Source: Prorocentrum cordatum (Eukaryota). Taken from it: a DNA stretch of 56,148 nucleotides. The stretch is taken from contig CAUYUJ010000109.1 of assembly GCA_963575745.1 (NCBI GenBank), forward strand, positions 62,001 through 118,148, in the 5' to 3' direction. Each line of letters begins with the position of its first letter. Positions within the stretch are counted from its first letter, which is position 1. The position numbers were made by a program, and so were the translations under genes. Positions 1 through 56,148 of this stretch are shown here, piece by piece. The notes under the pieces are model-generated. The model worked only from the letters and a program-made list of their open reading frames with translations. It did no database searches and was not told where the DNA came from.

Positions 1-583
1 CCACGTCCCCCGGCAGCGGGTGGACGATGACCTGGGGCAGCGCCTGGAAGTGCGACTACAAGTGCCCCATCGAGAGGTTGGCCTGGGTCGGATGGGCCCC
101 CCCTAAACCCACCGTCGTGGGCGGTGCTCTGACGCTGCCGGGGTTTGCAATCCCAGAGGACTGCCTCCACGTGCCCACCAACTACCCGCCAGCCGACGAT
201 CCCGTGGACTTTATCCCCCCCGTTGGCACCCGGTTTAGCCCGGGTGAGAGTCGGCCCGCTCGCGCAGACAGCACCGATGCATGGCGATGGCAGACGCGGA
301 TTGCCGACGACGGCGACGCAGATACCGTAAGGGCGATGGCCACTTCGATTCATGACACTCTGCCCAGGCAGTCTTGGCCCAGTCCGGACAGCACTTTTCC
401 CCCCAGTAGTGGGCAGCCCCAACCACGCACCTGGTCAGTGAGGCTCGACCCTGGCAGCAGAATCGTGGTCGAGTCCCCCGCCCCCACGGCTGCGCACGAA
501 GTCCGACGGATCTTCGGACTCCCGAGCAGCCTCGGCCAGGCCCGCCTGCAGCCCACAGTCCGCTGGGGAACCTCTATGAGGCC

Positions 584-1486
584 GTGCCGCTTCCTTCGCG
601 TCGGCCCTGCGCCCTGCGAGACTGCGGCCTCGCGCTGAAGCGGATCGCCTGGATCGAGGGGCGGGCGCCCCTGGAAACCCCGTGCGACGGGAACCCCAGG
701 GCCAGGGACGACCTCGCGTGGAAAGGCAACGTGGCCCTCGGAGTACATATCACCAAGCTCAACCCCGACAGTGACTGCCGCGACCTCGATCGCTTCGACC
801 TGAGACGCAGCCCGTGGACGGGAGAAGGCAAAGAGCTCCTCATCCTCGAGTGGCCGACCAGGTACCGCATCAGCATGAAAGGAGAAGGAGGGTCGCAGGG
901 CGCCCAGAACCTCCTGGTCTCGGTGCAGGGCCCCACAGTCGACCAAGTCGCAGAGGTCACGATCAAGTGGCCACCTGCCCTGGGAGGCAACGTTCCGCAA
1001 CGAGAATGCGAGACCCTGAGGATCCCACTGGGCACCAGATATCCGTCCAACAGGTGCATTTTGTCTTACAACTATGGGAAGTACGGCCCGTTCCACGGAG
1101 ACACCTCAAGGGCCCCACCCCCGGACAGAGATGGCGAAGCCCATTGCAGGATTGACCGTGCCCCATCCGAGGTGCAATTCTGGAGGCAAGCCAGTGCCAT
1201 CAGCGACATCTACCACCTGAGCCAAAACCCCGAACAACTCTCCGGGATTCCGCGCAACAACATCGCCTTCCTGCTGGCCTTCCGCAACGCGTCCAAAGAC
1301 GACAAGGCCGCCGCCAACGACGTCACGAGGACAGGCAGAGTCGGCCATTACCTGAGGGCCAGAGCGTCTGCCGCGCTCGAAGCCCCCGTCCCTGACGCCG
1401 ACGTCCAGGCCGTGCGTGCGTCCGACAAGCCCTCTTTCCCTACTCCCCTCCCCTGGAGGTTACCCCCCTCGCCGACGATGAGGTGA
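584..1486 (+). pseudogene. Segment upstream of the helicase core, probably the same polypeptide before a frameshift
   Basis: 300 aa open frame with protein-like composition that overlaps the start of the helicase ORF in another frame. No diagnostic motif. Confidence 0.45.
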
Positions 1487-3300
1487 CCTCGGCCGTGGGC
1501 CATGTCTTCCAGGGGGCCCAATTGAGACCCTCGACAGACACCCTGGAATTAGGAGCAACCGGGCGCGGTCTCAACCCAGACGCCAGACGCGCCCTACTGG
1601 CCACCGTGGCTCACCACGTCACTGTCGTCCACGGCCCGCCTGGCACAGGCAAAACCAAGCTGTCCACGGCCACGCTGGACATCTGGGGGGGCGCCCTCAG
1701 AAGTGTCGCATTGGCAGCCGGACTGAACGCCGCTGCAGACCAACCAGGGCTCGCCATGGCGGCGGCATACCGTCTGAACCAACTGGACTCTCATACCTGC
1801 TTCCCTGACCGTTTCGTCCGGCTCGCCAGGAAAGAGAAGGTCGACGAAGAGCTGACTTGCTTCACCCCGGACGGACACTACCAGAGCGCCACAGGCCGCT
1901 TCCAGCTCCCAGAGGTTTCCGCGCAGGATTTCGTTCAATTCCGCACTGCCCTCATCAACAAGGCGAGAGTGATCGTCTCCACGCACGAAGCGGCTGAGGC
2001 ACTTGGTGGATGCCCCAACCAGCTCGCGCTCTTGGTCATCGACGAGGCGGGCCAGACCACTGAACTCCACTCCACCATGTCCCTGGTCAATCTGGTGCGC
2101 AGCGGTGGCCACCTGATGCGGGTGGGGGATCCCAAACAACTACCCCGCGCGGTCATATCCAAGCTAGCCGCCGACCTGGGCCTCTGCGTCAGCATCTTCG
2201 ACCGCCTACTGCACGCCCTAAGGGGACAGGACTCAGCTGTCATTCAGCTCACGGTGTGCTACAGAAAGCACCCGCAGATTCTAGCCTGGCCGAACTGGGC
2301 TTTCTACAACAACTGCATTACCAGCGGGCTTCTCGCACCCCTCTCAGGCCGTCCCCAGGTCGAAGGTCTTCCTTGGCGCGCCATCGGACCCTGGGACGGC
2401 GACCGGTTGAGCGAACTGGCCAGACTCACGAAGTCCGAAAAAGACGACCTCGAAACGACCCTCGCCCCGCTGCGTCCGACTTCCGCCGACCCGAGCGACA
2501 GGCACCGCTTCCTACTTGTCGACAATCCCTCCCTGGAAGTCACGTCCGGCATACACGCTGGCTACGCGAACCTCCCTGAGGCAGCCCTGGCAGTGGACGT
2601 AGTCCGTTCTCTCGTACCCGCCCTGGACAAAGGGATATCAGTGCACCTAGCCGTCGGGTACCACCTGCAGACAGCGATCCTGGAAGACGGGCGGCCTCAG
2701 GGCCCAAACAACATCACAGGCGTCATCCGACATTCCCGCGGTGGGAAAAGCAAGTGCAAGGGCAGTAAGCGCAAGGGAGGCGAAGGCAACATGATTGACC
2801 GCAGCCGCTCCCCAGCGCCGAGCGTTGGGTCGAGCGAGTTTGACGACCGGCCTGCGGACACCTTCGGATGGGAACGGGTCTTCGACCAACACGACTGTGA
2901 CCGGACCGGAATTAGTCGAAATTTCTTTGGGATTCTGCGCATCGCCCACCAGCACTTCAGAAAAGGCACCCCCAAGCTGGCTACGATCGGCTCAGGCCAG
3001 GGGGGCGAGGCCGACATAGTGATCTTCCTCACCGCCAGATCCAACGGGAGTCACGACTGGGGCTTCATCGATGACTCCAACAGAGTCAACGTTGCGATCA
3101 CCAGGGCCACCCGGTTCGCCGTAGTGATCGGGGACGGACGACTGTTCGCAAGCGCCACCTCGTCAAGACTTCGGGTGCTGTCGGAATGCGGGAGGCTCAC
3201 CAACCTCTGGGTCAGGTTCAAGAAGAAACGCGCCCCAGGCAACCGCCTCCTCCTGGAACCTGGGGCGACCTTCGACCCGACCCACCACCTCGCGACCTGA
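1483..3300 (+). CDS. UPF1/DNA2/NAM7-like superfamily 1B helicase (open segment of a disrupted gene)
   Basis: Motifs in order: Walker A HGPPGTGKT; LNAAAD (cf. SNxAVD); VIDEAGQ; VGDPKQLP; SIFDRL; LTVCYRKHPQILAWPNWAFY; NLPEA; GQGGEADIVI; RSN...GFIDDSNRVNVAITRA...VIGD. The ORF start is a GTG at a frameshift, so it is not the true start. Confidence 0.9.
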   Translation: MTSAVGHVFQGAQLRPSTDTLELGATGRGLNPDARRALLATVAHHVTVVHGPPGTGKTKLSTATLDIWGGALRSVALAAGLNAAADQPGLAMAAAYRLNQLDSHTCFPDRFVRLARKEKVDEELTCFTPDGHYQSATGRFQLPEVSAQDFVQFRTALINKARVIVSTHEAAEALGGCPNQLALLVIDEAGQTTELHSTMSLVNLVRSGGHLMRVGDPKQLPRAVISKLAADLGLCVSIFDRLLHALRGQDSAVIQLTVCYRKHPQILAWPNWAFYNNCITSGLLAPLSGRPQVEGLPWRAIGPWDGDRLSELARLTKSEKDDLETTLAPLRPTSADPSDRHRFLLVDNPSLEVTSGIHAGYANLPEAALAVDVVRSLVPALDKGISVHLAVGYHLQTAILEDGRPQGPNNITGVIRHSRGGKSKCKGSKRKGGEGNMIDRSRSPAPSVGSSEFDDRPADTFGWERVFDQHDCDRTGISRNFFGILRIAHQHFRKGTPKLATIGSGQGGEADIVIFLTARSNGSHDWGFIDDSNRVNVAITRATRFAVVIGDGRLFASATSSRLRVLSECGRLTNLWVRFKKKRAPGNRLLLEPGATFDPTHHLAT

Positions 3301-3478
3301 GTCATCACAACTGTCTCCTGGTCCAGCAACGCCGACGGGGACGACGCGACGAAGGATATGGACACAGCCATCAAGCGCGCCTGCGAGTCCCTGGCCAACA
3401 GCTTCGCGGACAGAGTCGAGGGCGCCGCTCGAGCCAGATCTCAACTGGGGAGCACTGGGGCGTTCCATCCTGGACGCC

Positions 3479-4129
3479 ATGAACAACCTCCTGGTCTCCG
3501 GACTCCGCCCCCGCGAGTTCTCCCTGGCGGACACCCCCAGGGGCCCAGGCAGACTCGACCGGAAAGCCTGGTCCCACCTCGGCTTCCTCTGCGACGCGGC
3601 CATCGGCCTGGACGCCAGCAACCTGGTCTACAACGTGTTCTGGGCCTGTCTGGTGTGGGTGTTGGGCTTGGGCACCCCCAGGGACGACAGCGCGCTCGCG
3701 ATTTCAACCGACTCCCTTCCACCGCGCCCGGCGTCGAAGGGGCGCGGCGCCCGCCCGCGGGCCGGGCGCCAGTGCACACTGGAAGGACTTCTCAGGCAAG
3801 TCCCCCAGACATGGAGCGCGTCCACCAGCAAGTGTTGTCGCCACAGGTCACGCCCCGGCATGAACACCCCGGCGCAATTCCTACCTGCCGGTCACAGAGA
3901 CCCCGAGCTGCGCGACTGGCTGAAGGACACTGACGACCGTCCCCTGGGCACCCGGAAGGCCCGCGCCCTACTGGTCATCATGATGCTCGTGATTAGAGAG
4001 CCCAGGACCTTTCTCTGGCCCTTCGCAAACGCTGAGGGCGCGGGAGACGTCATCGAGGCCGTGCTCGGCCTCTGTATACCTTGGCAAGACGCCCACCTTG
4101 AGTTCCGACAGAAGTTCGCAGCAACATAG
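3479..4129 (+). pseudogene. RNase III-like domain (degenerate)
   Basis: HLGFLCDAAIGLDASNLVY (3575-3631) resembles the RNase III signature RLEFLGDAVLxLxxSxxLY, and GDVIEAVLG (4043-4069) resembles DxxEAxxG. Motif-level match only. Confidence 0.5.
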
Positions 4130-7100
4130 AGTTTCAAGCTGGGCGAGATCACCGACCTACACAGGAGGATCGAGGACGCACTCTCACAAGTCTCCAAGCT
4201 GATGACGGACGCGCACGACCATGACGCAGCCAGACAGGCGGGGTGTCCCCAGACCTGGAAGCTCGAGATGGCCGACTTCAAGCTCAAGGCCCCGATGCCA
4301 GTCCTGGAGGCAATCGTTCCCCCCGCGAACCTCGCCCTTCTCGCAGACTACAAGTGCTCAGTCTGCGCCCTCCACGCGGCTCTGGCCGGAGCCGACTCGG
4401 GCCTGGGAGAAAATAGGGCTGGCGCTGCCCTGATTTACGTTGGGGGGGGGGCACAGCCCTCTCCAAAACCGACCTGTCGCCCCCCGCACCGCCCGCCCCC
4501 GCGCCAGGCGCGAAGCTAGTCCCACCTACCATCGCCGATGACAGGCTACAGTGCGACGAGAAAAACGCCTCCCTCACCTGCGACCGTTGCTAGACGTTCA
4601 AGCTGAAGCACGCCGACGGAGCCTGGGAGGACGACGCGGTCAGGGATCTCCTGGCTAGCAACAGGCCGCAGGCCTACCTGGACGGGAAGAACCTCCGGTG
4701 GTTATGCGAGACCTGCTGTGTTGCTCACCTCAACATCCAGTGCATCCCAAGCCCTGCGGGCGTGACCGTCGCAGCCAGAGTCTCCGACTACACAGCGTGG
4801 CGGAACGGACGTGACAAGGGCCCAGTCGCCCACGCCCTCCCGCCGCCCCCCTGCCCTGGGCCCCTGGGTTACTGGCGCGACCCCATCGCGGGAGAGTCCA
4901 GTCGTCTGAGCGACCTCCTCATGACCTCATCCGGACCTCACTCCCCGCGGCTCGCGAACGCCACGATCCCGGCCATGAGGATTTCGGACGGAAGGTTCGG
5001 CCCCTGCTGGTCTGGAAGGTGGACGCGCCAGCGCTCGGTTGTTTTTTCTGGATGGCTGAGGTCGAGGTCCCGGCCACGGGAAAACAGGCCTCCCCAGCTG
5101 GGGCCAGTGGCCCCTCTCGTGGGTCCAGCGCAAGTGGAATGCCACATGGTGTTGCCGGAGGTGCCTAGTGTACATCTGAAGCGTCGCTCCTGCAACCCTG
5201 GACCACATATGGATCGCGACTCCGGTGACGTCTTCCCGCGGTAGCCGACAGCCCGCCCGCGTCAGACAGCGCAGGCGGACACCAACGAAGTTACCCCTGA
5301 TCTGGCAGCCCTCCTCACACTGGCGTTCGCGGACGCGAACGCCTACGACCCCTATGCCCGCAGCATCCTCCCAGACGGCCCACAGTTGGGTGAGTGAAGG
5401 AGGAGTGGCAGTGGACCGCAGATCGTCCCGAACCAGCGCGCGGTCGCCGACATCCTGGCCCTCCTCCCAGACTTACGTTCTCCAGAGGTCCCCAAGTTAG
5501 GTTGCAGGAACGTTGCAGCTCTATGCCTCGAAGAGGGAAGCGAGCCCAAACATGGGCGGCGCAACAAGCAGGAAGAGGCCCACCACGCTCTGGTCGCCTA
5601 CCTACGGAACTACCACCCAACGCTGGGCGACAAGTGGAGGGACTTCGTCAAGGACTACGACGCCGACATTCCAGCCCCGAGCGACCTTGAGACTTCGTGG
5701 TCGGCTCGCCAGCTTGCCCCTTTCCTGCGTAAACTGTACGGCTCCGAGGTCCCTGACAGCGGACTTCCCGACGGCGCCACCTGGGAGGGCAAGAGGTGGG
5801 CGGCGGCCAGGGTGGTTGAGCACCCGATACGCAGCTCCAAGCACCAACGTGCTTGGACGACCCATCACCAGAGCGTAGCCTCCACCAGAGGGCCGAACCC
5901 CTTCCGCCATGACCTCACTGTCCTCGCCAGCTTCATCGCCAGCCTGGACTCCGGCACACTCGCAGCTACTTCCATCACCACCCTGGCGGAGCAGGACCCC
6001 TCGGCCCCATTCATTGGCGAAGCTAAAACGCCCCTCCTCTGGGGGAAACCACGATAGCCTGGCTACTGCCGAAGCCCGGCCGCGCAGCTGCATCGGCGTG
6101 CGACGCCCCCCCAGCTACCGGTGCCCCCACCTACAGCGCAGCCAGCAGTGGTGTCGGGCTGTCCGCGCCCCGGGCAGACCCCAGCCCCCTGGTGCCAGGC
6201 CCTGACGCGCCAGAGTCCTCTCCCCACGGAGAGGAAGCTTGCTCCCCGACGAGCCCAGCGCCCGCCGTCAAGGCGGACATCGACGGGATAGACTACGACG
6301 AGGACAGGGGCGACGCCGCCCCCCCGACTCCCACACCTCCCCCTGGCGGAACTGCAGACGACTCGGTTGGACCTGAGGGCTCCCCGCCCCCTCCATCGAC
6401 CGGGGCAGCAGACGAAGCAACCGGCGACAGCTTTCCCGACGACCCGCTGGGGGCGTTCGGATCAGACGCGCGACGCCTCAGCGAGGGTCCGCCCGAGCGA
6501 CGCCATCCGAGGGGTGACGTCAGCGCCAGCCCGCCGCCCAAGGTGATGCATGACCCTCCGCAGAGGCACGCCCCTCCTGCTTGCAAGCCGGAGAACAGCA
6601 GCTCACCAGCAGCAGCGTCAGACAGTCGCCCTCCCTCCCCCCCGTGGTGGCGCGATCGTCACTTCCAGCCAGGCAGCTCCAGTCAGCCCGCCCCTGGCCC
6701 TCAGCCCCAACCCCAGACAGCCAGCTCGAGACCGCCACTCGCCAACCCCCGCGAATGGGGCTCGAAGCAGGTCTTTGACGACCTTGTCGACCCCATCGGA
6801 GGGGGTCCCATGTGCAAGAAGCGGTTGGGCAATGTCGACCTCGACAAGATCGGGGAAACATCCGGAAACGAGATCCCCGCCTCTAGAAGACCTTGGGGGG
6901 AGTCTTCAGCAGCATCTGGCATGCCTGCACCCGCATGCACCCAGCAGGGGCCAACGGCCCGAAAGCGACCGCGCGCTGAACCCTGAAAGCACATGCCGTG
7001 CCTTCCTTGACGCCTGGAAGCGCCGCGGGTATGATGCTTGCGAGATGGGCCGCAAACTTGGGCTCCAGGTCAGATGGGATCGGGGGCGCGACAAGTGGTC

Positions 7101-7705
7101 AGGATACCAGGGCACCAGCGCCCCACGGTACAAGGGACCCGCTACAAGCTCCGGCCAACCCTGGGTCTGGGACTCCTGGTCCTGGTCGCAGGCCTGAGGC
7201 GGCGACGATTGGCAGGCCGCGGGCAAGCGTGGTGGTGACGACAGCAGTGACGCGGGAGGGGACAGGCGCTCCCGTGCGTGGCGATGACGCCCAATCCCCT
7301 GCACCCCGTCGGGTCCCGCCACGCCGCACCGTGACCGCGGGCGCTTTGCTGGCACTGTTTTGCCTCCGCCCACGACTGCCCACCGGCACCTGCCCCGACG
7401 CGCCTGGCCAGACGCCAACCTGGCGCCCCAGGTGGCAGCCGACCGCAGTTGTCCTCTCCAAGTGGCGCAGGTCTCTCAGGCCTGTCGGGCTCGCCGTGGT
7501 TGGGTCCTTGATTCTTCAGTTCGCACAGGGCCCGTTAGGCCACGAAGGAACGCGGTTCGGTATGATCACTCTTCTTACCTAAAACAGGGCCCGCTAGGCC
7601 AATGGTTTCGCAGTTTCGTTTCTAGACAGAATGCAGTGGCCGACTGCCACCCTTGGTTTGTGCCTCCGACATCACGAATGAACGGTGGCTTGGGGGGTAG
7701 CCTTC

Positions 7706-8145
7706 GACGGCGGCCCCCGCTTGTTCAACCTAGACGCGACTGCCACAGTACTCGGTGTGGCCGACGTTGGACTTGCAGGAAGTGCTCCCTCCCTGGTGCC
7801 ACTCCCTGCCCAGCCCTCGTTGCTCCCTGTCTTCGGGAACAAGGACAGCGGGCTGCTGACAATACTGGCTCGTGGATCACCGCCGGGGCCGTGGTCCACC
7901 TGTCCCCCGCGGCCTTCGGCCCTCTCCAAATCAACAGACGATGGCCCCCGTTTGCTTCACCCTAGACGCGACTGCTGCAGCACTTGCTGTGGCCGTCGCT
8001 GGTCTTGCAGGCAGTGCTCCTGTCCTGGTGCCACTCCCTGCCCAGCCCCCGCTGCTCCCCGCCCCTTGGGAACACGGGCAGTGGCCTGCTGACGCTATTG
8101 GCTCGTGGGCTACCGCTGGGGCCGTGATCCACCTGTCTCCCATCG
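7706..8145. repeat. Diverged tandem duplication, ~231 bp unit, 2 copies
   Basis: CCTAGACGCGACTGC...CCTGGTGCCACTCCCTGCCCAGCCC...GGCTCGTGG...GGGGCCGTG.TCCACCTGTC occurs in units starting ~7706 and ~7937. Confidence 0.85.
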
Positions 8146-8779
8146 GCCTCAGGCCTGCTGTAGTTGTTTTCACTTTTGGCGCGTCTTCCCCCGCGCCCGC
8201 GGGCGCCCCGCGCCGTGTCGGGGTGTCCCCCTCCCTGGCTGGGCTGGTGTCGTCCCCCACCACCCTGGTCTCACCACTTTCCGCCCGAGTCGCGGTTTCT
8301 CCATCCTTCGGTGGGTCCCATGGTCGTCTGTGGTTCAGCCTATATTGTCCGTCTTCCCGCCACGCCGCGGTTGCAACCCTGGTTTCTGTACCGGGTTCTC
8401 CCCGTGTTGTTGGTGCTCGCTGTCGCCACGCTCGGTGTGCTGACTACGGGCGCGTGTTCCGTCCGTTTTTAGGGCTTTTGGTGTGCGACTTTGCTGGCGC
8501 CACCCCATGTGCGCGTTCGTGGTGACCCGCGCCGTTTTGGCCGCGGGGCAGCCTGGCTGCACTCGTGTGTCCTGCTGCCGTTGGACTTTGCGGCTCCGGC
8601 TACCCTGGTACTTCGCAGCCTGCCAACGCTCACGCCCGCACCGGGCCCCAATTCGACTTCCGTTAGTCGGTTCACTTGGCTGCGGCCACCCTGGTACCTT
8701 CGCTGTAATCTGGGGGCTTGCGCCCTTGCATCTAATTGCTCGTCTTCTTTCCTGGTCGCCGGTGTCCCATCCTGCAGCT

Positions 8780-8994
8780 CCCGACGCGTTGCGTACGTGC
8801 ACCCTGGCAGTACTGGTATCCAGCTTCAGCCAGTCCCTTCACTCGTCGGTTCGCCGCCGAGGTGCTGCGTGAGGCTCCGCTCCGCCGCTTTAGGTGTGGC
8901 TGCGCCCCGTCGCTTTAGGTTAATTCGTCTCTGCGTGCCCCGCTTCTACTGGACCCGCCGCTGGCGCGCTCGCCTGCGACCGCTGACTAAAAAG
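8780..8994 (+). mobile_element. 3' end of a target-primed (non-LTR-type) retroelement, ending in a short A tract before TATCCCCACCAG
   Basis: CGCCGCTGGCGCGCTCGCCTGCGACCGCTGACTAAAAAG nearly matches 54520-54559 and is related to 54855-54890. The 5' boundary is undetermined. Confidence 0.6.
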
Positions 8995-9426
8995 TATCCC
9001 CACCAGCCCATCCAGAAACGACGCCCAGGCGAGTAGAGGGTCGTCCTGAGGGGCTTTACGGCGTATTGGGTGCCTCGGGGGGGCCTCCTGGGGGCCTCTT
9101 GGGGCCTCTTGGGGCCATCTTGGGGCCTCTTGGGGCCTCCTGGGCGCTTCTTGGGGCCATCTTGGAGGACATCGATCAAAGAAAAGGGGGAACTTGAATT
9201 GGGGTTGTCCCTTCAGGAGGCCAGCATGGGGCCCAAACCTCAAGAAAACCAATGATTTGGGCTTCCTTGCCGAGGCCGTTTTGGACGCCCTAACACCTGC
9301 CCGCCCCTCCCGTCCAGGTCCACGGGGAGGGGGTAGGGGGATGGGTAAACCCTCCCCGAAACGGCAGAGGGAGGGGTGGAAGAGGAAACGCCCTAAACAC
9401 CCGACGCCCAGAGGGCTGGTGGGATT
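8995..9426 (+). mobile_element. Dispersed non-autonomous repeat (Helentron/HINE-like), copy A
   Basis: 5' ATCCCCACCAGCCC and 3' GGGCTGGTGGGAT (9413-9425) are near-perfect inverted repeats; CCAGAAACGACGCCCAGGCGAG; internal GGGGCCTCTT-type repeats; GCCC-AGA-GGGC hairpin. Confidence 0.6.
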
Positions 9427-10088
9427 CCGTTCGGCGGCCCGACAAGTCGTGCGCCGCGGCGCCCCACGGCCAATGCCACCGCGCGCGGCAACGTCGGCCT
9501 CCACGGGCGCAGCGGGCAGGCGTGCCCCTGGTTCTCCAACGGGTGATCGGGTGCGACGCCTGCGATGGCGTGGCTCTCGGGTTGATAACGATCGAGGGTG
9601 CGCACGGCTGGACGGGCCGATCGCCCGGCACGCGCGAGCAGGAGGACGATCGGCGGCGCGAAGAGGAGCGAGGGCACCATGCCTCCGGGTTCCGTGCGGA
9701 CGCGAACCCGACCCCAGACTGGGGGTTCGACCGCGACGCCCCCTCCTTCGAGCCGCCGTCCAAGGAGCTGCCGAGCTGCATGGCTGGATGGGAAACGCGC
9801 CAGATCCCTGTCGGTGTAGCGGAGAGTCGGACCTTCCCGATGTCGAGATCGTGCGGACCGACTCCAGGTCCCGTCGCGGCTGCCAGAGGGGCGCTTTGTG
9901 GTCGGCGGGCGGTGGAATGGCGAGGGGAGCAGCCAGGTGTGGGTGTCTTGCTTGGACTTTGAGACCTTGCGGCCAGCGGCGGTGCTTCTGGACGGATAGC
10001 CCTGACCCGTGTTTTTCTTGCGAAGTCGTGCCCGTTCCCCGAACTCAGCCGCGCATTTGCACCAGCTCGTCGCTTCCGTCTCCCTCTA

Positions 10089-10090
<2 letters not shown>

Positions 10091-10145
<55 letters not shown>

Positions 10146-10178
10146 CTGATGATGATGACGATGATGATGATGACGATT

Positions 10179-10247
<69 letters not shown>

Positions 10248-10300
10248 GTGGTGGTGATGGTGATGGTGATGGTGATGATGATGGTGATGGTGATGATGAT

Positions 10301-10333
<33 letters not shown>

Positions 10334-10373
10334 GTGATGGTGATGGTGATGGTGATGGTGGTGATGATGATGG

Positions 10374-10466
<93 letters not shown>

Positions 10467-10523
10467 GGAGGAGGGGAGGAGGAGGAGGAGGAGGAGGAGG
10501 AGGAGGAGGATGAGGAGGAGGAG
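10091..10523 (+). repeat. (GAT)n/(GGT)n then (GGA)n microsatellite
   Basis: Directly visible. Confidence 0.97.
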
Positions 10524-11599
10524 GTTAAACCTTCTACAGGTTCGCGGATGGATGGCGGTACCTTTTGAAATGCGCACTCTCGCTTGGGACTTCCGCAATT
10601 CCTGTCTCAGCAGGAGAGGGTTTACAAAGGTTGCGCGAGTGCGGACTGTACTTCTTCGAGACACAATTTCCGCCAAGTGCCCTTTCGTAGTTTACATCCT
10701 TAGTGCCTCGAACTTTCGCTCTCTCGCCTGTGGCCTTTTTTCGCGACGTGTAATCCCAACATAATTTTGAGACTTGTCATGGAGGGAGGGCGGCTCGCCC
10801 TGAATAGTTGGCTGGTTATTGGCTGTAATAACTTCAGAGGGGCAGGTCTCAAACACAGTGTTTTGGTGCGTGATGTGGTAGAGTTTACACGTGGCGATCG
10901 ATTCGCATGGTAGCAGTTTAAATCCTCGCCAAGGCGAAATTTTCTGCGCCCTACCGCTGCGCAGCGGGACTGGTCAGTCCGCCTTTCCCTTCTCCCGAAC
11001 TCGAGCCCTACTGGGTCCCGAACTCTGCGCCTGCCCAAAAGGGCCTCACCATTCCAGCTGGCGTTCTTCGTGGTGAGCAAGACATGCTTGCGCGGAAGGG
11101 TGCACTGCGATGTCACTGATATGTGCTGGGTCTGCTCTTGTACTTCTCTCCCCCTCATCGTCCCCCATCCATCCTCCTTCCTTCCTCCGTCCCTCCTCTC
11201 CCTTCCTTCCTCCCTCACTCCCTTTCACTCCCCTCCCCAGTCACCGAAAATCTCCAGTGATGCCCCGAGGACCCCTGGGGGTTCCCAGAGGCCTCTGAAG
11301 GACTCTTGAGGCTTCGGAGGCCCGGAACGGGCCAGAATCGTAAGAAAGTCTCGCTCCTTGGCCCTCCCCCCTCGATCCTCGCCCCTCCATCCCCCCAGTC
11401 GTCGTGGCAGCCGCCGCGGCCGCCCCCGCCCGCCGCCGCCGGCCGCCACCGCAGCGGCGGGCCTTGGCCGCGGGCCTCGGCCGCCAGCCGACGCCAGCGG
11501 CTGTGTTGCGCGCACTGGGCGGCGACGGCGACGGCGGGCGCCCGCGCGCTCGCGCGCGCGTCTCAGGCACCCGCTCCTGGGCGCGGCGGGTCCTTTTCT

Positions 11600-11756
11600 T
11601 CGAGTAGGGGATCGACTACAGAGTTGCTGTACCCCCAGAATTGATTTGCTCGTCGAGTCGACGAAAGACAGGGCGAGGATTCGGTGCATGTCTCGTCGAT
11701 TCAACGTGCGAATGAATTCTAGGGTAAATCAATTCTGTAGTCGATCCCCTACTCGA
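11600..11756. mobile_element. MITE, 157 bp, 27 bp TIR, candidate 5 bp TSD TTTCT
   Basis: TCGAGTAGGGGATCGACTACAGAGTTG (11600-11626) versus CAATTCTGTAGTCGATCCCCTACTCGA (11730-11756), one mismatch; TTTCT at 11595-11599 and 11757-11761. Confidence 0.8.
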
Positions 11757-11851
11757 TTTCTGGGGGGGGTGGGGGCCCGAGGGCGCGCGCCCTTGCGGCC
11801 GGCCGCGCGCCCGCCGTGGGCCTCCGCCGGAGGCGGGGCCGCCGCGCGCGT

Positions 11852-11854
<3 letters not shown>

Positions 11855-11913
<59 letters not shown>

Positions 11914-11960
11914 GGTTGTCGTGGTCGTGGTCGTCGAAGTCGTCGTCGTCGTCGTCGTCG
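11855..11960 (+). repeat. (GTC)n microsatellite
   Basis: Directly visible. Confidence 0.95.
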
Positions 11961-12951
11961 ATGTCAGGGGTGAAAGAAAGGTGGAGGAAAAGGCGGGTCA
12001 TTATCATCATGACGATGAGTAGGACGGAGGGAGGCAGGGAGGGAGGGAGGGCGGTCAGGAGGCGGCGGCGGAGGAGGGGGATTGCAAACCAGGAACAAGG
12101 CGTACCATCGCACGCTAGGTGAAGGGATGTACCTGTATTTTTGTTGTTCTCTCCTTTAGGGGGGGGGAATAATATTGATTTTCGTTCGCGATGTATTGGG
12201 TATTCTCATACTCCCGTTTCTGCGCTCGGCGTGGGTTCCCCTGCAGGAGTTGGTCAGAGCGACGGACGTTTGTCATCGTGAAGGTCGTACGGCCGATGCC
12301 GCCGACCCTGAAGGCGGGAGCTCCCCCGAGGCCCCCGCTGACCCCAGACCCCCTCCAAGGGCCCCTTGTCCACAGGAAGGACCACCCCCCAGGACCCGCC
12401 AGGGCCTCGGGGGATGCGATAGCGCCAACAACGCGGTTTAACACCCCCTAAAACAGCCTCGTTCTCGCAGGCATGGGACGAAAGATCAGCTCCGTCACCC
12501 AGATCATCATCATAAGTCAGGTCCAGGCTTGGTTGTATGCGCGTCAGCTGCTCCAAAGACGTCTCCACGCCCTGGGGGGGCGGTAATCTCTTGTCCCCCC
12601 CTTTCTGTCCCCAGGGGAACGGGGGGGGGGTGGGTGGCAGTAATCTGACCCAGTGCCCCAGCGGGGACCACCCCACCGGGACCCGCCCAGACCCCCGGGG
12701 GCAGTAATCTGACTCAGGACACCACCCGCCCGCCCCCTCCTCCCCCGTACCCCTCCCCCTCTTCCCCACCCCGCACCGCCCACCCCGTCAGGGAAGGGAA
12801 ACCGTGAAGGAACTCGACTCAATTATGACCTTTTTCCTGTTCGTTCCTCAATTTCCCTGGGACTGGCGACGACGACGATGATGACGACGACGACGAAGAC
12901 TACAACAGCGCCTCACACCTGCCGAAGGGTCGTTGGATTCTACAATCGTTG

Positions 12952-14165
12952 AAGCTTAGCGTGTTCTCACAAGCGCATCCAGAAACGACGCCCACTCGAT
13001 TTGCCTTGATCAGGGAAGTGTAGGAGCGAGCAGTGGGATAAAGATGGGGCGCAGTCGTCAACGCGATACTCGGGATCAGCCTGAGCAGACCCAGGAGTTA
13101 ATAATAATGCCTTGGTTCATCTTTCGGTCTGGGAACTTCTTGCAAGCTCATTTCAGAATATCGTGGTACTCTCGGATGCATTTTGGAGGCCTTTGGGGCT
13201 CTTGGGGCCGTCTTGGGGGTGCCCTAGGGTCCTCGTGCTCCGATATAGGAGGCCATCGTTGAACAAAGGCTAGTTTTTTGCGCCTACCCCCGTCGTCGAC
13301 AGACCAATCGTTTACTGCGGCCCCGCTCTCGGTGCCCTCTTTGGGTCGTCTTGCCACCCTTACGGCTCCTTCTTGGGGACCTTGGACGATCTTGCAGCCA
13401 TCTTGAGATTTCGAAAGCCAATCGGAAGCGAAAAGATGAGAGTTACAAATACATCGAAACCAGTGCTTGTAATGAGAGTGGCCTCTCGGGGGCGTCCTTT
13501 GGAGACTCCGGGGTCACTTGGTGCCTTCTTGAGGTCCTCTTGGGTCCTCTATGCTGAAGATTATCTTGATCCAACTCGGGCCATCTTGCGCCATCTTGGA
13601 GGCAATTTTAAGGCATCTTGGGCTATCTTGGAGCCTTCTGCAAGACCGAGGGCATCAGCACGCGCTTTGTTTTTCAACACGGCTTTGTCTTTGAGCGACG
13701 TAGGGGTCCTTCCTTAGATCTCCCGAGTGAAGCCCGACGAATTGCATCTTGGGGCGCTCCGTCTTGGAGCCCTCCTGGGCCCTCCTTGGGGCTGTCTTGC
13801 AGTCATCTCGATGCATTAAAATTCCATTGGGAGCGAAATGTTAAGACATTCAACATGGAGCAACCTTCATATTTTAATAAGTTTGACATAGGGGCGTCCG
13901 TGGAAGGCTCGGTGGCTATTTGGAGCCGTCTTGGGGCCTCTAGGGGCCTCTCGGAGGCATGCTGGAAACCATCTTGAGCCATCTTGGGTTATCTTGTGAC
14001 ATCTTGAAGACCATCTTGTGTCATCCGCGGCCATCTTGGAGTCCTCTTGGGCCATCTTGCACGCTGCTACGGGTCCTCCCCCCGACAAGACCCAGGGTGA
14101 AGGGGAAGGGGGGAGGAGCCACGCTACTCCCCGAACGACGGCAGCCTCGCTCACTCCCACCCGCC
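12952..14165 (+). mobile_element. Diverged member of the same dispersed repeat family (copy D)
   Basis: AAGCTTAGCGTGTTCTCACAAGCGCATCCAGAAACGACGCCC aligns without gaps to ACGCTTCGCGTATCCCCACCAGCCCATCCAGAAACGACGCCC; internal GCCATCTTG repeats; CTCGCTCACTCCCACCCGCC near the end is shared with ~56126-56145. Confidence 0.5.
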
Positions 14166-15284
14166 AGTCACCTATGCAGCACTCGAGTCTCTGGATGGTC
14201 AGGGACCGCCATCGACAACAGTCGGAAACCGATGCAGACGCCGACCAGGTGCGCTGCGCCCGCGAGGTGTGCCGCGCGTGCTAGGGCCCCCCCACCCTCC
14301 CTGTCAAATAGCAATGCAACATAGTTCAAGATTTTGTCGTAACGTGCGCTAGGCGTTCGTTTTGACAGGGATGGTGGGCCTGCATGTGCCAGGCAATATG
14401 ATGCCCCACCACCGTCGCTGAGACCGCGCTACAAAAAAACGCGGGGCGCCCGAACATGAGCAATCTTTTGCCGCAAATGGTATTGCACATTGTTCTTTCG
14501 CATGTACGTTGGTGGTTTGTTGATGTTGGCCCTGGTCAGGGTCCTGTGGAGCGGGGAAGGGGGTGTATAATGACCAGGAGCAGTGGTACATACTCCCCGA
14601 TTCGGAAGAAGGGGGGCGGAGCAACGAGCTCGCTGAAGCAGCTACGAAGAAGAACGCGCAGAACGGGTCGTGCGTTCTAGATCCAGCTCCGTGCGGACCG
14701 TTGTGCCATCCCCTCCTCACCTCATCGGCGCCGTGCCTGCGAGCGCCGCAGGACCTTCGAGAGCACTGCGGTGCGCGGCGCTCTGCACACTCTGAGAGCG
14801 CACGCGAGAGCGGCAGAACCCGCTCCTGACGCTGCGGCCGTCGGATAGCGCAGCAGGTCTTGAGCATCGCCGCGCCCATCTCGAGGAAGCGCAAGCCAAG
14901 GCGCGTGGTTTAGCGGCGGGTCCCGTGTTTCACGCCAGTAGGAATCAGCGCGCACTGTCGACAAATCAGGCGGTGTGTGCTTCATGCTTTCGGGGGAGGT
15001 GCGGATGGGCGCAGAGTTGTGATGTCTTCCCCCCCCACCCGCCCGCGAGCCAGATCCACGAATCTGTGATTCATGTTCGTGTGTGCTTGCCAATCAACAC
15101 CAGCATGATTGTGGTTCGCACAGGGCTTGTTATCACCACCGAGACCGAACTGGGTAAGGAGCAGTAGGGTACCCAGGGAGGACAGTTGTGACGGTGAGTA
15201 GGAGACGGGGGAGCAGGAACGGCCAGGAGGAATTATGTGAGGGGGGAGGAAGAGGGGACGTGTGCGGGGTAGGATATATATACG

Positions 15285-15937
15285 TGGATGATTCAGATGA
15301 TGATGACGATGTTGAGGATGGTTGTGAGGAAGACGACGGCCATTTCGATCATGGTGTTGATTCTGTTGTTTCTGATGCCGCTGATGCTAGTGATGCATTT
15401 GAGGACGATGCCGTTGAGGATTATGAGGATGTATGTGGTGATGATGGTGATGATGGCGATGATGACGATGACGACGACGATAACGAGGACGATGATGATA
15501 CTAATGATGAGGATGATGACGACGATGTTAATGCTGATGATGATGTCGATGTTGATGATGCTGATGCTGTTGATGCTGATGCTGATGCTGATGCTGTTGA
15601 TGCTGATGCTGATGCTGATGGTGATGATGATGATGATTGTTGTGGTGGTGTTGACGTTGCTGCTTGCTGCTGCTGCTGATGATTCTGATGATGATGATGC
15701 TGATGCTGCTGCTGATGATGATGATGATGAGGATGATGATGATGGCTGTGATGATGATGCTCATCATATTGATGGTAATGTCTCTTAGCTCGCTGATGGT
15801 GGCCGTTTGACGATATAATGGTGATGATGATTGCGATGGCGACGACGTTGATAAGGATTGGCATGCTGATGTTATTGATGATGATGGTGATAGTGATGAT
15901 GATGATTCTGATGAAAATGACAATGCTGATGTGAATT

Positions 15938-15987
<50 letters not shown>

Positions 15988-16274
15988 TGGCGATGTCGAA
16001 GCGGATGACGATGACGATGATGCTGCTGGTGATGATGATAATGATGATGATGATGATATTGATGATGGCGATGGTGCTCATGCTGGTGATGATGAAGATG
16101 AAGATGACGATGAAGATTGTGATGGCGAAGATGATGTTGGTACCTATGCTGGTGATGCTGATGATGCTGATGATGGTGATGATACTCTCAATGAGGATGA
16201 TGCTGTCAATGCGGATGATGATGACGATGATGATATTGATGGTGATGACGATGACGATGATGCTGCTGAACACC

Positions 16275-16310
<36 letters not shown>

Positions 16311-16311
16311 C

Positions 16312-16355
<44 letters not shown>

Positions 16356-17053
16356 AGGATTATGGTAGCGATTATGGTGATGCTCAGGTTGCGGTTGATG
16401 TTGATGTTTAGCTTGTTGTCGGGGATGCCGATGGTTGTGATGCTGATGATGCTGCTGCTGCCAATGATGGCGACGAAGAACGGCGACGATGACGATGACA
16501 ATGATGGTGATGATCATGGTAATGAGGATGACGATGCTGATGATGATATGATGATGATGATGACGGTGGTGGTGCTGGTGGTGATGGTGATGATGAAGTT
16601 GACGATAATGATGACCACGACGATGATGAGGATAATAATCATGATGACGATGATAATGAGAAGGTCGAGAACGATGACGATGATGATAATGCAGATGAGG
16701 TTGCTGTCAATGATGATGATGATGCTGATGATGATGCTGATGATGACCATGCTTGCTGATTGATGATCGGTGGTAGGTTGATAATTTGTGGTCCATGATA
16801 GTGATGATCACGATGATGATGATGCTGATGATGATGATAATGATGCAGAATATGATGATGCTGATTCTGATGATGATGGTGATGATGATGATGATGATGA
16901 TGACCTTGACGATGATGATGACAATGATGACGAATATAATGATGTTAACGACTATGATATATGATGATGATGCTGATGCTGATGCTGATGCTGATGCTGA
17001 TTATGATGCTGATTATGATGATGAAGACGGGATGACGGATGGATTATAATGAC

Positions 17054-17128
<75 letters not shown>

Positions 17129-17136
17129 GGTGGTGG

Positions 17137-17175
<39 letters not shown>

Positions 17176-17204
17176 CGATGTTGATCATGATGTTGCTGAT
17201 GATG
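15285..17204 (+). repeat. Degenerate (GAT)n low-complexity tract
   Basis: Directly visible; includes a segment duplicated at 18512-19250. Confidence 0.95.
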
Positions 17205-17836
17205 CGCCCCCCAGACGTGTATGCGCTCTCGGCGTGCAGCTGCCATCCAGTTACGTTTCTCTTGCGGCGGTTAGCTGCGCCCCCCATCTCCGCGCCAGTC
17301 GCGCCCTGCAGGCCGCAGTGGCCCTCCCACTGCCGGTCGGCACTATGGCTTCGGAAGGTCGGCGGTGTCCACCGAGGTGAGGGTGTCTGTGGCGGGTTGC
17401 CTTGCCAGTGTGGCGTCTCGCCCGCGTTCCTCGGCGCACCTCCCCCTCGCCGGTCCCGACCCGTCCTCCGTTGGCCGACGCCTCCTCAACAGCTCTGTAG
17501 TGGTGTTCGCTGGCTGCGCGCTGAGAGGATCAGCCTTCAGCGCCGTCAGCCTGTTTTCCACCCCCAGCAGCCGGTCCGCCGGGCTGGTGCCAGTTGTCTG
17601 TTTGAGGTGTTGCTCGGAGCTTGGCGCCGCGAGGGCGACGTTCCGTTGCGCCCGCACCTCTGTGCGCTCGTTCTTTTGGACCGGGCGGCGCCTAGGTGCG
17701 TCTCGGCTCGAATGTGGAGCATTTTGCTCAGTGCACGGTGCACCGCGCGCCTTGCGTGCAATTTGCCTGTTCCGCCGTCCTGGACACGCCTGTTGCCGCC
17801 AGACCGTCGTCGCGCGGCCGCCGACCAACCAAGAAG
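17205..17836 (+). mobile_element. Probable 3' portion of a retroelement ending at TATCCCCACCAG
   Basis: Non-repetitive GC-rich block ending ...CCAACCAAGAAG then TATCCCCACCAG (17837-17848), the same junction motif as at 8995 and 54560. Confidence 0.45.
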
Positions 17837-17848
17837 TATCCCCACCAG

Positions 17849-18407
17849 CTGCAAAAGGTGGCAGCTTCCTCCCTGGCTCCTACACGCCCTGGGCGCTCTT
17901 CTGAGCGAGCGGCACGCCCAAACCTGCAAGGGCAAGTGCAGGAGCAAAGCAAGACGCCTGCTCCGCTCGATCGGCATGGGCGGTACGGCCTCCCCGCTTC
18001 TCTGGTGCATGGGCTACGACCCGCTGATAGAAGCCGTCGCCAACATTGCCGGTGACGCCAGCCCCGCATATGTCGACGACTTAGCGGCTCTTCTCGCATC
18101 TACGGGCCAGGTGCTACGTGCGGCCATTGCCCGCCCTCCCCTGGCTCGCCAAGGTGGCTGGCCTCCAGGTCGAAATTCGCATATGCAGAGGGATCCACAT
18201 GCCCTTCGACAGCCGCGTCACTCTCGCCCTGGCTGAAGTGCCCGTCACCCTGGAAGGTCGGGGCAACGAGATCTGCATCGCGGGCCGGCCCCCCGCCCTC
18301 ATCCAGGCCCTCGTCCTCGGCTTGCTCGGCCCAGCCTCGGCGGCTGCTTGCCGCCCCTGGCATGCCCCCTGCTTCTTCAGCTTCAAAACTGCACTGGTGC
18401 CCGCGAG
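17849..18407 (+). pseudogene. Reverse transcriptase fragment (non-LTR type), 5'-truncated and frameshifted
   Basis: RSIGMGGTASPLLWCMGYDPLIEAV...PAYVDDLAAL (YVDD at 18069-18080); continues in another frame (LAKVAGLQV...) and is cut by a GAT tract at ~18408. Confidence 0.8.
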
Positions 18408-20150
<1,743 letters not shown>

Positions 20151-20999
20151 ATGGGGAGGGAAAGCAGGTGGCGGGACGAGGCCGATAAACGAAACTGGGA
20201 AAAGGATGAGGATAATCAGGAGGAAGATGAGGGAGGACGAGTGCTGCGAGGGGGAGTCATTTCGAATGGGCTGTCAGATGGACAGGAGGGCTGCAGGCGT
20301 GTGGAGGAAAGCTCGGAAGGCCTGCCTCCGAGGTGGAGTGCGAACGCTCGGCCTAGCGTAGCACCCTCCCGGTTGCGCGCCTCTCCGCGGGACCGCCGCC
20401 AGGCGCACCCGATGCCCGTAGATGGCGAGAGCACCGACGGGCCCAGGGGCGGCGACGCGGTCCGGTCCGCCAGGACTGCGGACGCAGGTGCGCCCGGGGT
20501 GTTCAGACGACGACCGCGACGGCGACGGCGACAACAATGCTCAGGGATGAAGCTCTTGGAGACGATCTGGGCCGTCTTGGGGCCTCTGAGGATCACCGAT
20601 GGCCTAGAGCTCCAGTGTCCCCCTGGGATCTGCGGGGACCTCGTGAGGCCTTCGGTGTCCTCTTCCTCTTGCGCGACGACGGCGGCGTCGACGTCGACGT
20701 CTTCGCTTTGAAGGCGTCTGCCCGTCTCTGGGGGTTCCGTTGCCGCGGTCGGATGCGGCTCGACTCACCAGCCAGGGTGCACATGGGGAGGAGCAGCGGT
20801 TTTGGTCGGATAGCACGGCGACGACGACGGCGACGACGACGGCGGCGGCGGCGGCGGGGGTGGCGGCGCCAGCGACAGCGACGGGTGGACGTTTCGGAGG
20901 TTTTCAGCTTTTGTGAAGGTACTCGTCGCCACGGCTGGAATCAGCTTGAGAATCTTGCCAGGATGGGCCTCGGGAGGGGTGTGGGGACTGAGTCGGAAG

Positions 21000-21262
21000 A
21001 AGACCGGTTCAACAGACGACGGGTTCAACAGGGACTGGTTCAACAGACGACCGGTTCAAGAGACACCGGTTCAACAGACGACCGGTTCAGCAAGGACCGT
21101 TTCAACAAAGACCACTTCAACAGGACCGGTTCCGCAGAACCGGTTCCACGGAACTGGTTCCACAGGACCGGTTCCGGAGGACCGGTTCCACAGAACCGGT
21201 TCCACAAGCCCGTTTCCACAGGATTGGTTCCACAGGACCGGTTCCGCAAGACGGGTTCCACA
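21000..21262. repeat. ~15 bp minisatellite built on ACCGGTTC
   Basis: Repeated GACCGGTTCAACA / ACCGGTTCCACAG units. Confidence 0.85.
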
Positions 21263-21518
21263 GAGGCGGCTCCCTCCTGCTACTCTCTCTCTCCTCCTCC
21301 TCCTCCTCCTGCTCCTCCTCCTCCTCCTCCTCCTCCTTCTCTCCTCCTCCTTCTCTCCTCCTCCTCCTCCTCCTCCTCCTCCTCCTCCTCCTCATCCATC
21401 CCCCTCTGCCCTCCCGCCCTCCCCCATCCCTCGTTGTCGCTACGTCCCCCCGCCCCACATCTCTCATCCCTCCCTACTTCCTCCTCCCCTCTCCTCCCTC
21501 ATCCATCATCGAGGGCCA

Positions 21519-22968
21519 CCCACCCGACCCGTCCCGCCCGACCCGACCCGACCCGTCCCGCCCTTCAGGGTCCGCCCGCCCGCCGGACCCGTCCCGCCCG
21601 TTAGGGTACTCGCGTGCCAAGTCGATGGTGCATCATACTTTTATGTTCCGCCCGCCCGACCCGACCCGTCCCGCCCGTCAGTGTCCGCCCGCCCGACCTG
21701 GCCCGTCCCGCCAGTTAGGGTCCGCCCGCCCGCCGGACCCGTCCCGCCCGTTAGGGTACTCGCGTGCCAACTCGATGATGCATCATACTATAATGTCCCG
21801 CCCGCCCGACCCGACCCGACCCGCCCGTTAGGGTCCGCCCGCCCGACCCGACCCGTCCCGCCCGTCAGGTCCGCCCGCCCGACCCGTCCCGCCCGTTAGG
21901 GTACTCGCGTGCCAACTCGATGGTGCATCATATCTTTAATGTCCCGCACGCCCGACCCGACCCGTCCCGCCCGTTAGGGTCCGCCCGACCCGACCCGACC
22001 CGTCCCGCCCGTTAGGGTCCGCCCGCTCGCCGGACCCGTCCCGCCCGTTAGCGTATTCGCGTGCCATCTCGATGATGCATCATTAGTTTATATCCCGCCC
22101 GCCCGACCCGACTCGTCCCGCCCGTTAGGGTCCGCCCGCCCGATCCGACCCGGCCGCGTTTTAGGGTCCGCTGGCCCGCCGGACCCGTCCCGCCCGTTAG
22201 GGCATTCGCGTGACAACTCGATGGTGCGTCACATTTGATAATGTCCCGCCCGCCCGACCCGACCCGACCCGCCCGTTAGGGTCCGCCCGCCCGACCCGAC
22301 CCGTCCCGCCCGTCAGGGTCCGCCGGCCCGCCGGACCCGTCCCGACCGTTAGGGTACTCGCGTGCCAACTCGATAGCGAATCATTCTTTAATGTCCCGCC
22401 CGCCCAACCCAACCCGACCCGCCCGTTAGGGTCCGCCCGCCCGACCCGACCCGTCCCGCCAGTTAGGGTCCGCCCGCTCGCCGGACCCGTCCCGCCTGTT
22501 AGGGTACTCGCGTGCCAACTCGATGGCGCATCATTCTTTAATGTCCCGCCCGCCCAACCCGACCCGACCCGCCCGTCAGGGTCCGCATGCCCGACCCGAC
22601 CCGTCCCGCCAGTTAGGGTCCGCCCGCTCGCCGGACCCGTCCCGCCCGTTCGGGTACTCGCGTGCCAAGTCGATGGTGCATCATACTTTAATGTCCCGCC
22701 CGCCCGACCCGACCCGTCCCGCCCGTTAGGGTCCGCCCGACCCGATCCGTCCCGTCCGTTAGGGTTCGCCCGCCCGCCGGGCCCGTCCCGCCCGTTAGGA
22801 TATTCGCGGGCCAACTCGACGATGCATCCTACTTTACTGTCCCGCCCGCCCGACGCTCCCGGACACGACCCGCCCGTCAGGGTCCGCCCGCCCGACCCGT
22901 CCCGCCCGTTAGGGTACTCGCGTGCCAATTCGATGGCGCATCATACTTTAATGTCCCGCCCGCCCGAC
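21519..22968. repeat. Satellite, ~150 bp unit, 10 copies
   Basis: Core GTTAGGGTACTCGCGTGCCAACTCGATGGTGCATCATACTTTAATGTCC recurs at ~21601, 21751, 21896, 22048, 22197, 22349, 22499, 22649, 22795 and 22909, separated by CCCGCCCGACCCG subrepeats. Confidence 0.93.
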
Positions 22969-24103
22969 CCCTCATCCCTCCCTCGTCCATCACCTCATCC
23001 CTCCCTCCCTCTCCTTCACCCTCCCCCTCACCTCCCTCCCTCATCCATCCGTCCCTCTCTCCTTCTTCGTTCCTTCCTGCAGACTCCCTCATTTCTCATC
23101 CTTCCCTTCCTCCCTCCCTCCGTCCCTCCCTCCCTTAATTATCTCTCCGTCCCTCGTCCTTCCGCCATCCCTCATCCTCTCTCGTCTATCCAACCCTCCT
23201 CCTCCCTACTTCCTCCCTCATCTCTCATTCCATCCATCATCCCGCCCTCCCTCGTCTTCGTTCTCGTCGCCGTCGTCGTCCTTCTTGCCGTCGTTATCGT
23301 GCCCCTCTCCGTCCTCCGTGGCGTGTGCAAGCCAGCCCAGGCTCCCCGTGCCGCTTCCTTCCACCAGCGCATGGTCGACCGAACCCCTCTGGCCACCGTT
23401 GTCGCAGCCATTCCTGACCGATTCGCGCGGCACACGAGGCTGGCCCATCTCCCTGCAGACCTTCTCCTTCTCCCCCTCCCCCTCCCCCTCCTCCTCCTCC
23501 TCCTCCTCCTCCTCCTCCTCCTCCTCCTCCTCCTCCTCGTCCTTCTGGCCCTTTCCTCGTCGGCAGCCCCGCCGAGCTCGCGGCGGGAGCCGCCGCTCCT
23601 CGGCGCCACCCCGGGGCTCGCGCCCCTGGGCGGACTCCCAGCGGGAGCGGCCCCGCCACTGGGAGGGCTCTTCCCTCTTCTCTCTTCCCTCTCCCTTCCT
23701 CCTCCTCCTCCTCCCTCCTCCCGCCGGGCAGGGCGGGATTTGAACGCTACCAAACTCTGTTTTTGATCGTTCGGCTCCACACATGCGTCCCAAATGGCCA
23801 CAGACGGCGTAGCGGAACATGACGCTTCCTCCCGTCGAGTCGATCTGTTTCCCCTTTTCCTCCCTCCTTCCTCTGGGCCCTCTCTGCCGCCGCGCTCTTC
23901 CTGCCGCGCCTTCCCGCTGCCACTCCCCGCTCCCCGCTCGTGCCCTCTCTCTCCGCCGCCGATGCGCCGTGCTTCCCGGGAGGCCACAGCGAGCCGCCGG
24001 TGCCGCAGATGAGCGACGATGAGCTCGTCAAGGAGCGGCTGCGGCCTGGAGCCAGCCGGGGTGCCTGAGGCGACCCAGCATTCGGTTCCGATCAGTAGGA
24101 TTA

Positions 24104-24259
24104 TGTCGGGCGTGTCCCCCTACAGGGGGATTTTCGACGAAAAATTATAACCCCCCCCAAAATATTCCCAAATGGCAAAACAAATAATCAAAGAATAGTC
24201 CCCAGACTATGTTTGGATTATTTTTTGAATATTCCCCCTGTAGAGGGACAGGCCCGACT
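24104..24259. mobile_element. MITE, ~156 bp, TA-flanked; same family as 50587-50748
   Basis: Imperfect TIR TGTCGGGCGTGTCCCCCTACAGGGG / CCCCTGTAGAGGGACAGGCCCGACT; 24237-24260 is the exact reverse complement of 50586-50609. Confidence 0.8.
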
Positions 24260-25314
24260 TAACAGTAGGAAGGGGAGGCAGGTTCGAGGTTCTGGGGTCT
24301 GGAGGGTTTTGGCCTTCCTCGGTCCCCGAGGGCTGTTTTCGGGCCCTGGGGCCGTCGAACACCGATCTGGGGTGAAAGCTGCGCAAGAGGGACCCCTCGG
24401 AGGGGTCTGGGGATGGATTTAGAGCGGATTTGGCCTTACCCCCCTCCTCTCTTGATAGATTTTCTCGGGGCCCAGCCAGCTCCTCAGAGCCCCTGGCCGC
24501 CTCCAACGTGAGCCAGGCTCTGTCGATGCCGAGGTTCAAGCTGGGGATGACGAGTGCGGGAACGAGCCGCGCGTCGCCCATTTGGCTCACGCCACGTGTG
24601 GAGCAGGGATCTCACTGCAAAGACACTTCGGATAGGCGTCCGTATCCCGAGGTGTCTCTGTGGCCCCGATCACGGTGTTCGACGGCGAACGCACTGCAAG
24701 CTAGAAGCAACACACACAGTAACGCATTCGGGGTGCACGACCAGCTGGTGGCATCTTAGGCGGTGCGTTCGACGGCGCTCTGGCAGCTGGACCATTCGGA
24801 GTCATGGCAGCCACGGCTTCAGGATCTTCGGGAGGGCAGGAACACAACGAGGATACGGGTAAGATGTGGCCGATGAGGTGCTCATCGGCTACGGAAGCAT
24901 CGAGCACGAGTCGTTGCCGTCGCAGTTGGGCCTTCAGAAACCCAAATGCGCTACAATGAAATCTCGGGCGAGAACGCCATCCCTGGAAACGGGGCATCTC
25001 TGGCTAAGTCGGCTCGGAGTCAGTCGAAAGGAAGTATCGAACGTGAGGCGTCGTTGTCGAAGTTGGACCTTCACCAGCTTGAAGGAACTGCGAGAAATTC
25101 TCTAGCGAGAAGGCACTCTTGAGTTGGGCCTGCAGAGACCACGGCTCACGACCAGCCGTGTGCGCTGACAAAAAGTACGACGTCGGAGGTCTCGGTACCT
25201 GCCTTTCCCTGGCTCGCCCTAGGGACCTTCGTGTGAGTATTCTCACAGTCGACGCAGTCGTGGCATGACGGGCGAGTGCCGAAAACCCGCGGCCTGGTGG
25301 CCACTCCACGGGCG

Positions 25315-25890
<576 letters not shown>

Positions 25891-25959
25891 ACGACCAGAA
25901 GAACCCAGGATATATCAACGATGCTGCAACACTCCCCCCTGTCCGGGTCCTCTCGTCGT

Positions 25960-26545
25960 GAGTGCTTAAACATATTTTGTCCTTGCGCGAAGCGGCGGCT
26001 TGTAAGACGATCGCGCCCTGCGCCCGCAAGTCAGGCGGGTTTCCCGTTTTGGTAAGCATCATATGCCCCTCTTTTTTTCGAGCTTGAAGCAATGCGACAA
26101 GAGGGGGGAGGTTCTAAAGTTCAAGGAAGTGTCCAGCGGTAGCGCCGCTTTGAAAAGGAGCCTCTCTCCACACTCATAACCGTTGCACAGTGGTCCTGAA
26201 ACCCGGCAAAGTCTCGAGCTATTTTCCCATTTTGAAAAGAAATCTCTGTTCATCCGAGGCTTCGTTGCATATTTTTGCGTTCCTGGGTATCAGATTTGAG
26301 GAAGGATCAGATGATATCCCAATTTTGAAAACTGAGACGTCCTGCATCTTTGTAACCGCTGGAATGTTTTAGACGACTGCGTGCGGCGCCAAGGCGAGAT
26401 CTCAATCTTGACAAGGAGCCGCCTTCAATTCGTATAGCTGTTTGTTTTGTAGCGCCGAGTTGTGCGGGGCGCCAAGGCGAGAGTTTCATTTTGAAAACGA
26501 CATTTTAAGCTCCAAGATCGTGAACCGTGAGACAGTCTTAAGCGA
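25960..26545 (+). repeat. Dispersed repeat with GGCGCCAAGGCGAGA...TTTTGAAA units; related copy at ~29690-30225
   Basis: GGCGCCAAGGCGAGA at ~26385, 26468 and 29834; shared CAAGATCGTG...GTGAG near both ends. Boundaries approximate. Confidence 0.55.
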
Positions 26546-28661
26546 AACGCCCGGCCCGCCCTGACGACACGTCTGGTTGTGCGACAGGGAAGAGTTCAGT
26601 ATCAGGTGGCCTTCGTCCCAACACGCCACTGCGCCTGGGTTGTGGGCCAGACGCCGTCTGGGTGCATATTGGAATCTCTGGGGAATTCTCTGGGAACATT
26701 CGTGCAGGCGTGCCTCTCAGGGCTCAGCTGGCTGCCTCTTGGGGGCCTCCCGGGGCGTCCTGGGAGCTTTTTAGCGGGCATTTTGCGGACGAGGCTGTAT
26801 TTGTCGGTGTAGTTTCGATATGACTCAAGTGGTGTCACCGTGGTCGGTCCTTTGTGGATCGAGACAGATACTTGGCAACACATTCAGTGTTATTGGCTAT
26901 GAACTGGCCCTTTTTGTAGAATCTTGTATGGCCAGTGGTGTATCACTTGGGTCATATCGGCCAACGGAGCTTCGATACGGCTGAAGTGGGATCAACAGGA
27001 ATTGCCAGGTGTTTAGCCGAGACAGACGGTAACGCAGGAACTTAGTGCAATTGGGTGTCATTTCGAGCTTGCTGAGATCGGTCGTGGTCCATTTCGACCC
27101 AGGTGCTACCATTTGGGTACCACTTGGGTCGTGTCGTCGGCGCAGGTAGTAGTGCACGGGCAGCGCGGTGACAGTATTTGTGCTATAAGTTGCGGTGGCC
27201 CTTACGATGCGGTATGATTGAAGTAGTACCACGTGGGTTCATGTCGAAGCCTGCTGATATTCATCTGATTCACATGACACTTTTCGGTCTGCACTCGGGT
27301 GGTGTCGCGTGGTCCGAACACTTGAAGGCCTCTTGGTGGTTTCTCGACGGCCTTTGAGGGCCTCTTGGGATGCGTCTCGGGGGCCTCCTGGAGGGTTCTT
27401 TGGGGTCTCTGGGCTTTCTTGGGGGCCTCTGCGCAAAAGGGCCCAGCACGCGCGGGCACAACGCAGTGCGATCCACCCTCCACAACATTGCCTCCTCCCT
27501 TGATCCGACCACCAGTCTTGAACCTCGGGGGCTCATTTCTTTGTGTGCAGGGCTGCGCCCTGCAGACCGACCGACCGACCGCCTGGCGTGTGCGGCTTCT
27601 CGGGACGCCTCGTAGCCCTGCTGCGGCAGGCGCCAGTGGCGGTCCGTCCTCCTCGTCCTCCTCGTCCTCCTCCTCCTCGTCGTCCTCCTCCTCTTCCTCC
27701 TCCTCCTCCTCCTCCGCCTCCTCCTCCTCCTCCTCCTCCGCCTCCTTCTCCTCCTCCCTCATCATCCTCCGCGTGGCGCAAGATGGAAGTAGCGCAATAT
27801 GGAATTCTACGGAGTTCTACCAGCCCCTCGAGGGGGTGCTGGAGGCCGCTGGCAATGGAGCACAGGGCCGTCACGTTTTCGTGCTTCGGGCGCCCGCGCG
27901 CGGGACTCCAGAGGCTCCTCGTGCAGAGCCTGGCACGGCGGCTCTCTCGGTGCCCCGGCACCGAGGCCCACGTTGAGGAGCGGTGGGTGGAGGCCCACGT
28001 CGCCGTGGACACCTGGCGGCGGGTGGCGCGCATATGGCGGCGGTGCCTCCCCACGTCGGCCGATGAGGAAGCGGCTGCGAGCGAGGAGCACGCGCTGGAT
28101 GATGCCGCAGTTGCGCAGGCGGGCGACCCTGGCAGCGTCGGTCTGCCGCTTGCCGCGCCGACGCCCGCGGCCGCGACCTCGGATTAGCCGAGGGCGTCGA
28201 GCAGCCTTTTGTGGCCCCCGCGAGGTCGCCGACACGCCAGTGACCTACTGAGGCCTTTTGGATCCCCCGCAAGGTCACCGATTTTACGGTGACCTTCGAA
28301 AGTCTCTTGCAGCCCCCACCAGGTCACCGAAATGCTCTTCCGTGCCCGCCTCCCCCCTTTTCCGCATCCCCTTGCCTCGCTTCTTGCTCGCGGCTCTCCT
28401 CGCCGTTGCCTTCTGCCGCGCTGATCGGGGTCGTGAGCCCTTTATTTTGGGCGAGGGTGCCGTTGAGCCTCCTGCCGGCCAGTTTTTGGGGAGCTTTCTC
28501 GGGGACCTTCACATCCTCTCAGTTTCTTGGGGGATCGCCCTCGGGGCTTCTTCGCCCACGGAAGTGCCCAGTGACAGCCACGTTTTGAAAAGGAATTGCC
28601 CCCCATCCGTGGAGCTGCTGCTCAGCTTCAGGCGTCTAGTCCTAAACCAAACGAATTCTTC

Positions 28662-29662
28662 ACGCTTCGCGTATCCCCACCAGCCCATCTCAAAACAGCA
28701 ACTCTAGCGAAGCATGCCGACAGTCGTGTTTTTCAGGCGTGTTTCCGCCTGCCCCCACATATCTCCCCTGTTCCTCCTTCCTCCCGCCTCCTTGTACATC
28801 CTCCTTGTGGTGGGAGCGGGAGAAGGACGAGGCGGAGGAGGAGGGAGAGAAAGCGCTCCTCGTGGTTTGAGTCGTTTGGGGTTTCTCGTCCTGGTGTGAG
28901 TCGTTCGGGCCCTTCTTCCTGGTGTGAGTCGTTCGGGCTCTTCGTGGTGTGAGTCGTTCGGGCTCTTCGTCCTGGTGTGAGTCGTTCGGGCTTCTCGTGG
29001 TGTGAGTTGTTCGGGCCCCTCGTCCTGGTGTGAGTCGTTCGGGCCCCTCCTCCTGCCCGTCCAGAAACGACGCCCAGGCGAGTAGAGGGTCGTCCTGATG
29101 GGCTTTTCGGCGTCTTGGGTGCCTCGGGGGGGCCTCTTTGGGCCGTTTGGGATCCTCTTGGGGGCCTCCTGGGGGCCTCTTGGGGCCATCTTGGGGCCTC
29201 TTGGTGCCTCCTGGGCGCTTCTTGGGGCCATCTTGGAGGAAATCGATCAAAGAAGAGGGGAGCTTTAATTAGCGCTGCCCCCTCAGAAGGCCAAAATGGG
29301 GCCAAAACCTTAGTAAAATCAATGATTTTGGCTTGAAAGAAGAGGGGAGCTTTAATTAGCGCTGCCCCCTCAGAAGGCCAAAATGGGGCCAAAACCGTGG
29401 TAAAATCAATGATTTTGGCTTCAAAGAAGAGGGGAGCACTTTTCTGCCTCCCCCCGTCGGGGCCAGAATCCTCGTGAGGGGTGTCGTTTTTTAGCCCCCC
29501 CAGGAGTCGAAAAAGACCCCCCCCAACGACCCGCGGGGCGCCCTCTCCAGGCCCAGGGGGAGGGGGTAGGGGGAGGGGCAAACCCCTCCCCGAAGGGGAA
29601 GAAGGGGGTTGAGAACAGAGCGGGCTCTCTAAACCACTCACGCCCAAAGGGCTGGTGGGATT
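28662..29662 (+). mobile_element. Dispersed Helentron/HINE-like repeat, copy B, with an unoccupied TATCCCCACCAG site
   Basis: ACGCTTCGCGTATCCCCACCAGCCCATC at 28662; CCAGAAACGACGCCCAGGCGAGTAGAGGGTCGTCCTGA at 29061; 87 bp internal tandem repeat (29249, 29336, 29423); 3' GCCC-AAA-GGGCTGGTGGGATT. Confidence 0.6.
28859..29048. repeat. 25-28 bp minisatellite, ~7 copies
   Basis: TGGTGTGAGTCGTTCGGGC repeated. Confidence 0.9.
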
Positions 29663-30396
29663 CTCCATTGAGGGCCCCCCCTCTTGAGAAAAGATACCGC
29701 CATCTATCCTTATAGCTATTTCGAACTCTCACATGTGGTAATCCATGCTGATGAAGTATTCGGCGATACCGTTTTTGAAAAGGAACCGTGCTCCATCTGT
29801 GTAGCTGTTGGGCTGCTGGATGTGAGTGTGCACGGCGCCAAGGCGAGAGCACCATTTTGAAAAAGGACTTCCATCCGAGGAGATCCTTGAGTTTTTCAAG
29901 ACGAGTCTGCAAGGCGCTGGGGCGAGAGTCCCATCTTGAAAGCGGCCCGCCCGCAATAGGTATGGCTGCTGAAAATCTTTAGTTGAGAGCGCGCGGCGCC
30001 AAAGCAGGAACCCCATTGCGAACGACTGGTGGAGTGGATCCCAGTGGCTCCCGCTCCTCCTCCTCCTCCTCCTCTTCCTCCTCTCCACGCCATCCCAGTG
30101 GCTGGTGGAGTTTGTCAAGACGAGACTGCACGGCAACCGACGCGAGAGCTCCGTTTTGAGAACGGCCTGCCCTCCAAACGTGGAATCGTCGGAGGTTCCG
30201 GGCCTCAAGATCGTGCGCGGTGAGGAGCCTTCAGGCGAAACATCCAGAGCGCCCGAACGGCACGTCTGGTGGTGGATTCTTGTAAAAGGGCGAGGGATGG
30301 AGAAGGGAGGGGAATGAGCATAGAGAATTAGGGGGAGGGAGGAGGATGCGGCGAGTGGAGACGAGGAGAAGGATGAGGATTAGGAGAAGATGAAGC

Positions 30397-30428
<32 letters not shown>

Positions 30429-30532
30429 AAGAAGAAGAAGTAAAAGTAGAAACACAAGTTCAATTATACGCAGACACATAAGTATAAGTATAATTATACG
30501 TATACGTAACATTGTATCTTCAATAATAATAT

Positions 30533-30609
<77 letters not shown>

Positions 30610-30770
30610 AGTAGTAGTAGTAGTAGTACTAGCCGTGGTAGTAGTAGTAGTAGTAGGAGTCGTTGTAGTCGTAGTCGTGGTCGTAGTCGTTATCGAAGTT
30701 GCAGTAGTCGTACTCGTAGTTGTAGTAGTCGTAGTAGTAGTCGTAGTCGCAGTAGTAGTCGTAGTAGTCT

Positions 30771-30806
<36 letters not shown>

Positions 30807-31001
30807 CAGTAGTAGTAGTGGTTGTTGTTGTTAGTAGTAGTAGTATTAGTGGAAGCCGTAGTAGTAGTAGTAGTAGTAGTAGTAGTAATGGTAGTAGTAG
30901 TAGTAGTAGTAGTAGTAGTCGTCGTAGTAGTAGTAGTAGTAGTCGTCGTAGTAGTAGTAGTAGTAGTCGTGGTGGTGGTGATGGTGGTGGTGGTGGTTGT
31001 G

Positions 31002-31074
<73 letters not shown>

Positions 31075-31271
31075 CCGTAGTAGTGGTACTAGTAGTAGTA
31101 GTAGTAGTAGTAGTAATAATGGTAGTGGTAGTAGTAGTAGTAGTAGTAGTCGTCGTCCTAGTGGTACTGGCATTCGTAGTAGTGTTAGTATTAGTATCAG
31201 TATTTGTATTAGTCTGCGTATTCTTAGTAGTGTCTGTAGTAGTAGAAGTTGTAGTAGTAGTAGTAGTTGTT

Positions 31272-31323
<52 letters not shown>

Positions 31324-31382
31324 TAGTAGTAGTACTATTAGTAGTAGTAGTGGGTGTGGTAGTAGTAGTAGTAGGAGTAGTT

Positions 31383-31465
<83 letters not shown>

Positions 31466-31496
31466 CGTAGTCGTAGTAGTAGTAGTAGTAGTAGTA

Positions 31497-31572
<76 letters not shown>

Positions 31573-31916
31573 AGGAAATAGTAGTAGACGGAGTTACCGC
31601 AGTCTCAGTCTCTAGTAGTAGTAGTAGTCGTAGTAGTAGCAGAAGAGGTAGTAGTAGTAGTAATCGTATTCGTAGTCGTAGTAGTCGTAGTAGTCGTGGT
31701 AGTAGTTGAAACACCAGCCGTAGTAGCAATAGAATTAGTAGTAGTGGTGGTAGTAGTAGTAGCAGTAGTAGTAGTAGTAGTAGTAGTCGTAGTCGTAGTG
31801 GTAGCAGTAGTAAGTGTAGTAGTCGTAGTAGTAATCGTAGTAGTATTCGTATTCGTAGTAGTAGTAGTAGTAGAATACTAGTAGTGGTAGTAGTCTGGGT
31901 AGTGGTAGTATTAGTT

Positions 31917-31955
<39 letters not shown>

Positions 31956-31994
31956 ATAGTAGCAGTAGCAGCAGTAGTATTCGTAGTAGTACTC

Positions 31995-32048
<54 letters not shown>

Positions 32049-32132
32049 ATAGTAGTAGTAACCGTTGTAATCGTAGTAGGGGGGTAGTAGTAGCAGTCGC
32101 AGAAATAGTAGCAGTACATATTCGTAGTATTC

Positions 32133-32190
<58 letters not shown>

Positions 32191-32256
32191 AAGTAGTAGT
32201 AGTAGTCGTCGTAGTCGTAGTCGCAGTCGTAGTCGTAGTAGTAGTAGCAGCTGCAT

Positions 32257-32289
<33 letters not shown>

Positions 32290-32655
32290 CCATAGTAATA
32301 GTAGTAGTAGTCGTATTAGTAGTAGTCGTAGTAGTAGTAGTAGTAGTAGTAGTAGTCGTCGTCGGTGGAAAAGTAGTACTAGTAGTTGTAAAAGTAGCAG
32401 TACTAGTGGTAGCAGCAGTAGTAGTAGTAGTAGTAGTAGTAATAGTAGTAGTAGTAGCAGTCGTAGCAGTAACATTAGTAGTGGTAGTAGTATTTGTAGT
32501 GCTAGTAGTGGTAGTAGTCGTAGTAGTAGTAGTAGCGGTAGTAGTAGTAATTTTTGTAGTAGCAGTAGTAGTTATAGTAGTGGTAATATCGGTAGTCGTA
32601 TTAGGGGTAGTCGTAGTCGTAGTCGTGGCAGGCGTATTCGTAGTAGTAGTAGTAG

Positions 32656-32698
<43 letters not shown>

Positions 32699-32765
32699 CA
32701 CTAGTAGTACTGGTCGTACTACTACTACTGCTACTAGTAGTAGTTGGGTAGTAGTAGTAGCAGTC

Positions 32766-32800
<35 letters not shown>

Positions 32801-32914
32801 CGTAAAAGTAGTAGTTGTAGGCGTAGTAGTAGTAATAGTAGAAGTAGTGGTAGCCGTCGTCGTCGGTGAAGTAGTCGTAGTAGCAGTAGTAGTAGTAGTA
32901 GTAGTAGTACATGC

Positions 32915-32945
<31 letters not shown>

Positions 32946-32951
32946 ATCGTC

Positions 32952-32992
<41 letters not shown>

Positions 32993-32993
32993 C

Positions 32994-33036
<43 letters not shown>

Positions 33037-33037
33037 C

Positions 33038-33083
<46 letters not shown>

Positions 33084-33084
33084 C

Positions 33085-33121
<37 letters not shown>

Positions 33122-33553
33122 CGTAACCGTATTTCTCGTAGTAGTAGTACCACTCGGCGTAGTAGTTCTCGCAGTAGTAGTAGTGGTAGTCGTAGGTGTA
33201 GTTTTAGTAGTAGCTGTGCTTGTAGTAGTGTTAGTAGTAGTGCTCGTAGTAGTATAGTAGTAGTGGTAGCTGTAGTGGTGGTAGTCGCCGAATTCGTAGT
33301 TGCAGTAGTAGTACTAGTTGTAGTACTAGTAGTAATCGTTGTGGTAGCAGCAGGAGTAGCAGTAGTCGTAGGTGAAGTAGTAGTACTAACCGTACTAATA
33401 GTCGTAGTCGTTGGATTCGTGGTGGTGGTGGTAGTCGTAGTAGTAGTAGTAGTCGCCAGCCGTAGTCATAGTGGTAGTAGTCGTAGCTGTAGTAGTGGTA
33501 GTAGTGTTAGTGTTAATGGTCGTTGTGGTAGTAGTAGCAGTAATAGAAGTCGC

Positions 33554-33604
<51 letters not shown>

Positions 33605-33608
33605 CGTC

Positions 33609-33642
<34 letters not shown>

Positions 33643-33665
33643 TAGTAGTAGTCGTAGTAGTAGTC

Positions 33666-33710
<45 letters not shown>

Positions 33711-34134
33711 CTAGTAGTGGTGGTGGTGGTGGTGGTGGTGGTAGTAGTAGTCGGAGCAGTCGTAGTAGTCGTAGTAGTCGCGGTAGTAGTAGCAGTAGTG
33801 GAAGTAGTAGTTGTAGTAGTAGTAGTAGTATAGCAGTAGTAGTGGTGTAGTAGTGGTGCTAGTGTAGTAGTTAGTAAGTGTAGCAGTGTAGTAGTAGTAG
33901 TAGTAGTAAGTAGTAGTCGTAGTAGTCGTAGTCGGTAGTGTAGTAGTAGTAGTAGTCTAGTAGTAGTGCAGTAGTAGTAGTAGTAGTAGTAGTGGTGGTA
34001 GTAGTAGTAGCAGCGTCGTAGTAGTAGTACAGTAGTAAGGTTGTAGCCGTGGTAGTCGCAGCAGTCGGTGTAGTAGTCGAGTAGCAAGTTCTTGTCGTAG
34101 TCCAGTAGTATAGTAGTCGTAGTAGGTAGTAGTG

Positions 34135-34167
<33 letters not shown>

Positions 34168-34398
34168 TAGTATAGTAGTAGTAGTAGTAGTAAAGGGAGT
34201 AGGGTTAGTAGTAGTAGTGTAGTAGTAGTAGAGTAGTAGTAGTAGTCGTAGTAGTAGTATTAGTAGTAGTAGTAGTAGTAGTCGTATTAGTCGCAGTAGT
34301 AGTAGTAGTCGTAGGGGTGGCCGTAGTAGTAGTAACACTGGCAGTCGCAGTAGCCGTAGTAGCGGTAGCCGTAGCCGTAGTAGTAGTAGCAGCAACAC

Positions 34399-34437
<39 letters not shown>

Positions 34438-34467
34438 TAGTAGTACTTGTAATCGTAGTAGTAGTAA

Positions 34468-34500
<33 letters not shown>

Positions 34501-34660
34501 GCGAAGTAGAAGCAGTAGTAGTAGCAGTCGTAGTAGTAGTCGTAGTAAACGTGACACTGCTAGCAGTTGCCGTGGTAGTGGTGGTTTCTATTAATCGTTG
34601 TTGTGGTGGTCGTAGTGGTAGTTCTAGTAGTAGTAGTCGTGGTGATACCAGCAGTAGTAA

Positions 34661-34728
<68 letters not shown>

Positions 34729-34739
34729 TAGTAGTAGTG

Positions 34740-34823
<84 letters not shown>

Positions 34824-34883
34824 AGTAGTAGTAGTCGTAGTAAGTAGTAGTAGTAGTAAGTAGTAGTAGTAGTAGTCGTAGTC

Positions 34884-34939
<56 letters not shown>

Positions 34940-34946
34940 CGTAGTC

Positions 34947-35016
<70 letters not shown>

Positions 35017-35027
35017 AAGTAGTAGTA

Positions 35028-35095
<68 letters not shown>
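30397..35095 (+). repeat. Very long degenerate (GTA)n microsatellite (~4.7 kb)
   Basis: Directly visible; runs into the assembly gap. Confidence 0.97.
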
Positions 35096-35195
35096 NNNNN
35101 NNNNNNNNNNNNNNNNNNNNNNNNNNNNNNNNNNNNNNNNNNNNNNNNNNNNNNNNNNNNNNNNNNNNNNNNNNNNNNNNNNNNNNNNNNNNNNN
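35096..35195. other. Assembly gap (100 N)
   Basis: N run. Confidence 1.
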
Positions 35196-35202
35196 CGGCC
35201 AA

Positions 35203-37918
35203 GTGATGGTGCGCAAGTTCTCGAAGCCTGTGCCGATGCCGTGGCCCGCAAAGGCGTGCGCCGCGGGGGAGGCGCCAACCCCCAAAGCAAGACCGACGCA
35301 GCGCCCTGTCCAGCAGGTAAGCCTGTCGGAGAGCGGAGGCGAGGAGTACGACATGGTGTCCGAGGCGGCGACCTTTCGGACGGCGCCGACGGTGCACGCG
35401 GGATCAGCTGCCCCCGCCGAGGACGCCGATGGAGGCGGCGGTGCGGTGGCCGCCCCCAGCGCCGCCGCCTCCGATGGCGCTTCGGCGATGCCTGCATCGG
35501 CGGTGGTGCCGGTGACATCAGCCGCCCTGGCGGCGGCAGCCACGTATGCCGACTTCACCACAGAGCAGCGGCGCGGGCTCCACAACCTTCAGCTGAGGGG
35601 GTATGCTGTGGGCGGCCGTGGCGGCCGCGGGGCGCGCAGCGAGGCAGGCGGCGGGCGCGCCGTGGGCGACGGGGCCGCCAGCGAGGCCCCGAGCGCTGCG
35701 ACCACGGGAGCTCTCAGCGGCCGTGGGGGCAAGCGCCACCGCCGACGCAGCAACGAAGCCGTCTACGGCCAGGCCCCCCAGTCGTGCGACGGCACGCCAG
35801 CCGCGCTCGAAGACGTAGAGATGATGACGGAGAAGAACTACGCTGAGGCGGGCTACGTCCACTGCATGGGCGCATATTGGGTACCGCCGCACCGCCTGGG
35901 CTGGTGTCGGAGCTGCACGGCGCTGGACGACTGGAAGATTATGGCGGTGGAGTACGTGGACGAGCTCAGTTGTGCGGAGATGCGTCGCTATGCGATGGCC
36001 AAGGAGGACAACGAGAAATACCCCGAACTGAGGAGGGGCAAAGAGGGGCAGCTCAAGCTGTACATGTGCTCGAACTGCGTGGCGGCGTCAGAGGGCATCT
36101 CCGAGCACGAGGCCGTGACGCGCGCTGCGCGCGCGAACAAGGGCCCAGGCTCCATCGACCATGCCGCCAAGCGGGTAGCGAAGTTCCGTGCGAGCTTTGA
36201 CTACATCAAGGAGGGCATGGACGTCCTGGTGGGGTTCGCGCTCTCTGAGGAGGGCTTGCTTGCCCTGCGGGGGTCAACGGAAGGCGTGGGGGTGGGCATC
36301 GACCCCGAGAGCACAGGCGCCCCCCCAGCCACGGAAGAAGTGGCGAGGGAGGTGGGTCGCCCAATGGCGAGGGAGGCGGGGGTGGTGCCAGGGCCGCCCC
36401 GTGCGCCACCCCCGCCCCTCGAGGAAGAGCCTCCCAGTGATGGGGAGAACGACCCCCAGCCCGACGTGGGCGCGGAGGGCCAGGGGCCCCAGCTGACCGA
36501 GGCCCAGGCCGTGAAGCAGGTAACGGACATCGAGCCCTTGCTGCGGCTTGGCCTATCCAAGAAGTCGCCGAAGCGCATGGCGCGGGCCTATGGCGTCCTC
36601 AAATTCGAGACCATGCGCGCCCGCATGCTGGGCGGCCTGGGGGCCGTCCTGGAGACGAAGGAGGACATGGTGAGGGGCGCCGAGGCGCAGGACGGAGTCC
36701 AGAAGTGGCTCGACGCGCTGGACGAGTAGGCGGAGGAGGATGTGGGGAGGCTGAAGAGGGGTGTCCTGGAAGCCTCGGGAATTGCAGACGCCCACCTGGG
36801 ACACAAACGTGCCTGGAAGGAGGAGTGCCAGGGTGGCACCGCGGCGCAGGAGGCCTACCACCGCATGGGCGACTCAACGGACCAGTTTTGCCGCGACCAG
36901 GGCTTCACGTTCAACATGTACTACAAGTGCGCGGCCAACAAGACCTGGGATACTCCCAGGGGGTGCTGTTCGGTGATCCGATCGGATCGCTGGTCACAGC
37001 TGCTCTCATGCGCCCAGGAGGCAGCGGGAGAGACGGGCCAGCGCTGGTACTGCCACTGCGGGGCGCGCTACTCGACCTCCTACGGAGTCTGCATCGAGTT
37101 CATAGAGGAGGAGGCGAACCCGCCACGCGCGTACTACACGCACGCGGAACATCCCGAGGGGGACATCCGCGACCTGAAGGCCCTGCTGCGCTACGACAAG
37201 CTCAAGAAGGATGGGATCGCAGTGCTCAACGCGGTGGACCTTCTGCAGCACCTGCCCAAGGTAGAGCCGATGGCAGTTGGCACCGTCTTCAAGCGCTGTG
37301 CTCCACACCAGGCACAATGGGAGGGCCACTATGTGCTGATGGAGGGGCTCACCTGGGAGAGCTTGCCCACGTTCGAGTGGACCGACCTCTACGCGCAGGT
37401 TGCCTGGGGACTGAGCGACCCCGAATGGGCGAGGTACAGCAAGAAGACGCGGAACAAAGCCAAGAGGGAGCGCCTGGAGATGGCGGACAGGGAATTGGCG
37501 CACTACGAGCGCCGCCACAACCTGAAAGTGGGCAGCCCCTCGGGCGGCGGGGGTGGCACAGGGGTCGGTCGCCCCGCGCGCCACCCCCGTTCGCAACGCC
37601 AGTGCCCCACCAGCGAGCGGGGCCCGCGGCGGCGAGGACCCGCCACCACCGCCAGCGGGAGTCCCGCCAGAGGCCGTGGCCATCATGGGCCCCCCGCCGC
37701 CGCCGCCGCCGGCCCACCCGCCGCCGCAGACGGACGTGCCCCCGCAGCAGGTCCCAAGCGCAGCAGCCCTGAACGTGGCCCTCGGTGAAGACCTCGAGCG
37801 CCAGATCTTTGGGCCCGCAGGGCAGGCGGGGGGCAGTGGCGACCTCGGCGGGGAGGCGCGGGCGCTGCCGTCGCAGGTCTTCGCCGCCATCGCGCAGGGA
37901 ACAGGCCAGCAGGCCTGA
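35203..37918 (+). pseudogene. Intronless Cys-rich hypothetical protein gene with one in-frame TAG and a probable C-terminal frameshift
   Basis: ORFs 35203-36729 and 36742-37788 share a frame and are separated only by TAG at 36727. G/C-ending codon usage; WCRSC, YMCSNC, YYKC...CC...RWYCHCGARY. The Pro-rich tail continues in 37553-37918. The 5' end may lie in the gap. Confidence 0.65.
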
Positions 37919-38129
37919 GGGACAATGCCCAGCAGGTCCCACGGCCTTGACAGGCCGCGAGAGTGCATGCCAAATTGTCTACTTGCTGCTTTCTGTAGTG
38001 TGGCGAGCCCATAGCGGCGCCCTCACTCGCGTGGCGTCACCTGCAGCCCGCGCCTAGGCTAGGCAAATGGCTACCTGTGCACTCTGCCACCGTGGCTCGC
38101 CAACTGGCTTGTCATCTCGGCCTCCTCAC

Positions 38130-38550
38130 GTTCACTTGCGCTCGTTGGCCTCGCTGGCGGTGCTGGGGCAGCCCCGTGTACTGCAGCGTCGCCGTCGGGC
38201 GCCTGGCCATTTTGGCCTGCCATCCTGGCCTCATCTCGCGCCTTCTTGCGCTAGTAGGCTTGGGTGGCGGTGCTGGGGTCGCCCCGTGCGCTGCTATGCT
38301 GTCGCCGGCGCCTTACTTTTTGCTGTAGGGACCAGCTGCCCTCGGCCAGGCGCCAGTTGCTGCATGCACGTCTGACCCGCCCTTGGCTTGCCACCCAGGC
38401 CTAGCCTCGCGTCTTCCCGCGCTAGTCGGCCTGGGTGGCGGTGCTGGGGTCGCCCCGTGTGCTGCTGTGCCGTTGCTGGCGCTTCACCCTGGGCTGTTGG
38501 CCCAACTGCCCACGGTGCGAGCGCCTGACGTTGCAAGCATGTCAGACCCG
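38130..38550. repeat. Diverged tandem repeats downstream of the Cys-rich ORF
   Basis: GGCGGTGCTGGGG..GCCCCGTG at ~38155, 38265 and 38437, with longer colinear similarity between the last two. Confidence 0.75.
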
Positions 38551-38656
38551 CCCTTTCACCCAGAAGAGGTGCGCGCTACATACTGGCAATGAGGCAGCCA
38601 CAAGGACGCTCTTCCCTAGGTGGTTGAGCCGTGGTGATGTGGTGCACGAGACCGCC

Positions 38657-38693
38657 AGTAGTAGTAGTAGTAGTAGAAGTAGTAGTAGTAGTC

Positions 38694-38785
<92 letters not shown>

Positions 38786-38867
38786 CGTAGTCCGTAGTCG
38801 TAGTCGTAGTCGTAGTCGTAGTCGTAGTCGTAGTCGTAGTCGTAGTCGTAGTCGTAGTCGTAGTCGT

Positions 38868-38899
<32 letters not shown>

Positions 38900-39849
38900 T
38901 AGTAGTAGTAGTCGTCGTATAGAGTAGTAGTAGTAACTAGTAGAGTAGGGGGGGGAGTGGTATAAGTAGTAGTAGTAGTAGTATAGTAGTAACTAGTGGT
39001 AATAGTCGTAGTAGTAGTATGTAGTAGTGGCAGTAGTAGTAGTATAGTGCTGAAATATAGTAGTAGTAGTAGTAGTAAGTCGTAGTAGTAAGTAGTATTA
39101 AGTAGTAGTAGTCGTAAGTATGTTGTTTGTAAGTAGTAGTAGTAATAGTAGTAGTAAGTAAGTAGTGTAGTAGTGTATTAAAGTTAGTAGTAGTACGTAG
39201 TTAGTAGTAGTAAGTAGTCGAGTGGTAGTAGTGTAGTAGTAGTAGTAGTAGTAAGTTTGTAGCAGCAGCAGTCAGCGCAGCAGTAGTAGAAGTAGTAGTA
39301 GTAGGAGTAGAGAGTAGACTAGAGTATAGGAGGTAGAGTATAGTAGGAGTCATGAGTGAGGAGTGAGTAGGAGTATTAGTAGTAGTAGTAGTAGTAAGTA
39401 GTGGTAAGCTAGTGGGAATAGTAGTAGTAGTAGTAGTATTAGTGGTAGTAGTAGTAGTAGTAGTAGCCGTCCGTAGTAGTAGTAGTAGTAGATAGTAGTA
39501 GTAGTATAGTAGTATTAGGGAGTAGTAGTATTAAAAGTGGTAGTAGTAGTAGTAGTAGTAGTAGTCGTAACAGCAGCGTATAGTAGTAGTAGTAAGTCGT
39601 GGTAGTAGTAAGTAGTAGTAAGTAGTAGTAGTAGTAGTAGTTAGGAGTCGTAAGTAGTAGTAGTAGTAGTAGTATTATAGTATATTATTACAATAAGTGA
39701 GTTTAGTCGTAGTCGTAGTCGTAGTCGTAGTCCGTAGTCGTAGTCTGTCTCGTCGTCGTTTGTCGTCGTCGCGTCGTAGTCGCAGTCGTATCCGCAGTCC
39801 GTAGTCCGTCGTCGTAATCGTAGTAGTAGTAGTAGTAGTAGTAATAGTA

Positions 39850-39895
<46 letters not shown>

Positions 39896-40082
39896 CGTAG
39901 TAGTAGTAGTAGTAGTAGTAGTAGCAGCATCAGTAGTAATAGTAATCGTAGTAGTAGTACTAGTACTAGTATAGTAGTAGTAGTCGTAGATAAGTAGTGA
40001 GTAGTATGTAGTAGTAGTAGTAGTAGTAGTAGTCGTAGTCCTAGTAGTAGAGTAGTGAGTAGTAGTAGTAGTAGTATTAGTA

Positions 40083-40113
<31 letters not shown>

Positions 40114-40367
40114 CGTAGTAGTAGTAGTAGTAGTATGTAGTAGTAGTAGTAGTCGAGTAGGGAGTAGTAAGGTAGTGATAAGTAGTAGTAGTATTAGTAG
40201 TTAGTAGCAGTTTTTAACAAAACAACACAAAAAAAAAAGTAGGTTCCGTAGTAGTCGTAGTAAGTAGTATAAGGTAATTGTAGTGCAGTAGTAGTAGTAG
40301 TAGTAGTAGTGGTGGGTGTAAAGTAGTAGTAGTAGTATTAGTAGTAGTAGTAGTATTAGTAGTAGTC

Positions 40368-40414
<47 letters not shown>

Positions 40415-40424
40415 CGTAATAGTC

Positions 40425-40471
<47 letters not shown>

Positions 40472-40480
40472 CGTAGTAGT
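38657..40480 (+). repeat. Degenerate (GTA)n microsatellite with a (GTCGTA)n block
   Basis: Directly visible. Confidence 0.96.
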
Positions 40481-40977
40481 CGCTGGTACCGGTCGTTGTG
40501 CTTCCGCAGACAAAGTATGTCGCGAAATTGGTCCCGATCTCGTTGGCCACCGCCATAGTGGCTATGATGCAGGCCGCTGCTTTGCGTTGCTGGTGACTGG
40601 TCGACCTGTCGGCGTAGAAATGGCGGCGACTGCAGTATTAAAGCGTCTGGCCTGCGGGGTCGAGACCGTCCTCGATCGGCTGGCCACAGCCGCCAAGAGC
40701 ACACTTCGTCATTTCATGCTCTTAGATCGCGTAACCTCAGCATCGTGGAAGCTTTGTGCAGGGCGAAGGACGAATCCAGCAGCACGATCGAGTTCCATCT
40801 CAGCGTCATGTTTATCGAAGAAGAAAAAATGCCATACACATAAACTTTTGGCGTTCCGTGCGGATTCTTTGATCTGCGCTGGGCCCCCCTGGCGGCGCTC
40901 CTGGCGCGCTCCGCGCACCAGGGATGGGCGTCCAGCGCAGATCCAAGAAGTCCGCGCCGAACGCCAACGATTTATGC

Positions 40978-41620
40978 TTATGGCGTTTTTTCTTCTTCTT
41001 CTTCTTCTAGTAGTTCGGGCCGAATTAGATCGCGCTGTAGCCCCGGAGAAAAGTCTCGGCAAACGCCTGTCGGGCAGCAACTTGAGCCAGGCCGTCGGCG
41101 AGCTGCAGGAGTGTATTGTTCGTCCAGCGGCACACTCCAACACAGGGCCTTCGCACGCTGTGTAGTTGTCTTCACCTCCAGGGCCGTCCGTCGTTCCTTG
41201 ATGCCCAAACCTCCGCTGATTGACAGGCTGGCGTCGTGCAGACCCTTCGTGTCGACCACAGTCACTGCTTCACCGAGCCTGTGCATGGTAGCCTCGTCGA
41301 CGACGGGCTGCGTCGGGTCGATCATGCAGCTCGCGAACATTTTGGCCCACTCGAGCGCGTCCACGGCGTTTGCTGCTGCTTGGGCTTCGGATGCAAGACT
41401 GCTCCGAGACAGTCGATCCAACTCGCATGAAGCCCAATCCAGGATAATGAGCGGCATTGCGTAACCCTCGGTGACGGGCTACTCATTTGCCAAGAAGATC
41501 AGGTCGCCGCCCTGGGAACTCCCGTTGGGCCAGGTCGCCCACGACGCGTCCAGGTAGACTCCGAGACGCCATTGAGACATCGGCCCACCGTCCTCAGAGT
41601 GCAGGCATGCGTTGGCGTAT
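40978..41620 (-). pseudogene. Copia RNase H domain
   Basis: DASWA, SQGG, RSSLASEAQA, VDTKGLHD, ERRTALE and QLADGL motifs across frameshifts. Confidence 0.85.
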
Positions 41621-41818
41621 TGCTCTGCGAATCGCGGCGTCTTGCTCGTGTCCAGCCTATCCTGGACCTCGGGGTGGCCGCTTGCGGCCCGAGCGAACGA
41701 GGCACTCGCCGATTGGAAGACCGCTTCCCGAGCAGCGGGCCCCCGCAGGGCCCGGATGCAGGATCGGAGCGCGCGATGCTCGGTCGGTGTACGCTCCTCC
41801 AGTGGCATTGACCTTCTT

Positions 41819-41991
41819 CAAGGGCTCCCTCGAGGGCGCGAAGTTATTCGCGCTTCGCGCTTCGCGGTCCTCGTTCCTTCTCCCCCTCCTCCTCGTCCTC
41901 CTATTCTCCCTTTGGGGGGGCGGCGCGAGGGCGCGAAGTTATTCGCGCTTCGCGCTTCGCGCAGCGCGAAGCGCGAAGCTGGGAGCCCTTG
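41819..41991. mobile_element. MITE nested in the copia pol region, 173 bp, 11 bp TIR, 5 bp TSD TTCTT
   Basis: CAAGGGCTCCC / GGGAGCCCTTG; TTCTT at 41814-41818 and 41992-41996; internal CTTCGCG palindromes. Confidence 0.8.
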
Positions 41992-41999
41992 TTCTTGCC

Positions 42000-43050
42000 C
42001 CTGTCGATCGTGATGGGCTGTATCTTGCATGGATTCTCCCGAATTGTCAGGTCGATCGTGCTCAGCAGCGGACTCTGAACTGTATGGCCTCCACAACACA
42101 CGCGATCGCACGAGAATTCCCAGCCGCCAGCACGGAATCGCTTGTTGAGAGATCGCATGCGATCCACAAAACCGTGCAGTTGCCTTCCCTCGTATGGCTT
42201 GACGGCCTGCTGATAAGCGATGCCTTACCCACCTCCGATCACATCGTCCACGTGTAGCCCCAGGACTCCATCCACTATCAACCGCTGAGAGTTGTACACC
42301 TTAGGCGATGCTTAAGAAAACCTAAGTTTTCGGCCAGAGTCTCGATTATTCTTAACGTTTCCATGTAAACCTTTAGATGTTAATAGAAACGTTGGGTTTT
42401 TATTCAAGTTCTGAGACTGTGAATTTCTTAACCCATGATTTCTTAAGCATTTCGCAGGGTGTACGGGAAAACGTCAAAATCGTCGTCCTGGTCGGTGGCC
42501 CATCGTCTCCAAAGGCAGCACCATCTCGTCGGGTTGGAGGTCGATCATCCTCTGGAGTCTCCTTCTCAGATCTGCGCCCGGGATCCCGCAAACTCTGTTC
42601 TCGATGTCCTCGTTCAGCCAGGAAATTGCTTTGACATCTTCTGAGAACACTTTCCATGTTCGTGTCGCACACATCTGGAAATGAACTTTCTGCCCAACCT
42701 CGATACCGTCGGGCTCTCGGTGTCAAACTTTGTGTAAGAGCGTCTATGTGTTTGAAGCCTTGCATAGTGATCCCCGCATTGTCCTTGTGGCTTTCTGGTT
42801 TCTGTTTCCACTTAAGTAAGTACCTCATGGGCACGCCCTCGTTGGGGTTGGCAGCATCCTTGTGTACTCGCTCCCACGCGCGGTGATCTATCCAGGGCAG
42901 AAGAGCTTCGCCATCGGCCTGACCGAACTGCTTGCGCTCCTCGTATCCAAGCCTCTTCTCACATGTCGTCTCCGCGCGATGGGACGCCAAGTGGACGGTA
43001 TCTTCGTACTCCTCGCCATGCTTTTCCAGAAGCAGCAGCTCCTTGCTCAT
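42000..43050 (-). pseudogene. Copia reverse transcriptase domain, disrupted
   Basis: VPMRYLLKWK, GFKH, SPTVSRLG, VFSEDVK, HVDD, LNKRFRAGGWE. Confidence 0.85.
42297..42461. mobile_element. AT-rich MITE nested in copia RT, 165 bp, TA TSD (Tc1/mariner-like)
   Basis: TA-CACCTTAGGCGATGCTTAAGAAA ... TTTCTTAAGCATTTCGCAGGGTG-TA. Removing it joins VFPYNSQRLIVDGVLGLHVDD on the minus strand. Confidence 0.85.
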
Positions 43051-43799
43051 CAGGGCATGCTCGACGGTGAAGTCCGAGGTAGGGGTCGTCGTAGGCGTGG
43101 CGTTCGGTGTCAGACTCTCGAACTTTATCGTCTTGCCTGCCGGCAGTGCACTTAGGTTTGGTGATCACGTCGGGGAGGGCCTGCTGGTGGTCCGTCAATG
43201 GCTCGTCCCCGGCGGTGTCATGCTCGCGATGTTTGCTTGACTTTATGCGTGCATCTTTTGGTTCTGGTTGTGGTGTGGCCGGCTGTGGCGATGGCCCAGC
43301 CTAAGCTTCGGTCAGTGCTGACGAGCTCTGGGGTGCCGTACTCGTCGGTGGTGCTATCGTCGGTGATGGTGTCGGTGCTGATTTCAGTGCTGGCGTCGGT
43401 GCTGGTGGCGGTGCTGGTGTCGGTGGCGACTTCTCTGCGCGGCCCACGTCGTGCGCGTTAGGTCGTCTTGGTCGTGATGTATTGGCTGCTGGCCACGATC
43501 GTCTTGAGCTGCGCTTGCTCCAGCTGCTCGCGCGTCCTCTCCTTCTGGTCGGACTCCCTCTTCGTCGGCCTGTGGGAGCTCCGCCTCATCGCCAGGAGGT
43601 GCGACAGCGGCTCCATCCTCGGGCCCGAATTCTGCAACAGCAGGGTCATGAAGATCGTCGGCGTCCACGACGTCGGGAGGCGGGTGGGGACGATTTTCGC
43701 GAACATTACTTGTGCCTCCACACTGGGAGAGCCTGCGGGCGATGTCACTCATTAGCGTGAGTTTCCGAACAGGTTCGCGATGGTCACGGGCAACTCGTT

Positions 43800-44960
43800 C
43801 CTCGGGATACTCTGGGCGAAGCTGCTCGTGCTAACGCCTGATGGTAGACGTGCCGTGCACGAGCCACAACGCCTTTTCCTTGAGTTGACCGTCCCTCACC
43901 GTAGGCTCGATGAGACAGACCATGGCGGTGCCTCGTCAATGACATTTCTGAAGCTTGCGGTCTCTTTCAACTGTCTTCTAGTGTCACGTCCCGCCCACCT
44001 CGTATTGACGTCGTAGAGGTCGCGCACGTGCCAACAGGACCGAGCGCGCAGCTCGACTGCTGTTGGCCTGAATGAAGGTCTGCGCTGCGAGCGCCTTCCT
44101 GTCCATCATGGCCCTGAGGTTGGTTGGTCCAGCCTCCTGCTGTCCTGGGCCATACTCCTCGTCGGCCAAGCCTCCCTCCAAGAGTGGCTGATAACTCAGG
44201 GCCAGCATTTCAGGGTTGGCGCCTCGGGCTCCTCGTAAGCGGTTGCGCTGGGCAGGTGATGCGTGGCGCGTCGTCAACTTCGTCGTTCTTCTAGCGTTCC
44301 CCGTACAAGGCGATCTGCTCCCGTCGGACAGCGTCGTTGCGCTCCAAGATGCCTAGCTCGTGATGGCACTCCCTCGGAATAAACACAGGACGATGTGGCT
44401 GCCGTCGGTGAAGTTCTTAAGCTCCGTGCTCAGTTGCATCCCGTGCATATCCAAACGCAGCATGCGAGGCGGTCCAGAACTTGCGAACCAGGAGCGCGAC
44501 ACAGCCTTGATCAACTGAGCTACGTTCTCAACCAGCATATGGACGTCCACCTCGTATCTCGAACACTTGCCCCGATGATCAGGACGCTCTGCTTCGCTGG
44601 GGGTAGAGAGCATGCTATATCAGAATGTACCAATGCCCACTATCTCGTTGGGCGACCTCGCAACTTGTAGAGTCGCGACCCTAAAGAGCTTTGGCCTATG
44701 GCGTTTCAGACAATCAGAACTCATTTGGCTTGCCCAAGTCGGTCATCTCTGCTGCCAGGCGTTTGGGCTTTGGATGTCCAAGCTGCAGGTGCAGCTTCCC
44801 AACCTCCTTAATAACCGCATAGTAGAACTTGGTCGTCAGCTGGTTGTAGAGTTCTGGGTGCTCGATCTGGTGCAAGTCCTCGGTGGGCGCTTCCCCAACT
44901 AAACTTACGGACTCGGCACGTCTATGGAAACGGTCGCCACGCAAAATCGTGGCCAATACA
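43800..44960 (-). pseudogene. Copia integrase (Zn finger and core), disrupted
   Basis: LHLQLGHPKP, WFASSGPPRMLRLD, HHELGILER, LWLVHG. Confidence 0.8.
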
Positions 44961-45682
44961 GGTCCGCCAGTTTGTGCGCGTACTTCGTCAGGGGGAGCTC
45001 GTCACCTGCGTAATGAGATCGGTTGCACTCGCAAGCCAAGTCCACCTGCATGGCGATACCTCTCGGCGTCGTTCGAAACATGCTCGTGAATTTTGAGTAA
45101 CCCGTGAACCGCATGCCTTTCGTGAACATTCCAGGCTTGGTGCGGCAGCGATCCCGCAGCACGTCGAAGCACCGCCTCATCTTCTGCAGGATGCGGTGCA
45201 CGTGGGGATCTGTCGTTAAATCGATCGCCGTCGTTGCTCCATGCCCGTCTCGTTGTTGCCCCTTAAATGGTACATGAGCCATCTGATACAACAAAACGAT
45301 GTCAGCTTGGCCTCACGAAACAGGGGGACGAGCAATGATCATATGATCAGGCTTGCGTTGGTTTCGGTACCCCTCGAAATCTCCTGCACCGCCTTGAATA
45401 GTATAATCCGATCCAGTCTGAGAAGGAAGCGTCTCAACCTCCACATACTGACCGAAACTTGCGCACACCTTTCCAAGGGTACCGTCGTGTACGAACCATC
45501 CCCAAATGCAATTATGTCCAGTGCTATGCTCCTTCAGGTACTTATCAGCGTGGGAGGTGACGGACTGGTGGATAGCGAAGTGACCTTCAAACTGCAAGGT
45601 CTGTTCGTCCTTGGCCTTCGGTTCCTCGTCGTATGAAAACGCATAGTAACAATTCTCGTAAGCGATGCCCTCGTTGTCATAG

Positions 45683-46390
45683 TCATTGCGGTCGTTCTGA
45701 GAGGTGGCTGGTTGTCCCGTCGGTCGCAATATGTTTGTCATTTATGGCCGTCATCACTACATTTTGAGGCTTCACCTCAGAAAGCAGATCAACGTCAACA
45801 TGCTTTTTGACAGGCGAGAGCTCCACATCAAACCAGCCACGGTCGGTTGCTATTGCGATAGTCTCGAACAGAGCTCCATTCAGCAGTAACTCCTTGCGAC
45901 AGTAGAAGTGTAGTCTTTCCAGGAAGTTTGCGAACACAGTCGCTTGGATACGCCGCAAAGATTCAGGAAACTCTGCAAGGCGCGTCGCGTGCAGCACGCT
46001 ATCATTACCACACTTGAGTATTCGATGACACCTCGCAGTCTTGATGTGCTCGGCCATGCCTTTGCCATGCGCAATCCGTAATCGCTTCTGCCAAGCATTG
46101 TCTCCCATGTCTGGAAACGTACATCCGCTATCCTCAACGGCAGTGTCGGGCTCGACGTGCAGAACCTGCTCGAAGCCGTCACCCATGTTCTCCTCCGTGG
46201 TCTCCTCCTTCGCGATGTTTGGGCACTCGCTCCACACCTCTTCCAACGCGTGAGGTTCCTCCGCGTCACCGTCACCGGCAGGCGTTGCGCCTCTGGACTC
46301 TAGCCGACATCTCTTGTGAAACGGGGCCCGTGCTGCTGGGTATATAGCCCCACTCGATTTAGTTCCCGCCGGCGGCGACGCGCCGGACAC
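45683..46390 (-). pseudogene. Copia aspartic protease region
   Basis: AVEDSGCTFPDMG (D-S-G motif), then ILKCGND (cf. FxFGNG). Confidence 0.65.
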
Positions 46391-48611
46391 GAAGGCAGAC
46401 CTCGGAGTAGATCGGGGTGCTGCGAAGCGTGGTGCTGCGAAGCGTGGTGCTGCTCGCGGTGCTGCTCGCTACGCTGGTTTGCCACCCTTGCCTTCCCCGC
46501 CGCCTCGTCTTTTGCCTTTGCTCTTCTGGGTACCTGCGGCCTCCTTTGGATGATAGCGCTCTCGATGTCGCTCCTCTCGATGCGGTCTGATTGTCGCTCT
46601 CCTTTACTGTTAGCAAGATCTCACATACGACGTCGCGACTCAGTGTGCGTGGCGAGGGCCTCTTCAGTCTCAGCATTGGCGTCGTTGGCTTCCGTCGAGG
46701 CTTCGGCCCCACTCGCGTCATGGCCGTGCCCATAGTAGTATTCGTCACCCTCGTACCACGCGTAATGATGACAGAGAAGGATGTTCATGCAAGGCAGAAG
46801 GAATTTGCCAAGTTTGATTGCACGATAACACAGGCATTGGAGTTGGAGTTAGACGCGGATGATCTTCTCCAATATCGTTTTTTTCCTCGTCTACGAAATT
46901 ACTTTCCTCGCCCGTGAACTATACTATCTCCCCATCCTGCGTCTCCTCTTTGTCCCAAGACTTCGTCCAAAGTGTATCTTCTCCCACGCTTGCACTGCTG
47001 AAACTCAAGTCAATGCCCCAAAGGTCTCTGGCATTTGCGTTCGAATCGGGTCCAAAGATCTCTCGCAGTGCATGCCTGATATTATCTTGCGTCAGGACAC
47101 CCTTGCAATGTGTTTTGACATTTACGTACGTCTATTGAGGTATCCAAGATCTTGCCAATAGATGCCACCCAAGCAATTTACTGAGTAACTCTTTGTCCAC
47201 TTCGCTCAACTGCTTGATTTCCAACTGATGTCTTGCAATCTGCTTGTGCATTGTCTCGCTCTTCTTGCGTCTAGATCTGTGAAAGAAGTTATTGTGTCTC
47301 TCTGTCTCGTGCATTTTCAACATTTTCTTGTCAAACTTGTAGTTGACGTCCAACAGCTCTCTTATGACGATCTACGTCCACCATCTCAGCCGGGTCCCAC
47401 TCGGTATCCTGAAGACGAACAAACATAAGATACGCACCTCCCACTAACAAACTTTGCCACGTATTCGGCACTGACGTTCGAAAGCCTCGAGAAGCCTTTT
47501 GAAGTTCTTGGACATGAACCCTCGATGGTGGGCGCACTCTTCGATGCATCACTGGCAGGACCCCTCTCTCTCATCGGCGTGGGCGTCTCGACGTCCCACG
47601 ATGTGTCCGGCCTTGGATCTAGAACGTCCAGGCCTCCTTCTGGGAAGGGTGCTCCTCGTGCAGCTCCACCTGTCGGTTCGGCTGGTGCTGCTGCTTCTGT
47701 CGGGCGGCCTGGCCCTTTGCCTTTTGCTCTGCCGCGGCCTCCCAAGACTTCCACGGCCTCTCGGCGGCCCCATCTTCAGATCACTTCCTGCAAGTCGTGT
47801 AGCCACGGCGGATCGGCAGGCTCCGCCACGAATATCAAGGATAAGATCTCGAAGACTTTGAAGTCCAGGCGGTCAAAGTCGTAAGACACAGTCAACATAG
47901 ATCCTGATATGCCAATAATGAGGCACGAGCATCTGTTCCAACATGTGAGTAGAAGTTCGCCCCAAGCTGGTGCGGCTCAGGGCGCTCTGTGCGGAGCGTA
48001 CATGGCAGCGGTGGCAGCGGTGAGCACAAACAAGTCTTAAGCACACACACACACACGCACACGCACTGCCTGCACAAATACCCTGCACAAGTTACTGAAT
48101 GAGACTGCATGCCATGTCGGAGGGGGAGGGGAAGGAGGGAGGAGGCTGCGCGGTGGCCCGAGGGCGGCCTGCGGGTCCCGCGGTTGGCGGGGCCTCGGAG
48201 GGCGCCCACCTTGGCCATACGCCGATGGCCAGCGCCTCGTGGACGGCCTCTGGGTCACATCACCCCAGCGCCGTGCCGGGGGAGCAGGGGACGGGCCTCC
48301 TGGAGGGAGGGCGACCGCCACCTGCCAGGGCCCATCCCTCGCTTCTCGACGATACGGTGCTGGGCACGAGGGGGCCAGCAGCAGGGCACAAGACGGATTC
48401 CCCCCCCGGGGGCCCTCCCACCAGACCCGTACGACCTGCCGCAACAGGCGCTCAGGAGGCGGTGAGCGCGGGATCCGACCTGGGGGGGAGCTCCCGCACG
48501 GGTCTGCCGCGGCGGTTCTGCCTCACGCGAGAGCTGACGAGGAGAGAGAGACTGCCTGCTCTCCACCCACCCCCCAGCCTTGCCTCGACGCCTGGATGCT
48601 CTGGTGAGGAC

Positions 48612-48981
48612 ATGATGATGATGCTGATGATGATGCCGATGATGTTGATGATGCTGCTGATGATGAGGATGGTGATGATGGTTATGGTGGTGCTAATGAT
48701 GATGGTGATGATGATGCTGATGGTGATGATGGTGATGATGCTTCTAATATAAGGATGCTGATGGTGCTGATGCTGATGATGCTGATGATGATGTTGATGA
48801 TGATGATGATGCTGATGATGATAATGATGTGGGTAATGATGATGATCATGATGATGATCATGATGATGATGCTGATGGTGATGATGATGCTGATGCTGAT
48901 GATATAACGATGATGGTGATGGTGATGCTGATGGTGGTGCTGCTGATGATGATGATGCTAATGATGATGGTGATGATGATT

Positions 48982-49017
<36 letters not shown>

Positions 49018-49312
49018 GGGGATCTGATGGTGCTGATTCTAATGCTGATGATGCTGCTGATGGTGATGATCATGATGATGTTGCTGATGGTGACGATGCT
49101 GATGCTGCTGATGCTGCTGATGATGATTATGGTGATGATGATGCTGACGGTGATGATGCTGATGAAGATGATGATGATGGTGCTGGTGATGATGATGACG
49201 ATGATGATGCTGCTGCTGCTGATGATGATGATGATGACGGTGTTGATGATGCCAATGCTGACGATGATGATGACCACGATGATGATGATGATGCTGATGA
49301 TGATGATGATGC

Positions 49313-49350
<38 letters not shown>

Positions 49351-49400
49351 GTGATGATGATGCTGCTGCTGATGATGATTATGATGATGTTCATGTTATG
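48612..49400 (+). repeat. Degenerate (GAT)n tract
   Basis: Directly visible. Confidence 0.95.
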
Positions 49401-50586
49401 CTGACGAAGAAGAAGACTATCCACCGTACTTGTCAAGACGAATCAGCATACTAATACGAGTAACTATGAGGATATTGTAACTGGGTAAACTTACTATGGA
49501 GGTATATATTGGAATTTCATTATATATATTTGTTGTTCAAGATTACATCTATTTTTTAAAAATTATATTTAATGGATTGGGATTTCATAATATGATATAT
49601 TTATATGATATATTTATATCACATTCATATTATTATTATTATGTCTATACCCAGGATATTTATGTAATAGTAGTAATCATACTAAGGTGGATACGAATGA
49701 TAATGATACACATGATAATTGGGATGCAGGTAAGATAACAGTAGTCGTATCAACACTGATAACACATATAATTCGTAATTCTAAGAGTAGCAATAACGAA
49801 CATCCTACTAAGAAGAAGAGGAGGAGGGGGAGGAGGAGAAGGAGGAGGAGGAGGAACAGCACGGCGTGGACAAGCTATCGAAAGCCCGCGCAGATTTCTG
49901 GGGCCAGCGCCGGACCCCCCGCTTGGCGCGTGGAGCGCGCCACGGGCTGCGCCTGGGGCGACGCCAGGGGGGTCCAGCGCAGAGCCGAGGATCCGCGCGG
50001 ACTTCCGAAGGTGCACGCTCATGCTGATTGCGAAGGCCTTACGGCCTGTGCCGCCGACCCCGGAGGCCACGAAGATGGAAACCCTGGGGGGGGTGGAGGA
50101 GGAGGAGGAGGTGGAGAGGGAGGAAGGGTGGAGGAGGCAGTCGAGGGAGCAGGCGGGGGAGAATGATGAGGAGGAGGACTTCCGAAAGTGCGCGCTCATG
50201 CTGATTCCGGCGCCTCCCGGCCCAGGAGCGGGCCGCGGTGCCGTCCGGGCCCCGCGCCCCCTGGGCCCCTCCCGCACAGGCCCGGCGCGCCGTGGAGTCG
50301 CGCCACCTGTGTACGAGGCACTAACTCCAGCCCCGCGCCTGCCTCCTCCTCCTCCTCCTCCTCCTCACATCCTCCTTCTCTTACCATCCGTACCCTCCTC
50401 TGGCTTCGCTCCCCAAGAAAAAAATAAGTGAGACTCCTCTCCTCCCTTCCTCCTCGCTCCTCCTCCTACTCTCCTCCTCCTCGTCCTCTCTCCCCCTTTA
50501 ATGTGGCATCTGTTGACCCTGGTTGCCCGCTCAGGCTCTCCCAGGCAGGGCAATGGGCAGCGAGGTGCGCCGGGGGTGTAGCTTCA

Positions 50587-50748
50587 AGTCGGGCCTGTCC
50601 CTCTACAGGAGGAGTGCGCAAGAATAGTCACACAAATGGTCTGGGGACGATTTGTTGTGTAAGCATTTTTTTTGACTAGTTGGGGGTACTTGTTGGGTCA
50701 TGTTTAATCCTTCGCCCAAAATCCGCCCGTAGGGGTACACGCTCGACC
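50587..50748. mobile_element. MITE, ~162 bp, inverted copy of the 24104-24259 family
   Basis: AGTCGGGCCTGTCCCTCTACAGG ... CCCGTAGGGGTACACGCTCGACC; internal GTCTGGGGAC is the reverse complement of GTCCCCAGAC in the other copy. Confidence 0.75.
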
Positions 50749-51263
50749 TAAATGTAGCTGCTCCGATCCTCGCCCCCGCAGCAGATGCAGTCTTTCGGCC
50801 ACGCGCAGAGGGGGGCTAGGGGGAGGGGGGAAGGCTTCTTAGAAGCACCCCCGCTTCTCAGAAGGCGCTGCGCTTCTCTGCTGACGTGAGGCCAGGGCCT
50901 GCTGAGAAGCAGGGCGCTCCTGAGGAGCCTCTCCACCTCCCCCTGCCCCCCTCTGCGCGCCGCCAGGCCTCGACGAACAACAGCACACACTGTGTTTTTT
51001 TCCCACTGTGCTTTTTTTGGTGTTTTTTTGCCACTGCGTGTGTGTTTTTTCCCACTGCTTTTTTTTTGTTGTTTGTTTTTGTCCCCCCTGCCCCCCTCTG
51101 CGCGCCGCCAGGTCTCGACGCCTGGCCCGTAGGGCGCCTGCCCCCGACGCGGCCGAGGGCCGCCGGGTGGGCTCTTCAAGCCGGGGCCACGGGCCGCTGC
51201 CCCCCGAGCGGTGGCTCCGGCCTTCCCCGTCTGGAGGGCCCGTCAACGGCACCGTAACGGGTA

Positions 51264-51450
51264 CGGTAGGTTTGCGTCGTGTCGACCAGCGGCGACCCCA
51301 GCGCGGGCGTTCAAGGTTGAACGCCGCCGGCGACCAGAATCGATCGATGTTGAACGATCGGACGTTGCGGCAGCGGCCGATCGTTCAAGGTTGAACGATC
51401 CCTGCGGTGTCAAAAACCAACGCTGGGGTCGGCACGACACGAACCTGCCG
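51264..51450. mobile_element. MITE, 187 bp, ~28 bp imperfect TIR, TA TSD, two internal hairpins
   Basis: TA-CGGTAGGTTTGCGTCGTGTCGACCAGCG ... CGCTGGGGTCGGCACGACACGAACCTGCCG-TA; hairpins at 51306-51325 and 51379-51400. Confidence 0.75.
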
Positions 51451-52934
51451 TACTTACTAACGGGTACTTTGAATTTTTGCTGAGAGTTGCCATTTTAGGG
51501 CCTTTTTCTTGCATTGCAGCTTTGCCCACATCGGGAAGGGTTGGGTTCGCTGGGTCACTGGCCAAAGTACCCGTTAGTGGAGTCCTCGTTTGAGGGGCGT
51601 TGAGCTCTCTTCGAATCTGAAGGTGCCCACTGGTCGTCGAAAGTATGTCTTTCTGGAGTCCCAGATTCCAATCTGCTTTCAACGCCTTCCTGCTCCAGTG
51701 ATCGATTGTCTGCACCTTTTCCGTCCTCTTTCGGGGGCGGGCGGACACCCAATCTATTTTCAACGCCTTCCTACTTCATTTTTCTGCTACTTCTTCCGAC
51801 CGATGGGTCGGGCACTGGCCTGGTGTGTGGCAGGAGGAGGTCCCTGCGCGCCTCCAGGCTTGTCCTCTTCGTGTATGTCTGCCGCTGTGCCCCCCCGTGC
51901 TCGTCGAGTAAGTCTGGCCAGGCCGGAATGCCCGACAGTGCCGTTTTTAATACATGCTCCGCGTGCGGATCATGTATTACATTTCAGGGTTTTAGTGCTA
52001 AAGGCAACGATGAGTTCATGCATAAGTTTATTAACGCATCAGTCATGTATCAAACATCCTACGTTTTTCAACATCCAATGTGCTAAAAACTGCCCTGTAC
52101 TCTGGGAGAAGCCCGAGGGACTGAGGGGCCCATGTCGAGGTGTCTGCTGGGCAGGCCTCCGGACATGCTCTGCGACAGAGCTCCTGCTCGGGGAGGGTCC
52201 ACAGCCGGGCGCTCTCCGCGCGGCCACCTGGATGACCGCGGGGCCGTGGCCCGGGGCACGCCACCCCAGCTCGGCCGCGGCCACGCCTGCGTTTCGCCAG
52301 GCGTCGGCTTCGAGGAGTTGTCGGGGGTGGACAGAACCCCCAACAGTGACACGTCGATTAGTGCATTGTCCGTTTTCGGTTCTCGAGAGGGCGCCGCGGC
52401 CGTTATTTTCCAGGCTTGCGCCCGCCAGGTTTGGGCCTCAGGTCGTTTTCACCAAACCACGTTTTACTAAAGGGAGGCCTGTCCATCCCCGAGAATGCAA
52501 GGGCCCACGAGTCATGGGCTCGGTTCAGGAGCTGGTCTGCTCCTGGACATACTCCCAGGAGCCACCGGCCAAACCTCAGCCCTCCTTCCACGACTGACTC
52601 GAGAATTCCCATTGCCGCCCCCAACGGTAGAGTGCCTCGGGCGACTTGACCTGCCAGACTGGCTACTTTTGCACTGGCTGCCCCAAGGCGCTAAGAGAGC
52701 AAGGCGAGATCGCTGCGCCACGGCAGCCCTGGCCACCGATGCTGCGTGACTCTTCCCACGTCTTCTCGACTTTGCTCCACGAGGCCAAAGTGCAGGGCCT
52801 GCCACTGCGGTGGTTGCACGTGGTGCTCGCCGCCTCCAGCAACCATTGCCGCGTGCTTTGTCGTTTTGTGCGTTGCCTTGTACTTCTGGGCCCAGGCCGC
52901 CATCTTCGCGAATGCCGCCTGGGGGGGTGGGGCA

Positions 52935-53165
52935 GGAGGAGGGGGACGAGAAGGAGGAGGAGGAGGAGGAGGAGGAGGAGGAGGAGGAGGAGGAGGGCGA
53001 GGAGGAGGAGGAGCAGGAGCAGGAGCAGGAGGAGGAGGAGAAGGAGGAGGAGGAGGAGGAGGAGGAGGAGCAGGAGGAGGAGGAGGAGGAGGAGGAGGAG
53101 GAGGAGGAGGAGGAGCAGGAACAGAAGCAGGAACGCGAGGCGGCGGAGGAGGAGCAGGAGCAGGA
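52935..53165 (+). repeat. (GGA)n microsatellite
   Basis: Directly visible. Confidence 0.95.
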
Positions 53166-54322
53166 AGGCTCACGGGCCCGGCGGCGTACCGGGTCTGGCT
53201 GACTCTTGCCACTTACCCAGGGGTAACGGAAGCTACAGACTACTGGGTTCGGGGGCGGGCGAGAGACCCGCGCCGCCGCCGGCGGAGAAGGAGGAGGAGG
53301 AGGACGAGGAGGAAGAAGAGCAGGAAGAGATGAGCGAGAAAAAGTGGGGCAGGTGATGGAGGAAGAGGGAAAGGGTAATTATGTTCGGAGGTTGATAGAC
53401 CTCCTACCCTGACGCGTCGATTGGTGAATTGGCCGTTTTCGGTTCGCGAGAGGGCGTCGCGGCCGTCATTTTTGCGGGTCCAGGTCCGTCGGTTTCGGTC
53501 TTGTGCCACTTTCGCTAGAGGGTGTTTTTTTTTTTTTTTTCAAATGGAGGTTTGTGCACCGCCGATATGTGAAGCGAGAGGGAGGGCGGCGGAGGACGAA
53601 CATGAAGAGGACACTAGTAAACTCAATATGCATCGACGACTCTGCAACACACCCCCGTCCAATGTGCCCTCCCCATACGTCCCTACAGCATGGCTTCCTA
53701 ATTGCAGGAAGGCTTTTTCTGATATACACTCATGGACCTGCCATTCAGGCGATAGCTTCGTTTTGAATTTCGGCAAAAAAGGACTTGCATTCTTCGAGTG
53801 TGTGCTACGGAATGAGCCACTAGTATGATCGTAGTGTTCAGCCAAGTGTCTAGCGATTTGAGGATCGTTCTTACTTGTTCAATTCTTGCACGCGATTTCA
53901 CTTGAGGCCTTTAGCGCCCAGGAAGTCTCACACGAGAGCCGTATTTGGTGAAGAAGTTGGCATCCGTACTTACAGTTGTATCATAGATCAACAAATCTCT
54001 GGCAACCGATCAAATTTGAAAAGTATACGTGTTTCATCGGCGCAGCTTTTGCATCTGCTCAAGTGTCTGGGCGCTAGCTCCATATTCGTTCAAGCGATAC
54101 ACCACTATGGAGAAAACAGCTAACCATCCCAGCTGCAAGCTTTCAAGACGAATGTACGCGGCGTTAGGGCGAGCACCCCATTGGCTAAAGGGGCAGCTAT
54201 TCATTGAGGAAAACGCGACAAACATTTGAGACTATTGCGAGCGGCGCGAAGGCGAGAGCGTGAGTTTGAAGAGACTCGCCTCCTATCCTCGAAATGCTAG
54301 ACGCTTCGCGTATCCCCACCAG

Positions 54323-54559
54323 TTCGTTTATGTCCCGACTTCCTAGCGCCTTCGACGTACCTGCATCTTTGCACGCTGGCAGTTCCACTCAGTTTCAGTT
54401 TCTCCTGCCACCCGCCCGCCGCTGGGCCGCTGCGTGAGTCCTCGGCTTGCCGCGTTAGTTGTCGCCTTGCGCGCCGCCTCTGCCTAAGTAGTCTCTGCAT
54501 AACCCGCTTGGACCTGACGCGCCGCTGGCGCGCTCGCCCGCGGCCGCTGACTAAAAAAA
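54323..54559 (+). mobile_element. 5'-truncated retroelement 3' end with A tail, flanked by ~12 bp TSD
   Basis: Lies between TATCCCCACCAG (54311) and TATCACCGCCAG (54560); ends CGCTGACTAAAAAAA; similar to 8790-8994. Confidence 0.7.
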
Positions 54560-54571
54560 TATCACCGCCAG

Positions 54572-54890
54572 TACGCCCTCAGCGGTCACTTGTCAGCTTC
54601 GCCGTCTGTGACCTTGCCGCGCCATTTTGGCTGCGTATAGCTCCTTGGTTCAATTTGTGCATCGGCACTGCCCCCGGATCCGGGTCCTGGTTGCAGTTTG
54701 CATCGCCCGTCGGCAAGGTTTCGGGCCCTGCCCCGCTTCCTGGCACCATCTCGCGCAGCCCGGCAGCTTAGGCAGCTTAGGCAGCTTAGGTTCGGCCGTC
54801 GGTCCCCGTGCGCTCGGCAATTAGTTTCGCGCGTTGCCCGCCCGACCTCTGACGCTGCTGGCGCGCTCGCTTGCGGCCGCGACGAAAAAC
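54572..54890 (+). mobile_element. Second 5'-truncated retroelement 3' end, flanked by ~12 bp TSD
   Basis: Lies between TATCACCGCCAG (54560) and TACCCCCGCCAG (54891); ends CTGGCGCGCTCGCTTGCGGCCGCGACGAAAAAC. Confidence 0.65.
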
Positions 54891-56148
54891 TACCCCCGCC
54901 AGCCCGCCCAGAAACGATGTCCAGGCGAGTTGATATGATCATGGAAATGCGGCAGCAAAGAGGGGGGCGGCCGAACCGTGCAAAGGAGTGAGGAGGAGAA
55001 GGAAAAGGTGGATGGATGGACGGATGAGGGAGTGAGAAGAATGAGCAGGATGATGGGGAGGTGGCGGGGGAGGAGGAGGCGGAGGAGGAGGGGGAAGAAA
55101 CGGAGCAGGAGGAGGAAGGAGGAACAGGAGGGAGGGAGAGGAGGAGGAGGAGGAGGATGAGACGAGGAGGAGGGCAAGCACAAGGGCCAGAGGTCTCTTG
55201 GATGCCTCTCCGTTTCTTGGTGGCCTCTTGGGACGTCTTGGGGGTCTCTTCGCGATCCTGGGGGACTCGTCGGGGTCTCGGGTGCCTCGTGGGGGCCTAT
55301 TGGGGCCGCTTGGGGTCTTCTGGGGGGGGGCCTCCTGGGGGCCTCTTGGGGCCATCTCGGGGCCATCTTGCGACCTCTTGGGGCCTCCTGGGCGGGCTCT
55401 TCGGGGTCTTGGGTGCCTCGGGGGGGGGGGGCCTCTTGGGGTCCTTTTGGGGCCCCCAGGGGGCCTCTTGGGGCCATCCCAGGGCCATTTAGGGACCTCT
55501 TGTGGCTTCCTGGGCGGGCTCTTCGGGGTCTTGTGTGCCTCGGGGGGGGGGGGCTCTTGGGGCCGCTTGGGATCCTTTTGGGGGCCTCCTGGGGGCCTCT
55601 TGGGGGCCTCTTGGGGCCATCCCGGGGCCATCTTGGGACCTTTTGTGGCCTTCTGGGCGCTTCTTGGGGCCATCTTGGGTGAGATCGATCAAACAAGAGG
55701 GGGGCTTTCATTAGGGCCCCCCCACCCTCAGGAGGCCAAACAAAATGGGCGAACACCCTAGTACAACCAGTGATTTTGGCTTCCGTGCCGAGGCCGTTTT
55801 GGACGCCCTGACACCTCCTGAAGCCCCCTGTCCAGGTCCAGGGGAGGGGGTCGGGGGAGGGGGAGGGGTAAACCCTTCCCCGAATGGGAAGGAGGAGGGG
55901 TGGAAGAGGAACCCCCCTAAACCACCGACGCCCGAAGGGCTGGTGGGATTACCGTCCCCCCCCTTCAAAACGCCAAAATGGGGCCAAAACCGTAGTAACA
56001 CCAATGAGTTTGGCTTCCTCGCCGAGGCCGTTTTGGACGCCCCGACACCTCGCGAAACTCCCTGTCCAAGTCCAGGGGAGGGGGTCGGGGGAGGAGTCAA
56101 GACCCCCCACCGCCCGCAGGCCGTCTCGCTCACTCCCACCCGCCCTCC

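What the first reader, a model, noticed from the sequence alone, without database searches (positions are those of the whole stretch)
1483..4129. UPF1-type SF1B helicase apparently fused to an RNase III-like domain
Seen: a full set of UPF1/DNA2-like helicase motifs. After one in-frame TGA (3298) and one frameshift (~3470), the reading continues into HLGFLCDAAIGLDASNLVY and, ~150 codons later, GDVIEAVLG. Known: RNase III domains use LEFLGD and DxxEAxxG, and Dicers pair RNase III with an SF2 (RIG-I-like) helicase, not SF1B. Here the C of FLCD is TGC, one base from GGC (G), but the conserved E is replaced by G. Inference: an ancestral polypeptide coupling a 5'->3' RNA helicase to a dsRNA nuclease or dsRNA-binding domain, possibly a non-canonical Dicer-like enzyme or an element-encoded RNA-silencing suppressor. 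I do not recognise this architecture.
Basis: partly seen in the sequence, partly recalled or inferred. Interest (0 to 1): 0.82.

Follow-up and report, generated by a model that had tools for sequence, protein, structure and literature searches.

The report
Decayed giant helicase gene copy
This is a broken copy of a very large, repeated gene, probably algal, that joins a UPF1-type helicase to a conserved domain of unknown fold; the proposed RNase III (Dicer-like) identity of that domain rests on one short motif and no other test supported it.

Summary
Window 1396-3297 encodes a full UPF1-type SF1B helicase (Pfam AAA_11/AAA_12; nearest solved relatives are a Sen1-like helicase, UPF1 and IGHMBP2). 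After TGA 3298 and a +1 frameshift at the GGG run 3420-3422 (not ~3470), a conserved region follows, holding HLGFLCD... (3575-3631) and GDVIEAVLG (4043-4069).

Relatives with open frames (P0003, 2945 aa; P0005) carry the helicase and this region in one ORF, so the fusion is ancestral.

The window copy is a pseudogene. It is collinear with P0003 residues 311-2367 over 635-5979, with five frame changes and four in-frame stops. One DNA run holds 80 short contigs 90-100% alike, which indicates a multi-copy family.

The RNase III reading is not supported:
- 0 of 46 members hit a Pfam RNase III family, and a PDB profile search found none.
- hhalign probability is 2-2.5%, resting on the DxxEAxxG motif alone. 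Motif 1 does not align.
- The catalytic Glu position is Gly in 16 of 16 members, and the signature Gly is never Gly.
- Two low-confidence AlphaFold models match no RNase III.

Best reading: a decayed copy of a lineage-restricted giant helicase protein with a novel Cys/His-rich helical domain.

The parts
635..1396 (+). N-terminal conserved region of the broken giant ORF (frame 2), upstream of the helicase core
   Evidence: tblastn: P0003 residues 311-556 align here, with no stop inside. Pfam finds no family.
1396..3297 (+). UPF1-type SF1B helicase (frame 1) with motifs I-VI; a frame change 2>1 lies between 1396 and 1456
   Evidence: Pfam AAA_11/AAA_12; PDB UPF1/Sen1/IGHMBP2; P0003 570-1129 aligns to 1456-3180; motif coordinates.
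3298..3300 (+). In-frame TGA (nonsense lesion)
   Evidence: P0005 and P0015 align across it; P0015 has G at this position.
3301..3419 (+). Linker after the helicase, still in frame 1, conserved ('...ANSFADRVE')
   Evidence: 44% identity to P0015 over 3142-3420.
3420..3422 (+). GGG run: +1 frameshift (frame 1 > frame 2)
   Evidence: Alignments to P0005, P0015 and P0021 switch frame here. One contig of run X1 has one letter fewer at 3420. Sequence shown.
3479..3680 (+). Block 1 of the downstream domain: 'DRKxWSHLG[FY]LxDxxLG[LI]DA[SG]NLVY' (motif at 3575-3631)
   Evidence: Conserved in 14-17 relatives. Predicted helical, but pLDDT is 39-60.
3716..3940 (+). Variable insert with 'LPPRP' and two conserved Cys (3773, 3833); absent from short-form relatives P0024 and P0035
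   Evidence: Alignments; Cys columns 14 of 15 each; low pLDDT.
3950..4126 (+). Block 3: 'LV[IL]MML..REPR.FLWPF...E..GD[VI][IL]EAVLG[LI]C.P' (GDVIEAVLG at 4043-4069)
   Evidence: Most conserved part: A 25/25, P 25/25, E 24/25, G 24/25, D 21/25. pLDDT is 59-75.
4127..4129 (+). In-frame TAG (nonsense lesion; relatives have W or F)
   Evidence: P0001 and P0002 read W here and continue.
4130..4450 (+). Continuation of the domain (frame 2): long helices, 'AHHH', 'CPxTW', 'CSVC'
   Evidence: tblastn of P0001 over 3908-4450; best-predicted part of the model, pLDDT 79-88; conserved His/Cys columns.
4441..4450 (+). G10 run: frame change 2>1
   Evidence: P0001 and P0003 switch frame at 4444-4450; sequence. 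A homopolymer sequencing error cannot be excluded.
4444..4989 (+). CxxC-rich region (frame 1) with in-frame TAG at 4591-4593
   Evidence: P0003 1561-1736 aligns here; stop listed.
5087..5287 (+). Further homologous piece (frame 2) with an in-frame stop at 5177
   Evidence: P0003 1798-1866; stop listed.
5578..5979 (+). Further homologous piece (frame 1), the last part matched to the full-length relative
   Evidence: P0003 2218-2367.

Best explanation
Window 635-5979 (probably from before base 1 to about 8 kb) is a decayed, non-functional copy of a lineage-restricted, multi-copy giant ORF. The one full-length relative found, P0003, has an open frame of 2945 aa.

Shown: the ancestral protein carried, in one chain, an N-terminal region, a UPF1-type SF1B helicase and, about 120 residues further on, a conserved alpha-helical region rich in Cys and His (blocks 'WSHLGFLxD..LGLDASNLVY' and 'REPRxFLWPF...GDVIEAVLGxCxP', then 'AHHH', 'CPxTW', 'CSVC').

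Inferred mechanism: the helicase is an NTP-driven 5'>3' translocase on RNA or DNA, as in UPF1, Sen1 and IGHMBP2. The downstream region is a non-catalytic accessory module of a fold not yet described, possibly metal-binding, that holds nucleic acid or a partner protein. It is not a working RNase III nuclease.

I judge a selfish repeated element somewhat more likely than an expanding host gene family, about 55:35. The family behaves like a repeat, with many diverged and broken copies.
For: Helicase: Pfam and PDB hits.

Fusion in relatives with open frames: P0003 and P0005.

Collinearity and lesions:
- P0003 residues 311-2367 map to 635-5979 in frames 2>1>2>1>2>1.
- In-frame stops lie at 3298, 4127, 4591 and 5177.
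- The window lacks 11 residues that relatives have after 'AMNNLL'.

Multi-copy family:
- 47 cluster representatives at E<=1e-3, 21 of them at <=1e-10, mostly short fragments.
- Run X1 gave 80 laid contigs: 8 at >=99%, 15 at 95-99% and 57 at 90-95% likeness. One has one letter fewer at the 3420 frameshift site.

Not RNase III:
- Pfam 0 of 46 members (window ORF also none).
- No RNase III in the PDB by single sequence (0 hits at E<=10) or by profile (its one hit is a dehydrogenase).
- hhalign probability 2.0-2.5%.
- Block 1 does not find the signature motif.
- The E41-equivalent is G in 16/16, and the signature G is present in 0/16.
- Conserved Cys/His columns.
Against: The DxxEAxxG motif matches RNase III exactly and is the best-conserved part of the domain: D 21/25, E 24/25, A 25/25, G 19/24. 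None of 100 block-shuffled RNase III profiles reached the real hhalign score (21.8 against a maximum of 20.3). With a short-form member as master, hhalign can thread both motifs collinearly, but with confidence near 0.

The structural tests were made on low-confidence models (pLDDT 60.0 and 53.7), so they cannot exclude an RNase III-like fold. Only 4 sequences span both motifs.

For the 'selfish element' part: no transposase, reverse transcriptase or integrase was found. The 5' end lies outside the window, so no termini could be examined. Metal binding is inferred from conserved Cys/His only.
Confidence: 0.7

Rival explanations
1. The downstream region is a very divergent RNase III-like fold that has lost part of the catalytic set (Glu41-equivalent is Gly). 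It would act as a dsRNA-binding or pseudo-nuclease module beside the helicase.
For: Two motifs lie in the RNase III order: L-x-F-L-x-D...L..Y and then G-D-x-x-E-A-x-x-G. The D45-equivalent is D in 15/17, the D114-equivalent D in 21/25 and the E117-equivalent E in 24/25. hhalign puts GDVIEAVLG on the ADTVEALIG column block, P 0.018-0.024, and 0 of 100 shuffles reach the score. Short-form relatives (P0024, P0035) lack the insert, which brings the motifs about 90-110 residues apart.
Against: The motif match is the observation that raised the idea, so it is not independent support. hhalign probability is only 2-2.5%. Block 1 alone aligns elsewhere (P 0.12). No Pfam or PDB sequence or profile hit. 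G is invariant at the E41 position and the signature G is never present. No dsRBD or second RNase III domain was found in P0003.
Confidence: 0.12
2. It is (or was) an active RNase III: a non-canonical Dicer-like enzyme or an element-encoded silencing suppressor.
For: Same motif evidence as above.
Against: One of the four acidic residues that RNase III uses (recalled from E. coli numbering: E41, D45, D114, E117) is Gly in 16 of 16 members, so this is not a lesion of this copy. 4 of 25 members also have G for D114. All profile and fold tests gave nothing.
Confidence: 0.02
3. The family is an ordinary but rapidly expanding host gene family (for instance an RNA-surveillance or defence helicase) rather than a mobile element, and this locus is simply one dead paralogue.
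For: No transposase, RT or integrase in P0003 or the window. A paralogue is present in a Pyramimonas sp. protein set of EukProt. GC content (0.64-0.67) is even over 1-10 kb. A solved ZNFX1-type helicase is among the PDB relatives.
Against: There are many diverged and broken copies in one sample, and most database members are short fragments. The locus sits among dispersed and tandem repeats.
Confidence: 0.3
4. It is an endogenous viral element, either an RNA-virus polyprotein or a giant-virus gene.
For: One very long ORF with an SF1 helicase. Weak Viral_helicase1 hit (E 0.0084, below cut-off) and a coronavirus ORF1ab helicase at E 6.9e-5.
Against: Cellular UPF1/Sen1-type helicases score far better. 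No polymerase or capsid domain. The IMG/VR scan gave 30 pattern matches and 0 relatives. BFVD gave 0 matches at E<=0.001.
Confidence: 0.05
5. The stop and frameshift lie in introns and the gene is intact.
For: The host is a eukaryote (no prokaryote genome is held; the only named relative is eukaryotic).
Against: Relatives' proteins align without gaps through TGA 3298, up to the very base run of the frameshift, and through TAG 4127, where they have W. The stretch between TGA and frameshift is itself conserved coding sequence. At least nine lesions lie over 5.3 kb.
Confidence: 0.03

Closest known systems
UPF1-like SF1B helicases (UPF1/NAM7, Sen1, IGHMBP2/SMUBP-2, DNA2, ZNFX1)
   Same: All helicase motifs are present, Pfam AAA_11 and AAA_12 are over cut-off, and the best PDB matches are in this group.
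   Different: About 28% identity to its own full-length relative P0003 over the helicase. A Lys/Gly-rich stretch lies between the two Pfam helicase matches here, in P0003 and in P0005. It is embedded in a ~2900-aa protein whose other parts match no known family. This copy is broken.
Class 1 RNase III (E. coli rnc and the viral RNase III genes used as reference here)
   Same: The DxxEAxxG motif is present and conserved. An F-L-x-D...L..Y string lies upstream in the right order.
   Different: No profile match. hhalign probability is 2-2.5%. The Glu of the signature motif is Gly in 16/16 and the Gly is never Gly. The motifs are 151 residues apart here. No dsRBD. The fold is not confirmed.
Dicer / Dicer-like enzymes
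   Different: From recall, Dicer has an SF2 RIG-I-type helicase, PAZ and two RNase III domains. Here the helicase is SF1B, no PAZ, dsrm or second candidate domain was found in P0003, and the single candidate is unsupported.
Helicases followed by zinc-binding tails (ZNFX1, IGHMBP2; architectures recalled)
   Same: A UPF1-like core followed by Cys/His-rich sequence. ZNFX1 and SMUBP-2 are among the solved relatives of the core. Conserved Cys/His columns follow the core here.
   Different: No NFX1-type, R3H or AN1 zinc-finger family is detected by Pfam. The conserved blocks are new.
Helitron RepHel (helicase-bearing transposon protein; recalled)
   Same: One long ORF with an SF1B helicase in a repeated, decaying element.
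   Different: From recall, Helitrons use a Pif1-type helicase with a Rep/HUH nuclease. Here the helicase is UPF1-type and no Rep, PIF1 or Helitron family was found.

Membership tests
UPF1-like SF1B helicase (Pfam AAA_11 + AAA_12) | Profile match over the curated cut-off to both halves of the core | tested here: met
   AAA_12 82.6 bits and AAA_11 58.2 bits, cut-off 27 each. The same is seen in P0003.
UPF1-like SF1B helicase (Pfam AAA_11 + AAA_12) | Walker A (motif I), DExx (motif II), GDxxQLPP (III), motifs V and VI | tested here: met
   GPPGTGKT, VIDEAGQ, VGDPKQLP, SGQGGEAD and VNVAITRA at the coordinates. The motif names are recalled.
UPF1-like SF1B helicase (Pfam AAA_11 + AAA_12) | Nearest solved relatives belong to the family | tested here: met
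   20 distinct PDB sequences, all of them UPF1-type helicases: Sen1-like, UPF1, NAM7, SMUBP-2, SEN1, DNA2, ZNFX1 and a coronavirus ORF1ab helicase.
UPF1-like SF1B helicase (Pfam AAA_11 + AAA_12) | ATP-driven 5'>3' unwinding | not testable with these tools
   Needs biochemistry on an intact member.
UPF1-like SF1B helicase (Pfam AAA_11 + AAA_12) | Intact reading frame at this locus | tested here: not met
   Four in-frame stops and five frame changes over 635-5979.
RNase III (Pfam PF00636 / PF14622) | Profile match to an RNase III family | tested here: not met
   0 of 46 members at E<=10. The window ORF has none at E<=1. The PDB profile search found none at E<=10.
RNase III (Pfam PF00636 / PF14622) | Signature motif ERLEFLGD with the catalytic Glu and Asp | tested here: not met
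   Glu position: G 16/16. Gly position: Y6 F4 C2 T2 H1 D1, G 0/16. Asp position: D 15/17. Block 1 does not align to the motif.
RNase III (Pfam PF00636 / PF14622) | Second motif DxxEAxxG with catalytic Asp and Glu | tested here: met
   D 21/25, E 24/25, A 25/25, G 19/24. hhalign aligns it to the RNase III block.
RNase III (Pfam PF00636 / PF14622) | Profile-profile similarity over the domain | tested here: inconclusive
   hhalign probability 2.0% (33 columns) and 2.5% (115 columns), P 0.024 and 0.018. 0 of 100 block shuffles reach the score. The reference profile had only 28 viral or E. coli sequences and no Dicer or Drosha.
RNase III (Pfam PF00636 / PF14622) | RNase III alpha-helical fold | tested here: inconclusive
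RNase III (Pfam PF00636 / PF14622) | Dimer (or tandem domains) forming one processing centre | not tested
   No complex prediction was run. Only one candidate domain is present per protein.
Dicer-like | SF2 RIG-I-type helicase, PAZ, two RNase III domains, dsRBD (recalled) | tested here: not met
   The helicase is SF1B. No PAZ, dsrm or Ribonuclease_3 in P0003 or in the window ORFs.
Transposable element | Many diverged copies in one genome | tested here: met
   80 contigs of run X1 laid on 1400-4600: 8/15/57 in the >=99 / 95-99 / 90-95% bands. That these come from one genome is assumed from a single run.
Transposable element | Transposase, integrase or reverse transcriptase | tested here: not met
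   Pfam finds only helicase families in P0003 and the window ORFs.
Transposable element | Terminal repeats and target-site duplication | not testable with these tools
   The 5' end lies beyond the window start, there is no second copy in the window and no genome is held.

The most novel reading that the evidence does not exclude
The conserved region is a strongly diverged RNase III-type module (Asp, Asp and Glu kept; one Glu lost) fused to an SF1B helicase in a repeated, probably selfish, giant ORF. That would be a helicase plus RNase III architecture built independently of Dicer, and it could bind or process double-stranded RNA for the element or against host silencing.
Probability: 0.1. Interest if true: 0.8.

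Novelty: new variant of a known kind. Interest (0 to 1): 0.35.

Why it matters
A real RNase III domain here would be the first SF1B-helicase/RNase III fusion I know of. Three full-text searches turned up no description of one. It would bear on how Dicer-like machines can arise. The evidence does not carry that claim.

What remains is a smaller result. The family is a lineage-restricted giant helicase protein of about 2900 aa, repeated and decaying. It has a well-conserved Cys/His-rich helical domain that matches no Pfam family, no solved structure and no viral model. Such families are raw material for finding new mobile elements or defence systems in poorly studied algae. The conserved GDxxEAxLGxCxP block is a handle for collecting the family.

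For annotation, the locus should be marked as a pseudogene or repeat, not as a Dicer-like gene.

Tried and rejected
Genome and database access:
- No whole genome is held, so paralogues could not be collected from the assembly.

Searches for more relatives:
- The search for homologous proteins with 3479-4126 gave 2 hits only. With 3479-4516, 'longer', it gave none. With P0003 at full length it gave only P0003 itself plus a plant helicase over 2% of the query.
- IMG/VR scan with A2: 30 pattern matches, 0 relatives.
- Metagenome scan with A3: 3 loci (L003-L005). They are bacterial CMD-family proteins that share 'MMLVMREP' by chance and are not relatives. Alignments A1 and A2 were too loose for some scans.
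- Of the 47 HMMER hits, P0037 and P0038 are repetitive, unrelated proteins.

Fold and feature searches:
- ESM Atlas: no usable hit for the window domain or for P0001. One call failed because P0003 is too long.
- Foldseek PDB: no RNase III and nothing at E<=0.001 for either model.
- BFVD: 0 matches at E<=0.001.

RNase III reference set: the genome-contig scan with E. coli RNase III returned only 96-100% identical enterobacterial genes, useless for a profile. The profile was built from E. coli rnc plus viral-contig ORFs instead.

Expression: no RNA holder is listed among sequencing runs.

P0048: it looks by eye like the start of a LINE reverse transcriptase upstream of block 3. Neither Pfam nor the PDB confirmed this.

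Intron explanation: rejected.

Earlier findings of this scan: nothing.

Literature: three searches were made. For some searches I saw only titles and starts of abstracts in the listings; one search listed no paper. Passages of PMC9756366 were read. None describes this family. Its supplements were not looked at.


Full report
**What is in the sequence**

On the + strand the first 8-9 kb of the window (GC 0.64-0.67) are covered by long open stretches that change frame several times.

ORF 1396-3300 (634 aa) is a UPF1-type SF1B helicase:
- Pfam AAA_12 at E 3.6e-23 and AAA_11 at E 1.4e-15, both over the cut-off of 27 bits.
- 20 distinct PDB sequences match at E<=1e-3. The best is a 5'-3' RNA helicase-like protein (8ftm_A, 2.1e-19), followed by UPF1, SMUBP-2, NAM7, SEN1, DNA2 and ZNFX1.
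- Motifs I to VI are all present.

HLGFLCDAAIGLDASNLVY is at 3575-3631 and GDVIEAVLG at 4043-4069, 151 codons apart. The Cys codon is TGC at 3590-3592.

**The fusion is real and ancestral**

An exhaustive HMMER search with window 3479-4126 (216 aa) found 47 cluster representatives at E<=1e-3, 21 of them at <=1e-10. At least two weak ones, P0037 and P0038, are repetitive unrelated proteins.

P0003 (2945 aa) aligns to query residues 6-204 at its residues 1241-1440, and has AAA_11/AAA_12 at about 612-1114. P0005 (513 aa) has AAA_12 at 140-197 and the region at 330-450. So relatives with open frames carry the helicase and the downstream region in one ORF.

P0005 and P0015 align across TGA 3298, where P0015 has Gly. 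They then change from frame 1 ('...ADRVE') to frame 2 ('PLEPDLNW...') at the GGG run 3420-3422.

**The locus is a pseudogene of a giant ORF**

tblastn of P0003 against the window gives a collinear chain:

| P0003 residues | Window | Frame |
|---|---|---|
| 311-556 | 635-1396 | 2 |
| 570-1129 | 1456-3180 | 1 |
| 1245-1563 | 3506-4450 | 2 |
| 1561-1736 | 4444-4989 | 1 |
| 1798-1866 | 5087-5287 | 2 |
| 2218-2367 | 5578-5979 | 1 |

That is five frame changes. In-frame stops lie at 3298, 4127, 4591 and 5177.

TAG 4127 replaces a Trp that P0001 and P0002 keep, and both read on into what the window encodes at 4130-4450. Relatives also have 11 residues that the window lacks after 'AMNNLL'. The change at 4441-4450 lies in a G10 run and could be a sequencing error. 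The others are not in long homopolymers.

An intron explanation fails. The proteins of relatives align through the lesions, and the stretch between TGA 3298 and the frameshift is itself conserved.

**It is a repeated family**

- No second copy lies in the window.
- One public DNA run (X1, coded) holds 26% of the sampled words of 1400-4600.
- Laid on that stretch it gives 80 short contigs: 8 at >=99%, 15 at 95-99% and 57 at 90-95% likeness. The summed depth is highest over the GDVIEAVLG block.
- One contig has one letter fewer at 3420, the site of the window's frameshift.
- Most database members are fragments of 60-190 aa.
- The only relative with a name comes from a Pyramimonas sp. set in EukProt: 90% identity in the best segment, 72% over 125 aa. 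The host is therefore more likely a prasinophyte-like green alga than a dinoflagellate. That rests on one label.
- Only one full-length relative was found.

**Is the downstream region RNase III? Sequence tests**

- Pfam finds no family in the window ORF at E<=1, and no RNase III family in any of 46 family members at E<=10.
- A single-sequence search of the PDB finds nothing and a family-profile search finds no RNase III at E<=10.
- For a profile-profile test I built an RNase III reference. It combined E. coli rnc with 117 ORFs from viral contigs that carry the signature peptide. All 118 were recognised by phmmer with E. coli RNase III at E<=1e-3. These were cut to the domain (115 sequences) and thinned to 28 at below 70% identity.
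- hhalign of the family alignment (42 rows) against it gives probability 2.0%, P 0.024, score 21.8 over 33 columns. GDVIEAVLG is placed on the ADTVEALIG block.
- With the short-form member P0024 as master, a collinear 115-column alignment appears, but at probability 2.5% and per-column confidence near zero.
- The reversed profile scores 9.6. A hundred block-shuffled profiles score median 12.3 and maximum 20.3, so 0 of 100 reach 21.8. One run threw an error, so one value may be a repeat.
- Block 1 alone aligns to another part of the RNase III profile at P 0.12, not to the signature motif.

The only signal is the 9-residue motif that prompted the hypothesis. It is not an independent confirmation.

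**Residue test**

| E. coli RNase III position (numbering recalled) | Residue in family members |
|---|---|
| Glu41 | Gly 16/16 |
| Glu38 | Ser 13/14 |
| Signature Gly44 | Y/F/C/T/H/D; Gly 0/16 |
| Asp45 | Asp 15/17 |
| Asp114 | Asp 21/25, Gly 4/25 |
| Glu117 | Glu 24/25 |

The missing Glu is a family trait, not a lesion of this copy. The remark that TGC is one base from GGC has no bearing.

**Fold tests**

- AlphaFold2 on 3479-4126 with alignment A1 gave mean pLDDT 60.0 and pTM 0.33.
- On the read-through 3479-4516 (X at the TAG) with the cleaner alignment A6, it gave pLDDT 53.7 and pTM 0.38. A better-defined helical part covers residues about 141-260 (pLDDT 59-88). Block 1 scores 39-60.
- Foldseek against the PDB found nothing at E<=0.001 for either model, and no RNase III among the weaker rows.
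- BFVD gave nothing at E<=0.001. The ESM Atlas gave nothing usable.

Only four sequences span both motifs, so the models cannot settle how block 1 packs on block 3. The fold question stays open rather than answered in the negative.

**What the domain looks like instead**

- Block 1: 'DRKxWSHLG[FY]LxDxxLG[LI]DA[SG]NLVY', predicted as a helix pair.
- A variable insert follows, with 'LPPRP' and two conserved Cys. It is missing in P0024 and P0035.
- Block 3: 'LV[IL]MML..REPR.FLWPF...E..GD[VI][IL]EAVLG[LI]C.P'.
- Long helices come next, with conserved 'AHHH', 'CPxTW' and 'CSVC'.

The conserved Cys/His columns (window residues 99, 119, 199, 228, 246, 248, 256, 293, 296) suggest metal binding. This is inference only.

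Downstream, P0003 and the window share a CxxC-rich stretch. No other known domain is found in P0003, by Pfam or PDB sequence search.

**Most likely explanation**

The window holds a dead copy of a lineage-restricted, multi-copy giant protein. Its recognisable engine is a UPF1-type 5'>3' helicase. The polarity and substrate are inferred from the family.

The conserved downstream region is a new helical, possibly metal-binding accessory module, not a working RNase III.

Whether the family is a selfish element or a fast-expanding host family cannot be decided here:
- Many decayed copies speak for a selfish element.
- No transposase, RT or integrase was found.
- The termini lie out of reach because the 5' end lies before the window start.
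- No viral relatives or hallmark genes were found.

**Novelty and verdict**

The helicase is an ordinary member of a known superfamily. The architecture and the downstream domain are undescribed as far as Pfam, the PDB, BFVD and three literature searches show.

I rate it a new variant of a known kind, of moderate interest. The exciting reading, an SF1B helicase fused to an RNase III-type module, keeps about a 10% chance. It needs an HHpred-grade search and a confident structure of an intact member.

Noticed in passing
window 8852-9430, 29049-29334, 54417-56112: A dispersed repeat present three times in the window (77-83% identity). It includes arrays of a 10-11-base unit of the GGCCTCTTGGG type. 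It starts about where the helicase element's coding-like sequence ends.
   Followed up: partly
window 21392-22970: Tandem array of a 150-base unit, at least 8 copies, 87-92% alike.
   Followed up: no
window 30300-35600; also 10000-10600, 15200-17200, 19600-20000, 52900-53200: Very long tracts of degenerate trinucleotide repeats (AGT-, GAT- and GAG-type). The 30-34 kb stretch has GC 0.41-0.43 and a strong GC skew.
   Followed up: no
window 16250-17192 and 18410-19344: A 0.95-kb direct duplication at 92% identity.
   Followed up: no
window 18117-18962 (-): Weak match to PFF1_TM (vacuolar membrane protease transmembrane domain), E 4.6e-07, 30.1 bits, just under the 32.3-bit cut-off. It is the strongest of only two Pfam hits among the 33 large ORFs scanned between 8.9 and 56 kb; the other is a short CDC45 stretch at 27205-27816 (-), E 0.0004, far under its cut-off.
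   Followed up: no
window 7706-7915 and 7937-8149: A tandem duplication (82% identity) inside the proline-rich tail downstream of the matched part of the giant ORF.
   Followed up: no
window 3618-3959: One contig of run X1 joins 3618 to 3959, skipping 340 bases with 5 other letters between. This is roughly the insert that the short-form relatives P0024 and P0035 lack. The joint has only 30 letters on its shorter side, so it is weak.
   Followed up: partly
P0048 residues about 470-600: Upstream of its block 3, this 874-aa database protein shows by eye motifs like the start of a LINE-type reverse transcriptase (recalled). This would suggest a chimeric gene model over nested repeats. Pfam and PDB searches did not confirm it.
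   Followed up: partly
L003-L005: Bacterial carboxymuconolactone decarboxylase (CMD) family proteins share the string MMLVMREP and 38-41% identity over about 52 residues with block 3 of the family. Judged to be chance after pattern pre-selection.
   Followed up: yes
window 4441-4450: A run of ten G exactly where the reading frame changes from 2 to 1. This one lesion could be a homopolymer sequencing or assembly error rather than a mutation.
   Followed up: no

What the first reader, a model, noticed from the sequence alone, without database searches (positions are those of the whole stretch)
54301..54930. Sequence-specific retroelement stacking at TATCCCCACCAG inside another transposon's terminus
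Seen: the empty site is ACGCTTCGCG-TATCCCCACCAG-CCCATC (28662; diverged at 12952). At 54301 the same left flank is followed by the 12-mer, a 237 bp insert ending in A7, a second 12-mer variant, a 319 bp insert ending AAAAAC, a third variant, then the normal right flank CCCGCCCAGAAACG. The inserts share a 3' end (CTGGCGCGCTCGC...GCCGC) with the element ending at 8994. Known: variable 5' truncation, an A tail and a ~12 bp TSD mark target-primed reverse transcription, and site-specific LINEs usually target rDNA, snRNA, SL RNA, telomeres or microsatellites. Inference: a family that targets the subterminal repeat of an abundant DNA element, regenerating its target with each insertion.
Basis: partly seen in the sequence, partly recalled or inferred. 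Interest (0 to 1): 0.75.

Follow-up and report, generated by a model that had tools for sequence, protein, structure and literature searches.

The report
Two retroposons stacked at one site
Two short, A-tailed retroposon copies sit head to tail in the same 12-base site of a very abundant repeat, each flanked by a copy of that site; this pattern is already known from other site-specific retroposons, so it is a new example rather than a new principle.

Summary
At 54301 the flank ACGCTTCGCG is followed by TATCCCCACCAG, a 237-nt insert ending in A7, TATCACCGCCAG, a 319-nt insert ending AAAAAC, TACCCCCGCCAG, and then the normal right flank. Sites without an insert lie at 28662 and, diverged, at 12952.

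Both inserts and the element ending at 8994 share a 3' tail of about 40 nt with a conserved stem-loop. In 3 of 3 cases the tail is followed by the 12-mer and the same repeat.

The two inserts match each other only over the last ~45 nt. They are therefore separate insertions of tail-sharing families, not a local duplication. They are also not shown to be 5'-truncated copies of one element.

The window holds no reverse transcriptase or endonuclease, so the copies are non-autonomous.

The target lies in the left arm of an 11-nt inverted repeat of a ~430-bp repeat. In public contigs that repeat is laid about 12 to 50 times deeper than the tail. That it is a DNA transposon is unproven.

Best reading (0.65): double target-primed insertion with a 12-bp target duplication. 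This is known from ingi/L1Tc, SINEU/Tx1-Mar and R1. It is a new member of a known kind; interest 0.4.

The parts
54301..54310 (+). conserved left flank of the target (ACGCTTCGCG), part of the host repeat's left side
   Evidence: Exact at 54301 and 28662 only. Alignable for about 25-30 nt upstream among 54311, 28672 and 12962. The same letters lie between two host-repeat units in a public contig (table 5c).
54311..54322 (+). first copy of the 12-bp target (TATCCCCACCAG)
54323..54559 (+). insert 1: a 237-nt non-autonomous retroposon copy ending CTAAAAAAA
   Evidence: Its last ~145 nt are 77% identical to 8852-8994. The tail stem-loop lies at 54521-54544.
54560..54571 (+). second copy of the target (TATCACCGCCAG, 2 mismatches)
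54572..54890 (+). insert 2: a 319-nt non-autonomous retroposon copy ending CGAAAAAC
   Evidence: It shares only the last ~38-45 nt with the other two copies, at 84-87%. The tail stem-loop lies at 54854-54877.
54891..54902 (+). third copy of the target (TACCCCCGCCAG, 2 mismatches)
54903..55951 (+). rest of the host repeat at this locus: right flank CCCGCCCAGAAACG..., expanded GAG and GGGGCCTCTT-type repeats, and the right inverted-repeat arm at 55937-55949
8852..8994 (+). 3' part of a third copy of the retroposon family; its 5' end was not found
   Evidence: tail stem-loop at 8957-8980
8995..9428 (+). 12-mer plus a near-consensus host repeat unit; inverted-repeat arms at 8999-9009 and 9413-9423
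   Evidence: very high depth in public contigs
28662..28689 (+). site without a retroposon: left flank, 12-mer, CCCATC
12952..12987 (+). old, diverged site without a retroposon (AAGCTTAGCG TGTTCTCACAAG CGCATC CAGAAACG)
17837..17848 (+). orphan exact 12-mer after an A-rich end, not followed by the host repeat; its membership of the family is not shown
   Evidence: A profile built from the three sure tails scores 17813-17828 at E = 94.

Best explanation
Two separate target-primed reverse-transcription events put two different short, non-autonomous (SINE-like) non-LTR retroposons into the same 12-bp site, TATCCCCACCAG. The site lies in the left inverted-repeat arm of a very abundant ~430-bp repeat.

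Inferred mechanism. An endonuclease encoded elsewhere nicks the bottom strand at the GCG|TAT boundary and the top strand 12 bp further on, at CAG|CCC. The reverse transcriptase recognises the ~40-nt tail shared by these RNAs (a GC-rich stem-loop, then GAC and a short A run) and copies the RNA from the nick. Repair duplicates the 12 bp. Each insertion therefore leaves a usable target on at least one side, which allows a second hit and produces the target-insert-target-insert-target stack.

Shown: the anatomy, the sites with and without inserts, the shared tail, the independence of the two inserts, and the abundance of the host repeat.

Inferred: the nick positions, the role of the stem-loop, and the existence of an autonomous partner.
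For: - There is one more 12-mer than there are inserts at 54311/54560/54891. The flanks are the same as at the sites with no insert at 28662 and 12952.
- 3 of 3 sure tails in the window (8994, 54559, 54890) are followed at once by a 12-mer variant and the same right flank.
- The ends are A-rich (A5-A7) and all copies have the same orientation as the target.
- The tail is conserved and forms a stem-loop of 9 pairs (12 predicted pairs in the tail alignment). 3 of the 12 pairs carry a compensatory change, but every such change is in the doubtful 17836 sequence.
- Insert 1 and insert 2 match only over ~45 nt (84%), whereas insert 1 matches the 8994 copy over 145 nt (77%). So the stack is not a local duplication.
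- In public contigs, depth falls going upstream from the tail. Run X1: 1163, 146, 34 in successive 61-nt bins. Run X3: 603, 44, 6. This is as expected for a tail shared by many copies or for 5'-short copies.
- The tail and the host repeat are also laid in a run with a different organism code (X3). One X3 contig covers 8939-9013, that is the tail and 19 letters past the junction. That is below the tool's 31-letter rule for bridging (table 8).
- Tandem retroposons separated only by the TSD are documented. For the ingi clade the TSD is 12 bp (PMC3820030, passages and section 3.3 read). SINEU-3 is another case (PMC4494074, passages). For R1 and TEs in general see PMC5932611 (passages).
Against: - The 5' copy of the 12-mer is seen at one locus only. 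Upstream of 8994 no 12-mer (up to 2 mismatches) and no left flank (up to 1 mismatch) exist on the + strand.
- The exact 12-mer at 17837 follows an A-rich end but is not followed by the host repeat and has no upstream partner. This would fit a 12-mer carried by the element.
- The three 12-mers at the stack differ from each other at 2 positions each, so they give no order of events.
- No reverse transcriptase or endonuclease is found in the window. Pfam was run on 136 ORFs of 120 aa or more (of 221; the 85 most repetitive were left out). It was also run on 57 of the 85 selected ORFs of 55-119 aa, covering 1-9252 and 17696-18080.
- No tRNA, 5S, 7SL or snRNA-like head is found.
- The insert bodies are not shown to be related.
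- Genome-wide flanks could not be tabulated.
Confidence: 0.65

Rival explanations
1. The 12-mer travels with the element. The source RNA runs through into the target sequence (or starts with it). Integration is then guided by pairing between the element-borne 12-mer and the repeat's 12-mer. The extra copy would be copied from the RNA and would not be a staggered-cut duplication.
For: - An element-borne 12-mer gives the same target-insert-target layout as a TSD.
- The exact 12-mer at 17837 follows an A-rich end at a place without the host repeat and has no upstream partner.
- The 8994 copy has a perfect downstream 12-mer but no upstream one.
Against: - The sequence before 17837 is not a significant family member (E = 94 with a profile of the three sure tails).
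- The 5' ends of the 8994 and 17836 sequences are simply unknown.
- The sites with no insert show that the 12-mer belongs to the repeat.
Confidence: 0.15
2. There was no retroposition at this locus. The stack arose at the DNA level, by unequal crossing-over, gene conversion or segmental reshuffling among copies of a composite repeat that already carried tail-plus-12-mer modules.
For: - The host repeat is extremely abundant, internally unstable and sometimes tandem.
- All tail and repeat copies in the window lie on one strand.
Against: - The two inserts share only ~45 nt, so neither is a copy of the other.
- Exchange between 12-bp homologies is inefficient.
- The clean flanks equal the sites with no insert.
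Confidence: 0.1
3. The 12-mer is a shared 5' leader of several retro-copied transcripts (both inserts, the host repeat, and the unit starting at 17837). These would have been laid down one after another, each ending in an A run.
For: The layout can be parsed as (12-mer + body + A run) repeated. That parse also accounts for the 12-mer at 17837, which sits after an A-rich end.
Against: - It gives no reason why units should land exactly between the conserved left flank and the repeat's own 12-mer.
- No known leader was found. A recalled dinoflagellate spliced-leader motif has 0 matches at up to 3 mismatches.
- The 12-mer is part of the repeat's inverted repeat.
Confidence: 0.05
4. The inserts are rolling-circle (Helitron-like) elements. 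They have a GC-rich hairpin about 14 nt before the 3' end, a T follows each end, and a helicase gene lies upstream of 8994.
For: - Hairpin near the 3' end.
- All ends are followed by T.
- An SF1 helicase ORF lies at 1396-3297.
Against: - The 12-bp direct duplication is not made by that mechanism, and the ends are not TC...CTRR (both are recalled features of the family).
- The helicase matches AAA_11/AAA_12 (Upf1/DNA2-like). No Rep domain and no PIF1 family appear among its Pfam matches.
Confidence: 0.03

Closest known systems
ingi/L1Tc-clade retroposons of trypanosomatids and their short partners (RIME, NARTc, SIDER)
   Same: - A TSD of fixed length, 12 bp.
- A conserved motif just upstream of the first nick.
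- Short non-autonomous partners.
- Tandem arrangements 'only separated by the 12-bp TSD'.
All from PMC3820030, passages and section 3.3 read.
   Different: - In the ingi clade, specificity is relative and the TSD sequence varies. Here the TSD is one fixed word inside a repeat.
- No reverse transcriptase is available here to place the family.
- The conserved 5' signature of that clade was not tested.
- The organism is unknown.
SINEU-3 and Tx1-Mar in crocodilians (target Mariner-N4_AMi), and Tx1 in Xenopus (target Tx1D)
   Same: - A LINE/SINE system that homes to a fixed site inside another interspersed repeat.
[quoted passage not shown]
- The SINEs are linked to the LINE by the target preference they share with it.
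From PMC4494074, passages read. The Tx1/Tx1D statement is that paper's citation of Christensen et al. 2000, which I could not read.
   Different: - The TSD there is 16 bp and the elements have snRNA-derived heads. No such head is found here.
- The host repeat here is not shown to be a DNA transposon.
- The clade cannot be tested without an RT.
R1 tandem arrays, and the double-insertion model of TE dimers
   Same: Two insertions at one preferred site leave the duplicated target between the copies (PMC5932611, abstract and passages read).
   Different: There the same element inserts twice, and the target is rDNA. Here two different tail-sharing elements insert, and the target is a dispersed repeat.

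Membership tests
non-LTR retroposon inserted by target-primed reverse transcription | A-rich 3' end joined directly to the target | tested here: met
   The ends are CTAAAAAG, CTAAAAAAA and CGAAAAAC. Each is followed at once by the 12-mer.
non-LTR retroposon inserted by target-primed reverse transcription | target-site duplication flanking the insert, with matching sites that have no insert | tested here: met
   Met at the 54311-54902 locus, against the sites at 28662 and 12952. Not met for the 8994 copy, whose 5' junction was not found.
non-LTR retroposon inserted by target-primed reverse transcription | reverse transcriptase and endonuclease ORFs (autonomous element) | tested here: not met
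   No RVT or endonuclease family was found among the ORFs scanned. The copies are therefore non-autonomous, and the partner is outside the window.
non-LTR retroposon inserted by target-primed reverse transcription | copies that are 5'-truncated versions of one element | tested here: inconclusive
   Head similarities are not above shuffled controls: score 28 against a mean of 19.9 and a maximum of 36, and score 23 against a mean of 18.7 and a maximum of 28. Contig depth does fall going upstream from the tail.
SINE | head derived from tRNA, 7SL, 5S or snRNA, with an internal promoter | tested here: not met
   Rfam gave 0 matches at gathering score on the whole window, and 0 matches at E up to 1 on 54200-55000. 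ARAGORN found 0 genes. On 8300-9500 the only match was a weak mir-7180 hit, below its threshold, inside the minisatellite.
SINE | 3' tail shared with a partner LINE | not testable with these tools
   The tail is shared among three short copies. No LINE is on hand and no genome is held.
Tx1 clade or ingi clade | placement of the reverse transcriptase and the APE-type endonuclease in that clade | not testable with these tools
   There is no RT or EN sequence in the window.
target-specific retroposon | most copies genome-wide lie at the same target | tested here: inconclusive
   3 of 3 copies in the window do. Public contigs show tail and repeat together but give no table of flanks. The metagenome scan gave 0 true copies in 87 loci.
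MITE / DNA transposon (the host repeat) | terminal inverted repeats | tested here: inconclusive
   An 11-nt perfect inverted pair, CCCACCAGCCC/GGGCTGGTGGG, is found at two copies. Homology ends just after the right arm. On the left, however, homology runs ~25-30 nt beyond the arm, and units can be head to tail.
MITE / DNA transposon (the host repeat) | target-site duplication flanking the element, and a related transposase-bearing element | not tested
   No clear flanking duplication was seen by eye, and there is no transposase in the window.
Helitron | insertion without duplication; Rep plus Pif1-type helicase | tested here: not met
   A 12-bp duplication is present. The helicase is AAA_11/AAA_12 type, and no Rep was found. 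The defining features are recalled.

The most novel reading that the evidence does not exclude
This is an undescribed lineage of target-specific retroposons in a GC-rich, repeat-rich, probably marine eukaryote. It homes to one 12-bp word in the inverted-repeat arm at the unit boundary of a hyper-abundant repeat. It rebuilds its target at each hit, so arrays can grow. It is kept together with its target in at least two organisms. Recognition may be helped by the hairpin that the two arms can form where repeat units abut.
Probability: 0.3. Interest if true: 0.6.

Novelty: new member of a known kind. Interest (0 to 1): 0.4.

Why it matters
Retroposons that home to a repeat avoid genes and can build arrays. 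They also mark a sequence-specific endonuclease that might be worth characterising.

Here the target is a repeat laid thousands of times deeper in public contigs than the unique DNA beside it. If that depth reflects copies, the partner enzyme has a very large safe harbour.

The principle itself, TSD-separated stacks at a preferred site and targets inside other repeats, is already in print. The value of this finding is a new family and host, and a clean textbook-like example.

Tried and rejected
- **Whole genome:** none is held.
- **Metagenome scan:** the tail pattern returned 87 loci. 0 of 87 had the 12-mer downstream, and all look like chance matches in GC-rich contigs.
- **Other collections:** the host-repeat 22-mer found 0 loci in genome contigs and 0 in viral contigs.
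- **Earlier findings of this scan:** nothing by place, sequence or words.
- **Sequencing runs:** no RNA holder is listed. The best holder has 0.21 of the sampled words.
- **Laying contigs:** the loose-end table shows only 24 of about 1000 rows, none of them at 8994-9007. The flanks of tail copies therefore could not be tabulated.
- **Six-frame translation of 1-8994:** It was replaced by an ORF-by-ORF scan. 28 of the 85 selected short ORFs, those at 28-30 kb and 53-55 kb, were not sent.
- **Dinoflagellate idea:** the recalled spliced-leader motif has 0 matches. An 11-nt core has 5 matches at up to 1 mismatch against 0.58 expected, but this identifies nothing.
- **Protein atlas:** no usable hit on the 18117-18962(-) ORF.
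- **Helicase homologues:** all are distant (at most 36% over 23% of the query, or 26% over 60%) and do not name the organism.
- **17836 as a fourth family member:** rejected as unproven.
- **Homology of the insert heads to 8300-8900:** rejected.
- **Paper search for the 12-mer and the inverted-repeat words:** 1 unrelated hit.
- **Christensen et al. 2000:** not held.
Full report
**Observation**

ACGCTTCGCG (54301-54310) is followed by TATCCCCACCAG (54311-54322). Next comes a 237-nt insert ending CTAAAAAAA (54323-54559), then TATCACCGCCAG (54560-54571). Next comes a 319-nt insert ending CGAAAAAC (54572-54890), then TACCCCCGCCAG (54891-54902). The sequence then continues CCCGCCCAGAAACG.

The same left flank, 12-mer and start of the right flank lie uninterrupted at 28662-28689. 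They also lie, diverged, at 12952-12987.

An element ending GACTAAAAAG at 8994 is followed by the exact 12-mer and the same right flank.

The exact 12-mer occurs four times, always on the + strand. With up to 2 mismatches there are 14 matches against 5.46 +/- 2.26 in shuffles. The right-flank 22-mer occurs 4 times against 0 expected. This is far beyond chance.

**The inserts**

A profile built from the last 60 or 100 nt of the three copies ending at 8994, 54559 and 54890 finds only those three in the window.

They share CTGGCGCGCTCGC..GCGRCCGC.GAC followed by a short A run. The consensus fold puts this in a stem-loop of 9 pairs, about 14 nt before the end. In the tail alignment, 3 of the 12 predicted pairs have a compensatory change. 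All of those changes come from the doubtful fourth sequence, so covariation is not established.

Insert 1 matches the 8994 copy over 145 nt at 77%. Insert 2 matches either of the others only over the last 38-45 nt, at 84-87%.

The 5' parts do not match anything in 8300-8900 above shuffled controls. The scores were 28 against a shuffle mean of 19.9 and maximum of 36, and 23 against a mean of 18.7 and maximum of 28.

So the two inserts are not copies of each other, which argues against a local duplication. They are also not demonstrably 5'-truncated versions of one element. They look like different short RNAs that carry the same tail.

Pfam finds no reverse transcriptase or endonuclease in the ORFs scanned:
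- 136 of the 221 ORFs of 120 aa or more; the 85 most repetitive were left out.
- 57 of the 85 selected ORFs of 55-119 aa, covering 1-9252 and 17696-18080.

Rfam and ARAGORN find no small-RNA head.

The sequence ending at 17836 has an A-rich end and is followed by an exact 12-mer. It scores E = 94 with the three-copy profile and is not followed by the host repeat. I treat it as an unexplained orphan.

**The host repeat**

The target belongs to a repeat of about 430 bp. It runs from roughly 25-30 nt left of the 12-mer to GGGCTGGTGGGATT. It has four main copies in the window, all on the + strand.

CCCACCAGCCC, which overlaps the 12-mer, and GGGCTGGTGGG at the far end form a perfect 11-nt inverted pair at two copies. 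The inferred top-strand break, CAG|CCC, falls inside the left arm.

Homology ends right after the right arm. On the left it continues. By eye, the left flanks at 12952 and 28662 carry remnants of the repeat's own right end.

One contig of run X3 joins position 9427 to 8996 through 15 letters that equal the left flank. Units can therefore lie head to tail (table 5c).

The repeat also contains an expandable GGGGCCTCTT-type minisatellite. Its class (MITE, satellite-like or other) is open. 'Another transposon's terminus' is plausible but not shown.

**Evidence from outside the window**

No genome is held.

I laid contigs of four public runs on 7700-9500 at 80% likeness. The tool warns that summed contig depth is no copy number, so these figures are ratios only. 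The tail column is the bin 8920-8980. The repeat column is the bin 8981-9041, which holds the last 14 nt of the tail, the 12-mer and the start of the repeat.

| Run | Depth over tail | Depth over start of repeat |
|---|---|---|
| X1 | 1163 | 37,692 |
| X3 | 603 | 29,110 |
| X2 | 131 | 1,925 |
| X4 | 250 | 3,094 |

In X1 the unique-looking parts of the stretch are laid at about 3 (bins 8249-8309 and 8371-8431), and one contig there matches with no differences.

Depth falls steeply going upstream from the tail: 1163, 146, 34 in X1.

The tail and the repeat are both present under a second organism code (X3) and in runs labelled as metagenomes. One X3 contig covers 8939-9013. That is the tail and 19 letters beyond the junction, which is below the tool's 31-letter criterion for bridging.

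The table of loose ends is cut to 24 of about 1000 rows, so the flanks of tail copies could not be tabulated.

A scan of metagenome contigs with the tail pattern gave 87 loci, and 0 of the 87 were true copies. Scans of prokaryote genomes and viral contigs with the repeat's 22-mer gave nothing.

**Mechanism**

The simplest account is double target-primed retroposition:
1. An endonuclease encoded elsewhere nicks the bottom strand at GCG|TAT.
2. Reverse transcription starts on an RNA recognised through its tail.
3. The top strand is cut 12 bp downstream.
4. Repair duplicates the 12 bp.

After one insertion the upstream copy keeps the left flank and the downstream copy keeps the right flank, so a second hit can follow. 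The three 12-mers differ pairwise at 2 positions each, so the order of the two events cannot be read.

The main rival is that the downstream 12-mer is copied from a read-through RNA rather than from the target. That reading would also explain the orphan at 17837 and the missing upstream copy for the 8994 element. It cannot be separated from the TSD reading with one informative locus.

**Comparison with what is known**

- In the ingi/L1Tc clade the TSD is always 12 bp and a conserved motif precedes the first nick. Tandem elements 'only separated by the 12-bp TSD' are frequent (PMC3820030, passages and section 3.3).
- In crocodilians, SINEU-3 and Tx1-Mar LINEs insert into a fixed site of Mariner-N4_AMi, and tandem SINEU-3 copies sandwich a TSD. 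According to that paper, Tx1 of Xenopus inserts into the Tx1D transposon (PMC4494074, passages).
- Double insertion at a preferred site is the accepted origin of TE dimers, R1 being the classic case (PMC5932611, abstract and passages).

The finding therefore works like these systems. Membership of any clade cannot be tested without the reverse transcriptase.

**Verdict**

This is a new member of a known kind. Confidence in the retroposition reading is 0.65 and interest is 0.4.

Noticed in passing
window 28684-29061: At the site that has no retroposon, 366 bp of other DNA lies between CCCATC (28684) and CCCGTC (29056), before the host repeat resumes. This DNA has no A tail and ends in about 5 copies of a GTGTGAGTCGTTCGGGC-type unit. 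It may be a second kind of insertion with a 6-bp duplication, a few bases from the 12-mer.
   Followed up: partly
window 17837-17848: An exact copy of the 12-mer follows an A-rich end (CCAACCAAGAAG) and a GCGGCCGCCGAC word. It is followed by unrelated, locally unique sequence, and no upstream partner was found.
   Followed up: partly
window 1396-3297 (+): A 634-codon open frame has an SF1 helicase core (AAA_11, AAA_12, AAA_30, AAA_19). It has only distant relatives (at best 36% over 23%, or 26% over 60% of the query). It lies in a 65% G+C block with many + strand frames that runs up to the retroposon tail at 8994.
   Followed up: partly
window 30300-35000 and 38500-40300: Blocks several kb long of GTA-type trinucleotide repeats with almost no C on the + strand (G+C 0.41-0.43, GC skew 0.52-0.64 in the 30001-34000 bins). 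GAG and GAT blocks lie elsewhere: 10000-10600, 15400-17200, 19600-20000, 25300-25900 and 52900-53200.
   Followed up: no
window 21392-22889: A tandem array with a period of about 150 bp, with 8 overlapping 300-nt matches at 62-92% identity to the reference copy.
   Followed up: no
window 16241-16847 and 18407-19002: Two blocks about 2.16 kb apart are 93-95% identical. ORFs on the - strand in this area have weak membrane-protease-like Pfam matches below threshold (PFF1_TM at 18117-18962, DUF2207_C at 16955-17485).
   Followed up: no
window 9039/9040, seen in public contigs: Many contigs leave the host repeat right after ...CCAGGCGAGTAGAG and continue with a second version (TGATCAGGGAAGTGCGGGAGC...), which is the form seen at 54930 and 13000. 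The first ~60 nt of the repeat, including the target, are therefore shared by at least two variants. That part is laid 3-8 times deeper than the repeat's non-minisatellite body (bins from 9164 on).
   Followed up: partly
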